This document shows, one piece after another, positions 1 through 64,000 of a stretch of 64,000 nucleotides of DNA. This stretch comes from Candidatus Poribacteria bacterium. Lineage in GTDB: Bacteria; Poribacteria; WGA-4E; WGA-3G. The position numbers were made by a program, and so were the translations under genes. Numbering within the stretch: the first letter of the stretch is position 1; every line of letters starts with the position of its first letter. Where the stretch lies: contig CAXXUA010000005.1 of assembly GCA_963663765.2 (NCBI GenBank), forward strand, positions 896,001 to 960,000. The letters run 5' to 3'. The notes beneath the pieces were generated by a model. That model was not told where the DNA came from and searched no databases. It worked only from the letters and a program-made list of their open reading frames with translations.

Positions 1-39
1 GATTTCCAATCCTGTTTTTCCATAAGTGAGATATTCCAT
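1..39 (-). CDS. Aldo/keto reductase, 5' end only (runs off the window)
   Basis: Reverse strand reads MEYLTYGKTGLEI, a typical AKR N-terminus; purine-rich RBS-like sequence upstream; not in the ORF track. Confidence 0.65.
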   Translation of the reverse strand, partial: MEYLTYGKTGLEI

Positions 40-202
40 GCCTGCCCCCATATTGTTAGATGTCTTCCATACACGTCAGATAGTTGGTCAAGTTAACATA
101 CATTACATAAATTTGATAAAAAATGCAACACTTTTTTCTGGCAACAAAACGGTTGATAAGGTATTATCTCATAAACATCTGACCAGATAGCATAACATCA
201 TT

Positions 203-1363
203 ATGAAACTTACTGGACGTACCATTTTTGAAAACAGACCAATTGAAATTTCGTTTGCAAATAACAGTGTTCAATCCATACAAGAGATCACATCTACTGA
301 CAGTAATACATGCAGTAATACATGGATTGCGCCAGCATTGATAGACCTGCAAGTGAACGGTTTCGCAGGGTTTGACCTTAACGTCGCTACTGTCACAGCA
401 GCAGACGTGTGTGCGATGGTGCGCGCACTATGGCAGGTTGGGACGGGGTTCTTATGTCCAACAGTGGTGACAGCATCTAATGTAGATACCAACAACGGTC
501 TACGTGCAATTGTAAAAGCATGTAAGAAAAATAAAGTAATTGATCACTCTATACTTGGTATCCATCTTGAAGGTCCTTACATTTCAGCAGAAGATGGACC
601 GCGTGGTGCACATCCGAAAGAACACGTTAGAGATCCCAATTGGAACGAATTTCAACAGTGGCAGGAGATCGCAGAAGGTGCGATCCACATCGTAACCCTT
701 GCACCTGAAAGAAAGGGTGCGATTCCGTTTATTGAGAAGTTGGTTGCAAGTGGGGTAGTCGTAGCAATAGGACATACGAATGCTTCAGTAGAAGACATAC
801 GTGATGCAGTTAGGGCAGGTGCTAAACTCTCTACACATCTTGGCAACGGTGCACACGCACTCATCCCGCGTCACCCTAACTATATTTGGGAACAACTTGG
901 TGCAGATGAGCTGTGTGCAAGTCTCATAGTTGATGGACATCACCTCCCACCAGCAGTTGTCAAGTCAATGATGCGCGCTAAAACGTTGGATAGATGTGTT
1001 CTCATCAGTGATGCTACAGCGTTAGCGGGAATGCCTACCGGAGCATACCAGTTCGCTGGACAATCGGTAGAGTTGAGTGCTGATCGGTGCGTCCGTCTAA
1101 CTGGCACTGAGTATCTTGCGGGTTCTGCCATTGAGTTAGCGCGAGGTATTGAGAATAGTGTGCGATTTGCTGGTATTTCACTGACAGATGCAGTTTCATT
1201 GGCAACACGTAACCCCGCGCGTTTGCTTGGCTTGGATGAAAAACTTGACACCATCACAGAAAGTAGCACAACCGATCTGATTATATTTGAATGGGATGAT
1301 AAGACTTGCGAAATTGAGTTGATTGCAACGATTTTGGATAGACAATTGGTTTATAATTTGTAG
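203..1363 (+). CDS. nagA: N-acetylglucosamine-6-phosphate deacetylase
   Basis: PALIDLQVNG, GIHLEGPYI, TLAPE, GHT, THLGNG and DGHHL motifs. Confidence 0.9.
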   Translation: MKLTGRTIFENRPIEISFANNSVQSIQEITSTDSNTCSNTWIAPALIDLQVNGFAGFDLNVATVTAADVCAMVRALWQVGTGFLCPTVVTASNVDTNNGLRAIVKACKKNKVIDHSILGIHLEGPYISAEDGPRGAHPKEHVRDPNWNEFQQWQEIAEGAIHIVTLAPERKGAIPFIEKLVASGVVVAIGHTNASVEDIRDAVRAGAKLSTHLGNGAHALIPRHPNYIWEQLGADELCASLIVDGHHLPPAVVKSMMRAKTLDRCVLISDATALAGMPTGAYQFAGQSVELSADRCVRLTGTEYLAGSAIELARGIENSVRFAGISLTDAVSLATRNPARLLGLDEKLDTITESSTTDLIIFEWDDKTCEIELIATILDRQLVYNL

Positions 1364-1387
1364 AAAGATTATTAATTTCTCTTTTTC

Positions 1388-1416
1388 TTGATTATTTCAT
1401 CTTTTCATTATATAAT
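1388..1416 (+). promoter_or_regulatory. Sigma70-like promoter of the Rpn gene, probably leaderless
   Basis: TTGATT-17 bp-TATAAT; ATG 1423 follows 6 nt after the -10 box; no SD. Confidence 0.6.
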
Positions 1417-1422
1417 ACATAT

Positions 1423-2382
1423 ATGGCACAAGACTACGATAATATGGCGAAAAATCTGTTAACAGATTATGCCACCGATATCTCTCAGTTTGTCCTCGGC
1501 GTGACAGACGTTGAAGTGATCGAAAACATTGATACAGAACAGCAAATAATCGTTGGACAACGCACTGATAGCACCAAACGTATTCGTGTAAATAATCAAG
1601 ACGCAATTTTACACATTGAATTGCAGCTTCGTGATAGCACGCAAAAACCGATGTGGGCACGAAACGCAGCTTATCACGGTTACCTTGTTGGTGAACATCA
1701 GTTACCTGTTTATTCTAATGTTATTTATTTTCACCCGAATGCGGGAAGAAACGACACTGGAATTTACAAATATAGTTGGCAAGGTTATGAGTATAAGTTA
1801 CAGTATAAGGTGATCAGACTTTCTAAGATAGAAGGCCAAACGATCTTGGAAAAGCAGACCCCCGGATTGCTACCGTTCCTGCCGCTTATGAAACCCAAAA
1901 CAGGAATGGATACAGAAAAGTGGGTTCAAGATTGTATTGATGCGGCAATTGCTGTCTCAACTGATCAACAGATGCAAAGCGATTTGCTCTGTGCTATATC
2001 TCTCTTTGGAAGTATAGTCCATGATGCTGAACTCTTCAAAAGACTCATATCGGAGGAAATCATGCAAGAATCTAAATATTACCAATTGCTTCGTGAACAA
2101 TTCATTGCACAAGGCATTGAACAAGGCATTGAACAAGGCATTGAAAAAGGCATTGAAAAAGGCATTGAAAAAGGCATTGAACAAGGCATTGAAAAAGGGG
2201 CAAGGAATACTACAATTAGACACATTTTAGCATTGCTTGAAAGCAAATTTTCTGAAGATGCTGTCAGAAACATATCTGCCAAAGTTGAAAGTATAGATGA
2301 TTTACAACGATTGGAAGAGCTGCTTATTACCGCATCAAAGGTGCAAAATCTTGATACTTTCCTAAATATGCTGGAAATATAA
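1423..2382 (+). CDS. Rpn/YhgA-like recombination-promoting nuclease (PD-(D/E)XK) with GIE(Q/K) linker and DUF4351-like C-terminal domain
   Basis: N-terminal YD..K, RTD...HIELQ nuclease core, LLPFLPLM, ESKYYQ, 12-bp GIEQ/GIEK repeats; internal GGAGG-N5-ATG at 2062. Confidence 0.85.
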   Translation: MAQDYDNMAKNLLTDYATDISQFVLGVTDVEVIENIDTEQQIIVGQRTDSTKRIRVNNQDAILHIELQLRDSTQKPMWARNAAYHGYLVGEHQLPVYSNVIYFHPNAGRNDTGIYKYSWQGYEYKLQYKVIRLSKIEGQTILEKQTPGLLPFLPLMKPKTGMDTEKWVQDCIDAAIAVSTDQQMQSDLLCAISLFGSIVHDAELFKRLISEEIMQESKYYQLLREQFIAQGIEQGIEQGIEKGIEKGIEKGIEQGIEKGARNTTIRHILALLESKFSEDAVRNISAKVESIDDLQRLEELLITASKVQNLDTFLNMLEI

Positions 2383-2398
2383 CAATCTGTTATAAAAC

Positions 2399-2499
2399 TA
2401 CAGCGTATCTCATAAATGCGATTTTGTCCAAATTCACAGGATCGTGTGTCTGGTAATCGGGGTGAGGAACCCCTCCTACCATTTATGAGATAGGTTGTA
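2399..2499. mobile_element. MITE family G (about 101 bp) containing a GTAG REP-like hairpin
   Basis: TIRs tacagcgtatctcataaat / atttatgagataggttgta; related inverted copy at 35494-35595. Confidence 0.7.
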
Positions 2500-2549
2500 T
2501 CGTTCTCAGTAAAGAACCATGAACAATCTATGTGAGCGCGCAGGAAATC

Positions 2550-2846
2550 ATGCAAGAATCTAAATATTACCAACTGCTCCGTGAACAATTCATTGCACAA
2601 GGCATTGAACAAGGCATTGAACAAGGCATTGAACAAGGCATTGCACAAGGCATTGAACAAGGGGCAAGGAATACTACAATTAGACACATTTTAGCATTGC
2701 TTGAAAGCAAATTTTCCGAAGATGCTGTCAGAAACATATCTGCCAAAGTTGAAAGTATAGATGATTTACAACGATTGGAAGAACTACACTCCGCAGCATC
2801 AAATGTACAAAATCTTGATACTTTCCTAAATATACTGGATGTGTAA
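2550..2846 (+). CDS. Stand-alone copy of the Rpn C-terminal domain (98 aa, putative RpnS-type antitoxin)
   Basis: Near-identical to 2062-2382; homology starts at the RBS and internal ATG (AGGAAATC-ATG); two fewer 12-bp repeats and a diverged tail. Confidence 0.7.
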   Translation: MQESKYYQLLREQFIAQGIEQGIEQGIEQGIAQGIEQGARNTTIRHILALLESKFSEDAVRNISAKVESIDDLQRLEELHSAASNVQNLDTFLNILDV

Positions 2847-2865
2847 CACACAGAGATAATTATGC

Positions 2866-3609
2866 TTACGCCTTTTTGTGGCAGATCATTGCAGTGATCC
2901 AACAGAAACGTTTAAGTAAAGGCAACAGACGTAATAATCTTCTATCAATCCATTTGAGAAATTGGAGAGACCACCGATAGAAAACGGGAATTGGAATTAT
3001 CCTTTTCCAAAACAGCGCACCTAAAGAGAGGAGATGGAATTCACGGTGTTCCATCTCCTCAAAGTATTTGCCGATTGCTTCAATATCAGGAATGGCGAAA
3101 TAATGTAACTCGCGAGAGTATTTGAGAAAAAGTTTGCGATAGAGCCACACGATCGGATGACTCCGCATGTTTTCCATGAAAATCGCTTTCCCACCCGGTT
3201 TGAGAACACGGTTACACTCTTTCGCTGTTTTTGGATGATCGGTGAACACCATCACAGATTTTGAGATGATAAAATCAAATGTATTGTCTGGAAAAGCGAG
3301 TTGAGTGGCATCCATCAAGGAAAAGTCAACTACATCAGCAACATTGTGTTGTGCTGTTCTCTCCTTTGCTTCCTGCAGTCGAAAAGGTAACAAGTCAATA
3401 CCAACAACGGAAGCTCCCTGTTTTGCGAGCAACGTTGCAGTACCACCTGTCCCTGTTCCTAACTCTAGGACCTTTTTCCCTTCCACTATCCCCATTTGGT
3501 GTAGGACATATTCAAAGACAGGTTGATAATAGTCTTCCCACCAGAGTAATAGGTCAGTGTCAACAGTGCAGGTGCTATCTATTGGTTGCGATGCGTCAGG
3601 TTCAGGCAA
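2866..3609 (-). CDS. Class I SAM-dependent methyltransferase
   Basis: VLELGTGTG, MDATQLAFPDNTFDFI, RVLKPGG. Confidence 0.9.
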   Translation of the reverse strand: MPEPDASQPIDSTCTVDTDLLLWWEDYYQPVFEYVLHQMGIVEGKKVLELGTGTGGTATLLAKQGASVVGIDLLPFRLQEAKERTAQHNVADVVDFSLMDATQLAFPDNTFDFIISKSVMVFTDHPKTAKECNRVLKPGGKAIFMENMRSHPIVWLYRKLFLKYSRELHYFAIPDIEAIGKYFEEMEHREFHLLSLGALFWKRIIPIPVFYRWSLQFLKWIDRRLLRLLPLLKRFCWITAMICHKKA

Positions 3610-3611
3610 AC

Positions 3612-4370
3612 CTATATCTTCCCCATTTTCCGTAGGTTTTCAATACATTTCTCTGCACATTCCAGTGGTGGATAAGCATAACTTTCCTGCTCAACGACGT
3701 ACCACTCGGTGCCACCGACGGTTTCGCATGCTTCAAATACATCATCCCAAGGTATATCACCTTCTCCGACAAGTGCCTTGTTGTTCGTTGCGGAGTATTC
3801 TTTCACGTGTACGAGTTTTGATCTGTTAGGGTACCGTTCAATGTATGTAACGTTATCTGCACCAGCGCGAAGCACGTGACCAGTGTCAATTTGTAGCACA
3901 ACATCTTCTCGCGTATTACTAGCGAATATATCCCATGGCACTTCTCCATCCAGAGGTTTGAATTCACCCGTATGGTTATGGTAGCCAGTGAACATGCCTT
4001 GGTCAGATATTTTTTCTGTAATTTCGTTGAAAACCTTTGCTGTGTTTCGCCATGCTTCCAGTGAGTTGCTGTACTCCCCTCCCAATCCTGGCACAATCAG
4101 ATAGGGGTTGCCGAGGATTTTGTTGAATTCCACTGTCTTGGCGAGTTGATCGCCAAGGAGTGTATTGATCCCAGTATGTGTGCCAACAACCTTTAAATCA
4201 AGGTCATCACACATACCACGTAACTCTTCTGCTGATCGGTCATAGTATCCAGCAAATTCAACGCCTTCATATCCCATCTGTGCAACTGCTTGTAGTGCAA
4301 GGGATAGGTCTTTTGCACAATCTTCTCTAATAGAATATAGTTGTAATGCTATCGGTATTCTTTCGTTCAA
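3612..4370 (-). CDS. Sugar phosphate isomerase/epimerase (TIM barrel)
   Basis: LQLYSIR, GYEGVEFAG, YHNH, QIDTGH, VHVK, VVEQE. Confidence 0.88.
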   Translation of the reverse strand: MNERIPIALQLYSIREDCAKDLSLALQAVAQMGYEGVEFAGYYDRSAEELRGMCDDLDLKVVGTHTGINTLLGDQLAKTVEFNKILGNPYLIVPGLGGEYSNSLEAWRNTAKVFNEITEKISDQGMFTGYHNHTGEFKPLDGEVPWDIFASNTREDVVLQIDTGHVLRAGADNVTYIERYPNRSKLVHVKEYSATNNKALVGEGDIPWDDVFEACETVGGTEWYVVEQESYAYPPLECAEKCIENLRKMGKI

Positions 4371-4437
4371 TTAGGTTCTCCTTATTTGAAGTTGGTTTGC
4401 GAAAAGCTTCCAAGAAATTATATAAATAATCTTCTAT

Positions 4438-5466
4438 CTACGTCATCGGCAAGTTGACAACTTTACCACTATCTGCGGAGACTAAACCTGCTTCCAAGAT
4501 TTCTTGTGCGTCACGACTTATGTATGGGCAGCACAAACCATCTATCGGTTCTTCAGTTTCTATACAGTGAATGAAGTATTCAGCGGCATTCCGTTTACCT
4601 TCTGGAAGTGGATCGGGATCAATAACTTTCGCATCACTACCAGCAGGACTCAGGTTTACTTGGTTGCCGGTTACAGTTAATGCACCTTCTGTGCCGTAGA
4701 CCACAGGATTTGGTGTAACATAACCTGTTTTTTGTGTCCACGATGCTTCGGTGATACCGAATGCGTTGCCGTATTTCATTAGGATAACAGCATTGTCATC
4801 GGGAAGCGGATAGTCTTTGACAAAGGTGCCGCGAAAGGCAGTTACCTGCTCTGGCTTTCCCAGTAGATAAGCGCACATGTCTGCACAATAGCAGCAGTAA
4901 TCCATTAATGCACCTGCGCCGTTTTTCTCTTCATCGTACAGCCATTCGTAGAAGTAGCGAGAACAACCGATCTCTTTTGGACCGTTGTGTGCTGAACGCC
5001 ATTTGAAATAGAAGACATCACCGATTGCACCATCTTGGATAAGTTTTATGGTAGTATTCAGTGCGGGGCTCCATGCAGTGGGCCAATTGATCATAAGATA
5101 AGTGCCAGCATCCTGTGATGCCTTGAGCATTCGGTCCGCTTGCGCAAGTCGGGCTGCCATAGGTTTTTCTGAAACGACGTGCATGCCTTTTGCTGCTGCA
5201 GCTTCAACAATCTCTGCTCCCGCGTTGTTTTCTGCACATGCCTGAACGATGTCCAATTCCTCTTTTTCCAATAGTTCCTGCCATGAGTCGTAGACGGTAT
5301 CGACACCACTTGCTGCTTTGAATTGGTCGCGTAATTCCACGTTGACATCGCCTGCACCGACGATCTCAACATTTGGGTGTGCTTTCCAACGGTTCAACTC
5401 GCCCCACACATGGTCATGTACGAGTGAAGCAAAGCCAACGCGATAAGTTTTTGCCATAAGGTTCAT
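4438..5466 (-). CDS. Gfo/Idh/MocA family oxidoreductase
   Basis: HVVSEKPMA, GAGALMDY. Confidence 0.88.
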   Translation of the reverse strand: MNLMAKTYRVGFASLVHDHVWGELNRWKAHPNVEIVGAGDVNVELRDQFKAASGVDTVYDSWQELLEKEELDIVQACAENNAGAEIVEAAAAKGMHVVSEKPMAARLAQADRMLKASQDAGTYLMINWPTAWSPALNTTIKLIQDGAIGDVFYFKWRSAHNGPKEIGCSRYFYEWLYDEEKNGAGALMDYCCYCADMCAYLLGKPEQVTAFRGTFVKDYPLPDDNAVILMKYGNAFGITEASWTQKTGYVTPNPVVYGTEGALTVTGNQVNLSPAGSDAKVIDPDPLPEGKRNAAEYFIHCIETEEPIDGLCCPYISRDAQEILEAGLVSADSGKVVNLPMT

Positions 5467-5492
5467 CTCCAGTATTTAAAATTTTGTTTTGT

Positions 5493-6545
5493 TTAATCTT
5501 CTGCGCGAACTGCAATTTTTATTGCTGTTTCGCCGTTCAGACGGTATCCACCGTCAAGTGCCTTAAATCCATCTTTAACTTGTGAAAGCGGTATCTGGTG
5601 GCTGACCATGTCAGCAAAAGGTAAATCACTCTTTTCAAGGAGCGGAAGTCCACGCACAAAGTGCTCGTATTGACTTCCCCAGATCGCCTCAACACGAAGG
5701 TTTTTGCGCATAAGTAGTTGGTTGATATTGAAATCAATTGACCCCATATCCACAAAGTGTCCGACTTCAACAAAAGTGCCGCTACGTCGTGTGTAACCTA
5801 AGCCTTCTGGTGTTGCGGGTAGGAAACCTGCACATTCAAAGACAACATCTGCACCGCCTTTTCGAGGTGTTTCTGCTTTCACAAGTTCTGTCCGTTCTTC
5901 TGCTGTGGTAACTTCCTCGATATCAATAGTGACATCCGCCCCGAACCGTTTTGCCAGTTCCAACCGACCAGCAGGACCACCGACCATGATGATCTTTCCG
6001 GCACCGCTCAGCTTAGCACAAGCAAGCGTTACCAAACCGATGGCACCGGACCCCTGCACAACGACGGTATCCCCGAGTTGGATCTCTCCGCGCATCACAG
6101 CGTGTACACCGACAGTAAAAGGCTCAACAAGCACAGCAATCTCCGGTGATGCATCTGTTTTCATAAAACAGGTATTCGGGTAGGTGAGGTACATATAGTC
6201 AGCAAAACCTCCACGGAAATGTGGGGCTTCATCAGGATTCCATTGAAAACCGTAGCCACCGTAGTTAGTACCAGGTGCAAAGATAATCCTATCTCCCTCT
6301 TTGACCGGCTTACCTACGTAATCTTTTTCAACACCGTCACCTATCGCTTCAACGATACCGACATTTTCATGACCTAACAGGATCTCCTTTTGGAAACCGT
6401 TTTGCCAGTTGTGAAGGTCGGTGCCGCAGATACCAGACAACTCTTGACGTAGCAGGAGTGTGTTAGGGGCGGGTTCTGGCACCGGATATTCACGAATCTC
6501 AAAGTCTTTGCCGTACGCAACGACGGCTCTCCCTGTTCGGGGCAT
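5493..6545 (-). CDS. Zinc-binding alcohol dehydrogenase (MDR family)
   Basis: GICGTDLH, LLGHE, GSGAIG; lacks the 4-Cys structural zinc lobe. Confidence 0.88.
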   Translation of the reverse strand: MPRTGRAVVAYGKDFEIREYPVPEPAPNTLLLRQELSGICGTDLHNWQNGFQKEILLGHENVGIVEAIGDGVEKDYVGKPVKEGDRIIFAPGTNYGGYGFQWNPDEAPHFRGGFADYMYLTYPNTCFMKTDASPEIAVLVEPFTVGVHAVMRGEIQLGDTVVVQGSGAIGLVTLACAKLSGAGKIIMVGGPAGRLELAKRFGADVTIDIEEVTTAEERTELVKAETPRKGGADVVFECAGFLPATPEGLGYTRRSGTFVEVGHFVDMGSIDFNINQLLMRKNLRVEAIWGSQYEHFVRGLPLLEKSDLPFADMVSHQIPLSQVKDGFKALDGGYRLNGETAIKIAVRAED

Positions 6546-6610
6546 AGTTCACTCCTATATTAGTGTGAGGTAACAGCTGACATGTCAACCACGTCCTCAC
6601 ATATTTTATT

Positions 6611-6767
6611 CAGGACTTACGCAGTTTTCATGATTTGATGAAGAATTATGACGAAAATGGTGTAATATTCAGCATTTTTTCGGTTTCCAGCGCCAAATCA
6701 ACGGTATGAATGCCTTTTGGCATTCCCCGACTACAAAGCGCGCCTACCGTTGGGTGCGTAAGTCCTG
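6611..6767. mobile_element. MITE family F carrying mini-element D (6694-6729)
   Basis: 13-bp TIR caggacttacgca / tgcgtaagtcctg; flanking ttatt repeat; second copy at 13371-13603. Confidence 0.75.
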
Positions 6768-6794
6768 TTATTATACCAACGTAATCGGGTATTC

Positions 6795-7079
6795 CTAATA
6801 TCTTCGTTTCTTCCGCGAAAGGATTATAAATATGAGGATAATCCCGCCGATGGTAATCCACAACCAATTATTTTTGAAAAAATCAAAGAATATGTTAAAT
6901 GCGATCCAAGCACCAACTTCAATAACAACTATTAGTATCGTCTTACCCCATGGAAAATCTGCATTATGTTGTTTACGTAACCTATCAGCAAATAACCATG
7001 AAATACCTAATGTGCCAACAACCACCACAAAAAATAGCAAATGAACGATGCCTTGGATGCCGCTCAAAAGTGCGTACAT
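6795..7079 (-). CDS. Small hypothetical membrane protein
   Basis: About three hydrophobic helices, basic C-terminus, AGGAG RBS upstream. Confidence 0.7.
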   Translation of the reverse strand: MYALLSGIQGIVHLLFFVVVVGTLGISWLFADRLRKQHNADFPWGKTILIVVIEVGAWIAFNIFFDFFKNNWLWITIGGIILIFIILSRKKRRY

Positions 7080-7163
7080 GTTTTTTCTCCTCTTTAGGTT
7101 TTGTTATAATAGAGTCACCATATCATAAAAAGATAGTGATACGTGCTGACACTAAAAAATCAT

Positions 7164-8012
7164 CTATTGATTGTGGATACGGTCAGGATGACTATAAACC
7201 GCCATACGTTCTCCTCGCATGAAACCGACTAACGTGAGATTTCCTTCATCTGCTAAGTCAACGGCAAGTGTAGAAGCAGCAGAAACGGCGGCAATGATAG
7301 GGATCCGAGCAAATAGTGCTTTTTGCACAATTTCAAAACTTGCACGTCCACTCACCATCAGAATGTGCTTTTCAAGAGGTAACATCTCCGATAGCAATGC
7401 TTGTCCGATAACCTTATCAACAGCATTATGCCTACCAATATCCTCTCTGACAATGAGAAGTTCACCATCTTCGTCAAAAAGCCCCGCTGCATGCAGTCCA
7501 CCTGTCTTTTCAAATACTGATTGTGCTGCACGTAACCGATCATTGAGTTTGTAAAACACACTTTGGTTTAATCGGAAAACAGAATTTATTGGATCGACTT
7601 GGAGTTTAACGGATTCAATTGTCATTTTACCGCAAAGTCCGCAGCTTGCATTTGCATGAAAGTTGCGCTGCCACCCTTGTTTCTCAAGGTCCAATCCGTG
7701 GACTAAACGCACATTGACGATATTTTGCATATTCGCAGAAAAATCATTCTGTTCGTTAGTTTTTGTTGTGGCATTATCATCTTCGCAATAGGCTATAATT
7801 TCAATGTCGTCTACGGATTTGATAAGACTTTCTGTATAAAGGAACCCCGCAGCAAGTTCAAAATCATGTCCAGGTGTTCGCATCACGACGATTAGACTCT
7901 GTTCTCCTACACGAATTTCAAGGGGTTCTTCAACAACTAATTCATCTTCAGCGCATGTCGGTTCTGATTGATGCCAGCGAGTCACCTGTTTTGTGCATGT
8001 TTGTTGTTGCAT
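7164..8012 (-). CDS. fdhD: Formate dehydrogenase accessory sulfurtransferase
   Basis: VEEPLEI, MRTPG, ASCGLCG, TGGLHAAG, EDIGRHNAVDK, SGRASFE. Confidence 0.95.
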   Translation of the reverse strand: MQQQTCTKQVTRWHQSEPTCAEDELVVEEPLEIRVGEQSLIVVMRTPGHDFELAAGFLYTESLIKSVDDIEIIAYCEDDNATTKTNEQNDFSANMQNIVNVRLVHGLDLEKQGWQRNFHANASCGLCGKMTIESVKLQVDPINSVFRLNQSVFYKLNDRLRAAQSVFEKTGGLHAAGLFDEDGELLIVREDIGRHNAVDKVIGQALLSEMLPLEKHILMVSGRASFEIVQKALFARIPIIAAVSAASTLAVDLADEGNLTLVGFMRGERMAVYSHPDRIHNQ

Positions 8013-8047
8013 GGTTAGCTAACTGATTTCTGATGTTGTCCAAAATG

Positions 8048-9997
8048 CTATTCTGATGCTTGTGTGACCTTCTGTTTTTCTATCGTCAACATGCCTTTTG
8101 TGGTCCCGATCCAAGCCCGATTCTTGTCAACGACAATACATTGAATTGCCAAGCCTTCTAATGCTATTTTCGGGTATCCGATAGTTCCCTGATATTCACC
8201 GGTGTGCGGATAAAAGATAGCGACATAGTCGTTCACAGCAACCCATAAAATCTGCGGTGTTTGCGCTGGTTCTCCATTTTCCTTATCATCAGGGGGTTGT
8301 GGATTCACCTTACCAACGATGCCAGTCACGTATATATCATCTGCTTCATCCTGTTCCTCAAAACCCTCTACCACAGAGTAAGACATAACACCTGATCCAT
8401 CGGAGTTAGCTCGGAAAAACCCGTTTGTCATGATTTCAGGATTGTACCAAGAAAAAAGCACTTTCTCACCAACGACATCAAATTTGACAATCTGGCTTTC
8501 TTGAGCGATACGTGTAAAGTGTTGAGACTCCCAGAGTCCTATTTTCCGATTAAAAACAGCGATATTGTCACCAGATGTACCAACCCATACGACATCGGGT
8601 GTTAGTGCAATTGTGTGAACATCATTGGGAACCGGGTCGTTTCCATGATAGTGGAACAGTTCACCGTTCTCACGCACCTGCCGAACAACACCAGCATCTG
8701 TGGCGAACCAAATTTCCTCTTTATCTATTTTTATGTCCCGAATCCACATACTGGGTAAACCGTTGTTTAGTGTGTAATTTCGCGTTTGATGCGAATTTTT
8801 ATTAAAATAGATGACCCCTTGATTTCGCGTGCCAACCCATACGCCAGAGTTATCTACTGCAATTGATTGGACATCTGGAACTTTTGGCACACTGTCGTTA
8901 ATCATCCAGGCAGCAGGTTCATTCACTTTCCATGCACCAGTACCTTCAGTTTCGATTTGTGCTATCCCTTTCGGAGTGCCTATCCAGAGAGATGTACCAT
9001 CAACTGCTATGGTTTGAATACTGGGATCGGGTAAATCTTGTATGAAGATGTTCCAAGCACTCGCTTGACGTATTTCATTTGCTTTTTCGGCTATCAAAGG
9101 ATCATCGGTATTTTGCAGGACAACGTTAGCAATGTTAACCGCAAGTCCTCTTTCACCAGCCTGTAAATAGATGATTGCCCGTTTCAGGTGAGCTTCATCA
9201 ACCCACTTGCTTTTAGGATAAATCCTGATGAACTGATGCAAGGTGTTTAGTGCCTTTTCCGTTTCGCCAGTTTCTGCTTGTAATCCCCCAATTAAGTAGA
9301 CAGCTTTCTCATGTTCAGCAACATTAGGAAATTGCGATATTGATTTTTGCAACAACTCAAGTCCCGCAGCTGTATCGTTCAAATTTTCTACCAGCATGAA
9401 TCCTGTCTGGTAGCTAAGACCTCCAGCAGATTGATGTTCAGGATAGTGTTTTAGTATCAATTGGTAGGCGTTAACGGCTTGGATAATATTCTCTGCAGCG
9501 ATCGCAGTTTCTCCAATTTCTCGTAATTTCGGCACAAGGTCATAGTTCTTTGCATCTAACAGAGCAACAGATTTAAAACGTTGCACTGCTTTCTCAATAT
9601 CTCCATCTTTCTTATATAGTAAACCGAGTTGATAATGTGCATCTACAAATTTCGGAGATTCCTCCAACGCCTTCTCGAATTGCCGTTTTGCTAATTCTGG
9701 TGCTTCTAAGTCTAACAGGTCGCGCCCATTCCGATAATTCTTCGTAGCCGCTTGGTCTGGCACATTTTCAAGATCCGAGATAAAACGGAGCGTATGCCCT
9801 TCTAATGGAAACCTTAACACCTGCTCGTTATATTCAATTTCAAAGTGTGTATCTGTAGAGTTACGCCAAAGTCCCGTGAGTCGGTCACCGTTTGGCATCT
9901 CTACGATGACGTATTGCTCACAGTTCGCCGTGCTTGTGAACAGCACAAAAAGCATAATAAGGCATATATAATAAAATCGAAGGTAAGTGTTCTGCAT
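8048..9997 (-). CDS. Exported TPR-repeat protein with C-terminal beta-propeller (two-component regulator propeller-like)
   Basis: Signal peptide; TPR motifs (AHYQLG, YPEH, YPKSKW); repeated WIGT/WVGT/WFAT blades. Confidence 0.75.
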   Translation of the reverse strand: MQNTYLRFYYICLIMLFVLFTSTANCEQYVIVEMPNGDRLTGLWRNSTDTHFEIEYNEQVLRFPLEGHTLRFISDLENVPDQAATKNYRNGRDLLDLEAPELAKRQFEKALEESPKFVDAHYQLGLLYKKDGDIEKAVQRFKSVALLDAKNYDLVPKLREIGETAIAAENIIQAVNAYQLILKHYPEHQSAGGLSYQTGFMLVENLNDTAAGLELLQKSISQFPNVAEHEKAVYLIGGLQAETGETEKALNTLHQFIRIYPKSKWVDEAHLKRAIIYLQAGERGLAVNIANVVLQNTDDPLIAEKANEIRQASAWNIFIQDLPDPSIQTIAVDGTSLWIGTPKGIAQIETEGTGAWKVNEPAAWMINDSVPKVPDVQSIAVDNSGVWVGTRNQGVIYFNKNSHQTRNYTLNNGLPSMWIRDIKIDKEEIWFATDAGVVRQVRENGELFHYHGNDPVPNDVHTIALTPDVVWVGTSGDNIAVFNRKIGLWESQHFTRIAQESQIVKFDVVGEKVLFSWYNPEIMTNGFFRANSDGSGVMSYSVVEGFEEQDEADDIYVTGIVGKVNPQPPDDKENGEPAQTPQILWVAVNDYVAIFYPHTGEYQGTIGYPKIALEGLAIQCIVVDKNRAWIGTTKGMLTIEKQKVTQASE

Positions 9998-10113
9998 AAA
10001 TTTCTCACTAATATCATATTGATAAGTTCAAGGATATATTATCAGAAACAACGAGAAATGTCAAGAACGTTTGGTGTGTTGAGTGTGTAAAGTTTTTGTA
10101 GAAACCCTGATAT

Positions 10114-10283
10114 TATAGTAGATTTTAGAATTATTTTTACACATTCAGGTGTAGGAGGGAACTCCGATTCCCGACTATCAAGGCGTTCAGTCGCGATTCG
10201 GAGATCGAAATCAACGGTATGAATGCCTATTGGCATTCCCCGCCTACAGAACAAGTGTAAACTTAATTGTATATTTCACTATA
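10114..10283. mobile_element. MITE family C inserted at a TA inside element A; contains mini-element D (10208-10242)
   Basis: Imperfect TIR tatagtagattttagaatta / taattgtatatttcactata; unoccupied site reads gatatTAaaagaag in the copy at 51520, so TA is duplicated. Confidence 0.75.
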
Positions 10284-10381
10284 AAAGAAGTATCTAAAGT
10301 TTCTATCAAAGCTTGCTTGACGTAAGGATTCTGTGGACATCGTAGGGGCGAGGTTTCCTCGCATGCGTAAAACCTCTGTTC

Positions 10382-11044
10382 GGGCGGGGAGACCCCGCAC
10401 CATAAGCGTCAATTTAAGGATTTTGACGTATTGTGGGAGGGGTTTTCAACCCCGAATTTATGCGCTTTTCCTCTCAAATCGGGGTTGAAAACCCCTCCAA
10501 CAAGAGAAATGACAACAATATTTTCTTAAATTGACGCCTATGGGGCGGGGAAACCCCGCACCATAAGCGTCAATTTAAGGATTTTGACGTATTGTGGGAG
10601 GGGTTTTCAACCCCGAATTTATGCGCTTTTCCTCTCAAATCGGGGTTGAAAACCCCTCCAACAAGAGAAATGACAACAATATTTTCTTAAATTGACACCT
10701 ATGGGGCGGGGAAACCCCGCACCATAAGCGTCAATTTAAGGATTTTGACGTATTGTGGGAGGGGTTTTCAACCCCGAATTTATGCGCTTTTCCTCTCAAA
10801 TCGGGGTTGAAAACCCCTCCAACAAGAGAAATGACAACAATATTTTCTTAAATTGACACTTATGGGGCGGGGAAACCCCGCACCATAAGCGTCAATTTAA
10901 GGATTTTGACGTATTGTGGGAAGGGTTTTCAACCCCGAATTTATGCGCTTTTCCTCTCAAATCGGGGTTGAAAACCCCTCCAACAAGAGAAATGACAACA
11001 ATATTTTCTTAAATTGACGCCTATGGGGCGGGGAGACCCCGCCC
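10382..11044. repeat. Tandem array: four 142-bp element B units separated and flanked by five 19-bp hairpins (period 161 bp)
   Basis: B at 10401-10542, 10562-10703, 10723-10864, 10884-11025; hairpin gggcgggg-a(g/a)a-ccccgc(a/c)c. Confidence 0.95.
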
Positions 11045-11155
11045 CTACGCACAGTAACCAAAACTTTACACACCCCTATACATCTGTTTGTCTTGACTCA
11101 TCCAACTTGACAGTATATAATATCTCTATATACGACTTATCTGACTGGCACGTAA

Positions 11156-11881
11156 ATGAAAATATTAGGCATTGACACCTCAACCCCTATCGGTAGCGTT
11201 GCACTCATAGATGCGGAGAACATAGTCGCAGAGCATACACTCAATATTGTCCAAGCACATTCTTCCAGACTGATGCCAGCGATTGACAGTGTGTTAAAAT
11301 GGGGAGAAGTTACACCGAAAGACTTAGACGGTTGTGCGGTTGGCATCGGTCCTGGGTCGTTCACAGGTGTGCGTATCGGCGTGGCAACAGCAAAATCTCT
11401 CTGCTACGCAGCTGATATACCCATCGTCGGCGTTTCCACTTTAGAAGCAATTGCTTATAACCTTCGGTGGACAGATGGACACGTCTGTCCAATTCTTGAT
11501 GCACGCAGGAGTGAAATATATGGTAACATCTTCCACGGTGGCGCAGAATGGAAACGGCTCACTGACGATCTCTGTTTGCCGATTGATTCATTCCTTGATG
11601 AACTCAAGGCACATCTATCCCATGATAACGATGTCACCTTCGTTGGAGATGGACTTTCAAGTTATGGAGATGCGATCCATGAAAAATTTGGTAGTAAAGA
11701 GATAGTCTCGGGGTTGAAAACCCCTCCGACAAGAGAAAACGCAGTGCATTTCGCGGACAATATCTTTAATGTACCGCGCGGATCAACAATCGCAAAACTC
11801 GGTGCAAAACGCTTGAAGCAAGGTGATAGTGACAGTTATTGGACTTTGGTGCCGAACTATGTTAGAATTGGATTGTATTAA
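11156..11881 (+). CDS. tsaB: tRNA threonylcarbamoyladenosine biosynthesis protein TsaB
   Basis: MKILGIDTST, AHSSRLMPAI, GPGSFTGVRIG, DARRSEIY, PNYVR; in-frame REP-derived segment at 11708-11738. Confidence 0.95.
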   Translation: MKILGIDTSTPIGSVALIDAENIVAEHTLNIVQAHSSRLMPAIDSVLKWGEVTPKDLDGCAVGIGPGSFTGVRIGVATAKSLCYAADIPIVGVSTLEAIAYNLRWTDGHVCPILDARRSEIYGNIFHGGAEWKRLTDDLCLPIDSFLDELKAHLSHDNDVTFVGDGLSSYGDAIHEKFGSKEIVSGLKTPPTRENAVHFADNIFNVPRGSTIAKLGAKRLKQGDSDSYWTLVPNYVRIGLY

Positions 11882-11944
11882 ATACTCACAACCCAAACTG
11901 ATACCTAATTAACCCGCCCGTTTTTTAAATGTCTCTTCTATAAG

Positions 11945-13393
11945 ATGAACCGTATTTTCAAAAACACATCTACGCTGTTTAGTGCACACCTTATTGGTCG
12001 CCTCGGTTCACTGGTCCTAACGATCTGGTTGATGCCACGTTTTTTTTCGGAGAACGCATTAGGCGGCTACTTTGTTGCAATCGCATTGACAAACCTCATT
12101 GCGAGCATAACAGAACTCGGCATACATAACCCATTAATTCGGGAGATGACACTCAACCTATCCCAAACGCGCCACTACCTCGGCAATGCCCTCCTCGTCC
12201 GTCTTATCTTGTCCGTTATCGCTTATGCACTCATGATTATTAGCGCTATATTTCTCGGATATACCACAGTGATCGTGACAATGATTGTCTATTTAGGATT
12301 AGCAGAAATTGTCAACGGAATCGCACAACTCTATAGATGCGTATTTCGCGCACATGAGGAGATGAAATATGAGGCATTCACGGTGGTTGCTGAACGCGGA
12401 ACGTTCTTTCTCGTTGGTTGTGCAGCAATTCTGCTTGGGTATGATTTGGTGAACGTGTGTCAGGTGATGCTAATTGCAAGCAGTGTCAACCTCATTCTGA
12501 GCATCGGATATACACGATACCGTTTCACTTCGCTTCGTTTTGAACCGAGTCGTCAGATTATATCCATACTGATGCAACAGGCACTGCCGTTCGCAATCGG
12601 CAATCTGTTCAATCTTGTCTATTTTCGCGTAGATGCAATTATGCTGTCAAAACTGAGTCCTGATGGCATTGATGCAAATACGTGGTACGGGTTAGCATAT
12701 ACGATTGTCAATGCGTTTACAACGCTACCGGGGGCGTTCATGATGGGTGCAATGTTCCCTGTGCTATCACGTGCGTATGAAAATGAACGTGATAGATTAT
12801 CTGCAACATACACATTCGGTGTGCGGTGGATGGTAATATGTGCTGTCCCGTTAGTAGTCGGTTTGGCAACCCTCTCGCACGAAATAACAGATGCGTTGTT
12901 TCCTGCCTATCCCCCAGATACTGTGGAGAAGATCGCAATCGCATTACGATGGCTAAGCGCATCGGGGGGTATGATTTTCTTGACTACCGTTGTCCTCACA
13001 GTGATACGCGCTGCGGACAAACGTCGCGCATTCGCTGTGCTTATGGGAACAACAGCACTCTTGAATATCTGCCTAAACCTAATCCTCATTCCCCGCATGA
13101 GTCACGTTGGCGCAGCAATCGCTATGGTCATCAGCGAGGTATATCTACTCACGATTGGGTTCGGTTATATTTCAAAAAATATTACGAAACTGACCGAAAT
13201 GGGTTTTATTATTAAAGTGCTGCTGCTCTCTGCTGTGATGGGTATAGGTTTGGTTTTGTTGCGAGAAATGCTGTCTATTTGGATCTTGATTCCGTTGGCG
13301 ATGGTGTTTTATAGTGGCGGGATTGTTGTTTGGAGGGAATTTCGAACGAAACTTGCTTTTGATCAAGAATCAGAACTTACGCACAAACGGTAG
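11945..13393 (+). CDS. Polysaccharide flippase (Wzx/MOP superfamily)
   Basis: Many TM helices; ELGI...LIRE, YFRVDAIML, NLILIP...GAAIA. Confidence 0.85.
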   Translation: MNRIFKNTSTLFSAHLIGRLGSLVLTIWLMPRFFSENALGGYFVAIALTNLIASITELGIHNPLIREMTLNLSQTRHYLGNALLVRLILSVIAYALMIISAIFLGYTTVIVTMIVYLGLAEIVNGIAQLYRCVFRAHEEMKYEAFTVVAERGTFFLVGCAAILLGYDLVNVCQVMLIASSVNLILSIGYTRYRFTSLRFEPSRQIISILMQQALPFAIGNLFNLVYFRVDAIMLSKLSPDGIDANTWYGLAYTIVNAFTTLPGAFMMGAMFPVLSRAYENERDRLSATYTFGVRWMVICAVPLVVGLATLSHEITDALFPAYPPDTVEKIAIALRWLSASGGMIFLTTVVLTVIRAADKRRAFAVLMGTTALLNICLNLILIPRMSHVGAAIAMVISEVYLLTIGFGYISKNITKLTEMGFIIKVLLLSAVMGIGLVLLREMLSIWILIPLAMVFYSGGIVVWREFRTKLAFDQESELTHKR

Positions 13394-13603
13394 GCGGGGA
13401 ATGCCATAGGCGAATTCATAGGCGTCAATTTAAGAAAAAAGTGTTGGTGTTTCTCTTGTGGGAGGGGTTTTCAACCCCGATTTGAGAGGAAAATCGCGTA
13501 AAATCGGGGTTGAAAACCCCTCCCACAAGAGGTCAAAATCCTTAAATTGACGTCTATGGCGAAAGCTATAGGCGCATTCATACCGTTGGATGCGTAAGTC
13601 CTG
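13371..13603. mobile_element. MITE family F containing mini-element D, itself interrupted by element B (13417-13558)
   Basis: TIR cagaacttacgca / tgcgtaagtcctg; B TIR cataggcgtcaatttaag; overlaps the flippase stop codon. Confidence 0.8.
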
Positions 13604-13647
13604 CAAAATTACTGAGAATATCGCTAATATTGCGTAAATCCTGCATA

Positions 13648-14457
13648 TTATTTCCCAAAATTCTTCTTTAGTTTGCCCCATGACGTTGCTAACTTATCTT
13701 GCGGTGTGACTGCAAGCACCCCATCAATACCCAGATTCATCAACTGCTGAATTTCTTTCTGTGTACGAGCTACATTGGAAATTCGCACTTCGTCTATTTT
13801 ACCATCTAAAAACGGACTTGCCCCACGTCCAAGCCAAAGCTCACGATCATTCGGAACAATATCACCACCGATGGTTTCTTCGGCATCCAATTCCCCATCA
13901 ATGTAAATCTTGCCAACACCAGATGTGGCATCGTAAGATGCAGCAGTATGTACCCATGTGTTCAGTTGTACTGTATTCTCACTGAAAACTACCGCAGCAC
14001 CCCAAGCTACAGTGGAAGTTACCATACGAAAAAGCACTTTCTGATCGTTTCTCGGACCAAATTTATAGGTACCCTCTTTTGTCGCACCGGTTCCACCTGC
14101 TGTTGGTGCAGTATTTAGGTAAACCCACATCTCAGTGGTGAGTCCCGTTTCCACGTCAAGACTTTCACTGTCAGGAATTTCCACAAAATCTCTTGGCGCA
14201 TTACCACCCAAAACAAGTCCGTTCCCAAATTTTCCTTCACCCCATTCCGGAGTTCCCATGAGAGTACCATCGTTACCATAGCCAGAAAGGTCTTTTGCAT
14301 CATCACCACTACCTGATTCAAATGTAATAAGTAACACAGTGTTATCATCTTGGGCATAACTCGTCTGAATCAATACACATCCCAAAATGAAAACCAAAAA
14401 TAAAAAGACACGCAAACTTGTAAAGTTTAACATCATGCTACCTCCTTTCAGTTCCAT
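13648..14457 (-). CDS. Secreted LamG-like jellyroll protein with conserved C-terminal KLA-x-x-WG-x-LK tail (start possibly 14436)
   Basis: Signal peptide, DLSGYGNDG, GKFGNGL, WVHTAASYD, IDEVRISNVAR, AVTPQDKLATSWGKLKK. Confidence 0.85.
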   Translation of the reverse strand: MELKGGSMMLNFTSLRVFLFLVFILGCVLIQTSYAQDDNTVLLITFESGSGDDAKDLSGYGNDGTLMGTPEWGEGKFGNGLVLGGNAPRDFVEIPDSESLDVETGLTTEMWVYLNTAPTAGGTGATKEGTYKFGPRNDQKVLFRMVTSTVAWGAAVVFSENTVQLNTWVHTAASYDATSGVGKIYIDGELDAEETIGGDIVPNDRELWLGRGASPFLDGKIDEVRISNVARTQKEIQQLMNLGIDGVLAVTPQDKLATSWGKLKKNFGK

Positions 14458-14743
14458 AATTAAGACATTACTTTGACATCATCATAACAGATATTCAGAT
14501 ATGAAAAAAGCAGAAAATACAACCATAGGGCAACTATAGTCAAATACCGAAATATATTGGATATTTATTGTTCCACATCACATATAAATTAGAAACAACT
14601 ACACACAATCAATACCTTCGCCATTTTTGAGTGCTTCAGTTGAATGAGTATATAGTGTTGATCTACCATTGCTCTGTGATATTGTTAGGATTATATAAAT
14701 AAAAATAACTTCAGGTTTTCGTTGAAGTATTTTTTTATCATAG

Positions 14744-15209
14744 CAGGGTTATTTAGTTTTAAGAGTTTTCTGTTATTGAGATTTACTGAAAGTTAATACC
14801 CAGGTTTGGTTTCCTAACCGAACTTTCTGCATCAGTTTTAGATTATTGAAAAATGAATATCGCTCTTTAGTCCCGTAGGGACGATATGTTTATAGAAAAC
14901 GAATACCCTCCCCAGTTCTTTAGTCCCGTAGGGACGATATGTTTATAGAAAACGAATACCCTCCCCAGTTCTTTAGTCCCGTAGGGACGATATGTTTATA
15001 GAAAACGAATACCCTCCCCAGTTCTTTAGTCCCGTAGGGACGATATGTTTATTTTTCTATGTCGTTCCTACGGAACTCAAGAGGGATAGATAACATGTTT
15101 CTATAAACATATCGTCCCTACGGGACTAAAGACATGGACAAGATGGCAACACATAAAATTAACGACATAGCAAAATATTATCAATAATATTGAAAACTGA
15201 ATAACCCTG
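14744..15209. mobile_element. MITE family E (CAGGG ends, ISAs1-like) with expanded internal repeat
   Basis: 17-bp TIR cagggttatttagtttt / aaaactgaataaccctg; degenerate 9-bp TSD ttatcatag/ttatcacat; homologous to 60511-60940. Confidence 0.85.
14865..15052. repeat. 53-bp tandem repeat, three full copies plus a partial copy
   Basis: ctttagtcccgtagggacgatatgtttatagaaaacgaataccctccccagtt at 14865, 14918, 14971; partial at 15024. Confidence 0.95.
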
Positions 15210-15701
15210 TTATCACATCCTCTAATTTGACAATAGAAATGACTATATCAGCAATCTGACAGAATAATTTATAGGCACAATCTGGCAGAATGTGCTACAA
15301 CTGCCCGCACAATCTGGAAGAATGTCTATTATTGGCGAAGGTATTGCACAATGCACTATAGTTAAAAGACAATAAAACAAAAAACTTTACATTTTACCCA
15401 AAATAACTTGACAAACACTATTATTTGTGTTACAATATATATTACATATCAGATATATAACATAATATATAAAATGACTTACATAAATGATAAATTTAGA
15501 AATGTTACACTTCTCCGAAAATATTATTTTTAAAATCCCGAAATTCACAATAAAAACACCTATATACCCTTACTACTACTGAATTTACAGCAAAACATAA
15601 AAAGTTACAAAAAACGAAGAAAGTGTCCATTTAGTAACTTTTGAAGGACGAATCACCCAAACAAAAACGCAAAATAAACAACATCATCTCGGACCAAACC
15701 C

Positions 15702-15730
15702 TTGCATTTAATGTCCAAACCCTATACAAT
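15702..15730 (+). promoter_or_regulatory. Sigma70-like promoter of the R-M gene, probably leaderless
   Basis: TTGCAT-17 bp-TACAAT; ATG 15737 follows 6 nt after the -10 box; no SD. Confidence 0.55.
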
Positions 15731-15736
15731 AAAAAT

Positions 15737-18700
15737 ATGAATTTTCAAAAACACTATAACCAATATATACAAGAAATAAACCAAACACGATCCGACCCGA
15801 ATGCAACCCCCGAACTCTCTTTGCATCCACATCTCAAAACGTTCATGGAAGATGTTACTGCGGACCCAGACTGTTTTGACATTCCCAACATAATATTCAC
15901 ACTGGAACCGAGAAACATCAACCAAATCGGACGACCCGACTTCATCGCTACAAATGGATTGCTACCTATCGGTTATATTGAAGCAGAAACTTATGGGGCA
16001 GACCTAACCAACCTATCAGGACACGCCAAACAACAAAACAAACGGTTCAAGGAAAACCTTGATAACTTCGTACTCACCAATTTCATAGATTTTGAGTTGT
16101 GGATAGATGGACAATGCAACACAACAGCACGCATTACAGACAACATAGACGATTTAGCGATATTATTAGAGCGATTCCTGAAGACATCTGTCCAAATCGG
16201 CACACCGGAAGCACTCGCAAAATACCTTGCAAGACGGACACGCGAACTCCAAACACAGATCGCAACGACACTCACCGATGAGGAAAGTGAAACCTTCCGC
16301 ATGTTTACCGCGTTCAAGGAAACGTTGCTCGCGACACTAACCCCAGACGAATTTGCGGATATGTACGCGCAAACTCTTACGTATGGATTGTTCGCCGCAC
16401 GCTGCACACAGCCGAATGCAACTAATTTTTCACGGTACACCGCTGTCGGTACACTGCCGAAATCAAACCCATTCCTCATAAAACTCTTTTATCATGTCGT
16501 ATCACCACAACTTGAGACAAATGTTACCTACATTCTGGATGATATTGCAACGCTGCTCCAAAACGTTCCGACAGACATGCTCCGCACAGCGTTTACTGCC
16601 AGAAATCCTCTTGAAGACCCGGTTATACATTTTTACGAGACATTCCTAAAAGAATATAATCCGAAACTCCGCTTTGATCGCGGGGTATTTTACACACCGC
16701 CACAGGTTATCTCCTACATTGTTCGCTCAGTAGATGTCCTGCTCAAAACAGAACTCAATAAACCCGATGGACTTGCCGATGACGACACAATTATCCTCGA
16801 TCCTGCCACAGGCACAGGTGGATTTCTGCTGTCCGTGCTTAACCACATCCGCGAACATGTTACAACCTATTATGGCACCGGTGATTGGAATCAGTATGTC
16901 AACGCACAACTCGTCAAACGGATTTTCGGGTTTGAACTGCTGGTCGCGCCATATACGATTGCACATCTGAAGTTGAGTCTGTTTCTGCAAACACAAGGAT
17001 GGCGCGCTGATGAACGACTCGGTATCTATCTTACCAATGCTTTGGAACAACCGGATGAGATGCAGCCTCCGTTGCCTTTTGCTGCGTTCATATCTGACGA
17101 AGCGAACGCGGCACTCTCTGTGAAACGGGACGAACCGTTACTTGTCATTCTCGGTAATCCACCTTATAAGCGTCATTCTGTTAACCCAAGTCGTGTGGGC
17201 AGAAACTTAACCTTTATTGGTGAACTCATTGAGGATTATAAACAGGTAGATGGAAAACCACTTGATGAAGCAACCTCAAAAGCACTCCAAGATGACTATG
17301 TGAAGTTTATTCGGTGGGCACAGTGGCGAATTGATAAAAACGGTGAGGGAGTTATTGGTTATATTGTTAATAATAATTTCCTTGATGCACCTACTACTCG
17401 CGGCATGCGGCAAAATTTGTTAGACAGTTTCAATGCTATCTATGTGCTCAATTTGCACGGTAGTAACAGGAAAACAGAAGCGGTGCCAACAAGTCAGGGA
17501 GATGAAAACGTCTTTGATATCTCACAAGGAGTCTCCATTCTTTTATGTATAAAACAACGCGATAATCTTGATGCTACAAAGGTCTATCACGCTGATATGT
17601 GGGGATCCCGAGAAGAGAGATATAGGACACTTTCAGAAACCGATGTCCAATCTACGACGTGGTGTGAACTACAACCGAAATCACCTTATTACCTTTTTGT
17701 ACCGCAAGAAATGGACTACAGTGCTGAATATGAAAGCGGATGGAAAATTACAGACATCTTCCAAACGAGTTCTATTGGAATTGTCACCGCGCGAGATAAT
17801 TTGACAATTCATCGGACTCCTGAAGCGATTCGTGAAACGGTGACGGGTTTTGTTTCACTCTCTGTAGACGAGGCGCGAGAGCAGTACAGGTTGCCAAGGG
17901 ACACTCGAGATTGGAAAGTGCCTCTTGCCCAAGCGGATCTCCGTAACCATCCTGATGCAGAACAACACATCCAACCTATTTACTATCGTCCATGTGATAC
18001 ACGTTGGACGTACTACACAGGAAGATCGCGTGGATTTCACTGTATGCCTCGTCCTAAAAATATGCCTCATCTCCTCAAGGAAAATCTTGCCCTATGTGTT
18101 TGTCGTGTTGTTGCAAACATCAAGTGGCAACACGCCTTGGCAACTGACAAAATAACAGAAAATCGTTATGTCTCAAACAAAGGAAGTGAATCCGGACATG
18201 TGTTTCCGCTCTACTTGTATCCAGATTCAGAAGGACTATTAGGCTCAACAGAACCTGAACTCAATTTCAAACCCGAATTTCTCACTGCTCTCTCGGAGAC
18301 GTTGCAACTTCCACAAACCCCACCGTTTCAACTCCCCGAAGGCATTGCACCAGAGCAGATCCTCGCCTATATCTACGCCGTGCTTTATAGTCCAACCTAT
18401 CGAAAACGTTATTATGAGTTTCTAAAATACGACTTCCCGCGTATCCCTTTACAACAAGATATTGACGAATTCTGCTTACTTGCAGAGTATGGACAAGAAT
18501 TAATTGATCTGCATCTCTTAAAGGATAAGAATATACCCCATCGCCATTTATTTGAGGGAGAAGGAGATGGCGTAGTCTCAAAACTTCGTTATGAAGATGG
18601 CAATGTCTGGATCAACAACGCACAGTATTTCACGAATGTCCCTCCAGAAGTATGGGAATATGAGGTCGGAGCGTATCAGGTGTGTGAAAAATGGCTAAAA

Positions 18701-18817
18701 GATCGGAAAGGAGAAACGTTAAGTCATGAGGAGATCCGTCTATATCCTATGATTGTGGTTTCCATCACAGAAACACTACGGATGATGGAGGCAATAGAAT
18801 GGGTGCTTGAGTTTTAA
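15737..18817 (+). CDS. Single-chain restriction-modification enzyme: nuclease-like N-terminus, N6-adenine methyltransferase, type ISP-like specificity domain (type IIG/IIL-like)
   Basis: GRPDF...GYIEAE, GVFYTP, LDPATGTGGF, GNPPY, DDYVKFIRWA, DFPRIP, YQVCEKWLKDRKG; ORF track starts at TTG 15641, ATG 15737 preferred. Confidence 0.9.
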   Translation: MNFQKHYNQYIQEINQTRSDPNATPELSLHPHLKTFMEDVTADPDCFDIPNIIFTLEPRNINQIGRPDFIATNGLLPIGYIEAETYGADLTNLSGHAKQQNKRFKENLDNFVLTNFIDFELWIDGQCNTTARITDNIDDLAILLERFLKTSVQIGTPEALAKYLARRTRELQTQIATTLTDEESETFRMFTAFKETLLATLTPDEFADMYAQTLTYGLFAARCTQPNATNFSRYTAVGTLPKSNPFLIKLFYHVVSPQLETNVTYILDDIATLLQNVPTDMLRTAFTARNPLEDPVIHFYETFLKEYNPKLRFDRGVFYTPPQVISYIVRSVDVLLKTELNKPDGLADDDTIILDPATGTGGFLLSVLNHIREHVTTYYGTGDWNQYVNAQLVKRIFGFELLVAPYTIAHLKLSLFLQTQGWRADERLGIYLTNALEQPDEMQPPLPFAAFISDEANAALSVKRDEPLLVILGNPPYKRHSVNPSRVGRNLTFIGELIEDYKQVDGKPLDEATSKALQDDYVKFIRWAQWRIDKNGEGVIGYIVNNNFLDAPTTRGMRQNLLDSFNAIYVLNLHGSNRKTEAVPTSQGDENVFDISQGVSILLCIKQRDNLDATKVYHADMWGSREERYRTLSETDVQSTTWCELQPKSPYYLFVPQEMDYSAEYESGWKITDIFQTSSIGIVTARDNLTIHRTPEAIRETVTGFVSLSVDEAREQYRLPRDTRDWKVPLAQADLRNHPDAEQHIQPIYYRPCDTRWTYYTGRSRGFHCMPRPKNMPHLLKENLALCVCRVVANIKWQHALATDKITENRYVSNKGSESGHVFPLYLYPDSEGLLGSTEPELNFKPEFLTALSETLQLPQTPPFQLPEGIAPEQILAYIYAVLYSPTYRKRYYEFLKYDFPRIPLQQDIDEFCLLAEYGQELIDLHLLKDKNIPHRHLFEGEGDGVVSKLRYEDGNVWINNAQYFTNVPPEVWEYEVGAYQVCEKWLKDRKGETLSHEEIRLYPMIVVSITETLRMMEAIEWVLEF

Positions 18818-18941
18818 CTGTTGCAATACCACTCTAATTGACATATTATCAGTATGATGAATTTTGACGATCTGTTTTATAGAGGTTATTATGACTGAAA
18901 GACAATTATTATTTACTTTAGATAGTGATGCCTTCCAAGTC

Positions 18942-19185
18942 ATCTACAGACAGTAATTGAGGTGTACGCAAGTAAATTTTCCTTCGCTAATTCCAACGCT
19001 GGTACAGCTTACGAGCGGCAAAAAGAAGGGAACTCCTCCAAAAACTCGTCTAAGTCATCACCTGCTTCCAAATAGTCAATAAGGTTTTTGATGGGAACAC
19101 GCGTATTTTTGAAAACAGGTGTACCACTCATAATCCGCGGATTGCAAGTAATGATGTCTTTAAAAAACTGTTCGTCAAATTTCAT
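18942..19185 (-). pseudogene. DUF433 family protein with premature TAA at 19009-19011 (3' end approximate)
   Basis: NPRIMSGTPVFKNTRVPI...LEEFPS; frame continues AVPALELAKE beyond the stop. Confidence 0.75.
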
Positions 19186-19222
19186 GAGTACGTTTCTCTT
19201 TGAAGAAAAATCCGACAGCAAT

Positions 19223-19438
19223 TCAAGCAGATTTCCGCACCTCAAAAAGTTCATGCCGCAGCAGCATAAGTTGCGATGCTTGTAACGTCTCTAAAGCATA
19301 CGTCCGACCTTTGCGATCACAAAATTCAACTTAAAAGACATTCGATTCATATTCTTCAACAATAGTACCGATCTGTCCACGGCATAATTTGAGTGTTGGT
19401 AGGTCTTCTATGAGTGCAACCGTATCAAGTAACTTCAT
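19223..19438 (-). pseudogene. DUF4926 family protein with nonsense mutation (GAA to TAA at 19331-19333)
   Basis: Same length and highly similar to the intact copy at 21417-21632 (F*V versus FEV). Confidence 0.85.
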
Positions 19439-19493
19439 TAAGTTCTCCTGTCAAGCATCGTAGGACTTTGTACTGACCATTCAAAACGCAGAA

Positions 19494-19805
19494 TTAAGTG
19501 GCACCTTTTCTTTTCTTCTTTTCCCATTCTCTTGCATCTTCTCGCGTCGTGCGTCTTCCAACTTGGTGAACATAAACATCTTTACCGTAATCTCGTTGAA
19601 GTTCCTTTTCACGTCGGTGTAAGTCATTCGTAATTCCATTACGGATAATTTTGTCCCCTTGTTTAAGCTGGTATTTATAGGTATCCCGTTTGGGTTCTAT
19701 CTGGACTCCTCTTGCCTCAAGAACTTCCTTGACTGCTCGTTTTATTTTTGACCTTGGGATTTGTCCTCGCTTAGGAGGATATTTGACAATTCTCTGTCTT
19801 GACAT
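19494..19805 (-). CDS. Small basic protein with degenerate GIY-YIG-like domain
   Basis: TYKYQL...IIRNGITNDLHRREKE...AREWE; GGAGG RBS. Confidence 0.6.
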   Translation of the reverse strand: MSRQRIVKYPPKRGQIPRSKIKRAVKEVLEARGVQIEPKRDTYKYQLKQGDKIIRNGITNDLHRREKELQRDYGKDVYVHQVGRRTTREDAREWEKKKRKGAT

Positions 19806-19829
19806 TTTTAATCACCTCCATAGAATAGG

Positions 19830-20462
19830 TTATAGTTTGCTATTTGATTGAAGATCTAACCACTCTGCTATAGCAAAAATATAATCATTGAAGTACTCCA
19901 GGTCTTCAACTTCTAAACGAAGTCCCTGAACGACCTGAGGTAAATCGTTCAGAAAACTTTGGTAACGTTTCCAAATAATTCCACCACCTGGAATGGTCTG
20001 TCGATCCGATACGGTGAGAAGCCAATTTCGAACAACCCTTACCACTTCCTCAGGATTATTGTTATGCACAAAAATATCTTGACCGGAAATATCTGAAATA
20101 AACTTTTGATACCGATACGGTTCTCTATCCAACACAAGGCATTTTTTTGTTTTCTGTTCTTCTATACCGAATCTCTTTGCCCCAAGAAAAATTCCCAACT
20201 CTAAGGGCATGTTAAACCGAGGAAGACCTGAAGTCTCATCTAATTCCGTTCTGGATATATCATGAATCCCATAGCGGCAATCCTCAATAATGTTATAAAT
20301 CTTATCAATCCGAACTTGACTTGTGTCTCCTGCCTCAAGCGCACAACGGGCAATAAAACCGCAATCATGCACGGCAAATATCATTGCATCAAACAAAGGT
20401 TTGTAATCTGAGTCAAACGGACAATTAATAAAAACATTGTTATTATAATGGGTTGAATTCAT
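19830..20462 (-). CDS. TIR / nucleoside 2-deoxyribosyltransferase-like domain protein
   Basis: VFINCPFD, RIDKI...I..CRYGIHDIS, FNMPLELG, SDISGQDI pattern. Confidence 0.65.
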   Translation of the reverse strand: MNSTHYNNNVFINCPFDSDYKPLFDAMIFAVHDCGFIARCALEAGDTSQVRIDKIYNIIEDCRYGIHDISRTELDETSGLPRFNMPLELGIFLGAKRFGIEEQKTKKCLVLDREPYRYQKFISDISGQDIFVHNNNPEEVVRVVRNWLLTVSDRQTIPGGGIIWKRYQSFLNDLPQVVQGLRLEVEDLEYFNDYIFAIAEWLDLQSNSKL

Positions 20463-20570
20463 GAATTCCTACTCGTTTTACATAAGTAGAAGTTTTTTTG
20501 AAAACAATTTAGCACATTCTTTGTAAAGTATACCATAAATTTTATGAATTTTCAATCTTTTGGAAAACCC

Positions 20571-20753
20571 GGGTGTGTAAAGTTTTGGTTACTGTGCGTA
20601 GGGGCGGGGTCTCCCCGCCCGAACAGAAGTTTTACGCGGGCGAGGAGACCTCGCCCCTACGATGTCCACAGTTCCCTAACGTCAAGTAAGCTTTAATAGA
20701 AACTGGACGGACTTCTTTTAAAATCTGGGTTTCTACAAAAACTTTACACACCC
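20571..20753. mobile_element. MITE family A, empty 183-bp allele with GTAG REP doublet
   Basis: TIR gggtgtgtaaagtttt / aaaactttacacaccc; perfect 8-bp TSD gaaaaccc (20563-20570 and 20754-20761). Confidence 0.9.
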
Positions 20754-20772
20754 GAAAACCCAAATGCACCTT

Positions 20773-21390
20773 TCAGTTTGTATCAGTTACGGATTTGAAC
20801 ACAGAATCAACTGCCCCAAAAAGCGTGGATAAATTAGCCAAGGCAAAGTCTGTTCTGTTTTGCGTAAAGGTATCTCCGATAAGTCGTCCAAACTGCCATA
20901 ATGTTCCATCGGTGACAATACCGTACACGGGTAGGGCTGCGCCATCGTTCACTTTTTCAGCATTTATTTTTTGGGCGGCGACTAACTCCACCAGACATTG
21001 CCCCCATCCCTGCTCAAAGTCGTTTTTCTTCGCCTCAACGAGCAGTATCAACGGACTTCCAACAACGGTTTTGCCTAATTCAGATTTAGTAGAGATTAAA
21101 TAATCTGGTGTTCCGCTCAAAATGTCGTCGTAAGTGATGGTTTGCTTTATCCAAAGTGCGTATCGATCGGCATAGGCTTTATAACTCTCCTTCAAAACAG
21201 GAAAGATAATCGTCTCACACCGTGATGCTTCAGACGCAAAAACGTTGATATGTTCTCGGGTAAATTCAAAGTCTTGCAGAAACGCCATCGAAGGCGTTGC
21301 CGGTTCAGCTTCAACGAAGTCATCTTCCGCATAAGTGACTCTGAACTTTTCTTGTACCTCAGAGATTGTCTTAAAATCGCTAAACGCCAT
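20773..21390 (-). CDS. PD-(D/E)XK nuclease-like protein (type I restriction R N-terminal-like)
   Basis: SGTPDYLI...LVEAKK, GWGQC, YGIVTDGTLWQF. Confidence 0.75.
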   Translation of the reverse strand: MAFSDFKTISEVQEKFRVTYAEDDFVEAEPATPSMAFLQDFEFTREHINVFASEASRCETIIFPVLKESYKAYADRYALWIKQTITYDDILSGTPDYLISTKSELGKTVVGSPLILLVEAKKNDFEQGWGQCLVELVAAQKINAEKVNDGAALPVYGIVTDGTLWQFGRLIGDTFTQNRTDFALANLSTLFGAVDSVFKSVTDTN

Positions 21391-21416
21391 GATATTATTC
21401 TCTATTCAAGTCAGAA

Positions 21417-21632
21417 TTAAGCAGATCTCCGTTTTTCAAAAAGTTCATGCCGCAGCAGCATGAGTTGCGATACTTGTAACGTCTCTAAAGCATACGTGCG
21501 ACCTTTGAGATCGCAAAACTCAACTTCAAATACCTCCGGTTCATATACCTCAACAACAGTGCCGACCTGTCCACGGTATAATTTGAGTGTTGGTAGGTCT
21601 TCTATGAGTGCAACCGTATCAAATAGTTTCAT
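21417..21632 (-). CDS. DUF4926 family protein
   Basis: DTVALIEDL...RGQVGTVVEV...FEVEF..GRTYA; GGAG RBS before ATG 21632. Confidence 0.85.
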   Translation of the reverse strand: MKLFDTVALIEDLPTLKLYRGQVGTVVEVYEPEVFEVEFCDLKGRTYALETLQVSQLMLLRHELFEKRRSA

Positions 21633-21770
21633 TGGGTTCTCCATTACAAGTATACCTTATTCTAAACCTATCTGCAAATTATGATTGCTTATGGTGTTAC
21701 GGTACATAAGAGCGTGCCTACTACTTTTAAGTCGTGAGCTGGAGCTCACTCCTACATGAAGATGTAGTAA

Positions 21771-23042
21771 TCAAGCATATAACTTTTGCAGCACCTCAAA
21801 ATAATCAGGAAACGTCTTACTTACACAACCCGGATCATTGATCCGAATACCAGGCACCTTCAACCCGATAAGCGAAAACGCCATCGCTACACGGTGATCG
21901 TCATAAGTATCAATCGTTGCGGGTGTAATCGGAGAAGGAGAAATCTCAAGTCCATCTTGATGTTCAACCACAGACACACCCAATTTTCGCAGTTCTATCA
22001 CCATCGCGTGAATCCTGTCCGTCTCTTGCCAGCGAGTATGCTCAATGTTTCGGATAGTGACTTTGCTATCAGCAAACGGGGCAATCGCAGCAAGCGTCAA
22101 CGCAGTATCCGAAATGTCTTTCATATCAACATCAATACCTTTCAACTGATGAGGTCCCCGAACACTAATACCAGCATCAGAAGCAGAGACTTGGCACCCC
22201 ATCTGTTCTAATTTGTGGATAAATTGTACATCCCCTTGTGCAGAACTTGTGGATAAGTGCTTTACGGTTACACATCCCCCCGTAAGTGCTGCAGCAGCGA
22301 AGAAGTAGGACGCACTGGAAGCATCAGGTTCAATGTGATAAGTACGCGCTTGATATTGCTGTCCATCAGCAATGTGGAAATGTTGATAACCTGTGTGGAT
22401 AACCTGTGCATTGAATGCCTCCATTACCGACATCGTAATGTCAATATAAGGCGTTTTGAGATCGCCGACGACCTCAATCTCCATACCGTTTTTAGCACAC
22501 GGAGCAACAAGCAGCAACGCAGTTAAAAACTGGCTGCTTTTACTGGCATCAAGTTTGGTTTTTCCTCCTTCAAGTCCTTGCGCTTCAACAATCACAGGGA
22601 GATGACCATTCTCAAATTTGGACCGGACATTAACACCAAGCAATCGCAACGCATCAAGCAAATCTGACATCGGACGACTGCGCCGCATCGGTTCATCACC
22701 ATCAATCACAAACTTGCCGTGACCGAGAGAAACGAAACTGATAAGCGATCGTGTCGTCGTCCCTGAATTCCCTACATAGAGGTCAGCACCCTGAGCAGGA
22801 ATACGTCCAGCATGTCCTGACACATGAAAGGACGCTTGTTCCCTATTTTCTGTAATAGAGAACCCCAGTTTTCGGAGGGCATTGCACATATAGTGCGTAT
22901 CATCACTGAAAAGCGCACCTGTCAACGTTGACTCTCCGTGTGCAAGTGCAGCAACTAACAGTGCACGATTGGTATAACTTTTTGAACCAGGAACTTCTAT
23001 GGTAGTGTTTGGTGGGGTGTTAATCGGTTGTATTTCTATCAT
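21771..23042 (-). CDS. aroA: 3-phosphoshikimate 1-carboxyvinyltransferase (EPSP synthase)
   Basis: PGSKSYTNRAL, GNSGT, SSQF, EPDASSA, ETDRI, DDHRVAM, KTFPDYF. Confidence 0.97.
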   Translation of the reverse strand: MIEIQPINTPPNTTIEVPGSKSYTNRALLVAALAHGESTLTGALFSDDTHYMCNALRKLGFSITENREQASFHVSGHAGRIPAQGADLYVGNSGTTTRSLISFVSLGHGKFVIDGDEPMRRSRPMSDLLDALRLLGVNVRSKFENGHLPVIVEAQGLEGGKTKLDASKSSQFLTALLLVAPCAKNGMEIEVVGDLKTPYIDITMSVMEAFNAQVIHTGYQHFHIADGQQYQARTYHIEPDASSASYFFAAAALTGGCVTVKHLSTSSAQGDVQFIHKLEQMGCQVSASDAGISVRGPHQLKGIDVDMKDISDTALTLAAIAPFADSKVTIRNIEHTRWQETDRIHAMVIELRKLGVSVVEHQDGLEISPSPITPATIDTYDDHRVAMAFSLIGLKVPGIRINDPGCVSKTFPDYFEVLQKLYA

Positions 23043-23049
23043 GTAACAT

Positions 23050-23964
23050 TTAGTGCAAGATACCTAAATCAGCAAGCAACGTAGTGAGTTCCGTTTTGGC
23101 AGTATCACTAACAGGCAGCAGCGGACTTGTCGTATATGCATTGCATATATCCATAATCTCCAAGCATGCCTTAATACCACTAACCCCTTGTCCATAATTA
23201 TAAAGTTTGCTAAGTTTGACGAAGAAACTTTGGAGTCTCTCAACTTCATCAATATCACGGTCTTTCGCGGCGTTGTAGAGTGCAACTGCTTCCTTTGGAG
23301 CGACATTGGAAATTGAGATGATACCACCTTCAGCACCGAATAGCACCGCTGCCCCAACAAGAAAATGCGAACCGATCATAATGGAAAAGTCCTGACGATC
23401 ACCTAAAAGTGTCGATAAATTCAAGAAGTTCACCCAATCAGCAGAACTATCTTTTATACCGACGATGTTATCACATTCTTCTGCCAACTGTGCAACCACA
23501 CGCGGTTTAATAAAGGTCTTAGCCGTAACAGGAATATTGTAAATCATTACTGGGAGATCAGTGCTTGCGGTGACCGCCTTATAGAACTGGATTATATCCG
23601 CGTCATCAACGGAGGGATAATAGTAACACGGAGTCGTAGCAACAGCATCAAACCCAAATTGTTGTGCGATTTCTATGTTTTGTATCACGCGTTGTGTGCT
23701 GGTATCCATTACACAACAGATAACTGGAACCCGTCCTGCAATAGTCTTACTCGCAATGTCCATTGCACGTTCCCGCTCTGCTTGCACCAACGTCGTGAAC
23801 TCACCAGAGGAACCCAGCAGATAAATGCCGTGAACGCCACTATCAATCAAGCGGGTAAGTTGTCTTACAAACCCAAGTTCGTCAACACGTTCTTTTTCAT
23901 CCAAGGGTGTCACCGTAGGTGCGAAAATACCTTCATATTGAATATCCATTGTTGTCCCTTTCAT
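23050..23964 (-). CDS. Dihydrodipicolinate synthase / N-acetylneuraminate lyase family aldolase
   Basis: VTP, LGSSGEF, IYNIP, GIKDSS. Confidence 0.88.
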   Translation of the reverse strand: MKGTTMDIQYEGIFAPTVTPLDEKERVDELGFVRQLTRLIDSGVHGIYLLGSSGEFTTLVQAERERAMDIASKTIAGRVPVICCVMDTSTQRVIQNIEIAQQFGFDAVATTPCYYYPSVDDADIIQFYKAVTASTDLPVMIYNIPVTAKTFIKPRVVAQLAEECDNIVGIKDSSADWVNFLNLSTLLGDRQDFSIMIGSHFLVGAAVLFGAEGGIISISNVAPKEAVALYNAAKDRDIDEVERLQSFFVKLSKLYNYGQGVSGIKACLEIMDICNAYTTSPLLPVSDTAKTELTTLLADLGILH

Positions 23965-24080
23965 ATTTATTGGAAATATACCTTAAATGCAGTTTAACAA
24001 AGCACGAATTAAATGTCAATAACTTCCAATAATGTGCTATCATTATATTGGTATTTAGAACCTTTGCGGAATAATGACTT

Positions 24081-25871
24081 ATGAAAATCAGAACACAACT
24101 CGCACTTAGCTACATAGGTATCGTCCTTCTCGTGCTACTTGCTGTCTACTTTTTTCTTGGAGAAGCACTAAAAGGACTACTCAGCGATCGCATTACCAAT
24201 GAGTTGAAAGTGCAGGCTGCACTCACAAGAGAGTTCTTGGTTGAGGCACTCCCTAAAGAAGAGAACTTTACATATCAAGCAATTGATGGACTTGTAGACC
24301 GTCTCGGACAAACAGGAAATGTCCGTTTGACCTTTATTGGGGAAGATGGCACTGTCTGGGGGGATACAGAACGGGATGGACAATTACTACTCGAGATGGA
24401 CAACCACCTTTCACGGCCAGAAGTGCGGGAGGCTATTGAGAAAGGCAGCGGAATTCAAAACAGACGTAGTGACACAACAAACATAGAATACCGTTACTAT
24501 GTGCTGCCTACTGAACAAAATGGAAAATCTATAGGATATTGTCGGGTAGCACTGCCGATAGAAACGTTAAATACCGCTCTTGGCAACCTACAACGTTTGC
24601 TACTGTATACAATCATAGCTGGATCGGTTCTGGTAATCTTGTTCGGTATTTTTAGCACCGGTGCAATCGTCAAACCGATTAACAAATTAACGCAGATCAC
24701 ACAATCCATCGCTGCTGGAGAAAGTACTTCTCGCGTTGAAGTAATATCTGAAAACGAACTCGGACAACTCTCAAGACATTTCAATCTCATGACAGATAGA
24801 GTTCAACAACAGATTGACATGATCTCCTTAGAAAATCAACGTTTAGAAACCATCTTGAACAATATGAGCGAAGGTGTCCTGTTGGTAAATGGTGCATCAG
24901 AAATAACTTATGCGAATCCTGCCGCTGTGGTCATGTTGAACCTACCAGATGAATATATCGGCAGAGCATTGATTGAAATTAACCGCATTCCTGAACTGCA
25001 GGCTCTACTTATGGCAGCAGAACAGACTGACACCGTTGCTTTTGCCGAAATACGTCTTGCCAATCTCACTGAGTCAGAGGCGGAAGTGACAATCGTTCCC
25101 GTAGCCGCCGAGAGTGAGTATGTTATCGTCATCCATGATGTTAGCCATGTCCGAAAATTAGAACGTATCCGTGCTGATTTCGTAGCAAATGTTTCACACG
25201 AATTACGTACACCTTTGACTACAATACACGGTTATGCCGAAACACTGTTGAACAACAGTTCTATCAAAAACAAGAAACGTAAAGAGTTCATTATAAAAAT
25301 ACTAAACCATTCTTCTCGTCTAACACGATTGGTCTCTGATTTGCTGGAATTAGCACGGCTTGAATCTGGCGATGTAGAGTTGACACGGGAACTATGCCAT
25401 CTCAATGATTTCCATGAACAAATATTAGATGTATTTGAACCGGTATTAGAAGAGTCAGATTTAGTCTTGAATTGGAATATACCCGAGGACTTACCTGAAA
25501 TAAGTGTTGACAAGCAACTTTTCATGCAGGTTTTCGTCAATCTCATTGACAATGCAGTAAAATATACACCTGATGGAGGAGAAATTGACGTATCCGCAGA
25601 AAAGGGAGGAACAGATACGGACATCGCTGATGAAATCGTAGTCCATATCAAAGATGCTGGAATCGGAATCCCATTAGAATCCCAATCCCGCGTTTTTGAG
25701 CGGTTTTATCGGGTTGACAAAGGACGCGCACGCAAAATGGGGGGTACCGGTTTAGGGTTGGCAATTGCAAAACATATCTTACTGTGCCACAACGGACGGA
25801 TATGGTTGGAAAGCGAATTGGGACAAGGTACTGTCTTTCATTTTGCAATACCGCTTGGAAAACTACGTTAA
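24081..25871 (+). CDS. phoR: PhoR-like sensor histidine kinase (periplasmic sensor, HAMP, PAS, HisKA, HATPase)
   Basis: MDNHLSRPEV, DFVANVSHELRTPLT, NLIDNAVKYT, FERFYRVDKGR, GGTGLGL; no adjacent regulator. Confidence 0.8.
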   Translation: MKIRTQLALSYIGIVLLVLLAVYFFLGEALKGLLSDRITNELKVQAALTREFLVEALPKEENFTYQAIDGLVDRLGQTGNVRLTFIGEDGTVWGDTERDGQLLLEMDNHLSRPEVREAIEKGSGIQNRRSDTTNIEYRYYVLPTEQNGKSIGYCRVALPIETLNTALGNLQRLLLYTIIAGSVLVILFGIFSTGAIVKPINKLTQITQSIAAGESTSRVEVISENELGQLSRHFNLMTDRVQQQIDMISLENQRLETILNNMSEGVLLVNGASEITYANPAAVVMLNLPDEYIGRALIEINRIPELQALLMAAEQTDTVAFAEIRLANLTESEAEVTIVPVAAESEYVIVIHDVSHVRKLERIRADFVANVSHELRTPLTTIHGYAETLLNNSSIKNKKRKEFIIKILNHSSRLTRLVSDLLELARLESGDVELTRELCHLNDFHEQILDVFEPVLEESDLVLNWNIPEDLPEISVDKQLFMQVFVNLIDNAVKYTPDGGEIDVSAEKGGTDTDIADEIVVHIKDAGIGIPLESQSRVFERFYRVDKGRARKMGGTGLGLAIAKHILLCHNGRIWLESELGQGTVFHFAIPLGKLR

Positions 25872-26545
25872 ATCTGCCATACTTGTTCTGTCCATGCCAT
25901 CTCCCAGAACAAGTATTCATAACGACTGCTCATCAGAAAATGTTGCTGAAGTCGCTCTTTTTCATCAGAACTACATTCAGTTGTAATGTCGTTTAACAAG
26001 TTGCGTAACCATTCACCTAAAGCAAGGAATTCAGCAGAAGCATACATATCTATCCATTCTTGGTAAAACGGTTCAGGAGAACCTCCTTGTTCAGCAAGTG
26101 ATGTACCGATCTCTGCATAACCCCATTGGCACGGAAGTACCCCAGCGATCACATCTGCTAAAGTGCCAACTTGTGCCACGTGGAGTATGTGCCGCGTATA
26201 CGCATGCGTTGTCGGTGCAACCGGTGCCGATTCCATCTCAGCGGGAGAAATACCGAACTTCTCACAATACCCACGATGCAAATCCATCTCCGTGTTTAAC
26301 GTCTCGTTGAGTAGTTGTGAAAAGAGTGCCATTGTTGCTTCATCATGTGCTTTGATAACGCCATAAGCAAATACACGACTATAGTCTAATAGAAACAGGT
26401 AATCCTGGATCAGATAGTATTTGAACTTTTTCTTCGGCAACGTCCCATCTGCAATGCCGCGAACAAATGGATGCCTAAGATCCGCCTGCCAGATGGGTGA
26501 CGCAAATTGCCGCAACGCATCGGTGAATTTTGTATGTTGTGTCAT
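25868..26545 (-). CDS. tenA: Thiaminase II / aminopyrimidine aminohydrolase
   Basis: HPFV...GTL, YLIQDYLFL, AYT, LPCQWGYAEIG, WIDMY, EYLFWEMA. Confidence 0.93.
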   Translation of the reverse strand: MTQHTKFTDALRQFASPIWQADLRHPFVRGIADGTLPKKKFKYYLIQDYLFLLDYSRVFAYGVIKAHDEATMALFSQLLNETLNTEMDLHRGYCEKFGISPAEMESAPVAPTTHAYTRHILHVAQVGTLADVIAGVLPCQWGYAEIGTSLAEQGGSPEPFYQEWIDMYASAEFLALGEWLRNLLNDITTECSSDEKERLQQHFLMSSRYEYLFWEMAWTEQVWQI

Positions 26546-26644
26546 ATCAACTCCATAGTAACATCGGAAAATGTCGTATTGAATGTGTAAAGAATATCAA
26601 TAAATACCTTGTATATCATAACTTAATACCATAAGGATGTCAAA

Positions 26645-27559
26645 ATGTTTGAAAGACTGGGGATCGTCACCAACATCTGGACAAATGAGATAGCTAACGG
26701 TGAACGATTTGATGATCTGATGCTGGAATTCGGTGAAAATGGATTTAGAGACATGGAGGTGCGCGAAGGTCAATACCTGCGAAACTCCGAATTCGGAAGA
26801 ACCATTCAAAAAATAGAAAACGCAATACCTGAATACACAAATAAAGAGTTCAAGAATATCTGCAACGACTTGTGGGGTAAGGGTTTTGATCCGAATGAGA
26901 CAAAACATTCCGCACTATTTACAGAGGTTGCAGGCTTCGTTGAAAAAGCATCGGGATTGACTTTGAGCTACGCAATGTCACATCCGTGGCTATCCAAACC
27001 TACCGATATTGATATAGACACACAAAAAATCATCGTCGCCAAGAAGTTGGCATATCTACTATGTCCTTCACGCGCAAGATTGCGTCTTGTAGATTTGGAA
27101 ACTGAAGGTGAAATTGACCACAATACAGCAATTTCCAACCTAAAACGCTATAAATCGCTATTACCGGAGTATCCGATGATTTTCGCTGTGGAAAATGCAA
27201 GGCAGGCAGCAACATTCACCATGCAACTTGCAATTGCAGGTGGCGCGAAATTGACCTATGACGAAACAAATACCTACCGTAGTGACGGCACAACTCTAAA
27301 TCCACCTGAAGCGTTTTGGAAGAATGTCAAAATGGATGACCTTACGTCTGTTCATTTCAAACAGAAAACAGAAGACGGTGTGTTATCTGAAGTAGGTAGT
27401 GGGTATGTGGATTTCAAAGCAATTGCACAACGATTGCAGACAGCAAACTATGAGGGAGACCTACTGCTTGAAAACGCACCAACCACTCATTCGTTGAAAG
27501 ATGCAATAAACAGTAGGGAATATTTTACTCACCTGTTGACTGAAATTAACCAACGATGA
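26645..27559 (+). CDS. Divergent xylose-isomerase-like TIM barrel protein
   Basis: AVEN, TYD..N, VHFKQ, G.G.VDF, YEGDLLLE. Confidence 0.65.
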   Translation: MFERLGIVTNIWTNEIANGERFDDLMLEFGENGFRDMEVREGQYLRNSEFGRTIQKIENAIPEYTNKEFKNICNDLWGKGFDPNETKHSALFTEVAGFVEKASGLTLSYAMSHPWLSKPTDIDIDTQKIIVAKKLAYLLCPSRARLRLVDLETEGEIDHNTAISNLKRYKSLLPEYPMIFAVENARQAATFTMQLAIAGGAKLTYDETNTYRSDGTTLNPPEAFWKNVKMDDLTSVHFKQKTEDGVLSEVGSGYVDFKAIAQRLQTANYEGDLLLENAPTTHSLKDAINSREYFTHLLTEINQR

Positions 27560-27584
27560 CCAACTCACTTATTGTAACACAGGA

Positions 27585-27992
27585 TTATAAAACTTCTCTG
27601 ATTTTCGCGGCAATTCCACCGATTTCTTCAATATCGCCTTCACTCGGTTTCCACGGCAACCGCAAAGGGTCGTCCTCCCATCGCGGAATCAGATGCAGAT
27701 GAAAATGAAAGACTGTCTGAAAACCTGCCGCTTCATTGGATTGGAATAGGTTAAGTCCGTCTGGCTTCAACGTTTCCCGAATTGCTGTAGCAAGTGGCAC
27801 CGCAGCTTCCATAATTTTGCTGCCAACCTCCACTGGCATATCATAAATATTCCGATAATGTTGCTTCGGAATAATGAGGAGGTGTCCAGGGTTGGCAGGG
27901 GCAATGTCCATAAAAGCAAAAACATGCTCGTTTTCATACACCTTTGCAGAGGGTATCTTACCCGCAACAATCGCACAAAAAATACATTCCAT
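27585..27992 (-). CDS. HIT family hydrolase
   Basis: CIFC, DIAP..PGHLLIIPK, QTVFHFHLHLIPR; ATG 27992 preferred. Confidence 0.93.
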   Translation of the reverse strand: MECIFCAIVAGKIPSAKVYENEHVFAFMDIAPANPGHLLIIPKQHYRNIYDMPVEVGSKIMEAAVPLATAIRETLKPDGLNLFQSNEAAGFQTVFHFHLHLIPRWEDDPLRLPWKPSEGDIEEIGGIAAKIREVL

Positions 27993-28249
27993 AATTTTAT
28001 AACTCCACATATATTTACAGCATGTTAGCAAATTTAGGTCTGAATTTCAACAATTTATCTGAATTCAGACAAAATAAATTTGACGTGTTTCTTACTGTAT
28101 GATACCCTTTAAAACATCCCCAAGTGGTATTCTATTTAGATCTCATAAAGATACTGATATTTCTGAAACTTATTAACATTTAGTGTCGTTTTAAATAGCG
28201 AAACTGTTACAGAATTCCTTTGACGAATATGCAAAGGAGGCATTTTGTC

Positions 28250-28867
28250 ATGGCGCGACAAGCCAAAAATGAACTCTCGGCTACAGAAGATACTTATTTG
28301 GCAACACAAGCCAAAGAAGGCAACGAAGCTGCGTTTAGCCAACTTTTTGAAAAACACTATCATTGGGTATATAGCAAAGCTTATCGCATGCTATCAGATC
28401 ACCAAGATACAGAAGAAGTTAGTCTGGATGTGTTTACAAAAGTCTGGCAAAAATTGCAGAACGATAAGTGGGACCCAAAAAAGGGAAGTTTCCAAGCCTG
28501 GTTAAATATAGTAGCCAAACATACAGTTATTGATGCAATACGTAGAAGGGATAGAATCCGTGAATCCCTACTCACACTTGAAGAGCAAGATGATAGACCA
28601 CTCAATGAGTTTGAAGATGCGCGCCCTGGCCCAGACAAACACATCATCGCCCAAGAAGCACAAGAAATCTTGGAAAATGCACTGGAACAGGTCACAAAAC
28701 CAAACCACCGTATCGCATGGATATTACGACATTTAGAAGGATGCAGTGTCGCTGAAATTTCACGAATTTTAAACAGAAAAGATGGCACCGTCAAAATATG
28801 GATATTCAGGTGCACACAAGAATTACGTCAAATTTTAGTCAATAAAGGTATCCAATGGATTCATTAG
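28250..28867 (+). CDS. ECF RNA polymerase sigma factor
   Basis: GNEAAFSQL, DVFTKVW, FQAWL, EISRIL...GTVKIWIFR; AAGGAGG RBS before ATG 28250. Confidence 0.92.
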   Translation: MARQAKNELSATEDTYLATQAKEGNEAAFSQLFEKHYHWVYSKAYRMLSDHQDTEEVSLDVFTKVWQKLQNDKWDPKKGSFQAWLNIVAKHTVIDAIRRRDRIRESLLTLEEQDDRPLNEFEDARPGPDKHIIAQEAQEILENALEQVTKPNHRIAWILRHLEGCSVAEISRILNRKDGTVKIWIFRCTQELRQILVNKGIQWIH

Positions 28868-28894
28868 AATTACTTAACATGGAGGATTAACTTT

Positions 28895-29536
28895 ATGCGG
28901 TTTTTTAGTAAAACGCCTAAGTCCCCTCGGTATACCGATACCGATAGAAAAGAATCTGAGATATTAGAAGCATATACCTGCTGGTTGAAGAACGAAAAAC
29001 TTAGCCGAAAGCAGAAAAATCTTCTAAAGAACATACAGGAATCAACGCATTTTCACAATTTGAAAGAATTGGTTGATTTTGCACACTATCGTTTCCAGGA
29101 AACAGCAAGCATTACACCTTGTCCCGGTTCAAAGGAACGTGTCGCAGAGAAATTGATGGAAGCCATCAGAGGTGAAGCATCAGGAACTACTGCCGAATTG
29201 CCGGCAGCCCTTACCCCACAGCCCGCATACAGTCCACAAGCAATGGGTAACGTAGATACCGATGTATTCCCAACAACGAAAACACCTCCCACAGACGAGG
29301 AGTTGAACCTATGGCAAAATCTTGAAACGAGTAAAAAGGCTGATATCCGGACACTTGCACATCTGAATCTCTCCTTTGAGATACAAGATGACGAAGTTTC
29401 TATCACAGATTTAGGAAGTTCAACACCAACGTATGTTGAAGGCGTTCGCGTAAAAGATACCGCACCCATTGAAGAAGGTTCAGAGTTTAAGTGTGGAGAT
29501 ATTACATTCCAAGTAATTGATATCAAGGACTCATAA
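28895..29536 (+). CDS. Soluble protein in the anti-sigma position with partial/degenerate C-terminal FHA domain
   Basis: ITDLGSSTPTYVEG...IEEGSEFKCGDITF matches the second half of an FHA fold. Confidence 0.65.
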   Translation: MRFFSKTPKSPRYTDTDRKESEILEAYTCWLKNEKLSRKQKNLLKNIQESTHFHNLKELVDFAHYRFQETASITPCPGSKERVAEKLMEAIRGEASGTTAELPAALTPQPAYSPQAMGNVDTDVFPTTKTPPTDEELNLWQNLETSKKADIRTLAHLNLSFEIQDDEVSITDLGSSTPTYVEGVRVKDTAPIEEGSEFKCGDITFQVIDIKDS

Positions 29537-29557
29537 ATTATCTTAGGTGGAATAGGG

Positions 29558-29623
29558 GGAGGAGTTAAAGAAATTACATCACACTTACATGATGCAATGT
29601 GATGTAATCCTACTCCTCCTTTT
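29558..29623 (+). terminator. Long hairpin followed by T-run (probable intrinsic terminator)
   Basis: ggaggagt..ttacatcaca / tgtgatgtaa..actcctcc then tttt. Confidence 0.55.
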
Positions 29624-29655
29624 GTTCTTTTTTATCTGGTAAAATCATAGAATCT

Positions 29656-30663
29656 GTGCATAGTCTGTCTTCACTTGCCTTACCCTATTTTCAGCAAGCG
29701 GCAACTTGTTATCAAAAAGCCCAGTATGTTGAAGCAATTCAACATTACCTATCGGGCTTAAAATATGACCAAAGCCGTTACCATATTTATGCTGACCTCG
29801 CAAAAGCTTATGAGATGGTTGGCAAGTGGGAACAGTCTTTGTTCTATTTAGATATAGCGCTTCAATTATCACCCGACTCACAAACAGTCCATAGACGTAA
29901 AGCACGAATCAAAGAGGAAAAAAGATACTATCAAACACTGATATCTGATAGTAATTTATTAGAGGACGTAACAACCGATTTTGCACCAATTCTAAAAACA
30001 AAAAACGTGGCTCGTCCCCGACAGATAGTAACCTCACAGTCTTTGCAGTTGACAGTGGAACCTGCAGTTTCCCCAAAAACACTCTGTCATATCTACCAAC
30101 TCATAAAAAAAACGAACAACGAAGTCGGCACAAAACTTGGCTGCCATCCACAGCACCAAATTCACATCGCAATCATAAATACTTATGACTTACCTACGCA
30201 GACACTTATACCAAAATGGGCAAGTGGATGCTACGATGGAAAAATACAGGTGCACTACTGTGCTGACGGTGAACCGGAATTGGGTGTTTTATATACCCTC
30301 ATTCGGCATGAATGGACGCATTTACTGATTGATATGTTAACATACGGGAATTGCCCTATTTGGCTCAACGAAGGACTTGCACAAACAATATCTCGCCCCT
30401 TGTTCTCTTTTGAAAAACTAACTTTACACCACGCAAACAAAAAGGAAACTCTACCAACAATTTCAGATCTGAGTCAACCTTACTCTGAACTTCCAACCTC
30501 ACAACGCAAAATCGCCTATCTCCAATCTGCAGCAATTGTTGCTAACCTAATTGACGAAGGTGGTTTCTCTTCTATCCAACAAATCCTTCACCATTTAGGA
30601 AACGGCACGACGATTGAAACTGCAATGCAGCAAACATATCAAAAACATGTAATTCCCAATTAA
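29656..30663 (+). CDS. TPR + peptidase MA-like (gluzincin) protein
   Basis: N-terminal TPRs; WASGCYDG, RHEWTH, PIWLNEGLAQ, AYLQS. Confidence 0.8.
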   Translation: MHSLSSLALPYFQQAATCYQKAQYVEAIQHYLSGLKYDQSRYHIYADLAKAYEMVGKWEQSLFYLDIALQLSPDSQTVHRRKARIKEEKRYYQTLISDSNLLEDVTTDFAPILKTKNVARPRQIVTSQSLQLTVEPAVSPKTLCHIYQLIKKTNNEVGTKLGCHPQHQIHIAIINTYDLPTQTLIPKWASGCYDGKIQVHYCADGEPELGVLYTLIRHEWTHLLIDMLTYGNCPIWLNEGLAQTISRPLFSFEKLTLHHANKKETLPTISDLSQPYSELPTSQRKIAYLQSAAIVANLIDEGGFSSIQQILHHLGNGTTIETAMQQTYQKHVIPN

Positions 30664-30721
30664 CAAAACCGGACAACACAAACTTCGTTCTTTACTTTAC
30701 ATATCTCATTCTCCCTCCATC

Positions 30722-31216
30722 ATGACAAAATTAGATATCGCTATCATCATCATTGTCGGCATTGCGGGGTTTAGTTGCTACAAGGGGGGTTTTACGCGAA
30801 GTGTATGGGGTATATTTGCACTCGGCGCAGGCCTTGTCGTCGCAAGCCAATTATGGCAGCACCTCGCCATCCCCATCCAAAAACTTATCACACATGAAGA
30901 AATCGCAAAATGGATCAGTATTATTGTCCTGATTGCTATCACCTCCATAATTGTTGATACCGTTTTTGAACGGATACACCAAATTTTTGATAAGGGTATT
31001 TTGGGATGGCTAAACAGTCTACTTGGCTTAGCGGCAGGCGTTGCATCAAGTGTGCTTATTATTGCGCTGCTACTCCATTTCGTCAATCCACATCGCAGCG
31101 ATTTCCTCAAAGATGAAGTAGATAACTCCATTTTCGCTTCACGTCTGACAGAACTTGGTGAAAATGTCTGGGCATTTGGCAAAGAGAATGTCAAAAAACA
31201 CCTCGAACCTGAATGA
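30722..31216 (+). CDS. cvpA: CvpA (colicin V production) family membrane protein
   Basis: LDIAI...YKGGF, LGWLNSLLG...G, four TM helices. Confidence 0.8.
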   Translation: MTKLDIAIIIIVGIAGFSCYKGGFTRSVWGIFALGAGLVVASQLWQHLAIPIQKLITHEEIAKWISIIVLIAITSIIVDTVFERIHQIFDKGILGWLNSLLGLAAGVASSVLIIALLLHFVNPHRSDFLKDEVDNSIFASRLTELGENVWAFGKENVKKHLEPE

Positions 31217-31360
31217 TATAACAGAATAAGTAATGGATGCGGCTTGTCTACTACAGTAAAAAATCCATACAAAATATCTCAATGCATGCCTTTGTGTTAT
31301 GTGTTGTTTTACTTCCAGACTACATCTGATCCACATTCGTTAATGTCGATTAATTCGATA

Positions 31361-31520
31361 TATAGTAAAACATATAATTAATTAGACATTTTGAGCATCA
31401 AACTTTTAGTTTGTGCAGATGTGGACACAAACTAAAAGTTTGTGCTACTACACCTCTGTTAGGTTCGGTTTCCTAACCGAACCTAACAGAGGTGTCCAAG
31501 TAATTCTAAAGTCTACTATA
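31361..31520. mobile_element. MITE family C with internal hairpin aggttcggtttcctaaccgaacct
   Basis: Ends tatagtaaaacatataatta / taattctaaagtctactata resemble 10114-10283 and 62982-63099. Confidence 0.6.
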
Positions 31521-31684
31521 AACATTTTGTCAACTCGTCTTTTTGAAGCAGGGGTTGCCAATCTAAAGAACCCTGAATTTGCTGTGGTTCACTTTCGTAT
31601 CATGCAATACATCCACTGCAGTCCTGTGCGAATCAATTAGAGAAACTAATGTATCAATCGGAACAAGAATAACAACATAATATA

Positions 31685-31971
31685 ACGTGAGTTTGATAAT
31701 TAAAATTGGTAAATAGAGATCCTCTTTGTTATTATGAAGTAAACCAATATACTTACATAAGGAGTTCTCTGATGGATATCATAACACTTTTCTGTAAAAT
31801 TGACGATTTTATTCTTGCGTATCAACAATATCTAGCAAAACACCAGTTGCTGCGTTGATCGCTTATACCTATTTGAAGAAAAAACCCTCACTCAAACGCA
31901 AAGAACTCAAGGATATTAATTATCCGTTTCCAATGATATGTAACAACTAAAACTATTTATCAAACTCACGT
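31685..31971 (+). mobile_element. Internally deleted IS982-family derivative (287 bp)
   Basis: Same TIRs (acgtgagtttgataa / ttatcaaactcacgt) and terminal sequences as 32992-34004; joined at CAGTTGC. Confidence 0.92.
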
Positions 31972-32268
31972 TAGGTAAGGTTTAGGGTCCACAGCGTGTT
32001 CTGCAATATAGTCAAGCAATTCCGGTTTTTTACGAAACCACTTGTTTGGATGTTTTAAATCCTTAAAGCGTTTATGCAGATCACGCTCTTTTTTATCTAC
32101 TTCAGATTTACAGATAATGACACCAAGTATTTTTAACTTGACCGGATTTGTATGTTGCAACTGTGCCTTTCGACCAAAAAGATTTCGCAACTTACATCTG
32201 CCAATCTTGATAAAATCTTTACATGCTATAAAATAGATGACGCTATCACTTTCCAACTTTTCGAACAT
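31966..32268 (-). CDS. GIY-YIG nuclease family protein (T5orf172/MUG113-like)
   Basis: VIYFI...IKIGR...R...LQ..NP..L, ERDLHKRF...KWF; stop codon lies in the IS end. Confidence 0.8.
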   Translation of the reverse strand: MFEKLESDSVIYFIACKDFIKIGRCKLRNLFGRKAQLQHTNPVKLKILGVIICKSEVDKKERDLHKRFKDLKHPNKWFRKKPELLDYIAEHAVDPKPYLT

Positions 32269-32297
32269 ATCAAATATCTCCTCTTTTTTAGCAACAC

Positions 32298-32843
32298 TTA
32301 GTCCTTAACTTCATTAGTCTTTTTATCTGCTTCAAAAAGTTTCGGGATAGTATAGACGTGGAGGAGTTCTTCTTCGAAACCACCATCATGCGTGCCTTCA
32401 AAAGATTCAATAAGAGCATACACTTGGCTTATTGGTCCTGTTAGTGTTACGTCAAACACAGGAAACGCATCATCGCCTGGACCGTAGCGTGCTGTCTGAT
32501 TGTGAATACGAAGAGTTATCACTGTATCAGGTTTGAGTTCCATGCTTAACAGTTTCTCTCTGACATCTTTGCGATACGATTTTTGCAATAGTTTTATATC
32601 ACTGGGTTTTAAGTTGGAACTATCAGCAACTCTATCCTTTTCTACCTGAGACGGTTTTCCCACTTGTGAGTCAGTCGTTGATTCAAACATAAAAATAACA
32701 CCTGCTACTAAAAGTAATATAAACAGAATAAACAGAGAGACTTGCCCTCGGTTACGCATGTGGATCATCATGAAATCTCCTATTATTAAGGAGGGTATTA
32801 ACCAAATAATGATGCACAAAAATGCAGGCCCTCTAAACAGCAT
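32298..32843 (-). CDS. Hypothetical membrane-anchored protein (start possibly 32771)
   Basis: RGQVSLFI followed by a TM helix; AGGAG before ATG 32771. Confidence 0.6.
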   Translation of the reverse strand: MLFRGPAFLCIIIWLIPSLIIGDFMMIHMRNRGQVSLFILFILLLVAGVIFMFESTTDSQVGKPSQVEKDRVADSSNLKPSDIKLLQKSYRKDVREKLLSMELKPDTVITLRIHNQTARYGPGDDAFPVFDVTLTGPISQVYALIESFEGTHDGGFEEELLHVYTIPKLFEADKKTNEVKD

Positions 32844-32991
32844 TGCATCATAACTAATTTAAAATAATGATACCTGGACTTATCAAATGCTATTGTAGCA
32901 CATATCCAGGGGATATAAAACAAAAATTAACACAGGAATAAACAACAATGATTTACATAACGCTATTGGTGGAGATGTAGGACTACATCTA

Positions 32992-34004
32992 ACGTGAGTT
33001 TGATAATTAAAAACTGGTAAATAGAGAACCCCTTTGTTATTATGAAGTATACCAAATACTTACATAAGGAGTTCTCTGATGGATATCATAACACTTTTCT
33101 GTATAATTGACGATTTTTTTCTTGCGTATCTACAATATAAAGCAAAACACCAGTTGCCAGAAATACCCGGGACAAGCAATACCCGTGGCAGACCCAGGCG
33201 TCTTCATCCTAGCGAAGTTATGACGATACTTATTTATTTTCATCAACATAAGTGTAAAAACTTCAAAACCTATTATCAAGAGCATGTCTGTAGCAACCTC
33301 CGTTGGGCGTTTCCAAACCTTGTCAGCTATAGTCGGTTTGTGCAGCTTGCACAAGAGGTTTTGATGCCGTTGTCTATTCTTCTAAACACCCGTTTCGGTG
33401 AATGTAATGGGACTTCCTTCATTGACTCAACGCCACTTCCAGTTTGCCATAATCGTCGGATTTCAGCGAATCGTGTCTTCGCTGATGGGGCAGAACGATC
33501 CAAAACCTCTATGGGATGGTTCTACGGGTTCAAACTGCATCTCGTCATCAATGATCAAGGTGAACTGCTGTCTGCTATGGTGACACCCGGAACACGGATG
33601 ACCGGAAACCTGTGCCACAGTTGACCAAAGGACTATTTGGCAAACTTTATGCCGATAAAGGGTATATCAACAAAAAGCTGCGGGATAAACTGCGGGATGG
33701 AGGTGTGTCACTCGTTTACAAAGTGCGTAAGAACATGAAACCCGAACCCTTGTCTGATGCTGACGCAGAACTCCTGAAAAAACGGATGCTCATTGAGTCG
33801 GTGAATAAAGAACTCAAAACTCAGACAGAGATCCAACATACACGGCATAGAAGTTATGCTAACTTCCAAGTCAATACAGTTGCTGCCTTGATCGCTTATA
33901 CCTATTTGAAGAAAAAACCCTCACTCAAACGCAAAGAACTCAAGGATATTAATTATCCATTTCCAATGATATGTAACAACTAAAACTATTTATCAAACTC
34001 ACGT
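32992..34004 (+). mobile_element. IS982-family insertion sequence (1013 bp)
   Basis: 15-bp TIRs, about 1 kb length, IS982-type transposase inside. Confidence 0.92.
33079..33983 (+). pseudogene. IS982-family transposase with frameshift near 33590
   Basis: LFCIIDDF, SEVMTI, SYSRF, IDSTPL, GWFYGFKLHL, ADKGY, RMLIESV; expected TPGNTDDRKP is broken by a 1-nt loss. Confidence 0.9.
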
Positions 34005-34273
34005 TAATATATGTGAGATATAAATGTGCTATCACTATGATTCCGTAAATAATAAGTTTTAAAACTATAATACAAACATAGATTATTATGTTTTCCGGCT
34101 TATATTCAGTTTCAATATTCCAATTGATGAAAACGATAAAACCGATACATACAAGTATCAGCAAACAAAAGATTATGAGAAAACTTTTTATAGTTTAGAT
34201 GATCTTCACTATGAATTATAGTTTTCATGCTGTGTAAAGTACCCGTAAAAAAACAACTTACAGTTTACATTTG

Positions 34274-34909
34274 CTACCACTCCGCCTGTTTCAGAAACTC
34301 CAATGCCATCAAAGTGTGTCCTTCCGCATTCGGATGTACACCATCTCGCGTTGTCCACAATGTCCCAGGCCTCGCAGCAACCGCATTGTCAAACGCATCA
34401 TTTGTCTGAATTAACCGCGTATCAAACTCATCAGCAAGCTTATGAATACTGGCGTTATAAGCATCAACTGCTAATGGACGCGGATTTTCAACATCCTCTT
34501 CAATATAGAAGATCTCAAACAGAAAAACTGGAATCTCCAATTCATTCTTCACACGCGTAAGAATTCGCCGATAGCACTCTTCCCAACTCGGAAGATAGTC
34601 CTCATTTGAGATACCTTGTCCGTGTTGGCGACCCGCATTGTTAATCCCGATTTTCACTGAAAGCCAATCCGGTTTTTCATCTATAACATCGGTATCCCAA
34701 CGGTTCTCTAAACCTTCAACCACATCCCCACCAATCCCTTTGTTGACATAGGTAATATCGCGTCCGGGGTATTTCGCAGTAATCAGTTCTGTTATTTTGC
34801 GCACATACCCATGTCCATACGGTGCGTGGTCACCTCGCCTACCGCAATCCGTAATACTATCCCCAATGAAAAGCACCTTATCTCCTGATTGAAACAACAA
34901 ATTACTCAC
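34274..34909 (-). CDS. SGNH/GDSL hydrolase
   Basis: FIGDSIT, NKGIGG, IGINN, DGVHP. Confidence 0.92.
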   Translation of the reverse strand: MSNLLFQSGDKVLFIGDSITDCGRRGDHAPYGHGYVRKITELITAKYPGRDITYVNKGIGGDVVEGLENRWDTDVIDEKPDWLSVKIGINNAGRQHGQGISNEDYLPSWEECYRRILTRVKNELEIPVFLFEIFYIEEDVENPRPLAVDAYNASIHKLADEFDTRLIQTNDAFDNAVAARPGTLWTTRDGVHPNAEGHTLMALEFLKQAEW

Positions 34910-34987
34910 AAATGATCTCCTTTATGTGATATACTATCTATAGACATTTTCTTTCAATTTACATCTTAACTCAGAGTTCTAACATTC

Positions 34988-35086
34988 CATTAACTTACCA
35001 CATTTTCAACAGATTGCCAACATGAAAATAATCGGAGTTCTACACGTCATAACAGACACAACACTTCAATCCAAATATACGCATCC
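34988..35086 (+). repeat. 99-bp direct repeat of the thiE upstream region and first about 21 codons (partner 36659-36757)
   Basis: cattaactta...ATGaaaataatcggagttcta...tatacgcatcc, about 4 mismatches. Confidence 0.92.
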
Positions 35087-35164
35087 TCTAAAATGGCTTT
35101 TTAGCGAATTACCTGATATTACGGGGTGTCATTCCGTATAATCTGTAATAAATATTTCTCACAT

Positions 35165-35724
35165 GGTAGACGAGCTTTGTATGCGCGCTGTTTGGACTTG
35201 ATGTGCAAGCGCGCTTACAAAGCACACCTACCAGTGTGGGTTAGATAGAATTACCTAATTTATTTATTAAACTTCATACGGGACTAAATATGAAATCAAC
35301 TCTTGAGAAAACTAAGAAAACATCTGTAATTGTGAAGCAATACATTACAAATAGTCATTTAGCACAAGTCGTTTTATTTGGTAGGAGGAACTCCTGGTCG
35401 CGACTGTTTTGAAACATGGTGTCCATACGGTCTCGACCAAGTGGCCGCTCCTACCTGTGCAAGTGTGTAATTAATTCCATAATTTACCATAATTACAACC
35501 AATCTCATAAATCGTAGCAGGTTTTTCTGACTTCGATTTACCGTACACGCGATTCGGTGAATTTGGACAAAATTACATTTATGAGATTCGCTGTATAAAC
35601 ATCCATCAGGTGTGTAAAGTTCTCGGTATTAACCGTTCTTTCTTCTGTAGGAGGAACATCTTGGGCGATCCTATAGAAGAAGTATAATTCATGAACAAAT
35701 ATTTACCAAAATATTTACACACCC
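35165..35724. mobile_element. Cluster of REP doublets and MITEs (REP pairs near 35165-35233 and 35381-35455; family G 35494-35595; A-like shell 35608-35724)
   Basis: GTAG...CTAC hairpin pairs and TIRs shared with other copies in the window. Confidence 0.65.
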
Positions 35725-35738
35725 TTCCATTAATTCTT

Positions 35739-35813
35739 TTGATAATCGGTTTGAATTGTGGTATACTTTTTTCTACTGTTTATAGGAAAAGTTTCTACTG
35801 TTTATAGGAAAAG
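35739..35813 (+). promoter_or_regulatory. Promoter and tandem 22-bp operator-like repeat of the TA operon
   Basis: TTGATA-17 bp-TATACT with extended -10 TG; tttctactgtttataggaaaag twice (35770-35791, 35792-35813). Confidence 0.65.
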
Positions 35814-35822
35814 GTGGTAACT

Positions 35823-36050
35823 ATGAAAACACTCGCTTTGGAGACCGATTATAAGATCAAATTACCTCTTGACTGGGTGAAAGAATTTGGGTTGGAATCG
35901 GGGATTGTAATTGAAAGGACAGATGATGGCATACTAATCCGTCCTTGCACTGTCCAAACATGGGACGAGGTATATGCCGAGAAACTCATTATCGGGAACA
36001 CTTCGGCATTGGACTTGTCCGAGGTAAGTGGTGATGACCTTATTTTCTGA
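35823..36050 (+). CDS. AbrB/MazE-type antitoxin
   Basis: IKLP..W...GL...IVIE..DDGILIRP...W pattern; overlaps the PIN gene. Confidence 0.75.
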   Translation: MKTLALETDYKIKLPLDWVKEFGLESGIVIERTDDGILIRPCTVQTWDEVYAEKLIIGNTSALDLSEVSGDDLIF

Positions 36051-36624
36051 TCAGACCACACCGCGTGGTCTGGACGCGATGCTGATTGTCTACTCCTTGC
36101 TTGATGGGCATCCCGCATCCGCTGCGTGTGAGTCGTTCATCCGAGACCACTCCAGTTGGTTCACGACAACGCTTACGCTGCTTGAAGCAAAGGCAATTCT
36201 CTCAAAGGTTTATGCTATAGATGCTAGTCTTGCCTCACAACAGCTTACCCAATTTTCCACAGGTCCTATAGAAATTATTGAAGTAGACTTACCAATAATC
36301 CTTGAGGCGATGCAGATTGCTGATACTTTAAAAATTGACATCACTGATGCGGTTCTGGTGCAAGCAACACATATCCGTAGTGCTAACATCCTTGCAACTG
36401 ATGACCGTAAACTAATTCAAGCCTGCCATCAAATAGATATTAGAGTTGAAAATCCCATTGAAAATTCGCTACGTAGGCAAATGGCAAATTGTGAAGCATC
36501 AAACTTGCCGCAAAAAGGATTACCTTGCATTCTAAGGCGAATTCACCTTTGGCTGAATCAGAACCATCAACAAGTCGCCGAAGAATTCTGGTCTCAAACC
36601 GGCAGTGGAAGTCATCTACCCTAA
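36034..36624 (+). CDS. PIN-domain (VapC-like) toxin with C-terminal extension
   Basis: GLDAMLIVY, TLLEA, ITDAVLV, LATDDRKL. Confidence 0.8.
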   Translation: MTLFSDQTTPRGLDAMLIVYSLLDGHPASAACESFIRDHSSWFTTTLTLLEAKAILSKVYAIDASLASQQLTQFSTGPIEIIEVDLPIILEAMQIADTLKIDITDAVLVQATHIRSANILATDDRKLIQACHQIDIRVENPIENSLRRQMANCEASNLPQKGLPCILRRIHLWLNQNHQQVAEEFWSQTGSGSHLP

Positions 36625-36692
36625 TCCCTCTTACAATCATCTAAAAAATCTGACAATGCATTAACTTATCACATTTTCAACAGATTGCCAAC

Positions 36693-37328
36693 ATGAAAAT
36701 AATCGGAGTTCTACAGGTCATAACAGACACAACGTTTCAATCCAAATATACGCATCCGCAACTTGCGGAACTTGCAATACATGGTGGTGCAGACACAATC
36801 CAATTCCGACACAAAAACGGAACAACACGCGAATTGATTCAGATAGCACAGCAAATGCAGACGGTTTGTGCAAATCATGACGTGCCGTTGATTGTGAACG
36901 ATAGAGCGGACATCGCACTGGCAGTCGGTGCAAGCGGAACACATTTTGGACAAGATGATATGCCTGTCACCATCGGGCGGAAAATACTCTCTACAAAAAC
37001 CATCATCGGTGCATCAGCGCGTACCGAGGAGAAGATACTTGAAGCAATTACAGAAGGAGCAGATTATATCGGGTTTGGTCCCATCTATCAGACATCCTCA
37101 AAGCCTGATGCCGAAACACCGAAAGGGTTAGAACGTTTGCAACGCATGTGTGAAATAGCAAAATGTCCAGTGATTGCTATTGGTGGCATCACACTCCAAA
37201 CCGCTGCTGAAGTAATTGCCGCAGGAGCACACGGCATTGCAGTCATTTCTGCCGTATGCTCCCAACCCGATCCCCTCGCAGCAACACAACACCTCATGAA
37301 CGAAATCCAAGATGCCAAGCCAGCATAG
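36693..37328 (+). CDS. thiE: Thiamine-phosphate synthase
   Basis: IQFRHK, LIVNDRADIALA, HFGQDD, DYIGFGPIY.T.SK, AIGGI, AVISA. Confidence 0.95.
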   Translation: MKIIGVLQVITDTTFQSKYTHPQLAELAIHGGADTIQFRHKNGTTRELIQIAQQMQTVCANHDVPLIVNDRADIALAVGASGTHFGQDDMPVTIGRKILSTKTIIGASARTEEKILEAITEGADYIGFGPIYQTSSKPDAETPKGLERLQRMCEIAKCPVIAIGGITLQTAAEVIAAGAHGIAVISAVCSQPDPLAATQHLMNEIQDAKPA

Positions 37329-37353
37329 AGACTGCACGAGGAATTAGCACAAT

Positions 37354-38862
37354 ATGAGCGAATACAATCAAGTTGATGAGCCTGGTATAAACACAATAGA
37401 ATTTATACCAAATGAATTTCGGGAAGTTAACCAAGTTTATGAACCAGATTTTGAGAAAATTGACGAAAATTTCGTGCAGAAATTATGGAATGGACAACGC
37501 TTTTTCAATGCAAACCTTACCGCAATTGACGGTAGAGAAATTCGCGTCCTTAAACAAGGTATCTGGAACCATGAAGAAGGTCCAGATTTTATGCACGCAG
37601 AGGTTGAGATCAATGGAAAACTCCATGTCGGTGACATAGAAATACATGTAAAATCTTCCGAATGGTACGCACATAAGCATCACCTCAATTCAAGGTATAA
37701 CCGCGTTGTTCTCCATGTGGTTCTCTATAATGATGACTTCAATTTACGAACACGACTACAGAATGGTAAACGCATATCAACACTGGAACTTCTCAAATGG
37801 ATAGATGCACCTATCGGGGACCTTTATGACGAAACAAAGCAGACAGAAACCGACGCAGCCAATTCCTGCAGAGTCACAGGCAATCGTCTAAACATAGATA
37901 GCCTTAAAAGCACATTTGAATCGTTAGGTACTGAAAGGTTCTTAGAAAAGTCGGATGCTATCCGACTTTTACGGACGCGTCTCGATTTTGAACAAATTCT
38001 ATATGAAGGTATAATGGAAGCGTTGGGGTATTCCCAAAACAGCAAACCACTGCGGGAGTTAGCACAGCGCGTGCCTTTTGCTGATTTGGATCATAAGTCC
38101 GAACACGAAATCCAAGCTATCCTTTTTGGCATTGCCGGTTTATTACCATCGCAATCAGAAAAACCAATACCCAATCATGTCAATGACGATCCGTTCATTG
38201 TAGCATTAGAGACACTGTGGAAAACATCGGAGTATGCAAAACGATCAGATCGCATGAACACAACTAAATGGCAGTTTGGAAGAATCCGTCCATATAACTA
38301 TCCAACAAGACGGATTGCAGCAATCAGTCAGTTGATCTTTCGCAGTAAAGGGAGTTTGATGTTGTACTTTCTCCCTATCTGTGAAAAGGCAGCAAATGTA
38401 GATACACCCAAACTGCTACGTACTATCAGAACCGAACTTCTTAACCTTTTGACCCTGGAACCCGCCGGTTATTGGGAAACACACGCTAACTTTGGGAAGG
38501 GTGGAACACAAAAAGCTAATCTGATTGGAGATGCCAGAGCTTTGGACATCAATGTGAACAAAATACTTCCTGTCGCATATATTTGGGCAGTAGAGTCAGA
38601 AAGCAGAAAACTACAAAATGCAATTCTGAGTCTCTACAGTTACTTTAGAAAAACGGACGAAAATAGTGTAATTCGCCAGGTGAAAGATCAGGTCTTTACA
38701 GATGCACAACCAATACAATTAATCAAACCTACAGCGCAGATACAGCAAGGGATCATTCGTCTCTACAAAAACTACTGCGCTGACCAACTTTGTGACTTAT
38801 GTCCTATTATTGAAAATAACGCGGTCTTGACAACAGAAAATTCTTACATTAAAAATTCGTAG
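37354..38862 (+). CDS. DUF2851 family protein
   Basis: E..VQ..W, G.WN...GPDF, GDIEIH...W..H.H, VVLHVV, RP.N.P.RR, C-terminal C...C..CP. Confidence 0.85.
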   Translation: MSEYNQVDEPGINTIEFIPNEFREVNQVYEPDFEKIDENFVQKLWNGQRFFNANLTAIDGREIRVLKQGIWNHEEGPDFMHAEVEINGKLHVGDIEIHVKSSEWYAHKHHLNSRYNRVVLHVVLYNDDFNLRTRLQNGKRISTLELLKWIDAPIGDLYDETKQTETDAANSCRVTGNRLNIDSLKSTFESLGTERFLEKSDAIRLLRTRLDFEQILYEGIMEALGYSQNSKPLRELAQRVPFADLDHKSEHEIQAILFGIAGLLPSQSEKPIPNHVNDDPFIVALETLWKTSEYAKRSDRMNTTKWQFGRIRPYNYPTRRIAAISQLIFRSKGSLMLYFLPICEKAANVDTPKLLRTIRTELLNLLTLEPAGYWETHANFGKGGTQKANLIGDARALDINVNKILPVAYIWAVESESRKLQNAILSLYSYFRKTDENSVIRQVKDQVFTDAQPIQLIKPTAQIQQGIIRLYKNYCADQLCDLCPIIENNAVLTTENSYIKNS

Positions 38863-38912
38863 TATGGTAGAATTTAAGAAAATGAATGTTAACATTCAAA
38901 AGGAGAAATATC

Positions 38913-39635
38913 ATGAGAACCTTGTGTGTTATTACGATGACATTGCTTTGTATTTCTGTTGCTGTGGCAACGGAAACTTTTTACTCTGCACTTGAAAGTC
39001 AGGCAGAGGTTGAGAAGGAGGGAGGTACTGTTGACGGCGGTAGCTTCGTCCCAGGTAAGTATGGAAATGGTTTTATTAGTGAGGAACAAGGGGATGTCAT
39101 CCATTTTCCAGTGGAGGATCGCTTTGTCAACCTTGATGAAGGCACCGTTGAATTATGGGTAACAATGGGATTTGATACTTCAACAATTACAGGCGAACTT
39201 TTTATGTTTATGACCTACAATCGTCCAACCGATGCCGTTTTCTTGCAATTTGACAGCGGAGGAATAGCTCGCATGCGGATTAAAAGCGCGAGCAGTTGGA
39301 AAAATGCAGATAGTGCCGCGCTCAATTGGAAAGAGGGTGAACATCATCACATGGCGGGTACATGGGGACCAGATGGATTGAAACTCTACTTGGATGGTGA
39401 ACTGGAAGGAGAAGATAGTTTTAGTGAAGGACCAAAGGTTTTCGCTGAAACATTTGAAATTAACAATACTTCTCCACCTTCTAATTTCGCAGTCCCGACA
39501 AATTGCGTTGTGGACAGTCTTCGTATTTCTGATCATCAGAAGGAAGCGAATGAATTGATACTTGAAGAAACCACACCTGTTCAACCACTTGGAAAATTGG
39601 CTACAATTTGGGGACAATTGAAAACAGAAAAATAA
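38913..39635 (+). CDS. Secreted LamG-like protein with conserved C-terminal tail
   Basis: Signal peptide, GKYGNG, EGTVELW, HHMAGTW, LYLDG, PVQPLGKLATIWGQLK; AGGAG RBS. Confidence 0.85.
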   Translation: MRTLCVITMTLLCISVAVATETFYSALESQAEVEKEGGTVDGGSFVPGKYGNGFISEEQGDVIHFPVEDRFVNLDEGTVELWVTMGFDTSTITGELFMFMTYNRPTDAVFLQFDSGGIARMRIKSASSWKNADSAALNWKEGEHHHMAGTWGPDGLKLYLDGELEGEDSFSEGPKVFAETFEINNTSPPSNFAVPTNCVVDSLRISDHQKEANELILEETTPVQPLGKLATIWGQLKTEK

Positions 39636-39648
39636 GTGAGGAACAACA

Positions 39649-40716
39649 ATGTATAAAACAGAAAAACCCCTTTTCGTTGCGGGAACAGAAGGATATAATA
39701 CATTTCGTATTCCAGCACTTGCCGCATCAAACAAAGGTACACTGCTGGCATTCTGCGAAGGCAGACGCAAAGGTGGCGGTGATTCAGGCGACATAGATAT
39801 CGTTTTGAAACGGAGTTTTGACAATGGTGACACATGGCAACCGATCCAAGTTGCTGTTTCCACAGGTGCAGATACAGATGGTAATCCAGCTCCCGTTGTT
39901 GACCGAGATACTGGCACCATCTGGTTACTTTTCTGCAAAAACTTTGCCGATGGCGGAGAAGGTAAAATCATTGCTGGAGAAGCACCGCGGACTGTTTGGG
40001 TGACCTCAAGCACTGACGATGGAGAAACTTGGGCAGAACCGAAAGACATCACTGCCGACACAAAATTGGATACATGGACATGGTATGCAACAGGACCTTG
40101 CCACGGAATCCAATTGGCAAGTGGCAGAATGGTTATCCCGTGTGATCATGTGCTTGGAAACAGTCGCAACTATGCTGAAACAGGCTATTCGCATCTCATC
40201 GTGAGTGATGACCATGGCGAAACGTGGCGGATCGCAGGGGAAGCGCAACCCGGCACAAACGAATCTGTCGTCGTTGAGACTGTGGATGGCGATCTCTATT
40301 TCAACTGCCGAAACTATGTCGCACCGAAACGACGTGCTTATACGTGGAGTTCTGACGGTGGTGATACGTTCACTGAGTTCGGTTACGATGACGACTTAAT
40401 TGAACCGATCTGCCAAGCCAGCATGATGCGTTATACAGATGCTAACTCACACGACAAAAACCGTGTTCTGTTTTCAAACCCAGCAAGCACTGGACGCGAA
40501 AAAATGACAATACGTTTGAGTTATGACGAGTGTCGCAGCTGGAATGCTGGCAAAGTCCTGCACGCAGGTCCCGCTGCCTATTCCGACCTATGTATAGACA
40601 CAGACATGAATATATGCTGTCTCTATGAACGCGGTGAGCGCGGTGCTTCTGAAACGTTGTCCTTCGCAAAGTTCGACTTAGCATGGTTAACGGATGGAGA
40701 GGATACGTTGACTTAA
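39649..40716 (+). CDS. Exo-alpha-sialidase (GH33), no signal peptide
   Basis: FRIP motif, Asp-boxes (SFDNGDTW, STDDGETW, SDDHGETW, SSDGGDTF), AYSDL, LYE. Confidence 0.93.
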   Translation: MYKTEKPLFVAGTEGYNTFRIPALAASNKGTLLAFCEGRRKGGGDSGDIDIVLKRSFDNGDTWQPIQVAVSTGADTDGNPAPVVDRDTGTIWLLFCKNFADGGEGKIIAGEAPRTVWVTSSTDDGETWAEPKDITADTKLDTWTWYATGPCHGIQLASGRMVIPCDHVLGNSRNYAETGYSHLIVSDDHGETWRIAGEAQPGTNESVVVETVDGDLYFNCRNYVAPKRRAYTWSSDGGDTFTEFGYDDDLIEPICQASMMRYTDANSHDKNRVLFSNPASTGREKMTIRLSYDECRSWNAGKVLHAGPAAYSDLCIDTDMNICCLYERGERGASETLSFAKFDLAWLTDGEDTLT

Positions 40717-40814
40717 TAAAAGGTTCACGTATTTCTTTACCGTATAGCGGTTGGAGCTTTTTACACCGCGGATGCTGTTTTTGCGAATATCTGATTTGAA
40801 AAACACGTTATTCT

Positions 40815-41546
40815 ATGTTAAAATATAATTCTATCAAACCGAAAGTCTATGTTGAAGCAACAGTTGTTAGTTACTTAGTAGCAAGACCCAGCAATAATCC
40901 AATAATAGCATCTCGACAATGGGCAACCCAGCAACTGTGGAAAAGTTATACCGATAGATTTGAATTCGTTATTTCAGAAATAGTCCTTACCGAAATTCAA
41001 CGGGGGGACGCAACCGCAGCACAGCAACGAATTAACGTGGTTTCAACTCTTCCAGTACTTGAGAACAAACCAGAAACTAATGTGCTTGTACAGAAAATGT
41101 TAGATGATGGGGCAGTACCACCAAATTCTGCACCTGATGCACAACATATTGCAATTGCAACGGTGCACGGTATTGAGTATTTGGTGTCATGGAATCACAA
41201 ACATATTGTAAATAAACACAAGCGTGAACATATCAATCAAGTTTGCCAAGAAGCAGGATTTGTACCAATAACTTTATGTACACCCATTGAACTGATGGAG
41301 CAAAGTCAGATGAAAGAAACACAAGAAAAACAACAAGAATTTGATCCTGAAACATATACAGATCCTATTCTTGAGGAATGCTATCGAATTAAAGCAGAGA
41401 TTAGCGCACAATTCAAAACTTTGGACGAATTTTTTGCCTATCTAAAAGATAAGGAAGAAGAGGGTAAACGGAACGGGATAAAATATGTTTCGTATTATGA
41501 TCCATCCAAACATAAAGCACAGGAAAAATCTGAGGACGATATCTGA
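40815..41546 (+). CDS. PIN-domain protein fused to a small DPI-x-EE-type C-terminal domain
   Basis: KPKVYVEATVVSYL, DAQHIAIA, LVSWN.KHI, TPIEL; then internal GGAG-N9-ATG (41310) MKE...DPILEECYRIK. Confidence 0.8.
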   Translation: MLKYNSIKPKVYVEATVVSYLVARPSNNPIIASRQWATQQLWKSYTDRFEFVISEIVLTEIQRGDATAAQQRINVVSTLPVLENKPETNVLVQKMLDDGAVPPNSAPDAQHIAIATVHGIEYLVSWNHKHIVNKHKREHINQVCQEAGFVPITLCTPIELMEQSQMKETQEKQQEFDPETYTDPILEECYRIKAEISAQFKTLDEFFAYLKDKEEEGKRNGIKYVSYYDPSKHKAQEKSEDDI

Positions 41547-41582
41547 ACAATCGCACAATTTTCAAAAATAGGTGGAGTAATA

Positions 41583-42428
41583 CTAACGCACATATTCTTC
41601 GCCACGATGCTCTGCTATCCATGTCTTTAACGGCACATCGGCATCTGTCGGTTGCCACCAACCTTTGATGTTCACACCATCCCCTAACAACTGCCGTCTA
41701 ATTGGATCGCATTTCTCAAGTATCTCTTGTGGCATCAGGTTGTAATCCAATCCACGCAACCAACGATAACTATACCCCATAAACAATACCTTCCGCGTTG
41801 CATCGGAATAGTTTCTGCCTCTTGAGTGCCACATCCTTCGGTCGAATAGCACAGCGGTTCCTCGTTTAACGAGTAGATCCATTTCACCCTCAGGATCGCC
41901 TTCAGGATCATGTCGTGGTGGTAATTTGTCAAGTTTGTGGCTACCGGGAATAAGCCGCATTGCTCCGTTGTCACGATGCATCACGTCGCTTAGCCAATAA
42001 CTCACCTTCAGTGAAAGTCTGGGATGTGGACGTTCCATCTCTGGAATTGGTCTGCCACCGTCTTGATGCCAACCTGCTCCTTTTACAATACGTTCTGCAT
42101 CGGTAGGTTCTGGTGGATACATAATCAGATGTGAGATGTAGAGTTGGATATTCCAACCCAAAATATCCCAGAGCAGCGGAAACACCTTTTTATTGTCAAG
42201 CAATTCCAACAGTAGATCGTCTTCAATGACAGTGCGGAATTTGGCTAATATTTTGTGTGGAGCTAATCCGGTTTTCATGCGTTCTTCAGCATCAATACGA
42301 TCAGCGACATTCTCTAACGCATCTGTCATCTCAGAACTTATTGCGTCCTCAACAATGAGGTAGCCGTTATCATTGAATGCTTTGAGTTGTTCATCAGTAG
42401 CACAGTATTCAAGCCAAGTCGTATCCAT
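41583..42428 (-). CDS. Phytanoyl-CoA dioxygenase (PhyH) family Fe(II)/2OG enzyme
   Basis: F..NGYL, WHQDG, NGAM..IPGSH, FDRRMWH, R. Confidence 0.9.
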   Translation of the reverse strand: MDTTWLEYCATDEQLKAFNDNGYLIVEDAISSEMTDALENVADRIDAEERMKTGLAPHKILAKFRTVIEDDLLLELLDNKKVFPLLWDILGWNIQLYISHLIMYPPEPTDAERIVKGAGWHQDGGRPIPEMERPHPRLSLKVSYWLSDVMHRDNGAMRLIPGSHKLDKLPPRHDPEGDPEGEMDLLVKRGTAVLFDRRMWHSRGRNYSDATRKVLFMGYSYRWLRGLDYNLMPQEILEKCDPIRRQLLGDGVNIKGWWQPTDADVPLKTWIAEHRGEEYVR

Positions 42429-42471
42429 TTGTTATCTCATAGAATAGTTCTGCAGTTTATGAGTCTGAAGA

Positions 42472-43686
42472 CTATTCATCTTCAACACGTTCAATAATCT
42501 CACCTGTTTCACGGTCTCTGTAGATGCGTTTCATCCTGCCGTCCGGCATCCGTTCATCCTTGAGATGAGCATAACGTTCATCCTCGTCAGATTGACCTGA
42601 ATGTACGTCAACAGTTTCATCTTCAGCTCGCCAGTCATCCAGTTCAACTGCTTCCCACTGTTTAGACTTCGCGGATTTGTAGCAAGCATCAATGATCGCA
42701 TTCACGACATAACCGTCGTAGAAGGTTTCCATTGGTTCTCTACCTTCGTCCATTGCATTGAACATATCAAGGAACATATCCCGATACCCGAGTTCAGCGA
42801 CCTCATCACCGACAGGAAAAAGCCAACCCGTGTCTCCTTCTGCTTTTTCAGCGACATAGCCACCTTGTCCGACTGCGGTGAACATCTCAAAACCTGTTCG
42901 GAGCCAGTGATTGAGCCAAATTGTGCCTTCGCTGCCAGAGACTTCATCGCGCAGATCCATACCACCACGAAATGCCCAACCGACCTCAAACTGTCCCATT
43001 GCACCGCTTTCAAACCGAATGAGCGCGATACCGTGATCCTCTGCATCAATTGGATGCACAAGCGTATCTGCCCAACACATCACTTCAAGCGGTTTGTTGT
43101 TCTTACCAACGAAATTCCGTATAATCTCTATACAATGGCATCCCATATCAACGATCGCACCGCCACCCGCTTGCTCCAAATCCCAAAACCAATCGCTATG
43201 CGGACCAGGATGTGTCTCACGAGAACGCACCCATAGGATTTTCCCGAGCGCTCCATTTTGAACAGACTCCAACGCCTTTATGGTTTTCGGAGGATACACT
43301 AAGTCCTCAAGATAACCACCAAAAACGCCTGCATTTTCAACAAGGTCAAGCATCGTTTTCGCTTCTTCCGCAGTGCGTCCGAGTGGTTTCGTGCAGAAAA
43401 TCGCCTTTCCCGCTGCCGCCGCAAGTTCAACAGCCTTCAGATGCAGGTTGTTCGGTAATCCGATAACAACTACATCCGTTTCTGGATGGTTGATCGCTTC
43501 TGCTAAATCTGTTGTTGCATTCGGAATGTCCCACTCTTTCGCAAAATCCATTGCGCGTTCCTCGCGCCGAGAGTACACAACATGCACGCGATCGGCACCA
43601 CGTTGATTGTGTAACGTCATCGTGTAAAACATTCCGATTAAACCCGACCCGAGCATAGTTACTTTATGGTTTTTATGTTCTGACAT
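42472..43686 (-). CDS. Gfo/Idh/MocA family oxidoreductase
   Basis: [28 protein letters not shown]; ATG 43686 with GGAG RBS preferred. Confidence 0.9.
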
Positions 43687-43751
43687 GCATTTCTCCATTA
43701 GAAGTGTTATTGTAAAGAGAAAGGGAAGGTTGTTGGACCTTTCCCACAATA

Positions 43752-44825
43752 TTATTCTGTTTTGTAGGTTGCAATCACACCCCAATCGTCTACCGTCCAG
43801 CAGTGGTTCTTATCTGTAGCATGCACTCCTTTGAGAGCACCACTCCCGCCAGCTTTCGTAGCAGTCCAGGTCATCCCACCATCTGTGGTATTCAAAACAG
43901 CACTATATTCTCCGACTGCCCAACCCACCATCTTATCCACAAACATAATATCATAGAGATTGTCAATTGAGTCAGTTTTCTGCTGTTTCCAAGTCTTTCC
44001 ACCATCGTTGGTATGCAGGATCAATCCCTCCTGTCCTGAAATCCATCCAGTTTTTTCATCGGCAAAATGGATACCGAACAAGTTGTTATCAAAACCAGCC
44101 TTCCGTTTTTCCCAATTTTCACCACCATCATTAGTATGCAAGAGTGTTCCATAAGAACCAATAATCCAACCTGTGGTCGGTGTAACAAACAATACATTCT
44201 CCAGATTGTTCCGTGTTTCCCCAACGCGCGCGCGTTCAGAACTACCGACCCATGTTTCACCACCATCGGTCGTTTTCAAAATTGCGTTTTCTGTTCCTAC
44301 GATAAAACCGACCTTTTCGCTGATCATCTGTATCCCCATCAAACTGGAACGTATACCACCTCTACGACGGTTATTATTATTTTGGTTTGCTGCTTGAGTT
44401 CTCGCCATTTTTCGATTCCAAGTTTTTCCACCATCTTCAGTTTTTAGTATCGTGCCTCTTGCACCTGTAAGAAAACCTATCTTCTCATTGACAAAATAGA
44501 TATTGTAAAGTGTTGGCAAACCACCTGGGGGACCTCCACCACCCGGTCTCTGTTCTGTCGTAGCACCTGCCGGACGCGTATTTATCTCTTTTTTCGTCCA
44601 AGTTTTCCCACCATCCACAGTAACAAGTATCAAACCTTTGTCTCCAACGACCATACCGTTTTGATTGTCCATAAAATGAACATCATGTAACATCCCTTCA
44701 ATACCATCACCACGAATAATATCGTCTTCTCTGAGTATCATCCACTTCCCATCAGCCGTCACAAGTAGAATCGGAATCGTGATGCCGACAATTACTAACA
44801 AAACAACAATAACTTTTCTGTTCAT
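43752..44825 (-). CDS. YCF48/BNR-repeat beta-propeller protein, exported
   Basis: Signal/TM segment; repeated L..V.F....GW..G..G.IL.T.DGG.TW. Confidence 0.88.
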
Positions 44826-44884
44826 GATTATCTCCTTCGTATATCCATTGCATATAAACTTTATGTCTATTTTAGAACTTACAA

Positions 44885-47071
44885 CTAAATCGCTTGAAAA
44901 TCTTCATATATCTGTCGTGCTTTGTTCTCAACATCTCTTAAATAAGTTTGACCAATTTGCGTTTTGTAAAGTTCGGTAAGCTCTCCACTGGTTTCACCAA
45001 AAGCTTTGGCGTATCTTCTGCATTCGTTTTTGTCAGGTCCTGAGGCGTAAGTTTTAGTTTTAGCATCTGTTCCAGACTTGCGGATTTCAACAAACATCTC
45101 TGCAAACTTTAGGTACGTGCCATCTCCAACAAATGTAACATTTTCAAGCATCGTGAAATCAAGCCCCGGCAGCGCATCTGAAAGGATAGCACGCGCTTCT
45201 TCCAAATCTATCTTTCCCTCACGCAGTGCAATAGCAATTCCGAGAAAGAATAGATCGTTTTTATCGCGTTTTGCTTCGCCTTCCTGCTTGGATGCGCGGA
45301 GTTTTTCTGGATTCGGTTCCGACTCATTGTAATAGGTAATATCTTCTCTCACATCACATCTTGCAGTGATTTTGCTCTCTTCAAAAATCGATGCAAGATA
45401 CTCAGACAAAGGTATATCCGCTTGTTTGCAGTGCGCAGCAAGTGCCGTGACTAACACCATAGACTCACCTGCAGATTTCTCCCGCATCGCTATAGCAGTC
45501 CTACCACCTTGGCTACGGATAAGTTCTTCAGGTCCGGTAATCATGCCGCCACTCTCTTCACCAGCAAAGATGAGACGTGGCTGCACACCAAGCGAAATCG
45601 TCTCACCGTAAACATCTTGGACAACAACGGGGGTATCTGGTTCATCGGCTATCTGCTTCTCAATTTTCTTCATGATTGCAGCGATCTCTTTGAAACCTAC
45701 AGGCACGTTAATCACATTCACCTCATTTGCAGCAGCCCATTGGTCCCAAGCAAGTGCGGATGGTGTGGTCTTTATCATAAACCGCGGATGTTCTCCCCAA
45801 AGACCAGCAGTTTTCAACTGTTTGGTATGGAAGTCCATTAACATCAGAAATGCTTGATTAGGCGTATAAATCGTAAGCAGTCGGTCATCATCAAACGTCA
45901 GAAATTCCACTCCGAGTTTTTGGAGATGTTCAGCACGCGAGGTCTCTTCTAATTGACACACAATTAACCGATCCCCATCCGGATCGGTCACTTCAACAAT
46001 TGTACCAATAGGTTGGTCCTTGAGTTTGGAAGCATAATCAGCAGATTGGACGACATCCAGAATGCTAAAATCGCATCCGAGGTCGTAAAATTCCTTCTCA
46101 CCTGTTTTCGGATTTCTGTCCAGTTTGCCGATGTTGTGGTAGAGTGGATCCGCTTCAACGTGAAGCCAACACACAGCGTTCGCTATCCCTAACCGCTCAA
46201 AAATCGCACGCATCGGACGATACATACACCCACCCACACAATCAACAACAATCGGAGGTTTCGTCTCGCGAATAAGGCTCAGGTTGGCATCTGTGGCAAC
46301 ACCGCTTTTGAGATAACCGACATATAGCTGCACGCCGTCGTGAAGTTCATCTAACCGTTCAAAGTCAATATGCTCATCGTTGACAGCACTAAACCGAATC
46401 GGATACCCATCCGTTTCTGCGATCTTGAGAATTGTCTCAATCTTCTTGACAAACTGCATAGACTCTTCGGGTAGGTATTGACTCCCTTGATTATTTAGGT
46501 CCTTGGTCGCATTCTTGGTGCTAACAGAATGGCTTGATGTGACATGCTCACCCCCATCCAAATCAAGCATGAATATAAGGAACGATGCCATCCAAATCGG
46601 CAACGTGCCAAACCCTTTCGGTACATAAGTCCGTATCTCTTGTGCTGCTTGAACCCGAGCAATAAACTCAACATATTTCTGTGAGTTATATCGCACCTCA
46701 CAACCCGCAAGTTTCTCTACGGTTTTCCCATCGGATTTCTCCTTCGCAACGAGACTTTTTCCAAGTGTCGCTAAGATGATACCAACCTGATTGATCGGAA
46801 AGCGCGTATCCCACGGATACAGAATGTTTTGGGGACCACGTATACCTGCGGTTGATACTTGTGCCTCTTTCGCATAGTTGCCAAACCATTCCCATAGATT
46901 CAACCGTTCAATCAATTCCTTGTTGAGTAGGAATGTAAATGCATCGGGTTCGTCCTGAAGAAAAAGTGGAGATTTGATTGAGTCAGGGGTGTTTTGTTCA
47001 ACAACTGCCAAGAGTTGCTGTTCTGTTCTGTTTCGTTTTTCAAGGGACGCTGCGTCTACAGCAATAACCAT
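44885..47071 (-). CDS. Atypical alpha-D-phosphohexomutase (PGM/PMM superfamily)
   Basis: STAGIRG, TSSHS, DPDGDR, PVGFK, GEESGG, RKSGTD. Confidence 0.8.
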   Translation of the reverse strand: MVIAVDAASLEKRNRTEQQLLAVVEQNTPDSIKSPLFLQDEPDAFTFLLNKELIERLNLWEWFGNYAKEAQVSTAGIRGPQNILYPWDTRFPINQVGIILATLGKSLVAKEKSDGKTVEKLAGCEVRYNSQKYVEFIARVQAAQEIRTYVPKGFGTLPIWMASFLIFMLDLDGGEHVTSSHSVSTKNATKDLNNQGSQYLPEESMQFVKKIETILKIAETDGYPIRFSAVNDEHIDFERLDELHDGVQLYVGYLKSGVATDANLSLIRETKPPIVVDCVGGCMYRPMRAIFERLGIANAVCWLHVEADPLYHNIGKLDRNPKTGEKEFYDLGCDFSILDVVQSADYASKLKDQPIGTIVEVTDPDGDRLIVCQLEETSRAEHLQKLGVEFLTFDDDRLLTIYTPNQAFLMLMDFHTKQLKTAGLWGEHPRFMIKTTPSALAWDQWAAANEVNVINVPVGFKEIAAIMKKIEKQIADEPDTPVVVQDVYGETISLGVQPRLIFAGEESGGMITGPEELIRSQGGRTAIAMREKSAGESMVLVTALAAHCKQADIPLSEYLASIFEESKITARCDVREDITYYNESEPNPEKLRASKQEGEAKRDKNDLFFLGIAIALREGKIDLEEARAILSDALPGLDFTMLENVTFVGDGTYLKFAEMFVEIRKSGTDAKTKTYASGPDKNECRRYAKAFGETSGELTELYKTQIGQTYLRDVENKARQIYEDFQAI

Positions 47072-47197
47072 TACTATACTCCGAAATAGGTTTTGCGGTT
47101 ATTATAGCATATACTGTAGATTTTGTGGGAGATAATTTGATGGGATTTATTGGGTTGGTATCAGTTGAGGGCAGTTTGGCGAGATGCCACTTTTTCG

Positions 47198-47614
47198 TTA
47201 GTTTTTCCAATCCTCCAAACGCAATCCCAACTCAATTATTCTTTCGTAATCGGAATCAGAAGCAACAAGAATTGCATCAAGAGTTAAAGCTGTCGCAGCA
47301 ATCCAAAGGTCGCCTTCACCTAAAGGCGTCCCTTGTTGTTCAGCAGCAACTTTTATCTGTGCATAGACCTCGCTAACCCTCTCTGGAATTGGGTCACACG
47401 GAACTGTAGCAAATAGTTCATTTGCTCTTTGTTCAAGGTCTTGTTTTCTTTTTCCTGCGGGTAGTCGACCAATTCCGAATAGAATTTCACCCTTAACGAT
47501 GGGACAAGTAAAATGGTAATCCGACTCAGTCAGAGAATCAAAACGCCCTTTTACTCCAGGATTATCCTGCATCAACAAACTACATGTTGATGTATCCAAG
47601 AGATATTTATTCAT
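47198..47614 (-). CDS. vapC: VapC PIN-domain toxin
   Basis: YLLDTS, IVKGEILFG, GDLWIAATAL, LVASDSDY, EDW. Confidence 0.92.
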   Translation of the reverse strand: MNKYLLDTSTCSLLMQDNPGVKGRFDSLTESDYHFTCPIVKGEILFGIGRLPAGKRKQDLEQRANELFATVPCDPIPERVSEVYAQIKVAAEQQGTPLGEGDLWIAATALTLDAILVASDSDYERIIELGLRLEDWKN

Positions 47615-50331
47615 TATTTATTACTTTTATCCGAATCAAAGGGCGAATCAAACTTTATAGGTATTTCCCCCTCTTTTATTGACTGATTGAGTGCTTCAAT
47701 GTCTCCATCAGTGAGATACGGTGGCTTATCCATCGCTTTGATGAGACGTTGTGCTGTAGGATTTTTTCTTTTTGTATGGTCCTGATTCTGATCTGATTCT
47801 GTCCAAGTGCGGAACTGCTGTAAAATTTCAGGTCCCACTCTGACTGAAACAGCGGGATGTACTGCAAGTAGAATCTGACCGATTTTTTTCTTACCAGTTT
47901 CACTACTCTTACAGACTTGTTCTATTTCTGGCACTGTAACCATAGGCATTTTTAATGCTGCGCGAAATTTTATTTTTTCAAGCCACTGTGCAGAAAGTAG
48001 TCCTGCTAAACCTGTCACAACAGGGTCTAGCCATGTTAATTTATTAATGACAGCTTGTGCAATGAATGCATGTGCATAAAAAAGGTGTTTTGGATCCGTT
48101 TTGCTATTATAAACGATCTTAAATGCTGCTACAAGCCGTTCCATAGGTTCGGTATCTTGTGCTTCTATCATTGTTAAAACGTTGTTTTGTTCTCTCAATA
48201 ACGTCGTTTCAATCAAATCAAGAGCAGAAAATACTTTTTCTTTTATAGGTAGTTCAGACGAATTTGTACGCCATATAGATAGCATTTCATGTGTATCACT
48301 GTCTGTCCGCATTCTAACAATAAGCGCAGCAATAAAAATTGCAATGATGTTATCAGCAGAGGCAAAGTCGGACAGATCAGAATTAGTTATAGGATAAGTT
48401 CCTTTTTCCGCAGCTCCTCTATCGCTTTGTTGGTGTTTCTTCATTGAACTAAATACTTGCGCTAACTGATATATTTGTTGTGGTAGATTATCAAAAGTCT
48501 TGTTTTTAAAATCATATTGTGCTTTAAGGATAACAAGGGAAAAGTCCAATATTGGATGTTTTTCTTTGTCTTTCATTTGTAAGGCATGTTGAAAAACTGT
48601 CGTCTCATGCCCAAATCTGTACTCAATTTGCGCTAAAGAGAGCCAAGAATATCCTATAGGAGAATCAGGTAAATCTAAAACTTTTTCGTTAGTCTCCGTA
48701 TTGCTACAGAAACCTGCAGAAGGTTCAGTAAGTTCTGAAGATTTATTTTCAAGTCCGCACCATATCATCCATATCCATTTTATAGTGTAATCTAATCGTT
48801 TCTTTAAAGTGAAATACTGAAGGTCTGTATTGTCTTGAGATAGTGTCTCAAAATCTCGCAACGCAAGATGCATAAATTTTATGCAGTTCAACATATTACC
48901 TGACTTAAAGTAAGCAAATCCCGCATCTGTATACAAACTGATATATCTTTCGGTGTTTTCAATCTCTTGAGTTTTATTAGCTCCCTCTTCAAAAAAGCGA
49001 GCTGCTTTCTTCCAATCGTCCAAGTAAGCTGCACATATAGCGGCTCTGCGATATTCCTCTAAGGGGCCAATGTTTACTTGACCTGAAGGTGGATTCCATT
49101 TTGGAAGAATACGTTCGTAAATATTGAGCGCGTCTTTGTAATGTTTCTGATTAAAGTATACGACTGCTTGTGCTTCTTCTATCGTTGGTAAAGTACCAAG
49201 TTTTAATGTAATATCTTGAAGAACTTTATGAGCGGTATTTGGGTCGCTCAATTTTTCGTCATGGGTGATGGCTTTAATTCTTGCTGATGCAGCAGCAATA
49301 TATGGATAACCCCATGCAATAGTTTTTTCAATTACTTTATCAAAAACTTCAAGGCATCTTGTCCAATTAGGATTTTCAAGTTTTTCCTCTGTTAACCAAA
49401 TTCCATTAATCAAAAGTTGGGATTCAATGTTATCATTCTCAAAGTCAGCCAATAATAACGTTCTAATTCTTGGATCAAGTTCATCCAGTGTATCAATAAG
49501 TTCATTGAGGAAAACAGCGTTGATTTCTGGACGCATATAGATAAAACTAAATAGGAAACTGAAATAGTTTGATTTTTTAATGTTGTATTCTTCCAATTGT
49601 CCCATGGAAATATGATATTCTTCCCAGAGCTCTTTATCCCTGTCTCTGATATCGATCATTTCTTTAAGGTAACCTACCAACTTCTTGGCTGGTAGTGTCA
49701 CTTGATTATATTTTAATATCTCTGTTGCCAGCATTAGACGAGATAGAAGATATGACTGGTGTGGTTCATAAGGTTTGGTTTCCTTATCCCAAATTTCAAG
49801 TATCTTTGGAACTAATTCTGGCTTCACCTCAACGGCAATGCGATATTGCATTGACCGAAATAGTTGATTTACAAACGCATAGCCAGGGAATAATTCTTCA
49901 GGAGGATTGGTTTTAATGTTTGTAATCCATGAGAATTCTTGACAAATATTTTCCCAATCATCCTCTGGAGCGGTTAGTAATGATCTTATGGCAGCTATAA
50001 TCCTTTCTTCATCTTGATCATGTGTGCTTTGTATTGGAGATTGGATAGCAATATCAGATAAACCACTAATAAATAACATATTAGTAGAATCAGGCAATTT
50101 AGTATGAGTCGCGTGCATACGCGGATGTTGTAAATACTGACTAGAAATCCTTTGTGTTGTTTGTTCCTCACCTTTCAGATAAAGGAATTCATCACCAGCA
50201 CAGTCTAACTGCACATTTGCAAGGACGACAAGTGGATAGTCCCCTTGTAAAGGATAATTTACTTGATGCATAGTATCTGCATGGTGCATTATCTTTCTCT
50301 CCCGACACAAACTAAATGGTTTACTCGGCAA
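47614..50331 (-). CDS. Large TPR/helical-repeat protein with antitoxin-like C-terminal tail (start uncertain)
   Basis: TPR-like motifs (AVVYFNQKHYKDALNIYE, AAICAAYLDDWKKAARFF, AGFAYFKSGN); TAATG coupling to vapC. Confidence 0.65.
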   Translation of the reverse strand: MPSKPFSLCRERKIMHHADTMHQVNYPLQGDYPLVVLANVQLDCAGDEFLYLKGEEQTTQRISSQYLQHPRMHATHTKLPDSTNMLFISGLSDIAIQSPIQSTHDQDEERIIAAIRSLLTAPEDDWENICQEFSWITNIKTNPPEELFPGYAFVNQLFRSMQYRIAVEVKPELVPKILEIWDKETKPYEPHQSYLLSRLMLATEILKYNQVTLPAKKLVGYLKEMIDIRDRDKELWEEYHISMGQLEEYNIKKSNYFSFLFSFIYMRPEINAVFLNELIDTLDELDPRIRTLLLADFENDNIESQLLINGIWLTEEKLENPNWTRCLEVFDKVIEKTIAWGYPYIAAASARIKAITHDEKLSDPNTAHKVLQDITLKLGTLPTIEEAQAVVYFNQKHYKDALNIYERILPKWNPPSGQVNIGPLEEYRRAAICAAYLDDWKKAARFFEEGANKTQEIENTERYISLYTDAGFAYFKSGNMLNCIKFMHLALRDFETLSQDNTDLQYFTLKKRLDYTIKWIWMIWCGLENKSSELTEPSAGFCSNTETNEKVLDLPDSPIGYSWLSLAQIEYRFGHETTVFQHALQMKDKEKHPILDFSLVILKAQYDFKNKTFDNLPQQIYQLAQVFSSMKKHQQSDRGAAEKGTYPITNSDLSDFASADNIIAIFIAALIVRMRTDSDTHEMLSIWRTNSSELPIKEKVFSALDLIETTLLREQNNVLTMIEAQDTEPMERLVAAFKIVYNSKTDPKHLFYAHAFIAQAVINKLTWLDPVVTGLAGLLSAQWLEKIKFRAALKMPMVTVPEIEQVCKSSETGKKKIGQILLAVHPAVSVRVGPEILQQFRTWTESDQNQDHTKRKNPTAQRLIKAMDKPPYLTDGDIEALNQSIKEGEIPIKFDSPFDSDKSNK

Positions 50332-50695
50332 TTAATATTTGTATTTTGGACACCCTAAATTCACCCACCTTTATCCCCCTGAAAGCGAGGGGAAGGGACT
50401 TTTTGGTTTTTTCTGTCCGTTCTATATATAATAAAATATAATAAATGTTTAGCGAGTAAATCACTAAAGGGTGTGAAATTAGACATTATACAAACTATTT
50501 ATACATTGGCAACTTGAGTATATCACATTATCAGGCAAAAATCAAGACACCCTGCAGACTATATCTACTCCAAAATCAGATTCTCATACATATCAACTAT
50601 CCTTAAACATTAAGATTTCTTGATTTACTTAGCAAAATTATGTACAATATCTTATCAGTAACATGACAAATTCAAAGGCAAAAATGGAGGTCATG

Positions 50696-50887
50696 ATGAA
50701 GACTTTAGTGGTAACAGAAGAAATTTGGAAAGAGGGTAATATGTACACCGCCTATTGCCCAGAATTAGACGTTGCAAGTTGCGGAAAGGATATTGAAGAA
50801 GCGCGAAATAACCTTCTTGAAGTAATTGAAATTCAGTTAGAAGAAACAGCAAAACTCGGCACACTCAAGGCTTTTTTTAACATATAA
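50696..50887 (+). CDS. HicB-family antitoxin, probably C-terminally truncated
   Basis: KEGNMYTAYCPELDVASCG..IEEARNNL.E; GGAGG RBS; no hicA partner. Confidence 0.75.
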   Translation: MKTLVVTEEIWKEGNMYTAYCPELDVASCGKDIEEARNNLLEVIEIQLEETAKLGTLKAFFNI

Positions 50888-50890
50888 AAG

Positions 50891-50986
50891 CTTATACCAA
50901 ATTAACGTAATTTATCTTTTTCCAACGGTAGGTGCGGTTTCCTAACCGCACACTTAGCAAGACGACTCACGTTAATTCGGTATTAG
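50891..50986. mobile_element. Small MITE with GTAG REP-like hairpin
   Basis: TIR cttataccaaattaacgt / acgttaattcggtattag; internal gtaggtgcggtttcctaaccgcac. Confidence 0.65.
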
Positions 50987-51019
50987 TCCCTCCTACACGT
51001 TTCGGAGAACGGTTTTACT

Positions 51020-51212
51020 ACCTCATAATTGCTTTCGGTTCAGTAAACTGCCTTTTGCGAGTCATATTCTAAGACTTCAAGAAGTGTGACTCTCAACGTT
51101 TCATGCTATTCTTCCGTGTCCTTTCTTGACAAGGGACACCAGATACCTCTTGTATCCAACCGATCCACCACTCAACACGGCGTTGAATTTGAGCAGTATA
51201 GGATGCTTGCAT
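51020..51212 (-). pseudogene. Degraded HicB-like antitoxin (3' end approximate)
   Basis: MQASYTAQIQRRVEWWIGWIQEVSGVPCQERT, then frameshift and stops; other frame ETLRVTLLEVLE; AGGAG RBS. Confidence 0.7.
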
Positions 51213-51278
51213 GACAATCTCCTATTGTTAATATTGATTTAGTGTTGTTGACGATTTTCTAAATTATACACGCTAATA

Positions 51279-51486
51279 ATCCAAATCACGGATGACACAG
51301 ATGACACGGATAATACCACTACCAACGATTATCTTGCTTAGAAAACGCCTATCCTACGGAAGACAATCAAATGCAGAACTCTTATCCGCGCACTCCACGT
51401 AATCCGTGTAATCCGCGATTCCGAACACCCTCCGCACACTCCGCGTAATCCGCATAATCCGCATAATCCGCATAATCCGCGATTCT
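51279..51486. repeat. Inverted-arm element built from 9-bp units (acacggatg-type and aatccgcat-type)
   Basis: cacggatgacacagatgacacggat ... aatccgtgtaatccgcgattc ... (aatccgcat)x3 aatccgcgattc. Confidence 0.7.
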
Positions 51487-51519
51487 ATACGGAAAAATAT
51501 ATACACACCCAAACATCAA

Positions 51520-51863
51520 GGGTGTGTAAAGTTTTTGTAAAAAGCTTGATATTAAAAGAAGTCCGTCCAGTTTCTATCAAATATTGCTTGACGTTAGGGA
51601 ACTGTGGACATCGTAGGGGCGAGGTTTCCTCGCCCGCATTAGCCTCTATTCGGGTGGGGAGACCCCGCCCCATAGGCGTCAATTTAAGAAAATATTGTTG
51701 TCATTTTTCTTGTGGGAGGGTTTTTCAACCTTGATTTGAGAGGAAAAGCGCATAAATTCGGGGTTGAAAACCCCTCCCACAAGAGGTCAAAATCCTTAAA
51801 TTGACGCTTATGGGGCGGGGAGACCCCGCCCCTACGGTACAGCAACCAAAACTTTACACACCC
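51520..51863. mobile_element. MITE family A with one element B (51671-51812) in its hairpin
   Basis: 9-bp TSD aaacatcaa; hairpin duplicated at 51652-51670 and 51813-51831; B inverted relative to the 10.4-kb array. Confidence 0.9.
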
Positions 51864-52054
51864 AAACATCAATCTTCGGTTGACCCAATGATAGAGTTTC
51901 GGTTATTATAATATATGTGTCAAATTTGGGATAGGCAGCAGCGTGAAAATGAATTACGGATTATCACAGTTTCGTAAAGTCAACACAGGTTAGTCATTTT
52001 GCGTTGAACCGTTCAGTCAAAATATATTTACGCAACTTACTTTATGAGGCAAAT

Positions 52055-53950
52055 ATGAAAAAACTAAACCTATATGTAATACTGATTTTTATCTGTTTTC
52101 ACCTTTTGTTAGCATATAGTTTTGCACAGGATTATACCCGTTTGCAACTACCAGAAGGAGCCATCGCACGTTTGGGAAAAGGAAAATTATTTGAGATAAA
52201 ATATTCACCCGATGGCAACCAAATTGCAGTTGCAACTGCAATCGGAATCTGGTTTTATGATACTGCTACCGGTGCCGAATTAGCACTCCTCACCGGACAC
52301 ACAGAGAGTATTGAATGCATTGCCATTAGTCCAGATGGAAAGACTTTGGCGTCAGGCAGCAACGACAACACCATCATGCTATGGGACATAGAGACACGCA
52401 CACGAAAAGCAACCCTTGTTAGACATTTAGATGATGTTCGGTCCCTTGCTTTCAGTCCAGATGGAAATACCCTCGCAAGTACCAGTGAAGATGCAACAAT
52501 TAATCTGTGGGACGTTCAGACTGCAAAACATAAAAGAACAATAACCGGACATGCCAATTGGGGTAGGGCAGTTGCTTTCAGTCCCGATGGAAGTATCCTC
52601 GCAAGTGCAAATCATGATGCTACCATCCGACTTTGGGACGCAAACACAGGAACACATCTAAGAACGTTCTCAGGACATGAACGAGCTGTAACCTCTATCG
52701 CCTTTAGTCCGGATGGAAAAACGATCTGCAGTGGGTGCGACGACGGCTCTGTCGGCTTGTGGGAAACAAGTACTGGCAAGAATATACAAATCATGATGAA
52801 GCATACATGGTACGTCGTTTCGGTCTCGTGTTCACCGGATGGAAAGACATTCGCAAGTGGTAGTTGGGACAATGAGATTTATATGTGGAACACCGAAACA
52901 GGTGAACATGTGAAGACACTATCTGGACATACAAATCATGTCGTATCGGTCGCATATTCACCGAAAGGTGACACGCTCGCAAGTGCAAGTTACGACGGTA
53001 CAGTTCGCTTGTGGCATCCTCGCACCGGCAATGAAAAAAATATATTTGTTGGACATACTCGTGATGTGAAAACTGTCGCATTTTCTCCTGATGGAAACAC
53101 ATTGGCAAGTGGAAATTCTGCAACCACCATACATCTATGGGACTCAACCACAGGTGCATATAAAAACACGCTTATCGGACACTCACAGACAGTTGGTGCA
53201 ATCGCATTTTCTCCCGATGGATCAACACTCGCAAGCGGTAGTTGGGATAATACGATTCGTCTATGGGATCCTCAAACCGGACGAGAAAAACAGGTAATCG
53301 CTGAACATTGGAATAATGTCGCATCAGTAGCTTTTTCCCCTGATGGCACCATGCTCGCGAGTGGAAGTTATGACCAGACAGTCCGTTTATGGAACGCACA
53401 CACAGGTGAACCCTTGCAGACACTCAATGGACATATTGCTAATGTTAGGGCTGTCGCATTTTCACCTGATGGCAAGACACTCGCAAGTGGCGATGGAGCT
53501 AACAAAATCCTCTTTTGGGATCCAAAAACAGGACAAACGCAGTTGATGTCGTCTGTTCAACGCATACTCAATAGACCTGTGATGCATTCTGGGGATATTA
53601 CGGGACTCGCCTACAGTCCTGATGGATCAACACTTGCAAGTGCAAGCGATGACCAAACAATCGGTTTATGGAACGCACAAACAATGAAAAATAAACAGAT
53701 GTTACGTGGACACACAAGGTATGTCTTATCTGTGGCTTATGCGCCGCAAGGAGATATGATCGCAAGCTGCAGTTGGGACAAGATTATACGTTGTTGGGAC
53801 CCAAAAACTGGAAAGCACAAAACCGGGTTCATTGGACACACTGGCTATGTCTTGTCGGTTGCGTTCTCACCTGATGGAAAACTCCTCGCAAGTGGAAGTT
53901 CTGATGGAACGGTGCTATTATGGGATATGTCAAAATTAAAAACCAAATAG
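52055..53950 (+). CDS. Secreted WD40-repeat protein
   Basis: Signal peptide, LPEGAIARLGKG cap, about 13-14 GH...FSPDG..LASGS.D..I.LWD repeats; ATG 52055 with GAGG RBS. Confidence 0.93.
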   Translation: MKKLNLYVILIFICFHLLLAYSFAQDYTRLQLPEGAIARLGKGKLFEIKYSPDGNQIAVATAIGIWFYDTATGAELALLTGHTESIECIAISPDGKTLASGSNDNTIMLWDIETRTRKATLVRHLDDVRSLAFSPDGNTLASTSEDATINLWDVQTAKHKRTITGHANWGRAVAFSPDGSILASANHDATIRLWDANTGTHLRTFSGHERAVTSIAFSPDGKTICSGCDDGSVGLWETSTGKNIQIMMKHTWYVVSVSCSPDGKTFASGSWDNEIYMWNTETGEHVKTLSGHTNHVVSVAYSPKGDTLASASYDGTVRLWHPRTGNEKNIFVGHTRDVKTVAFSPDGNTLASGNSATTIHLWDSTTGAYKNTLIGHSQTVGAIAFSPDGSTLASGSWDNTIRLWDPQTGREKQVIAEHWNNVASVAFSPDGTMLASGSYDQTVRLWNAHTGEPLQTLNGHIANVRAVAFSPDGKTLASGDGANKILFWDPKTGQTQLMSSVQRILNRPVMHSGDITGLAYSPDGSTLASASDDQTIGLWNAQTMKNKQMLRGHTRYVLSVAYAPQGDMIASCSWDKIIRCWDPKTGKHKTGFIGHTGYVLSVAFSPDGKLLASGSSDGTVLLWDMSKLKTK

Positions 53951-53966
53951 ACTAAAGAGTGTGATT

Positions 53967-55871
53967 ATGAAAAACCTAAAATGCATTACGCTGCTAATAA
54001 TCGTTGTTTGTCTAATATCGGGAACATTCTGTTATTCCCAAGAATATACAAAATGGCATTTACCTGAAGGGGCAAAACAACGTTTTGGAAAAGGAATTAT
54101 AAGAGAAGTCGCATTTTTCCCTGATGGGAAAAAACTTGCTATCAGTAGTTCAATCGGTATCTGGATTTATGATGTAAATACAGGTGAAGAACTTGATCTG
54201 CTTACAGATAGTTGGCACGATACCGATTCAATTGTGATTAGTCCGAAAGGTGATATACTCGCAACTGCAATTGGAAACAAAGTCCAACTGTGGAATACAA
54301 CCGAAAAGAACCTAATTGATACATTCATAGGACACAGATCTGATATTTATTCATTGGCAATGAGTTCAGATGGGAAAACACTCGTAAGTGGAAGTGCTGA
54401 TACGACTATTCGAATATGGGATACAACGACAGGAAAAGCAGGTTCCGCACCTATAGTAAACACCGAAGCCGTCCGTTCATTGGCATTTTCACCAGCAGGG
54501 AACACACTCGTAAGTATATCAGAAACGGATGAAAGCACAATACAATTATGGAACTTAGACAGCGGAGAGAATGTGTTAAATATCTTTCCAAGGATAGGCA
54601 GAATCTATTCAATTGCGTATTCTCCAGAGGGTTCCATAATAGCCACTGGAAGTTGGAACGGTAGAATCCATTTATGGAATCCGAGTACTGGCGAACTCCT
54701 AAACACCTTATCAGAACATGCAAGCCGTGCAACGACATTAGATTTCTCACAGGATGGCAAATACTTAGTCAGTAGCGGATTAGACTTTAGAATAAATGTG
54801 TGGAATTTAGAAACCAATATGTTGGTGAATACATTCAGAGACGTTTCAATTTTCTTCAATAATGTTGCCATTTCACCTGATGGCAAACTGATAGCCGGTA
54901 CAAGTAGTTTAAATGGGGTAATTCGCTTGTGGGACATGCAGACCGGGAACATCGTTAAAACCATCACTGGACATACAAAGTACATCAGATCCGTCGCGTT
55001 TTCACCAGATGGAGCATCTGTCGCTTATCCCAATAGAGTTGATAACGTCATCATTCTCCGGGATGTCCAAACTGGAGAAATACAAAAAACACTAACGGAA
55101 GGGACAGGTACACCCTATTCGGTTATGTTTGCACCTAATGGTGAAATACTTGCATCGGGTAATTGGTATGGACAAATCGTTTTATGGAATGTGCAAACAG
55201 GAGAACCAATAAAGAGACTCATTGGACATACAAGGAATGTACCTACCCTTGCATTTACGCCTGATGGATCAACACTGATAAGTGGCAGTTGGGACTATAC
55301 AATCCGATCTTGGGATGTTCAAACCGGTGTTGTCAAAAAAGCAATCCCTGTATATCAGTCAAATATTGATACGGCCAACTACAAGGTACAATCCATAGCC
55401 ATCAGCCCAGATGGTAATACATTCGCCTACGCCTCTGAGGCACAAAATATACGGTTATGGGATATACTCATGAAAGAACCAAAAGAAGAGCTAATAGGAC
55501 ATAACGGAGCTGGCGCAAGCGTTGCGTTTTCTCCAAATGGAACTATCCTTGCAAGTGGTAGTTTTGACGATACTGTAATAATTTGGGAAGCAGAAACTGC
55601 GAATCTGTTAAATACCTATAGAGAACCAACTTCATATAACGTTTATAGTGTTGCGTTTAGTCCAGACGGCGACACAGTTGCAGGTGGTAGTAATAAGGTT
55701 ATACGAATGTGGGATACCATGACAGGAAAAAACATGCTATCACTAACAGGACACACAGATTGGGTGCGTTCTGTTACATTCAGTCCTGATGGTCGTACCC
55801 TTGCCAGTGCATCTTCAGACGGCACAGTGATTCTTTGGGATGTGTCTAATAACCTACACACAAAAAACTGA
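53967..55871 (+). CDS. Secreted WD40-repeat protein
   Basis: Signal peptide, LPEGAKQRFGKG cap, multiple WD40 repeats. Confidence 0.93.
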   Translation: MKNLKCITLLIIVVCLISGTFCYSQEYTKWHLPEGAKQRFGKGIIREVAFFPDGKKLAISSSIGIWIYDVNTGEELDLLTDSWHDTDSIVISPKGDILATAIGNKVQLWNTTEKNLIDTFIGHRSDIYSLAMSSDGKTLVSGSADTTIRIWDTTTGKAGSAPIVNTEAVRSLAFSPAGNTLVSISETDESTIQLWNLDSGENVLNIFPRIGRIYSIAYSPEGSIIATGSWNGRIHLWNPSTGELLNTLSEHASRATTLDFSQDGKYLVSSGLDFRINVWNLETNMLVNTFRDVSIFFNNVAISPDGKLIAGTSSLNGVIRLWDMQTGNIVKTITGHTKYIRSVAFSPDGASVAYPNRVDNVIILRDVQTGEIQKTLTEGTGTPYSVMFAPNGEILASGNWYGQIVLWNVQTGEPIKRLIGHTRNVPTLAFTPDGSTLISGSWDYTIRSWDVQTGVVKKAIPVYQSNIDTANYKVQSIAISPDGNTFAYASEAQNIRLWDILMKEPKEELIGHNGAGASVAFSPNGTILASGSFDDTVIIWEAETANLLNTYREPTSYNVYSVAFSPDGDTVAGGSNKVIRMWDTMTGKNMLSLTGHTDWVRSVTFSPDGRTLASASSDGTVILWDVSNNLHTKN

Positions 55872-55939
55872 TAAAAACTGTGTGGATAGTACAATCTTCC
55901 AAAAAATAGTAACTTCAACATAAAAAGGTATATTATATC

Positions 55940-58900
55940 ATGAAATACAAACACTGGTTTTTCGTAATGATGACACTTCTGACTTTTCTACTTCCTGCTT
56001 TCGCACAAGAACCTGAAACACAAAATTATACAGTTAAACCCATCTATTTTCTTCCAAAAGACCGTGAACCACAAGCAGACATAGATGCAAAAATGGACAA
56101 AATGATAAAACGCGTCCAAAAGTTTTACGCTGACGAGATGGAACGACATGGATTTGGAAGAAAAACTTTTCAGTTTGAAACAGATGAAAACGGAAACGCT
56201 GTTGTTCACCATGTAATTGGGAAACATAACAATGAACATTATCTGGATAAAACAGGAAGGTCATGGAGAGAAATCCATAAACAGGTCAAACGATCAAAAT
56301 CTGTTCTGTTCAATGCCATCGATGTTAGCAACAAAAGAATAAAAAAAGGTATTTGTGGATTGGGTGGCGGCGGACAAAATTCTGGCCAATTCATACTTCC
56401 TGCCTCTGGTGGTTGTTTTAACTTCGTAACCATAGCCCATGAACTTGGACACGCTTTCGGTTTACCCCATGATTGGCGAAACGGTGCTTTTATCATGTCC
56501 TATGGGCCTGGTCCACAAAACAAGATTTCACTCGCTGCTGCACAATGGTTAGATATTCACCCATTTTTTAACACTGACAGACCCGACGCAATGAAGACTA
56601 TCTCTAAAACCCGACCAAAAATAAAAAGGTTACCAGTGATAGCGTACCCACAAGGACTGTTTCACGTTTTTTTTGAGGTGACCGATACCGATGGACTCCA
56701 TCACGCACAGTTCAAATCCATGACACCTGGACGTAGTGGTTTGTCAATGCAAAAAAGTCAGACATTAAATGGGGAAAATGAGATTGTTGAGTATATTTCA
56801 ACAGGAAAGGGGACAAGGTTGAGCATTCTTGATATACATGGAAATATCACATCAAAATGGATTTCGTTCAAAAACCTGAAACCAAATTTGACAATAAGTG
56901 TTACTCCAAGCACTGTTGATGCACAAGAAGGCTTAATCGGTCACTGGAATTTTGATGAGGCTAATGGTGGAATCGCATACAACAATTGCGGAAAAGATAC
57001 TTACGCAGTACTTGAAGACGGGGCAAATTTGCAACTTAATAGTGGAAAAATTGGAGGCGCATTAGAACTTGACGGTACACAACGTGTTAATATACCTAAT
57101 GGGGGAAACCTAATAAACGGCCTTAAGGCATTTACCATCGCATTTTGGGTGAAACCTGAGCAAATTGGTAATGACAAAGGTTTTATTAATCCTAAAAACC
57201 CTAATAACAAAGATGAAGTCTTTACCATACGCTATGATGCAAAAGGTTATAAAGGTGGTGGGAAGAATGTCGTCAAAGCAAGCATTTCCACAACACAAGG
57301 CACTCAAGCTTATGAGAGTGCAAGCGATGCACAAACTACTGCGTGGCAACACATCACATTGACTTGGAAAAGTGGTCAAGAATTATCTCTTTACTTGAAC
57401 GGTATACTTGATAAACCAACATTTAACTCGCCAGCAGCCGAAGGTGAAATTATTGGTGTCGAAAAGTTGGTAATTGGTAGAGGCAGCAAAGACAGAAGAA
57501 ATGCAATGCGGGGATATATAGACGATGTCCGACTATATAACCGCGTGCTAAACATAAAAGAAATTGCTGATTTATCACTAACGACTACTAACACAAACAA
57601 AGTTTATGGGGTGGCATTAACAGCTGTAGCGAATTTAACACCAAAAATCGTAGACCCCACCGAAGATGTCAACTATACCCTAACAATCACAAATACGGGG
57701 GATTTGGAGGATACAATAAAACTAACAACAAACAGCAGTACTCATGCAAAATTAAGTGAATCTTCTGTATCACTCGGGGCAGGTAGATCAGCAGAAGTAA
57801 CTATGACAGTAACAAGAGATTCGCTTATCACTGCAGGAGAGCATGATATTGAAATAACAGCGACTTCTGCAGGTGATAACACGAAAACTGCTAATCTAAA
57901 AACAAAAACAACGATTACACCTATTCATGGCGTTGAATTAACTGCTGTCGGAAAACTTACCGCTGAAACGAACAATGCAGATAAGGGGACAGAATATACG
58001 CTCTTAGTTACCAACACAGGTAATACCGAAGATACAATAAAAATAACGACTGTAGGAGACGCGAATACAAAACTAAGTCAGGATTCGGTATTACTTGAAC
58101 CAGGGGCTTCTTCAAGAGTGAAATTAATGGTGACGGGTACAGGGCATGCCCAAGGGGCAGATTATATTGTAAGAGTCACTGCTACTTCAGAAAGGGATAG
58201 CACCAAATCGTCTCATATCGCTACACTTACGACAATTTATCAAGGTCGTAATAAACGAAAAAATATACAAGACGATCTAATTGCTCATTGGACATTTGAT
58301 GAAACAACTGGTAAAACCGTACCAGACACAAGTGGTAAAGGCAACAAGGCAAGTCTTACAGGGAATGCGGTATTACAACCCAATAGTGGGAAAATAAAAG
58401 GCGCATTGCAACCTAATGGGACTGATGCTGCGAATGTAACTCACGGTGCTGAATTAATAAATGGACTTGAGGCGTTTACTATCGCTTTATGGATAAAATC
58501 AAATAAAACCGGTACCGATGAAGGTTTTATATATTCAAAAGAACCTAATGATAAAGATGAAACGTTTGCTATTCGCTATGATTCTGAGGGAGCAGCAGGT
58601 GGCGGTAATAATGTCATCAAAGCTGCCGTTACCACAACAGAAGGCATTCAAATATATGAGAGTGCAAGCAATGTACAAACGACTGAGTGGCAACACATTG
58701 CATTGACATGGCGCACTGGTAGACAACTAATTCTCTACATCAACGGCGTCCTTGATACATCAACATTTAGTAGTAAAGCCAAATTTGGAAAAATAATCGG
58801 GGCTGAAAAATTACTTATTGGGAAGGGCGCGAAAGACCTTAACGGTTCGTTTAGCGGACTCATAGACGATGTCCGACTCTACGACAGAATTCTCAACGGA

Positions 58901-58951
58901 AATGAAATTGCAAAACTACTGAAAGTTTCTGCAGATGCAAGCAACAATTAA
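55940..58951 (+). CDS. Secreted metzincin-like metallopeptidase with LamG, two Ig-like domains and a second LamG
   Basis: HELGHAFGLPH with downstream IMSY Met-turn; two similar LamG domains; two Y.L..TNTG..EDTI domains. Confidence 0.85.
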   Translation: MKYKHWFFVMMTLLTFLLPAFAQEPETQNYTVKPIYFLPKDREPQADIDAKMDKMIKRVQKFYADEMERHGFGRKTFQFETDENGNAVVHHVIGKHNNEHYLDKTGRSWREIHKQVKRSKSVLFNAIDVSNKRIKKGICGLGGGGQNSGQFILPASGGCFNFVTIAHELGHAFGLPHDWRNGAFIMSYGPGPQNKISLAAAQWLDIHPFFNTDRPDAMKTISKTRPKIKRLPVIAYPQGLFHVFFEVTDTDGLHHAQFKSMTPGRSGLSMQKSQTLNGENEIVEYISTGKGTRLSILDIHGNITSKWISFKNLKPNLTISVTPSTVDAQEGLIGHWNFDEANGGIAYNNCGKDTYAVLEDGANLQLNSGKIGGALELDGTQRVNIPNGGNLINGLKAFTIAFWVKPEQIGNDKGFINPKNPNNKDEVFTIRYDAKGYKGGGKNVVKASISTTQGTQAYESASDAQTTAWQHITLTWKSGQELSLYLNGILDKPTFNSPAAEGEIIGVEKLVIGRGSKDRRNAMRGYIDDVRLYNRVLNIKEIADLSLTTTNTNKVYGVALTAVANLTPKIVDPTEDVNYTLTITNTGDLEDTIKLTTNSSTHAKLSESSVSLGAGRSAEVTMTVTRDSLITAGEHDIEITATSAGDNTKTANLKTKTTITPIHGVELTAVGKLTAETNNADKGTEYTLLVTNTGNTEDTIKITTVGDANTKLSQDSVLLEPGASSRVKLMVTGTGHAQGADYIVRVTATSERDSTKSSHIATLTTIYQGRNKRKNIQDDLIAHWTFDETTGKTVPDTSGKGNKASLTGNAVLQPNSGKIKGALQPNGTDAANVTHGAELINGLEAFTIALWIKSNKTGTDEGFIYSKEPNDKDETFAIRYDSEGAAGGGNNVIKAAVTTTEGIQIYESASNVQTTEWQHIALTWRTGRQLILYINGVLDTSTFSSKAKFGKIIGAEKLLIGKGAKDLNGSFSGLIDDVRLYDRILNGNEIAKLLKVSADASNN

Positions 58952-58959
58952 ACAGTGTG

Positions 58960-59012
58960 CAATATTAACCTTCTCAGTAATTATTACCATTTGATTGAGG
59001 GGGTTGATATTG
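58960..59012. terminator. Hairpin between convergent genes
   Basis: caatattaaccttctca / tgagggggttgatattg, with G:U pairs. Confidence 0.45.
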
Positions 59013-59029
59013 TGTGTTGTTAAGACCCG

Positions 59030-60436
59030 TTAAAATGGTGTGTCACGTGTTGATAACGCACACCACCTTGTAGAAAACAGGTGACTGAATAGTACCTCTC
59101 TCGCCTCTGGTGTATCAATTTGTTTCAATGCTAATGCAGCGTTGAAACGAACATATCGGTTCTCATCTTCCAATTGTGCCATCAGGTCTGGCAGTGCTGG
59201 TTCAGAAAGCGGTCCTAAAATAGCCAATGTCCGAGCCGCATTATACCGAACCCAATAATACTCATCACGTAGACCTTCCGTTATCACACTTACCGCCTGC
59301 GATAAATCAGTACCCTCTTCCATCTGCTGCCCGATTATCCCCAGACCTTCAATCGCATGCCTACGCACCCAAGGAGATTCGTCCTTCGCAGCACGCGTTA
59401 ACGCTGGCACTGCTTCCTGTGCCACTTTACCCATATCTGCTAACGCGTATGCTGCAGTTGTGCGAACAGATTCATCTGATTCCTGTAAACCGTCTATGAG
59501 GACTGAAACTGCGGAGGAACCGACAAGGCTTAACGCATATCCCGCATAGTTCTGAATTGATGCATTACTACTATATAGTGCTTTCTGCAAAACTGGAACA
59601 GCATCTACACCAACTCTCCCTAAACGATACGCAGCATTTAACCGCATCTTTTCATTATCATGCTGCAAAGTATCAAGCAAATTAACTAATTCGTCATATG
59701 GAACACCGTTGGCACAACCGTTCTCATTTCCGTAATACCAATCCCACTGTGATTCCCACAGTTCTGGATGCTCAGGTTCCACACCGTCTGCCACAGTTTG
59801 CCAGTCAACGTTGTCGCTTTGCCAAGTAGGTGTTCTCGGCTCATCAAGTCGTGAGAATAGAAACTTCAACATATACCGTTTTTTATCACTTTCATTTGCC
59901 ATAGCACGATGCCACAAATCGTAGTGAACGATAGTTACAGTACCTGCTTCTCCGCACAGAGAAAGTTCTGGATGTTCATGCGCACTTTCACCGCTATCGT
60001 AATATTGTGAACCGGGCAGCACAGCGGTAGGTCCCATGTCTTCCGTCACATCCTGCGGGTAATAGAACCCCATCGACCAACGGCATCGGTGACGACGTAC
60101 CTGCTCATCGCCTTCATAAGAATCCTTATGATGACCTTGTCCACCACCACCTATCGGATTGTAATGGCAGAAACGGTGTGGATGCATGATATAGTTTGTT
60201 CCAAGTACACCCCGCATCGCACCGTCAACTACTGGGTGGTCAAACACCTGCTGAATTTCAGGGATTAAGGGAAGAACATTATTCCCCAAGTTGCCAGTGT
60301 GTTCAAACATAACGTCTAAATGTTGGTAAATCTGCTCATGAAAACTTGGTGGAAAATCCGTTTTCACCTTGATGAATCCGTTGATGATAAAGTCCCGCAT
60401 CTGTTCATCGGTGAGTGGAATTGACTGATTTTGCAT
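59030..60436 (-). CDS. PhyH-family dioxygenase fused to HEAT/PBS-lyase repeats
   Basis: F..NGF, HHKDSY, MGPT..LPGSQ, HYDLWH, KRYMLK; C-terminal VR..AA.ALG repeats. Confidence 0.88.
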   Translation of the reverse strand: MQNQSIPLTDEQMRDFIINGFIKVKTDFPPSFHEQIYQHLDVMFEHTGNLGNNVLPLIPEIQQVFDHPVVDGAMRGVLGTNYIMHPHRFCHYNPIGGGGQGHHKDSYEGDEQVRRHRCRWSMGFYYPQDVTEDMGPTAVLPGSQYYDSGESAHEHPELSLCGEAGTVTIVHYDLWHRAMANESDKKRYMLKFLFSRLDEPRTPTWQSDNVDWQTVADGVEPEHPELWESQWDWYYGNENGCANGVPYDELVNLLDTLQHDNEKMRLNAAYRLGRVGVDAVPVLQKALYSSNASIQNYAGYALSLVGSSAVSVLIDGLQESDESVRTTAAYALADMGKVAQEAVPALTRAAKDESPWVRRHAIEGLGIIGQQMEEGTDLSQAVSVITEGLRDEYYWVRYNAARTLAILGPLSEPALPDLMAQLEDENRYVRFNAALALKQIDTPEAREVLFSHLFSTRWCALSTRDTPF

Positions 60437-60510
60437 CTGATACCCCTCCTTATTTCATTTCTTTAGTCTAACAAAATCATTTGTGAATGTCAATTCATAT
60501 TAATCCAAAT

Positions 60511-60940
60511 CAAGGTTATTCAGTTTTAAGAGTTTTCTGTTCTTGAGATTTACTGAAAGTTAATACCCAGGTTCGGTTTTCTAACCGAATTTTACGCATC
60601 AATTTTAATTTATTGAAAACTGAATATCGCTCTTTAGTCCCGACAAATGCCATACGGGGAATGCCTTAATGGCATTCATACCGTTGATTTGGCGCATTTG
60701 GCGTTGATTTGGTAGGGACGATATGTTTATAGATAACGAATACCCTCCCCATGTCTTTAGTCCCGTAGGGACGATATGTGTATTCTTCTATGTCGTTCCT
60801 ACGGAACTCTATTGGGGTTGAAAACATTTTCTATAAACATATCGTTCCTACGGAACTAAAGACATGGACAAGAGGGGTATTACAACATATTAACGGTATA
60901 ACAAAATACTATCAAAAATATTGAAAACTGAATAACCCTG
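60511..60940. mobile_element. MITE family E with a D-containing insertion (about 60643-60711)
   Basis: TIR caaggttattcagtttt / aaaactgaataaccctg; perfect 9-bp TSD aatccaaat. Confidence 0.9.
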
Positions 60941-61019
60941 AATCCAAATATTTCCACTTGTTTACAGATCGTGTTAATGCTAAAATAATCGCTTAAATGC
61001 ATCTAATAGGAGAACTTAT

Positions 61020-61901
61020 ATGAGACTAACACAAGAACAGAAAGACACTTACCGTACCACTGGTGTGCTGGTAGTCAAAAATGCCTTGACAGATGAAGAC
61101 ACGCAACCGGTGATAGATGAAATTGAAGATTGGATTTCTGAACGCGCAAACGACTTACATAAGCAGGAAAAAATTGAGAACCTATATGTAGATGAACCCT
61201 TTGATAGAAGGTTCGGAAAACTCCTTGCGCAGTCAGGTGATATTGGACGCGGATTAGACATCATGCACTATCGCGGGAAAGCCATCTTTGATTTTATGAG
61301 AAACAATAATCTGCTTGATGTCATTGAGGGAATCGTCGGACCCGAAATTACCTGTAACCCAATTCAACATGTCCGCGCGAAACCACCGGTCGTTGATGGA
61401 AACGCAAGTTGGGCTGGCGGTGTACCGTGGCACCAAGACGCTGGTGTTATGATGGAGGAAGCAGAAGATTCAAATATCGTCACATGTTGGTTGCCATTAG
61501 GTGATAGCAACATTGAAATGGGATGCCTTGAAGCATTACCTGGTATTACCGAAGACATCGGATACCTTACACATCAAAAAGCTGGCGGTACGATGATTGT
61601 ACCAGACCTCATGCCAGATGTTGAACCGATGATGTTGGAATGTTATCGTGGGGACATCATTTTACTCAGCCGTTTTACACCGCACCGTTCCCAACCTAAT
61701 AAATCTGATCGATGCAGATGGTCATTAGACCTACGTTTTCAGACGACAGGGCACCACACAGGCAGAACCGCACATCCAGATTTTATTGTCCGTAGTAGAA
61801 AATATCCTGAAACTGTTCTGAAAGACCACGATGAATGGTGTCACTTGTGGGCGGACGCATTTGAAAACCCGCGCGGTTTTGCTGGACACCGTTCCATATA
61901 A
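61020..61901 (+). CDS. Phytanoyl-CoA dioxygenase (PhyH) family enzyme
   Basis: RAKPP, PWHQDAG, TCWLPL, GCL...PG, TPHRSQPN...RWSLDLRF. Confidence 0.9.
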   Translation: MRLTQEQKDTYRTTGVLVVKNALTDEDTQPVIDEIEDWISERANDLHKQEKIENLYVDEPFDRRFGKLLAQSGDIGRGLDIMHYRGKAIFDFMRNNNLLDVIEGIVGPEITCNPIQHVRAKPPVVDGNASWAGGVPWHQDAGVMMEEAEDSNIVTCWLPLGDSNIEMGCLEALPGITEDIGYLTHQKAGGTMIVPDLMPDVEPMMLECYRGDIILLSRFTPHRSQPNKSDRCRWSLDLRFQTTGHHTGRTAHPDFIVRSRKYPETVLKDHDEWCHLWADAFENPRGFAGHRSI

Positions 61902-62050
61902 TACAAGATGTTTACACCATAACACAATTCTGTTGCAATTTGATATCTATTTTGATAAAATAAGTCAATTTTACAAGTCTAAACAGTGTTAAATAACCAA
62001 CGAAACACATTGATTATTCTGTTATTTTGTATATACATGGGAGATAGATT

Positions 62051-62818
62051 ATGTTTAGATTTAGCACATTTGCCATAAGTCTATTACTTATACTGGGAAT
62101 TAATATGGTAGGTTTGGCAGAGATCACCGATGATATGATCGTCGCAGCGTGGCTGTTTGACGGTGATGCCAATGATATTTCAAAAAATGGTTACAACGGT
62201 GAACTACAAGGTGGAAAATTTGTTGCTGGACAGTTCGGACAAGCACTTGAATTAAACGGTTCCAGTGAATGGGTTGCTATTAATCAAAAGATGGGTTCGT
62301 TTGAGGAGTTAACCTTCGCACATTGGCTCAATTGCACAGGTAGAGACGGTCAGTGGCGAACTTTCTTTAACAACAACGCATGGAAACCAGGTGATATTCA
62401 TTATCAGTTGCATACAGACAGTAGAGTAGAATTTTCAATCCATAGTAACCCCGGTGGAAACGATAAGTTTGCTACATACAAGGTGACAGGCGGGGAATTG
62501 AATAAATGGATTCACATAGTTACCGCCTATAGCGCGAAAGAAGGCAAGATCTGGTTTTACATCAACGGAAAACTAAATGCAGAACATGACTGGGGAAACA
62601 ATCCTGCTGTACTTGACGTCGGACAAATCGGGGCATGGAAAAACAACGCTGGTAACCAAGAACGACACATGCAAGGCCTTTTTGATGAGTTTGTCATCTT
62701 CAATACCGTGCTAACCGAAGATGATATTAATGCGCTCATGGACGGTGGACTGGAAGGCGGACTTGCTGTTGATCCCAAGGGAAAATTAGCTGTTACATGG
62801 GGTAGTCTCAAAAAATAA
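62051..62818 (+). CDS. Secreted LamG-like protein with conserved C-terminal tail
   Basis: Signal peptide, WLFDGDA.D.S.NG, GQFGQAL, WIHIV, FDEFVIFN..L, AVDPKGKLAVTWGSLKK. Confidence 0.88.
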   Translation: MFRFSTFAISLLLILGINMVGLAEITDDMIVAAWLFDGDANDISKNGYNGELQGGKFVAGQFGQALELNGSSEWVAINQKMGSFEELTFAHWLNCTGRDGQWRTFFNNNAWKPGDIHYQLHTDSRVEFSIHSNPGGNDKFATYKVTGGELNKWIHIVTAYSAKEGKIWFYINGKLNAEHDWGNNPAVLDVGQIGAWKNNAGNQERHMQGLFDEFVIFNTVLTEDDINALMDGGLEGGLAVDPKGKLAVTWGSLKK

Positions 62819-62823
62819 ATATT

Positions 62824-63200
62824 ATAACTTAAGTTGCCACCTACTTTCAGAATACTCTTGTGGGAGGGGTTTCTAACCCCGATTTATGAAAACTTGCATC
62901 AGAATTCGTTGTTTTTATGTTTTCTGTTATCAATCGGGGTTAGAAACCCTCCTACAAAAAATAGGTTGCAACTCCGGTTATTATAGTAAAGTATAGAATT
63001 AAAAAGACATTCAATGAACTTTAAACTCCCACAAGACCTGTAGGGGCAGGGTTTTCCCGCCCGTTGTAATATGTCCCATTAATTGTAAATTCCACTATAT
63101 AATGATTTTATCAATCTTGTAGGTCGGATTTCGTTCCTCTACCCGACTTTGCTGTGGAAATTTGGTTTCTTGTCGCGTATCGGTCCTCTACCCGACCTAC
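62824..63200. mobile_element. Abutting mini-elements: shell with B-type REP doublet (62824-62981), family C (62982-63099) and a REP doublet (about 63119-63200)
   Basis: TIR ataacttaagttgccaccta / taggttgcaactccggttat; tatagtaaag...ccactata; gtaggtcgg...ccgacctac. Confidence 0.7.
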
Positions 63201-63416
63201 AAGTTTAACGTGGACTATCCAATAAAATCTTGTGTTGAAACGCTTCAGCGGTTTATGTAATAGTAATAGCCAAAACATGTGAGTAAACTCAAAACTACAT
63301 GAGGCGTTTAACTATCTTAAGGATGGATTTCCGTATCCGCTCAATAAATTGGCAAATAACGCTGATGCAAATTCTACAAAACTTCAACACAATACATGCT
63401 GTTGATATATTACACT

Positions 63417-63585
63417 ATGAATAAAGTTCTACTGGTCATTTTAGGTATTTTTATCGCAGTTATCGGTATAGTGGATTCTTGTTGAAGTCTTGCAGATACT
63501 TTTCACGCTTGTGATTTCTGTAGCGTTGATAATCATTATTGTCGGTGGTGCGTATTTAATCCTTAGGAGTATACTTAAAGGATAG
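63417..63585 (+). pseudogene. Possible small two-TM membrane protein with a frameshift
   Basis: MNKVLLVILGIFIAVIGI continues in another frame as ILVEVLQILFTLVISVALIIIIVGGAYLILRSILKG*. Confidence 0.35.
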
Positions 63586-63638
63586 ACAGTTAACTATAAG
63601 AATATCAAGACATCACCCTATTCAAAAGGAAAATTACC

Positions 63639-64000
63639 ATGAAAAGATATGCAAAATCTCTAATTACTATTCAAAACATAGTTACGATCATATTAAGCCT
63701 TGTTCTGATAGTGTGTATGACGAATTTGACATCTGCTGCCCGCGAAAAGCAATATATTGCAAAACAGATTTCTAATTTTAGACCCGACGGTGACATCAGT
63801 GAATGGGAACACGTTGAAGCTGTCCCTTTTAATCAACTAAAAGATGCAGGAAATGGACTACCAGATTCAGAAGACTTTACCGGTAGTGGACGCGTAGCAT
63901 GGAGCTCAATAGAACCCAACATGATTTACTTCCTCGTCGAAGTCACAGATGACATAATTCAAAATATCCATCCGCCAGATAACAATTGGTGGAACGATGA
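63639..64000 (+). CDS. Secreted CBM9/DOMON-like sugar-binding protein, 5' part (runs off the window)
   Basis: AAGGA RBS, signal peptide, DGDISEW, DF.G...VAW, IYFLVEVTDD, WWND. Confidence 0.75.
   Translation, partial: MKRYAKSLITIQNIVTIILSLVLIVCMTNLTSAAREKQYIAKQISNFRPDGDISEWEHVEAVPFNQLKDAGNGLPDSEDFTGSGRVAWSSIEPNMIYFLVEVTDDIIQNIHPPDNNWWND

Follow-up and report, generated by a model that had tools for sequence, protein, structure and literature searches.

Gene content of the locus

The window that we analysed, a stretch of 64,000 nucleotides from a Candidatus Poribacteria genome, contains a gene for a long Rpn-like protein followed by a small gene that repeats its 3′ end (these genes and their motifs are all on the forward strand). 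The long gene, ORF1 (1423-2382 in the ORF list), encodes 319 aa, putatively an RpnL-type protein in which a PD-(D/E)XK-like domain precedes a helical C-terminal one. The N-terminal domain (1423-2061; 213 aa) carries a D...hHxExQ motif, and D49, H64, E66, and Q68 are invariant in the alignment of 11 paralogues. Near the end of this domain is an in-frame GGAGG Shine-Dalgarno (SD) motif (2052-2056), followed after 5 nt by an ATG at 2062 (M214 of ORF1), which opens an internal ORF (2062-2382) for a putative RpnS-type small protein of 106 aa; the sequence-only reading had described this motif, start, and product, and the ORF list and the sequence agree with it in all coordinates. The small protein has seven GIE(Q/K) units, encoded by 12-nt repeats (2113-2196); the first unit is placed at residue 18, within the 8-20 residues after the initiating Met reported for Rpn proteins, for which variation of the repeat number between strains is described as typical (Zhong et al., 2023; PMC10400941). 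The AF2 model of ORF1 (pLDDT 82.7) has helices at residues 218-239 and 248-275, with low confidence over the repeats, and short helices at 278-289, 294-306, and 310-318, i.e., the C-terminal domain is modelled as one long helix and three short ones. Structural matches of residues 245-319 are generic helical bundles (Z up to 8.5), and a search of PDB sequences with the C-domain profile returned leucine-rich-repeat noise only, without the compact three-helix bundle RpnA_S.

The small gene, ORF2 (2550-2846), encodes 98 aa with five repeats (2601-2660); initiation at an in-frame GTG at 2532 instead would lengthen the product to 104 aa. Its DNA homology to ORF1 extends from 8-11 nt before the ATG to about 2 bases past the stop (TAACA), and starts at a weakened SD motif, GCAGG (2540-2544), which has one mismatch to GGAGG. 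The protein is identical to the C-terminal part of ORF1 at 88 of 98 aa, including the first 17 residues of helix 1. The copies are separated by a 24-nt indel (seven GIE(Q/K) units in ORF1, five in ORF2) and by 21 nucleotide differences (dN/dS 0.30, dS 0.17), concentrated in the last helix (LLITASKV..MLEI in ORF1 vs. LHSAASNV..ILDV in ORF2), where the LHSA vs. LLIT patch at 2807-2819 has 10 differences. The alignments bear out what had been read from the sequence alone, namely a separately encoded version of the small C-terminal protein with homology beginning at the ribosome-binding site, five rather than seven repeats, and a divergent last helix. Zhong et al. (2023; PMC10400941) use the name RpnSs for a second RpnS copy encoded 3′ of its rpn gene (for example, ypaA/rpnE_Ss and rpnC_Ss). 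ORF2 is likewise a small ORF just 3′ of an rpn-like gene and is closest to the C-terminal part of that gene; its best match in the genome outside the locus, the C11 paralogue, reaches 83%. Since ORF2 matches RpnSs, the arrangement is of a known kind and not new.

Inserted in the spacer between the two genes (2383-2549; 167 nt) is a palindromic, MITE-like element about 101 nt long (2399-2499; fold energy -44.0 kcal/mol), which has 51 copies of at least 85 nt in the genome, on 10 contigs and in both orientations. Neither terminator-like sites nor forward-strand promoter-like sites were found in the spacer; the scan as a whole is uninformative, since it gave seven promoter-like sites where 6.2 would be expected, and no terminator. 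Rfam gave, for 1300-2950, a single chance-level miRNA match (E = 0.069), far under the gathering score. Two RNA libraries have contigs on 1397-1556, 1754-1943, 1908-2083, and 2180-2412, and none on ORF2-specific sequence; DNA carry-over is possible, so they are uninformative on ORF1 expression or ORF2 silence. Most likely, ORF2 would be carried on the ORF1 transcript and translated from its own weakened SD.

Internal start and family membership of ORF1

In the own genome, GGAGG is found at positions -10 to -6 before an ATG or GTG in all fused paralogues (18/18), and M214 is nearly invariant in another alignment. The residue at -4 varies among these 18 (S, L, T, M, or P) and GGAGG is nonetheless retained, by means of rare NNG and GAG codons; TCG accounts for 6.8% of Ser codons and GAG for 24.8% of Glu codons. 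The 3′ end of the 16S rRNA (...CACCTCCTT) contains the anti-SD CCUCC. The layout of GGAGG and ATG in ORF1 exceeds chance, given that 25 of 17,305 internal in-frame ATGs of long ORFs in the genome have GGAGG exactly at -10 to -6; the motif and the internal start codon are also present in some relatives. Because 18 of 18 fused paralogues keep GGAGG through rare codons, the RpnS-type internal start proposed earlier for ORF1 is well supported at the sequence level. An invariant GGAGG written with rare codons is a clean signature that might serve to predict internal starts in organisms beyond the reach of ribosome profiling.

Profile searches place ORF1, through a remote and transitive link, in the Rpn/YhgA-like PD-(D/E)XK family (PF04754, TIGR01784, COG5464) as a divergent member, and its earlier description as Rpn-like stands by way of intermediates. 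The genome has 39 matches to ORF1, and the N-domain profile matched 2,749 cluster representatives at E ≤ 0.001 (1.84 billion representatives searched). We picked, non-randomly from the 150 matches listed, 20 long (274-319 aa) and weaker-scoring intermediates, with E-values from 1e-37 to 1e-22 and alignments spanning nearly all 212 profile positions. Five of these 20 picked proteins pass the Pfam cut-off for PF04754 (21 bits) with 24.5-33.2 bits, two more match below the cut-off, and two of the 20 pass the cut-off for DUF4351. In addition, the ORF1-type C-domain is present on two genuine PF04754 genes of this genome. When the N-domain profile was compared with these two genes by hhalign, the match was non-significant (probability 0.4%, E = 0.14); the same weak match aligns the D49/H64/E66/Q68 motif of ORF1 with D / IEHQS of the PF04754 proteins.

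Direct assignment to a family was tried through Pfam, NCBIfam, and PADLOC and rejected: the only matches (Yae1_N, FliH, and a ‘putative invertase’ model) are artefacts of the low-complexity repeats. Residues 1-213 match no Pfam family, even at E ≤ 10, and the N-terminal domain has no NCBIfam match; TIGR01784 matches ORF1 at residues 245-281, with E = 0.0082 and 16 bits vs. a cut-off of 52.1. No PDB sequence was found with the N-domain profile, and Foldseek returned no match at E ≤ 0.001 for the whole ORF1 model. VIA-align against PD-(D/E)XK nucleases gave weak scores, in a range that possibly reflects a common arrangement only (2vld_B, Z 5.9, rmsd 3.0 over 98 aligned residues; 1xmx_A, Z 5.5; 2ixs_B, Z 5.2; 8bao_B, Z 5.0). 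Database homologues of the N-terminal domain are unnamed or called hypothetical.

Trailing cassettes and mosaic C-termini

ORF2 is one of seven trailing cassettes, at four loci of this genome, one of which is a tandem array of three. All seven are intact, and their homology starts at most 24 nt before the start codon; random duplication breakpoints, which had been named beforehand as evidence that would speak against the reading, are not seen. GGAGG is retained in only one of the seven, the numbers of repeats in gene and cassette are unequal in four of the seven pairs, and three other cassettes begin 3-4 nt past the preceding stop, a spacing that suits coupled translation. Of 10 pairs for which dN/dS was computed, 9 have values of 0.13-0.5, and some intact cassette pairs have dS of 0.6-0.9 with dN/dS of 0.13-0.36. 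The genome also has at least one decayed C-domain copy, with three stops, at C5:181906-182169. The survey of related loci that had been suggested as a check extends this pattern: trailing cassettes are found at 3 of 11 orthologue loci and, in five congeneric genomes, behind 13 of 58 long-frame genes, and several of the congeneric genomes with the gene and cassette layout are single-contig assemblies. The database searched contains 492 small homologues, and all 12 that were aligned start at the Met equivalent to M214. The family is expanded within the genus, where a single genome of about 4.3 Mb can have as many as 128 matches.

A simple tandem duplication was considered as the origin of ORF2 and rejected, because ORF1 and ORF2 are followed by unrelated sequences after their stop codons. 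Synteny was lacking between this site and the 11 best orthologue loci, and was found instead through the neighbouring methyltransferase gene. Among 11 methyltransferase-anchored loci of other genomes, seven are empty sites and two have a gene with a single C-domain (the remaining two, L058 and L060, have neither flank gene nor rpn and are unclassified). ORF2 shares its stop and 3′ flank with those single-C-domain syntenic orthologues; it occupies the ancestral C-terminus position, and is not the mere spare copy it was first taken for. Across the 21 positions that distinguish ORF1 from ORF2, the C11 paralogue has the ORF2 base at 14 and the ORF1 base at 5, and an orthologue from another genome (G037) has the ORF1 base at 13 and the ORF2 base at 5; the patch at 2807-2819 is common to ORF2 and the C11 paralogue, which has two GIE(Q/K) units, and is absent from the syntenic orthologues. 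The mosaic patches that recur in the C11 paralogue point to an exchange of C-termini with it. They fit the earlier idea of a swappable C-terminus, as does a published remark that rpnSs can fuse to an rpn N-domain (Zhong et al., 2023; PMC10400941). ORF2 was probably born by recombination. It retains the ancestral junction with the methyltransferase gene, the present 3′ end of ORF1 is flanked differently, and patches were swapped with the paralogue on another contig.

Readings of the locus and known systems

We consider it probable that ORF1 is an RpnL-type nuclease with an internal RpnS, and that ORF2 is an RpnSs-type copy, born by recombination, which acts as a variant module. ORF1 would be a divergent Rpn-family (YhgA-like, PD-(D/E)XK) DNA nuclease of the RpnL type, and the conserved SD and start codon where its two domains meet would allow the C-terminal domain of 106 aa to be made alone, as an RpnS-type product. 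The E. coli case suggests that this small protein may pair with the long protein via the long first helix and restrain the nuclease, and ORF2, as the downstream RpnSs-type copy, would supply a second small protein able to pair with Rpn C-domains. The sequences themselves show the layout of the genes, the conserved internal start signal, the recurring cassettes, the mosaic patches, and the unbroken frames; that these proteins are translated, act as toxic nucleases, are neutralised, or work against phages is only inferred.

The predicted pairing of ORF2 with ORF1 has an ipSAE of 0.65, compared to 0.00 for the best of three controls. Among solved complexes, 116 of 157 reach this mark, and among mismatched pairs, 2 of 215 do; the score may mirror likeness to the solved RpnA_S dimer, and near relatives of a real partner pass the test as well. 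Three runs share at least 93% of contacts (partner pLDDT at least 80) and place helix 1 of ORF2 (residues 1-46) in register with ORF1 residues 220-259. This pairing, the 88/98 identity, and the identical start of helix 1 are what one would expect if ORF2 were a cognate back-up antitoxin with RpnS dosage for ORF1 as its sole role, but we judge this quite unlikely: the repeat numbers are 5 vs. 7, and in E. coli RpnC a one-repeat difference abolished counteraction in both directions (Zhong et al., 2023; PMC10400941). By that analogy, protection by ORF2 against ORF1 itself is doubtful. The unequal repeat numbers in four of seven pairs also look systematic, unlike simple dosage. Because its repeat number differs, ORF2 is probably not a redundant antitoxin for ORF1, and a variant specificity module is the more likely role. 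ORF2 could also be a functionless by-product of recombination, i.e., a leftover former 3′ end that is open through youth, untranslated, and unselected. Its SD is weakened to GCAGG, the MITE-like element separates it from ORF1, no promoter-like site precedes it, at least one decayed C-domain copy exists elsewhere (on C5), and ORF2 is fairly young as a copy, because only 21 sites differ and dS is 0.17. Yet all seven cassettes are intact, including the pairs with dS of 0.6-0.9 and dN/dS of 0.13-0.36, and none begins more than 24 nt from the internal start codon, a regularity not expected of random breakpoints; three others are placed 3-4 nt past a stop, as suits coupled translation, and the equivalent E. 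coli protein, YpaA/RpnE_Ss, was detected (Zhong et al., 2023; PMC10400941). On balance, a by-product is unlikely.

An assembly artefact would require that two strain alleles of one C-terminus (with seven and five repeats and different last helices) were joined head to tail across the repeat element. The runs that contain this stretch are sponge metagenomes or coded organisms, strain-to-strain variation in repeat number is typical of Rpn (Zhong et al., 2023; PMC10400941), and short-read contigs stop at the 12-nt repeats and the MITE-like element. In a DNA run of another study, contigs cover 2289-2433, linking the ORF1-specific 3′ end with the spacer, and 2774-2900, linking the ORF2-specific patch with the methyltransferase gene next to it; no contig bridges the element between the copies (2433-2774), and therefore the link between ORF1 and ORF2 rests on the given assembly. 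Against an artefact, each allele has its own flank in these contigs, with 0 differences and similar depths (190.9 and 188.5, respectively), the 50 nt before ORF2 (2500-2549) are unique and are not the end of an N-domain, and the layout of gene and cassette recurs at three other loci here and in congeneric genomes, several of them single-contig. We regard an artefact as highly improbable.

Going beyond the variant-module reading of ORF2, the trailing cassettes might together form a library of alternative Rpn specificity modules, each differing from its head gene in repeats or in helices 2-3 and fusable to the N-domain through recombination in the 5′ stretch or the 12-nt repeats; expressed cassettes might also act in trans on other paralogues. 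This proposal is tentative and, in our view, somewhat unlikely. If true, one fusion would switch the oligomerisation code and the internal antitoxin of the toxin in a single step, a logic akin to cassette variation (silent pilin copies, orphan toxin tips) but for a defence nuclease.

What is new at this locus is an unannotated subfamily, expanded in a sponge-associated genus, with cassettes trailing at several loci, an array of three, mismatched repeat numbers, and mosaic patches. The gene-within-gene toxin-antitoxin design of Rpn, and the RpnSs copies, would thereby reach a large unannotated family. These features are material for a question raised by Zhong et al. (2023), namely by what route Rpn C-termini become diverse and which purpose the downstream copies serve. 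Leaving aside that paper and its commentary, the papers from 2023 on that were listed by a full-text search gave no sign of Rpn cassette arrays in their titles and the starts of their abstracts; the supplements of Zhong et al. (Fig. S1B, S3, Dataset S1) may already show arrays.

The E. coli rpnE-ypaA and rpnC_Ss loci (Zhong et al., 2023; PMC10400941) share with this locus a long protein whose N-terminal domain is, here putatively, of the PD-(D/E)XK type, an SD and ATG inside the gene where the two domains meet, for a putative small protein made of the helical C-terminus, repeats of 4 aa (12 nt) that vary in number and are placed 8-20 residues after the Met, a copy of the small gene just downstream that is closest to its own upstream gene, and traces of fusion or exchange between the N-domain and the downstream copy. 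Unlike E. coli Rpn, the ORF1 N-domain subfamily escapes direct detection by PF04754 and TIGR01784, the family is hugely expanded in one genus and is known here from sequence alone, a repeat element lies between ORF1 and ORF2, and tandem arrays reach three cassettes, with alternating alleles and starts 3-4 nt past the previous stop. Zhong et al. (2023; PMC10400941) equate some RpnS genes with DUF4351 (PF14261), and ORF2 resembles the stand-alone DUF4351 proteins in being a small helical counterpart of an Rpn C-domain in a separate gene. However, none of 28 C-domains (ORF2 and 27 relatives) matches the DUF4351 model, which detects more distant family members only (2 of the 20 picked).

In polymorphic toxin loci (CDI, Rhs), extra cassettes with a conserved 5′ stretch, possibly guiding recombination, and divergent distal parts are found 3′ of the full gene; the toxin is delivered and has a variable C-terminal tip, and each cassette has a paired immunity gene. 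The ORF2-type cassettes are similarly located 3′ of a full gene, with a common 5′ stretch and distal divergence. The comparison of ORF2 to an orphan immunity cassette of such loci in the sequence-only reading is an analogy only: unlike CDI and Rhs, the locus has no secretion or delivery domain according to Pfam, the variable cassette is a single ORF that would be the oligomerisation or antitoxin domain itself, with no separate immunity gene, and it is the toxin part, the N-terminal domain, that is constant here.

ORF1, ORF2, and the internal start signal

The long rpn-like gene, ORF1 (1423-2382, forward strand, 319 aa), consists of an N-domain and a C-domain, and the C-domain part is found again in a separate downstream gene, ORF2 (2550-2846, forward strand, 98 aa from the ATG, or 104 aa from an alternative in-frame GTG at 2532). 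Within ORF1, five bases separate a GGAGG (2052-2056, forward strand) from an in-frame ATG (2062), from which a 106-aa protein would be made. In a DNA alignment, the homology between the two copies extends from 8-11 nt upstream of the ATG to about 2 bases past the stop codon; the Shine-Dalgarno position has GCAGG in ORF2 versus GGAGG in ORF1, and a 24-nt indel leaves seven GIE(Q/K) units in ORF1 versus five in ORF2. The 21 aligned sites that differ lie mostly in the last helix (LLITASKV..MLEI in ORF1 versus LHSAASNV..ILDV in ORF2). These ORF calls and the alignment agree with every detail that the sequence-only reading had described.

The start signal is conserved across the genome, in which we counted 18 places for the N-domain and 32 for the C-domain. 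All 18 fused copies have NNG-GAG-GNN at the domain boundary, followed by five bases and a start codon (ATG in 17 copies; GTG in one, whose protein has V there). The residue preceding the Glu differs (S, L, T, M, P), with a codon that ends in G throughout, and the codons used at the boundary are rare in this genome (TCG, 6.8% of Ser; ACG, 16% of Thr; CCG, 20.5% of Pro; GAG, 24.8% of Glu). The 16S rRNA ends with ...CACCTCCTT at its 3′ end; as a background, of the 17,305 in-frame ATGs inside the long ORFs of this genome, only 25 have GGAGG exactly at -10 to -6. We read the boundary pattern as a nucleotide-level constraint on a putative Shine-Dalgarno site within the coding frame, the signature expected for an internal initiation site of the RpnS type, so that the internal start proposed for ORF1 is borne out at the sequence level. 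GGAGG was also found at the boundary in some orthologues from other species (loci L039, L040, L044, L046, and L049; L041 has GGCGG). A search for small database homologues gave 492 at E ≤ 0.001 among 3,111 candidates scored, and all 12 that we aligned start at the Met corresponding to the ORF1 internal start.

The main text of Zhong et al. (2023, PNAS, PMC10400941) describes E. coli rpn genes in which an internal start yields a small protein, RpnS, that binds and blocks the toxic nuclease RpnL. RpnS is a three-helix bundle that dimerizes via its long first helix, where four-residue repeats of variable number begin 8-20 residues past the Met; adding one repeat to RpnS or RpnL abolishes the counteraction. 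The same text reports a second RpnS copy as a separate downstream gene, RpnSs (ypaA 3′ of rpnE, and another copy 3′ of rpnC). Some of these copies are annotated as DUF4351; each derived independently from its own upstream gene, and they can disappear when they are deleted or when the N-domain becomes fused to the rpnSs region. ORF1 and ORF2 match this description point by point, and the repeats of the ORF1 small protein start at residue 18, within the published range. The arrangement is therefore already known in kind: judged against that main text, ORF1 and ORF2 are the RpnL/RpnS/RpnSs design, already in print, in a divergent unannotated subfamily.

Family identity of ORF1

Direct searches did not place the N-domain: Pfam gave no match to ORF1 residues 1-213 even at E ≤ 10, the NCBIfam Rpn model TIGR01784 scored 16 bits on ORF1 (cut-off 52) with the match confined to the C-part, and a profile search of PDB sequences with the N-domains of the family returned 0 matches. 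In a word-indexed search, 1,991 proteins out of 7,999 scored candidates reached E ≤ 0.001; no Pfam domain was present in any of the 120 matches listed, and the few named entries among them are “hypothetical protein” of Candidatus Poribacteria. At E ≤ 0.001, an exhaustive search with a profile of 11 paralogous N-domains reached 2,749 cluster representatives, 747 of them at E ≤ 1e-10. From the 150 profile matches listed, we picked, not at random, 20 long (274-319 aa), weaker-scoring intermediates, which span almost the whole N-domain profile at E-values of 1e-37 to 1e-22. Five of these 20 pass the cut-off of PF04754 (Transposase_31, YhgA-like), with two more just below it, and two have DUF4351 above cut-off. 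ORF1 thus belongs, through transitive homology, to a divergent Rpn/YhgA-like branch, and its earlier description as an Rpn-type protein holds by way of these intermediates, where direct searches fail.

Other features are weakly in line with this membership. D49, H64, E66, and Q68 of the N-domain are invariant among the 11 paralogues, and in a non-significant profile-profile match they align with the D and IEHQS motif of the genome's two genuine PF04754 genes. Over residues 1-150, the AlphaFold model of ORF1 (pLDDT 82.7, pTM 0.66) weakly resembles PD-(D/E)XK nucleases in structural comparison, the best match being 2vld_B (Z 5.9, rmsd 3.0, 98 aligned), followed by 1xmx_A (Z 5.5), 2ixs_B (Z 5.2), and 8bao_B (Z 5.0); Foldseek alone found nothing with this model at E ≤ 0.001. 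The C-domain is common to ORF1 and the two PF04754 genes, with a weak similarity once the repeats are excluded (30% identity over 44 residues, E 0.005 as a single comparison).

Recurrence and origin of trailing cassettes

We surveyed related loci for trailing stand-alone C-domain genes (cassettes) behind full genes (head genes), as the sequence-only reading had suggested, and they recur. This genome has seven cassettes at four loci, all intact ORFs with the homology beginning at most 24 nt upstream of the start. Most strikingly, in an array on contig C5 (1418780 to about 1420413; 1081-2713 of the extracted locus L033), an rpn-like gene is followed by three head-to-tail cassettes (L033 1999-2235, 2240-2476, and 2480-2713), the ATG of each lying 3-4 nt past the preceding stop (TAAACCATG or TAAAACCATG). 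Counting the gene's own C-part, two alleles alternate as a-b-a-b, and Tandem Repeats Finder reported four copies of period 240 and two of period 481 (96% matches). The cassettes are constrained: dN/dS was 0.13-0.5 in nine of the ten pairs computed (seven gene-to-cassette, one cassette-cassette, and two with a paralogue on contig C11), including pairs with dS of 0.6-0.9; the exception is two near-identical cassettes with 0.8 synonymous versus 8.2 non-synonymous changes. Repeat number is unequal between gene and cassette in four of the seven pairs; the other three are without repeats, but differ in helices 1b-3. Judged against the main text of Zhong et al. (2023), two features extend what has been published: the tandem arrays of cassettes, and the systematic way in which cassettes differ from their head genes.

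The ORF1 family is present in 12 of 12 congeneric genomes and rare in other genera of the order, and trailing copies are found at three of 11 best-orthologue loci. In five congeneric genomes we classified 106 C-domain places (8 repeat-only rows left out): long frames account for 58, frames below 200 aa for 44, and intermediate ones for four. Of the 44, 19 stand behind 13 head genes, six as pairs.

Several neighboring cases were seen in passing. The congeneric genome G009 (about 4.3 Mb, one contig) has 128 matches to ORF1, the highest count, many in tandem runs, an extreme expansion for a comparatively small genome. At C4:252778-255329, a full-length rpn-like gene precedes two 5′-truncated tandem copies whose open frames (251 and 213 aa) begin within the N-domain, a duplication type unlike the cassettes. 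A classical PF04754 Rpn gene (C5:202092-203601; E 6e-28) has its last ~110 residues repeated in an overlapping downstream frame, with four repeat units versus two; the true Rpn genes of the genome therefore have the same habit. At C15:455918-456599 there is a tandem pair of stand-alone C-domain ORFs carrying 6 to 9 GLEQ repeats, with no adjoining N-domain gene. A 127-aa open frame at C5:1812075-1812455, in which G(I/V)(K/E)Q is repeated about nine times but the Rpn C-domain helical tail is missing, was matched solely via its repeats.

The methyltransferase gene adjoining ORF2 was found in 29 of the 31 genus genomes searched. Among 11 loci in other genomes, the insertion site is empty in seven (an upstream amidohydrolase-like gene opposite the methyltransferase gene, with a gap of 52-266 nt), occupied in two, and unclassified in two. 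A comparison of 1364-2865 of the window with loci L052-L061 shows the rpn-like unit as a whole to be an insertion polymorphism in the interval between the conserved amidohydrolase-like gene and the methyltransferase gene. Both occupied sites have an rpn-like gene with a single C-domain immediately before the methyltransferase (one is broken by a contig end; the other, L055, is truncated, with no more than the last ~65 aa of the N-domain left before the C-domain). In their stop codon and 3′ flank these single C-domains match ORF2 and not ORF1, but they have a last helix of the ORF1 type. The copies are mosaic: at the 21 difference sites, the orthologue in genome G037 has the ORF1 base at 13 and the ORF2 base at five, and the C11 paralogue, with an N-domain 97% identical to that of ORF1 and two repeats only, has the ORF2 base at 14 and the ORF1 base at five. 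A simple tandem duplication is ruled out as the origin of ORF2, since unrelated sequence follows the two stops. On these alignments, ORF2 sits at the ancestral C-terminus position, with patches having moved between copies, which is what the fusion/recombination idea in the main text of Zhong et al. (2023) predicts.

Proposed role of ORF2 and the ORF1-ORF2 spacer

By analogy with E. coli, ORF1 would be a DNA nuclease with toxic activity, the small protein made from the same gene would pair with it through helix 1 and restrain it, and ORF2 would give a second small protein. Complex prediction of ORF2 with ORF1 gave an ipSAE of 0.65 (best of three controls, 0.00), passing a mark that 116 of 157 solved complexes and two of 215 mismatched pairs also reach; contact agreement between runs was at least 93%, partner pLDDT was at least 80, and the predicted interface sets ORF2 residues 1-46 against ORF1 residues 220-259, in register. 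The model supports a pairing of ORF2 with ORF1, with the qualification that such a pass may be memory of a solved like dimer and that near relatives of true partners pass too. Since ORF2 falls two repeats short of ORF1, the one-repeat effect described for E. coli in the main text of Zhong et al. (2023) argues against ORF2 being a redundant antitoxin for ORF1; a more likely role for ORF2 is that of a variant specificity module, one that either acts in trans or is a recombination donor. The sequence-only reading had taken ORF2 for an orphan immunity cassette of the kind found in polymorphic toxin loci. That comparison is an analogy only, and the RpnSs design, as the main text gives it, fits; the earlier interpretation is supported in part.

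A scan of the spacer between ORF1 and ORF2 found no terminator-like or promoter-like site, and we therefore assume by default that the two are co-transcribed; RNA-library contigs overlap ORF1 only, and such contigs cannot tell expression from its absence. A mis-assembly of the locus, which the earlier reading had allowed for, is countered in part: in DNA contigs from a run of a different study, each allele-specific 3′ end was confirmed with its own flank, the two at equal depth, and none of these contigs bridges the repeat element between ORF1 and ORF2. Within the spacer lies a palindromic, MITE-like element (2399-2499, about 101 nt) whose terminal inverted repeats measure about 20 nt and whose fold energy is -44 kcal/mol. 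A second copy lies at 35494-35595 on the reverse strand. Counting copies of 85 nt or longer, the genome has 51, spread over 10 contigs and present in both orientations. Copies also adjoin other rpn-like genes, for example at C4:123274-123370 and C5:1652279-1652377.

Follow-up and report, generated by a model that had tools for sequence, protein, structure and literature searches.

How an array of short hairpins alternating with near-identical inserts comes into being is the question raised by one locus in the window (the whole stretch of 64,000 nucleotides that was analysed) of a Candidatus Poribacteria genome, where copies of a 142-bp element, here called B, are regularly spaced. The locus is flanked on one side by a divergently oriented gene for a TPR protein (8048-9997, minus strand) and on the other by a tsaB-like gene (11156-11881, plus strand). 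Our answer, which we consider probable as a whole, is that B is a MITE of an IS4-type element that copies a 19- to 20-bp hairpin at each insertion and that local tandem amplification then gave rise to the array.

The array and the states of its target site

Tandem Repeats Finder reported one array at 10382-11042 (period 161, 4.1 copies, 98% matches, score 1280), and direct reading resolved it into five 19-bp hairpins interleaved with four 142-bp B units (Table 1), the arrangement given in the initial annotation; each array unit equals B plus one duplication exactly, with zero additional DNA. The terminal repeat CATARGCGTCAATTTAAG, searched with up to 3 mismatches, has 12 matches in the window compared with 0.19 expected by chance (0 of 100 shuffles reached 12), corresponding to six B copies, four in the array and one each at 13417-13558 and 51671-51812. 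The array units are 97.9 to 99.3% identical to each other and 89.4 to 95.1% identical to the other two B copies of the window; they have a single orientation, three private substitutions common to all four, and unit-specific substitutions (right-end variants GCC, ACC, ACT, and GCC; GGGAAGGG in unit 4). The internal hairpins h2 to h4 are identical and differ from the canonical hairpin at 2 positions, whereas h1 differs at 1 position, and all three carry the 3' variant of h1. Tandem units of 161 bp at 98% identity are difficult for short-read assembly, and the array could in principle be an over-expanded single B insertion or a mis-joined repeat; however, every unit has its own substitutions, the outer hairpins are unlike the inner ones, and similar arrays are present in records titled whole chromosomes (e.g., OZ244616.1, locus L016), which makes such an assembly artefact very improbable.

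The array is inserted in one of three copies of element A, which is MITE-like and has GGGTGTGTAAAGTTTT as its terminal inverted repeats. Each A copy contains an inverted pair of hairpins whose outer ends bear GTAG tags; in copy 2, the unoccupied reference, these form a REPIN-like doublet at 20602-20620 and 20638-20656, and the hairpin of the empty site (20602-20620) reads GGGCGGGGTCTCCCCGCCC. The tag is present as CGTAG ahead of the palindrome at 20597-20620 and as CTACG after the palindrome at 20638-20661, 11026-11049, and 51813-51836, and the hairpin has 12 matches in the window compared with 0 expected. As a short tagged palindrome that is repeated, extragenic, and arranged as an inverted pair in A, it fits the GTAG-tagged REP or REPIN (definition in Di Nocera et al. 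2013, PMC3733652); no Y1 transposase (RAYT) was detected among the 46 window ORFs scanned. B resides in the second hairpin of both occupied A copies, and copy 1 carries another nested insertion in its left arm. The single B copy of A copy 3 is oriented relative to A oppositely to the array units, indicating that the two A copies were hit independently at the same target. The remaining B copy lies in a different hairpin, that of element D, and its low identity to the array units (89.4 to 90.8%) points to an older insertion. The initial annotation had described three states of one site (empty in element A at 20571-20753, a single B at 51652-51831, and the array), independent insertions into two A copies, a third locus with an imperfect 20-bp duplication (16 of 20 positions identical), and a mobile element that duplicates a whole 19-bp hairpin as its target; all of these descriptions agree with our reading.

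Table 1. Positions of the B copies, their target duplications, the elements that carry them, and the autonomous elements of other genomes (window positions unless a locus is named)
Feature	Position	Strand	Remarks
Hairpin h1, GGGCGGGGAGACCCCGCAC	10382-10400	.	left copy of the duplicated REP-like target
B unit 1, 142-bp MITE	10401-10542	-	IRR-like end AAGGATTTT left, IRL-like end AAGAAAATATT right
Hairpin h2, GGGCGGGGAAACCCCGCAC	10543-10561	.	
B unit 2	10562-10703	-	99.3% identity to unit 1
Hairpin h3	10704-10722	.	same sequence as h2
B unit 3	10723-10864	-	
Hairpin h4	10865-10883	.	same sequence as h2
B unit 4	10884-11025	-	
Hairpin h5, canonical GGGCGGGGAGACCCCGCCC	11026-11044	.	followed by CTAC, the GTAG tag on the opposite strand
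Element A copy 1	10081-11075	.	terminal repeat matches 10081-10100 (+) and 11056-11075 (-); B array inside second hairpin
Element A copy 2, 183 bp	20571-20753	.	unoccupied reference
Element A copy 3, 344 bp (183 + 161)	51520-51863	.	one B inside
Left copy of 19-bp target duplication, GGGTGGGGAGACCCCGCCC	51652-51670	.	18/19 identical to right copy
Single B copy	51671-51812	+	93.7-95.1% identity to array units
Right copy of 19-bp target duplication, GGGCGGGGAGACCCCGCCC	51813-51831	.	
Left copy of diverged 20-bp duplication, hairpin of element D, GGGAATGCCATAGGCGAATT	13397-13416	.	16/20 identical to right copy
B copy in a different hairpin	13417-13558	+	89.4-90.8% identity to array units
Right copy of diverged 20-bp duplication, GCGAAAGCTATAGGCGCATT	13559-13578	.	
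Unoccupied element D hairpin	~10218-10250	-	GAATGCC-AATA-GGCATTC on the minus strand, from sequence reading
Autonomous element, 1451 bp	L034:2501-3951		one ORF
Autonomous element, 1451 bp	L043:2778-4228		one ORF; same chromosome as L034, different flanks
Autonomous element, 1470 bp	L020:2501-3970		one ORF

B and its autonomous partner

A scan for the terminal repeat with one genome per species returned at least 104 stretches, 24 of them with flanks of only about 300 bp. Among the matches listed, 74 of the 80 loci with titles belong to Candidatus Poribacteria, and the window and the listed loci have repeat families in common as well as a WD40 gene (75.7% over 1,891 bp). Full-length elements with the same 18-nt terminal repeat are 1,451 or 1,470 bp long, and each contains a single ORF of 438 to 442 amino acids. 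The autonomous transposase, for which the initial annotation had suggested a search, is thus present in other Candidatus Poribacteria genomes (L034, L043, and L020) and belongs to the IS4 family: the ORFs match Pfam DDE_Tnp_1 at 1.1e-21 and 6.3e-24 and NCBIfam NF033592 (transpos_IS4_1) at 210.1 and 201 bits (cut-off 115), and the IS1634, IS701, and IS982 NCBIfam models all score under their cut-offs (44 bits for IS1634 against a cut-off of 100). The IS1182 family, to which B had been tentatively related, is not supported, with NF033592 as the best model, IS231-type ends, and no IS1182 model at E ≤ 0.01. When the transposase is aligned with its Chloroflexota relatives and IS231D, residues D119, D191, E324, R320, and K331 do not vary, and the DDE spacers (71 residues between the aspartates, 132 between D and E) lie inside the published IS4 ranges, D(60-110)D(100-150)E (PMC2266710). 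R320, E324, and K331 make up the invariant part of the Y(2)R(3)E(6)K motif, in which the Tyr position is occupied by V in L034, I in L020, L in Herpetosiphon, and Y in Chlorohelix and IS231D. In a tblastn search against plasmids, the nearest annotated relatives were IS4-family genes of Ca. Chlorohelix and Herpetosiphon (34 and 35% identity, respectively), followed by IS231-type genes of Clostridium and Bacillus (about 24 to 26%). A search of solved-structure sequences with the transposase yielded a single row, an unrelated ribosomal protein at E = 0.81.

The ends of B are not equivalent to each other. The end that reads AAGAAAATATT resembles the left end of the IS, with 23 invariant positions in the first 24, and the end that reads AAGGATTTT resembles the right end, with 22 invariant positions in the first 24, which identifies B as a MITE derived from an IS of this type. 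Its length of 142 bp, its IS-type ends, its 19- to 20-bp duplications like those of the IS, and its six copies in the window accord with this assignment, and relatives of B are found in L067, L079, and L097. Taken together, that B is a MITE, that its autonomous partner is of the IS4 type, and that the clade makes duplications of 18 to 20 bp can be stated with high confidence. Members of the clade are numerous in Candidatus Poribacteria and are found on plasmids of Chloroflexota as well. Activity of B in its source genome is putative; none of the 46 ORFs scanned in the window is a transposase of the IS4-type B clade. A span at L025:2501-3947 that includes a short-chain dehydrogenase ORF was considered as a MIC-like passenger cassette and rejected, since the end at 2501 pairs with that at 2786 to form a 286-bp MITE with a 20/20 duplication and the 1.4-kb span is thus ordinary DNA between separate elements.

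The 18-nt end CATAGGCGTCAATTTAAG carries CAT at positions 1 to 3, AA at 11 and 12, and TAA at 15 to 17, which matches the signature CAT-------AA--TAA of the IS231 subgroup (De Palmenaer et al. 2008, PMC2266710, Table 1). The clade also resembles IS231 and MIC231 of the Bacillus cereus group in its single-ORF DDE transposase, its conserved R-E-K part of YREK, and its size of about 1,450 bp, and transposase-less derivatives with the same ends that are moved in trans (MIC231) are described for IS231 (PMC6199540). According to PMC2266710, however, members of the IS231 subgroup have direct repeats of 10 to 12 bp, come from the B. cereus group, and include many transposase pairs above 50% similarity, whereas the B clade has duplications of 18 to 20 bp, shows only 24% protein identity to Bacillus IS231-type transposases, replaces the Tyr of YREK with Val or Ile in the poribacterial copies, and is hosted by Poribacteria and Chloroflexota; it agrees with the subgroup in its end signature but not in duplication length, identity, or host. 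A Bacillus IS231D copy (L107) lies amid other IS elements.

Length and choice of the target

Adjacent inverted ends 60 to 2,000 bp apart were paired in the window and the listed loci after the overlapping loci L021, L044, and L075 had been dropped. Among the matches listed, this gave 70 inverted end pairs, of which 4 have too-short flanks and 66 are evaluable; a clear direct duplication lies just outside the ends in 41 of these 66, with lengths of 20 bp (21 pairs), 19 bp (16 pairs), and 18 bp (4 pairs), and no pair among the 66 has a duplication of 7 to 13 bp. The other 25 of the 66 have no duplication by the score used; they include the diverged 16/20 pair of the window and palindromes with indels or inverted loops. 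Diverged or inverted-loop pairs are seen in L023, L030, and L033, in patterns that fit recombination between copies, and other duplication-less pairs may be mis-paired ends. The three autonomous copies have duplications of 19, 19, and 20 bp, and two Chloroflexota plasmid relatives with related ends have 20-bp duplications each. Duplications of IS4-family elements are given as about one helical turn, 7 to 13 bp depending on the subgroup (PMC2266710), a range outside which the B clade falls with its duplication of about two helical turns. IS1634 and IS1549 are IS4-family relatives with direct repeats longer than one helical turn (PMC2266710), but their lengths vary from 8 to 514 bp, in contrast to the tight 18 to 20 bp of the B clade. 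The literature searched (ISfinder and the supplements of PMC2266710 lie outside it) yielded no member of the IS4 family whose duplication measures about 20 bp or two helical turns.

To characterize the target itself, 36 empty sites were rebuilt from other genomes and folded, with 1,000 random 39-mers from the same loci as the control. The rebuilt sites have a median folding energy of -6.6 kcal/mol versus -1.9 kcal/mol for the controls (Mann-Whitney p = 3e-12), and 15 of 36 versus 20 of 1,000 reach -8 kcal/mol or lower, values that are inflated for sites in array contexts, where terminal repeats of adjacent elements form part of the flanks. Of 22 folded sites, 21 have a duplication whose centre is no more than 1 nt away from the dyad. 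Hairpin duplications consist exactly of an 8-bp stem, the loop, and an 8-bp stem, and their length is 19 bp with a 3-nt loop (6/6) and 20 bp with a 4-nt loop (10/10); since duplication length tracks loop size, the cuts seem to be placed by the ends of the stems rather than at a fixed distance. The targets are usually GTAG-tagged REP-like palindromes.

Folding is nevertheless not what all targets have in common. Among the 36 duplications from other genomes, 20 form no hairpin by themselves, and 7 of the 36 rebuilt sites fold weakly (above -3 kcal/mol, almost no structure). The ends 5'-GK...MC-3' are present in 28 of the 36 duplications overall and in 14 of the 20 non-folding ones; simple base odds, by our own arithmetic, predict roughly 1.6%. 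Because this end signature persists without a hairpin, a pair of symmetric half-sites with a spacing of about two turns seems to be the minimal target, and GTAG-tagged REP-like palindromes are the best natural source of such pairs. A symmetric target, GGG(N)5CCC, is also characteristic of IS231A. The marked target specificity of IS231 is discussed in section 6 of PMC2266710. The "structure-directed" integration put forward in the initial annotation is accordingly not supported, given the non-folding duplications, the nearly structureless sites, and the persistence of the end signature. We consider it doubtful that the clade is a structure-guided integrase reading an extruded hairpin or cruciform, or its stem ends, and cutting 8 bp away from the loop on both sides. 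If it were, REPs would multiply without a RAYT, as passengers of the target duplication, and the target would act as a landing pad that renews itself and gives rise to repeat-insert-repeat arrays according to the logic of CRISPR repeat duplication, both previously undescribed; it would be a living example of arrays arising from a transposase alone.

The duplications also bear on whether the hairpin belongs to the mobile unit. Like integron cassettes (attC), IS110-type elements, or RAYT-moved REPs, a 161-bp unit including the hairpin might insert by site-specific recombination between hairpins, with no target duplication at all. B between two hairpins is the formally expected product of such a reaction, the hairpin and the terminal repeats on its two sides make up a palindrome of 55 nt, and the array unit as single-stranded DNA has a strong predicted folding (-61 kcal/mol, z = -12.7). 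However, the duplications are locus specific and often neither hairpin nor repeat, as the non-folding fraction (20/36) indicates. Those of L027 (GTATGCATTAGAAACTTATT, 20/20), L024 (GCGTAGTCTTGTTGGAGCAT, 20/20), and L041 (GTGCTTACTCACACAGCACT) are unique and non-repeated, which excludes the hairpin as a part of the element, and the identical autonomous IS copies of L034 and L043 carry different duplications (GGGTTAGGTTACCTAACCC and GGTAGAGCGAAGCGAAACC, respectively). The enzyme, moreover, is a DDE transposase, which sets it apart from tyrosine and serine recombinases and from enzymes of the IS110 and Y1 types. Hairpin-hairpin recombination is hence already contradicted by the unique non-palindromic duplications of 18 to 20 bp, and we give it hardly any credence.

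Origin of the array and relation to known systems

In the mechanism that we propose, B would be moved in trans by an IS4-family DDE transposase of the clade with IS231-type ends. The transposase would join the element ends to target phosphates 18 to 20 bp apart, about two helical turns, and gap repair would then duplicate the entire stretch between the cuts. Preferred targets would be symmetric sites with 5'-G(G/T)...(A/C)C-3' ends, for which GTAG-tagged REP-like palindromes would be ideal; the REP would be copied intact and not broken, leaving two intact targets per insertion. Because both targets are left intact, the site would remain a hot spot, which would explain the mixed MITE arrays of other genomes. 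At L074, copies of GTACCCCGCAAAACCGCAC lie between different elements, at least three in number (323, 225, and 315 bp), whose orientations are mixed; at L042, two different elements have the target GGTAAAAACAGGTAAAACC in common, with a third target copy beyond them; and at least 7 back-to-back junctions in loci other than the window have a 19- to 21-bp target common to two different elements. These successive-insertion arrays of L074 and L042 confirm the earlier claim that duplication of the whole target regenerates it.

A second kind of array is uniform. In the uniform arrays of L016 (periods 236 and 169) and L101 (period 169), each unit comprises a hairpin and, of a 204-bp element, only the 149 bp at the left. 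These units have no right end, so that two-ended transposition is impossible and an exchange between the flanking and an internal hairpin is required. The array of the window belongs to the uniform kind, with one orientation, near-identical units, and identical inner hairpins. Together with the private substitutions, these features suggest that B inserted once and that slippage or unequal exchange between the duplicated hairpins did the rest, which we regard as the likely origin of the array. Recombination between the duplicated hairpins had been mentioned in the initial annotation as an alternative, and near-identical units with private substitutions make it the better explanation of the four units. 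One B would have entered an A element at its second hairpin, producing two hairpin copies as direct repeats 161 bp apart. Replication slippage or unequal recombination would then have amplified the 161-bp unit (B plus hairpin) to four, initially via the 19-bp hairpin copies and in later steps via whole 161-bp units.

Alternatively, as in the main reading of the initial annotation, three further transpositions of B from a neighbouring copy into regenerated hairpins could have built the array. Whole-target duplication does regenerate the target, mixed arrays of this origin exist (L074, L042, and, similarly, L043), and the array unit is B plus one duplication without surplus DNA. The hairpin variants are also compatible with re-insertion; a crossover between h5 and h1 predicts identical h2 to h4 with the 3' variant of h1, but two mutations are needed either way, and the variant pattern was therefore rejected as a discriminator of the array models. 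On the other hand, the four units of the window have the same orientation, whereas orientations are mixed in L074, although this is weak evidence given a chance of 1 in 8 if orientation is random. The units are 97.9 to 99.3% identical and have in common three private substitutions that neither of the other B copies carries, and the one-ended arrays of L016 and L101 reveal hairpin recombination at work in these genomes. IS4-family elements transpose by cut-and-paste, as established for Tn5 and Tn10, so each local gain of a copy would need replication-coupled events. Re-insertion therefore appears unlikely, and amplification of a single insertion remains our preferred reading.

The components of the system are all of known kinds, namely, an IS4-type transposase, a MITE, a REP target, and tandem amplification, and the system is for this reason a variant and not new as such. 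REP-targeting ISs include ISPsy8, ISPa11, ISPpu9/10, and ISRm22, the last of which belongs to the IS4 family (Tobes and Pareja 2006, PMC1525189). In that study, ISPsy8 and ISRm22 insert at the symmetry axis of the REP, and the ISs have direct repeats of 0 to 6 bp and split the REP into two fragments (PMC1525189), whereas the duplication of the B clade spans the whole inner palindrome and leaves an intact REP on either side. IS1272, of the IS1182 family, likewise targets inverted-repeat structures, but it is reported to use an "IR-replacing" mode and to make no target duplications (PMC5678879); the B clade duplicates its target, and its transposase is of the IS4 type. What appears new is that an IS4/IS231-like clade has a stagger held tightly to 18 to 20 bp, that each insertion copies a complete REP, and that arrays result from this, and no description of any of the three was found in the same literature searched (again with ISfinder and the PMC2266710 supplements outside it). 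IS4/Tn5-type transposases are textbook cases of a one-turn stagger, and the clade offers a natural variant for studies of transpososome spacing, in which the stagger follows the palindrome (19 bp for 3-nt and 20 bp for 4-nt loops). Insertion raises the number of REPs rather than destroying them, linking MITEs and REPs, and the mechanism would help to explain the nested and tandem clusters of intergenic repeats in the genomes of Poribacteria, which are sponge symbionts.

Repeat-insert-repeat arrays are also produced by Cas1-Cas2 and casposons, through staggered integration around a short palindromic repeat and gap repair. The B arrays bear a formal likeness to CRISPR adaptation and casposons, as target duplications around a short palindrome are common to them, and the "CRISPR-like" label of the initial annotation is apt as an analogy of form only. 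A functional CRISPR-like or other RNA-producing locus would be in keeping with the short palindromic repeat alternating regularly with longer inserts and with the strong predicted folding. However, no Cas domain was detected in the 46 window ORFs scanned, Rfam gave zero matches at the gathering score over the whole window, and Cas1 or other cas genes, leader polarity, and distinct spacers are lacking where CRISPR adaptation has them; the enzyme is an IS4-type DDE transposase. That reading is already contradicted, and its probability is next to nil: the inserts are near-identical copies of one transposon (97.9 to 99.3%), and what alternates with them, the 19-bp repeat, is element A's usual REP-like hairpin. 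Annotation of arrays of this kind as CRISPRs should be avoided.

Palindromic core of B and its relatives

The core of B, the 142-bp MITE of an IS4-type insertion sequence, forms a 73-bp palindrome in its own right, whose arms read TTGTGGGAGGGGTTTTCAACCCCGA. The same arms enclose a different middle in a separate element elsewhere in the window. B may have been assembled from two elements. The window also holds a second tandem array (53 bp by 3.6 copies, 100% identity), in which the repeat unit is a single terminal arm of a different MITE-like palindrome (TCTTTAGTCCCGTAGGGACGATATGTTTATAGAAA); a partner arm and a second copy of this palindrome were located. Among the matches listed, this palindrome element is nested within many IS4-type MITEs of poribacterial loci.

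Features of the window and of loci in other genomes (L numbers)
Feature	Position	Detail
B core	10431-10503	
Separate element with B-core arms	62855-62960	
Single B-core arm	11708-11738	31 nt, 97% identity
tsaB-like ORF	11156-11881	
53-bp array	14864-15052	
Partner arm of 53-bp array element	15098-15137	
Second copy of 53-bp array element	60699-60867	
Nested insertion in A	10108-10270	~170 bp
TCCGCATAA repeat	51431-51480	9 bp, 5.6 copies
TGAACAAGGCAT arrays	2094-2198; 2582-2662	12 bp; 8.8 and 6.8 copies
ORF at TGAACAAGGCAT arrays	1423-2382	
DDE_Tnp_1_3 fragment	33079-33621	2e-28
Direct repeats at this fragment	31844-31973 / 33877-34006; 31749-31850 / 33056-33157	95-98% identical
Type ISP restriction-modification enzyme	15641-18817	Type_ISP_C, 3e-85; N6_Mtase
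WD40-repeat genes	52004-55871	648 and 636 aa
One-ended modules	L016:3220-3358; L025:2440-2843; L043:2650-2760	units of 56-57 bp

One-ended modules and shared ends in other genomes

Short tandem units were found at three of the loci matching the 18-nt terminal repeat of B and IS4-type elements. Each unit consists of the right terminal repeat, approximately 19 nt, and a GTAG hairpin (the REP-like palindrome that these elements usually target). In these units one-ended modules alternate with REPs; they could have originated by nested self-insertion or by exchange between hairpins. Among the matches listed, the same 18-nt end is also present beyond Poribacteria, in Microcoleus (L006, L035), Binatia (L003), and Proteobacteria and Deltaproteobacteria MAGs (L040, L050).

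Other repeats and genes of the window

The copy of A (the MITE-like host element) that holds the B array carries a further nested insertion in its left arm; this insertion bears the hairpin of element D, another element in which a B copy resides, and shows an 82% match to L023 over part of its length. Directly upstream of the third A copy lies the TCCGCATAA repeat. A single B-core arm is located within the tsaB-like ORF. The two TGAACAAGGCAT arrays are situated within and just past an ORF that gave no Pfam match in the domain scan of the window ORFs, and 278 bp around them is duplicated at 90% identity (repeat family D6).

A DDE transposase of another kind is present in the window as a fragment, which is flanked by direct repeats and matches only positions 2 to 67 of the 155-position DDE_Tnp_1_3 profile; it is unrelated to B. 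A large Type ISP restriction-modification enzyme is encoded as well. Elsewhere in the window, two neighboring WD40-repeat genes contain many periodic repeats of 126 bp; one of the two genes shares 75.7% identity over 1891 bp with a gene in the poribacterial locus L030.

Follow-up and report, generated by a model that had tools for sequence, protein, structure and literature searches.

A tail-bearing deletion allele of an Avs3-like STAND gene as the probable giant antitoxin of a VapC toxin in Poribacteria

In canonical VapBC modules, VapB autoregulates through a DNA-binding domain, and the loss of a labile type II antitoxin classically sets the toxin free. The locus described here resembles such toxin-antitoxin (TA) modules (FitAB, Shigella and Leptospira VapBC) in its PIN toxin of ~135 aa with intact acidic residues, in the position of the antitoxin gene, which lies immediately upstream of the toxin gene and overlaps it, and in a neutralising element proposed to sit at the antitoxin C-terminus and predicted to be disordered when alone. 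It differs from them in that the antitoxin would be an immune-receptor-type protein of 891 aa (1424-1522 aa in the long alleles), in that its tail matches no VapB family, and in that Pfam and NCBIfam searches of the 905-aa protein, at E-values up to 1, detected no DNA-binding domain of the AbrB, RHH, HTH or Phd type.

We know of no Avs protein that ends in an antitoxin tail or is coupled to a toxin gene. The long alleles of the present family have the same domain order as Avs3 (PDB 8dgc), i.e. a Cap4-type nuclease, a STAND NTPase and a helical-repeat sensor, but they have no Avs match in PADLOC and the sensor solenoid gives generic TPR matches only. The window allele differs further by the absence of both NTPase and nuclease: it has the C-terminal helical-repeat sensor of an Avs protein (an AF2 solenoid, with generic TPR fold matches), but the STAND P-loop NTPase is missing (residues 375-708 of the long form P0003 have no counterpart, and there is no Walker A) and the place of the N-terminal effector is taken by a disordered remnant only. 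The idea that a single polypeptide can both detect a phage protein and keep a toxin masked is that of CapRel(SJ46), in the outline given in PMC11578894; here, toxin and antitoxin domains are not in one polypeptide but in two ORFs with a stop between them, and the toxin is a PIN RNase. In the Panacea/NetFlax network, antitoxin domains are presented as hyperpromiscuous (PMC10440598), and the combination of a modular neutralising element with many partners is common to both cases; compared with that outline, the logic is reversed here, the toxin and a short tail being constant while the N-terminal partner varies (STAND, ATPase, TPR, small domains). The PezAT pair found with Hachiman is summarized as a separate operon part that represses expression (PMC13064477); it is likewise a type II TA module tied genetically to an anti-phage system without being its main effector, whereas the present antitoxin, set against that summary, is fused in frame to the receptor. 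No coupling of a classical TA pair to an NLR-like receptor was found in the literature searched, and the locus is apparently an undescribed variant joining type II VapBC to such a receptor.

The window, i.e. the whole 64,000-nucleotide stretch of DNA analysed, which comes from an uncultured organism, carries the following features:

47198..47614 (-): vapC, PIN-domain toxin gene (138-aa ORF with a Pfam PIN match)
47612..47616 (-): TAATG stop/start overlap, one base being common to stop and start (translational coupling)
47614..50331 (-): large ORF, 905 aa from a TTG in the ORF list
47617..47790 (-): C-terminal tail, residues 834-891 in the 891-aa numbering, putative VapB-type neutralising segment (near-invariance, co-occurrence with vapC)
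47791..50016 (-): TPR-like alpha-solenoid, STAND-family sensor domain, residues 92-833 (AF2 and alignment to P0003)
50017..50289 (-): 91-aa disordered N-terminal remnant, residues 41-89 of which correspond to the nuclease/NTPase linker of long forms
50290..50331 (-): possible 14-codon N-terminal extension (upstream TTG in the ORF list, ATG in the database call)
50485..50512 (-): promoter-like site TTGCCA-16 nt-TATAAT, 11 of 12 positions (consensus scan, pattern match only)

The database gene call (P0001) starts the large gene at the ATG at 50289, which gives 891 aa. The promoter-like sites of the region were not more numerous in the consensus scan than in shuffles. As noticed in the initial annotation, vapC is not preceded by a small antitoxin gene: the ORF list contains no small ORF between the large gene and vapC, and on reading the sequence the vapC ATG was indeed seen to overlap the stop codon of the large gene by one base. 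The AT-richness reported for that gene was also found (GC 0.34-0.39 over 47500-50999 versus 0.42-0.49 over 42500-47499), as was the absence of a Walker A motif from its product (no match by regular expression). The description of the product as a TPR/helical protein held at the structural level, with a confident all-helical solenoid over residues 92-833 (AF2 confidence mostly >85); the TPR sequence matches were weak (Pfam TPR_2, E 1.8e-4, 21.8 bits, under the cut-off of 27). When the short-form model was submitted to Foldseek, generic TPR superhelices were the only matches and no Avs sensor was retrieved; PADLOC had no model for the short form. The N-terminal remnant was modelled with a pLDDT of ~23.

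The product of vapC is a PIN protein (PF01850, E 9.9e-12, 46 bits versus a cut-off of 23.6). The nearest NCBIfam model is that of the tRNA(fMet)-specific VapC, with a score below the model's cut-off, no PADLOC model matched it, and the nearest solved relatives are VapC 6nkl, FitB 2h1o and Shigella VapC 3tnd. Among 23 orthologues, E43, D102 and D122 never vary, and position 7 is occupied by D (18 sequences) or E (5); the protein thus has the PIN domain with conserved acidic active-site residues of a type II VapBC toxin.

N-terminally longer homologues, which the initial annotation had suggested looking for, do exist and keep both tail and vapC; this comparison proved decisive. These full-length relatives (1424-1522 aa) consist of a Cap4/LmuA-like nuclease, a STAND NTPase, a TPR-like solenoid of ~740 aa and a tail of ~55 aa. 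Pfam recognizes DUF4926 (an optional part), Cap4_nuclease and nSTAND3/NACHT in the long forms, and PADLOC recognizes LmuA/DUF4297; the Avs models of PADLOC matched neither the short form nor seven long or distant relatives. The first 710 residues of a long form were modelled by AF2 with a pLDDT of 91.8, and the top Foldseek match of this N-terminal part was Avs3 (8dgc, E 5.5e-11); Apaf-1, MalT and plant resistosomes came next. Residues 92-891 of the short form align to residues 709-1508 of P0003 with 80% identity, tail included, and residues 41-89 align to 324-374 (BLASTP, E 1e-11). The tail is kept in the 25 full-length genes of the census described below. Fusion to the tail is older than the truncation, and the window gene is a deletion allele; of the earlier suggestion of a truncated STAND gene fused by chance to a vapB, the truncation stood and the chance fusion did not.

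The short form was present in only two of the 176 species-representative genomes, and the window's own genome, which is 97.8% complete, contains no long allele. The protein collection contained 14 other proteins of ~880-900 aa with the same architecture (60-73% identity), and the deletion junctions of the window are also present in genome G098 and in 14 protein clusters. Both deletion junctions, as well as the tail/vapC junction, were bridged by contigs of runs from three studies; a scan of metagenomes for the short-form N-terminus gave 110 pattern matches, of which none was confirmed. Monophyly of the short forms in the sensor was rejected, well-supported branches requiring at least three changes for residues 92-560 and at least seven for residues 561-833 (the latter on a tree from a quick search only). 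Because all eight aligned short forms have the same N-terminal remnant, this was read as recombination; the sensor segments are mosaic between alleles. Several relatives are broken by frameshifts or by insertions of ~1.2-1.3 kb, and tail and vapC persist in many alleles whose sensor is destroyed or deleted, so that the sensor is dispensable for the pair. Between the window allele and the other short allele (two DNA sequences), dN/dS was 0.31 for the solenoid and 0.61 for the remnant; pairs of long alleles gave 0.20-0.33 for the sensor.

The tail was found in all 11 aligned short and long proteins and is nearly invariant. AF2 predicted it with low confidence as a disordered end preceded by two short helices (844-854 and 861-872), in keeping with a segment that would acquire its fold upon binding a partner. 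It had no sequence match in Pfam, NCBIfam or the PDB, and a profile search of the PDB gave chance-level matches only. A census was started from VapC, which matched in 78 of the 176 genomes of the phylum, the window's own genome (G000) included; the 77 others provided 94 places, at which the upstream ORFs were chosen by tail-anchored picking. At 92 of the 94 places, tail-coding sequence preceded vapC by no more than 250 bp (the genomes being related, these counts are of non-independent events). Of 92 tail ORFs, 87 ended between -8 and +2 nt from the vapC start; with the TAATG of the window, this is the arrangement of type II VapBC modules, where the antitoxin gene is directly upstream of the toxin gene in one operon and often overlaps its start. 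The 94 upstream ORFs comprised 25 of full length, 2 of ~900 aa, 8 others of 224-1163 aa and 54 of at most 216 aa; the remainder were cut by a contig end (2) or were places without a tail ORF (3).

Whatever the length of the ORF abutting a vapC homologue, the only element common to all is the tail, and its N-terminal partners are mutually unrelated: DUF4926, AF2212-like, HicB-like, DUF2281-like (weak), an AAA_21/MADS3-like ATPase and a 13xTPR protein. There are also internal-deletion minis of 95-216 aa, in which N-terminal residues of the STAND protein are joined straight to the tail; the deletions occurred repeatedly and left start and tail untouched. In a second group of loci (group B, with 44 small ORFs), stand-alone proteins of 88-130 aa with a homologous tail precede paralogous vapC genes; these stand-alone relatives gave only weak DUF2281 and TA_VapB matches. 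The seven tail-less relatives are all without vapC. Tail DNA without vapC was found at nine loci, the tail being out of frame in six and fused to a VapC remnant in one; L013 and L020 keep an intact, in-frame tail, so that loss of vapC does not always entail loss of the tail. The proposal that the C-terminus is a VapB-type segment is strengthened by these comparisons: it is shared by the ORFs that abut vapC, is absent together with vapC in seven relatives and usually decays at loci that have lost vapC. Its most likely role is to restrain the VapC encoded next to it.

Taking together the observed homology and deletion map, the co-occurrence of tail and vapC, the intact PIN residues and the coupling of the two genes, we consider it probable that the large ORF is an allele of an Avs3-like STAND gene with a natural internal deletion, and that the tail-bearing protein is the antitoxin of VapC and is preserved by addiction. 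The gene would be a Poribacteria-specific, Avs3-like antiviral STAND gene, whose full-length alleles encode an optional DUF4926, a nuclease, an NTPase, a solenoid and a tail and overlap the vapC behind them; in the window allele the nuclease body and the whole NTPase are gone, while the 91-aa remnant, the solenoid and the tail are kept. If, as comparative genomics suggests, the tail corresponds to the part of a VapB-type antitoxin that neutralises the toxin, the whole protein would serve as a giant antitoxin, translationally coupled to its target, the VapC RNase. We infer from the sequence comparisons that the tail physically binds and neutralises VapC. Since the antidote would reside in the last ~55 codons, carriers of vapC would have to keep an expressed open frame into the tail; such addiction, which we infer to be the force preserving the gene, would explain the series of decayed alleles that all keep start codon, tail and vapC. 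The low dN/dS of the sensor (0.31) is not predicted by addiction alone and counts against this explanation.

A possible but doubtful alternative is that the solenoid binds a phage protein and thereby frees or exposes VapC, the short allele being a self-sufficient, NTPase-independent defence system that would operate in the manner of sensor-antitoxin fusions. This reading, which is that of the initial annotation, keeps the tail as antitoxin and departs only on the role of the rest of the protein. The dN/dS of the short-allele sensor, which falls inside the range of the long-long pairs and is half that of the remnant, speaks for it; however, this low value may have been earned in the background of long alleles, because short and long alleles recombine, and the frame must in any case stay open for the tail to be translated. 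Sensing by the solenoid also agrees with a genome without a long allele to supply the NTPase, with the 14 other intact short forms, with the presence of the tail on the 13xTPR protein and on the defence-type AAA_21/MADS3-like ATPase, and with mosaic sensor segments, as in diversifying receptors. Against it are the persistence of tail and vapC in alleles with a ruined sensor and the rarity of the short form in the species-representative genomes.

By analogy with labile type II antitoxins, whose classical behaviour it would match, VapC could instead be a guard or back-up effector that fires once synthesis of the antitoxin-bearing protein stops or the protein is degraded (for example when a phage shuts down host expression or attacks the receptor), with no specific ligand for the solenoid. 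The predicted disorder of the tail, the coupled and stoichiometric synthesis that results from the gene overlap and the conservation of the pairing across many unrelated N-terminal partners would fit this scheme, but the antitoxin may be long-lived owing to its large folded solenoid; we regard this scheme as rather unlikely.

NLR-type receptors can take on separate effectors via short adaptor modules. By analogy, the tail might be an adaptor and not an inhibitor, recruiting VapC as a second effector that is active only in the oligomerised receptor, and the long alleles do have a nuclease effector plus VapC; the pair of the truncated allele would then be an inert relic. We find this improbable: in group B, small tail proteins occupy the canonical antitoxin position before a paralogous vapC, and retention of the tail by the minis is predicted by neutralisation, not by recruitment to a missing receptor. 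That the gene is a pseudogene or an assembly artefact of a full-length STAND gene, as the loss of two domains and the visible breakage of several relatives might suggest, is very hard to reconcile with an open frame of 891 codons, identical junctions in G098 and the 14 protein clusters, their bridging by contigs from three studies and a dN/dS well under 1.

If the tail is the antidote, a classical TA pair is physically and genetically coupled to an NLR-like immune receptor. One could then speculate, with due reserve, that this is a clade of NLR-like antiviral receptors with a C-terminal type II antitoxin peptide, where a parked VapC is freed when a phage protein is engaged or the receptor is destroyed, where sensor-only alleles are NTPase-independent sensor-antitoxin fusions, and where the tail is a portable 'toxin leash' also carried by other sensors (TPR protein, AAA_21 ATPase). 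The natural allelic series, which goes from the full receptor to the receptor without NTPase, fragments and minis of about 80-160 aa, and in which only start, tail and vapC are always kept, would be a readable record of TA addiction acting on a host gene. A module of ~55 residues seems enough to pair any protein with this VapC, which makes two questions directly testable: the role of chromosomal TA pairs beside defence genes, and the gating of a toxin by a sensor without NTPase.

A second, N-terminal TA pair at the DUF4926 of long forms was also considered; it was abandoned because, at L003, the one locus inspected, the gene upstream of the STAND gene is not a small toxin of the DUF6883 type. 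Judged by eye, the product of that gene has a Gfo/Idh/MocA-like N-terminus.

The two genes under study adjoin on the minus strand:

47614..50331, minus, large ORF, 905 codons counted from a TTG; the database version (P0001, 891 aa) starts at the ATG at 50289
47198..47614, minus, vapC ORF, 138 codons, directly after the large ORF

The description in the initial annotation of a TPR gene coupled to vapC was borne out. The stop codon of the large ORF and the start codon of vapC overlap by one base (TAATG), the ORF list of the window has no small antitoxin ORF between the large gene and vapC, and a pattern scan of the large protein revealed no Walker A motif. GC content is 0.34-0.39 around the large gene, against 0.42-0.49 in the flanks. 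In Pfam the 138-codon product passes the gathering score of the PIN domain (E 9.9e-12) and is a VapC; the nearest NCBIfam models, with scores below their cut-offs, are those of tRNA(fMet)-specific VapC, and among solved chains VapC 6nkl, FitB and Shigella VapC come closest. The TPR matches of the large protein in Pfam were all sub-threshold. A promoter-like site (11 of 12 positions, a pattern match only) is found 150-200 nt upstream of the large-gene start. Also upstream is a divergent 74-aa ORF (50663-50887, plus) with weak UPF0150/HicB-like matches (E 0.0017, below cut-off).

A word-indexed search with the large protein gave 433 relatives; those listed were from Candidatus Poribacteria. Among the best 120 of the 433 were at least 14 short proteins (879-898 aa, 96-100% query coverage, 60-73% identity) and many long ones (about 1420-1515 aa, 88-89% coverage, identity up to 80%), the latter with precomputed DUF4926, Cap4 nuclease and NACHT/nSTAND domains. 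By BLASTP, residues 41-89 of the window protein match residues 324-374 of P0003, a full-length STAND relative, in the linker that follows the nuclease (E 1e-11), and residues 92-891 match, collinearly, residues 709-1508 (80% identity). No further remnant of nuclease or NTPase was found in the window or elsewhere in its 97.8%-complete genome. In the long forms, Pfam identified DUF4926 (in some), Cap4_nuclease, nSTAND3/NACHT and weak TPRs, and PADLOC identified LmuA/DUF4297; no PADLOC Avs model matched them. When the N-terminal 710 residues of one long form were modelled with AlphaFold2 (pLDDT 91.8), Foldseek ranked terminase-bound Avs3 first (8dgc, E 5.5e-11), ahead of Apaf-1, MalT, CED-4 and plant resistosomes. 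For the window protein, the model shows disorder over residues 1-91 (pLDDT about 23) and, over residues 92-833, a helical solenoid predicted with confidence, the presumed sensor; confidence is low for the last 58 residues, which include two short helices. For this model Foldseek returned generic TPR superhelices only. Given the BLASTP map, the long-form domains and the structure models, it is nearly certain that the window gene is an Avs3-like STAND gene which has lost the nuclease body and the entire NTPase through in-frame deletions.

The short allele is not an artefact, since run contigs from three studies span the tail/vapC junction and both deletion junctions. A contiguous short-form N-terminus was present in 2 of 176 species-representative genomes, the window's own and one (G098) of the same genus. 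Between the two short alleles for which DNA was available, dN/dS (Nei-Gojobori) was 0.31 in the sensor, 0.28 in the tail and 0.61 in the N-terminal remnant. As ten long-long pairs gave 0.20-0.33 for the sensor, that of the short allele looks constrained like those of full-length genes, with the caveat that a tail at the C-terminus has to be translated, a requirement which is enough to select against any frameshift or stop in the frame. The constraint may also partly reflect the long-allele background: short and long forms are interspersed in the trees of two sensor segments, which indicates that they exchange segments. Supported branches force at least three changes in the first tree and at least seven in the second (a quick-search tree only). 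Columns ~1230-1390 of the alignment of short and long proteins (window residues ~600-760) show cassette-like variable segments, combined differently in short and long alleles, which fits the conflict between the trees.

The tail is older than the truncation of the window gene. In the alignment of 8 short and 3 long proteins, all 11 share a nearly invariant C-terminus of about 50 residues, with the motifs AQRLIK, PPHLT and FDSPF. In an exhaustive HMMER search (820 cluster representatives), the alignment with distant relatives of about 1350 aa ended at query residue ~835-850, i.e. at their own C-termini. These relatives end where the tail begins, and the tail is therefore an addition within the Poribacteria clade. 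It had no sequence match among solved structures.

The association of tail and toxin was examined from both sides. From the STAND side, 39 loci with a related gene, all from species-representative genomes, were inspected. vapC lay directly downstream in 23, in at least 16 of which the STAND gene was intact (1424-1522 aa). Where the STAND frame ended without a tail (L030, L033, L034, L035, L038, L039 and L040), vapC was found in none of seven. Tail DNA without vapC occurred in nine loci: in frame in two (L013, L020), behind a stop or frameshift in six (L027, L028, L031, L032, L036, L037), and, in L010, as a relic (tail ORF 6764-8509) in which an in-frame deletion removes the toxin and fuses the tail to the last VapC residues (~15, or an 18-residue remnant). 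A conserved gene whose product is about 540 aa long (135 aa in L003) and begins with MPTLEFKGK or a close variant lies ~220-470 nt beyond the end of vapC or of the STAND gene in at least nine loci (L003, L004, L007, L011, L015, L017, L018, L019, L020); in the window, L008, L016 and L025 a 728-aa PGM/PMM-like gene follows the pair instead.

From the toxin side, 78 of the phylum's 176 genomes, the window's own among them, had VapC homologues (E <= 1e-30). In 92 of the 94 vapC places in the 77 other genomes, the 250 bp upstream of the toxin gene contain tail-coding sequence (tblastn E <= 1e-3), and 87 of the 92 tail ORFs end -8 to +2 nt from the vapC start. These counts are descriptive and carry no test, because kin are not independent.

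What precedes vapC in the census
Group A (VapC identity >=68%, 46 places)
Full-length STAND genes: 25
Forms of about 900 aa: 2 (G098, with the window's architecture; G035, with different deletions)
Other truncated or frameshifted forms, 224-1163 aa: 6
Small ORFs, 95-216 aa: 10
Cut by contig end: 1
Without tail ORF: 2
Group B (VapC identity 45-64%, 48 places)
Small ORFs, most encoding stand-alone proteins (88-130 aa) whose tail is recognisably homologous: 44
Large proteins: 2
Cut by contig end: 1
Without tail ORF: 1

The tail is modular. Its N-terminal partners, typed by Pfam and NCBIfam on examples, are as follows.

N-terminal partners of the tail
DUF4926: E 3e-22
AF2212-like: E 1e-7, by itself or together with a stretch that looks HicB-like by eye
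DUF2281, TA_VapB: weak, E 0.006-0.03, below cut-offs
AAA_21/AAA_15 ATPase with a MADS3-like match: 507 aa, L149:4081-5601, plus
13 canonical TPRs: 589 aa, L150:3835-5601, plus

The last two proteins are unrelated, and both end with a homologous tail directly followed by a vapC paralogue. With the tail alone as query, 19 small proteins were found; in several, the first STAND residues (either the DUF4926 part or a lysine-rich stretch ending where the nuclease begins) run straight into the tail. Further in-frame internal deletions were found by tblastn, e.g. residues 10-117 joined to 1018-1508 (581-587 aa). In L018 (also L101) the STAND gene is split by two insertions of ~1.2-1.3 kb, the last fragment keeping the tail with vapC next to it; in L169 (G100:C1:2456500-2463500) a single such insertion splits the gene and the tail is kept, with no vapC downstream. 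On one contig, L009 has a mini form (3408-3838) in which a STAND N-terminus runs into the tail with a change of frame and, ~1.3 kb downstream of it, a full-length STAND-tail gene (5138-9394) with vapC.

The tail is thus the only constant partner of vapC, as would be expected of the neutralising segment of a type II antitoxin, and on this comparative evidence it is very probably the antitoxin of VapC. It would wrap and inhibit the toxin, and coupled translation would deliver VapC together with the tail-bearing protein. Because the final codons of the receptor gene would encode the antidote, vapC would enforce retention and expression of the receptor frame, which would explain why decaying alleles lose internal parts and keep start, tail and vapC. 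That such addiction is the force preserving the gene is the view towards which we lean, and the combination of deletion allele, antitoxin tail and addiction appears likely as a whole. The model put forward at the outset, in which ligand binding by the TPR domain releases VapC, so that the solenoid gates the toxin, is possible but doubtful. It is compatible with another reading, which we regard as unlikely, where VapC is a back-up that fires once the supply of tail-bearing protein stops.

Under the preferred reading of an addictive antitoxin tail, the pair would work like a VapBC module. The large protein nevertheless differs from VapB in having no DNA-binding domain, and from Avs proteins in having neither NTPase nor effector; it was therefore filed as a derivative of the Avs3-like family fused to a VapB-type tail, a member of neither family. 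Full-text literature searches turned up no STAND/Avs protein described as having an antitoxin at its C-terminus or a VapC coupled to it. PMC7159879 names PIN among the effector domains of NTPase conflict systems, with no mention of antitoxin fusion in the passages concerned; PMC13064477 reports PezAT linked to Hachiman.

DUF4926 is the N-terminal domain in about half of the long STAND forms and is proposed, in a preprint (10.64898/2026.08.28.747851), to act as immunity partner to a BECR RNase. It also occurs elsewhere in the window, near a neighbourhood resembling a defence island about 26 kb from the gene pair:

15641-21390, defence-island-like neighbourhood, including a Type ISP restriction-modification protein (1058 aa, Type_ISP_C E 3e-85) and two proteins of 205-210 aa with no Pfam matches
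19009-19254, DUF433 protein
19238-19453, minus, second DUF4926-like stretch, with two stops
21417-21644, minus, stand-alone DUF4926 gene, 75 aa, Pfam E 2.7e-26

Lastly, two tandem genes (52004-55871, plus) encode WD40 beta-propeller proteins, 648 and 636 aa long, whose starts resemble signal peptides.
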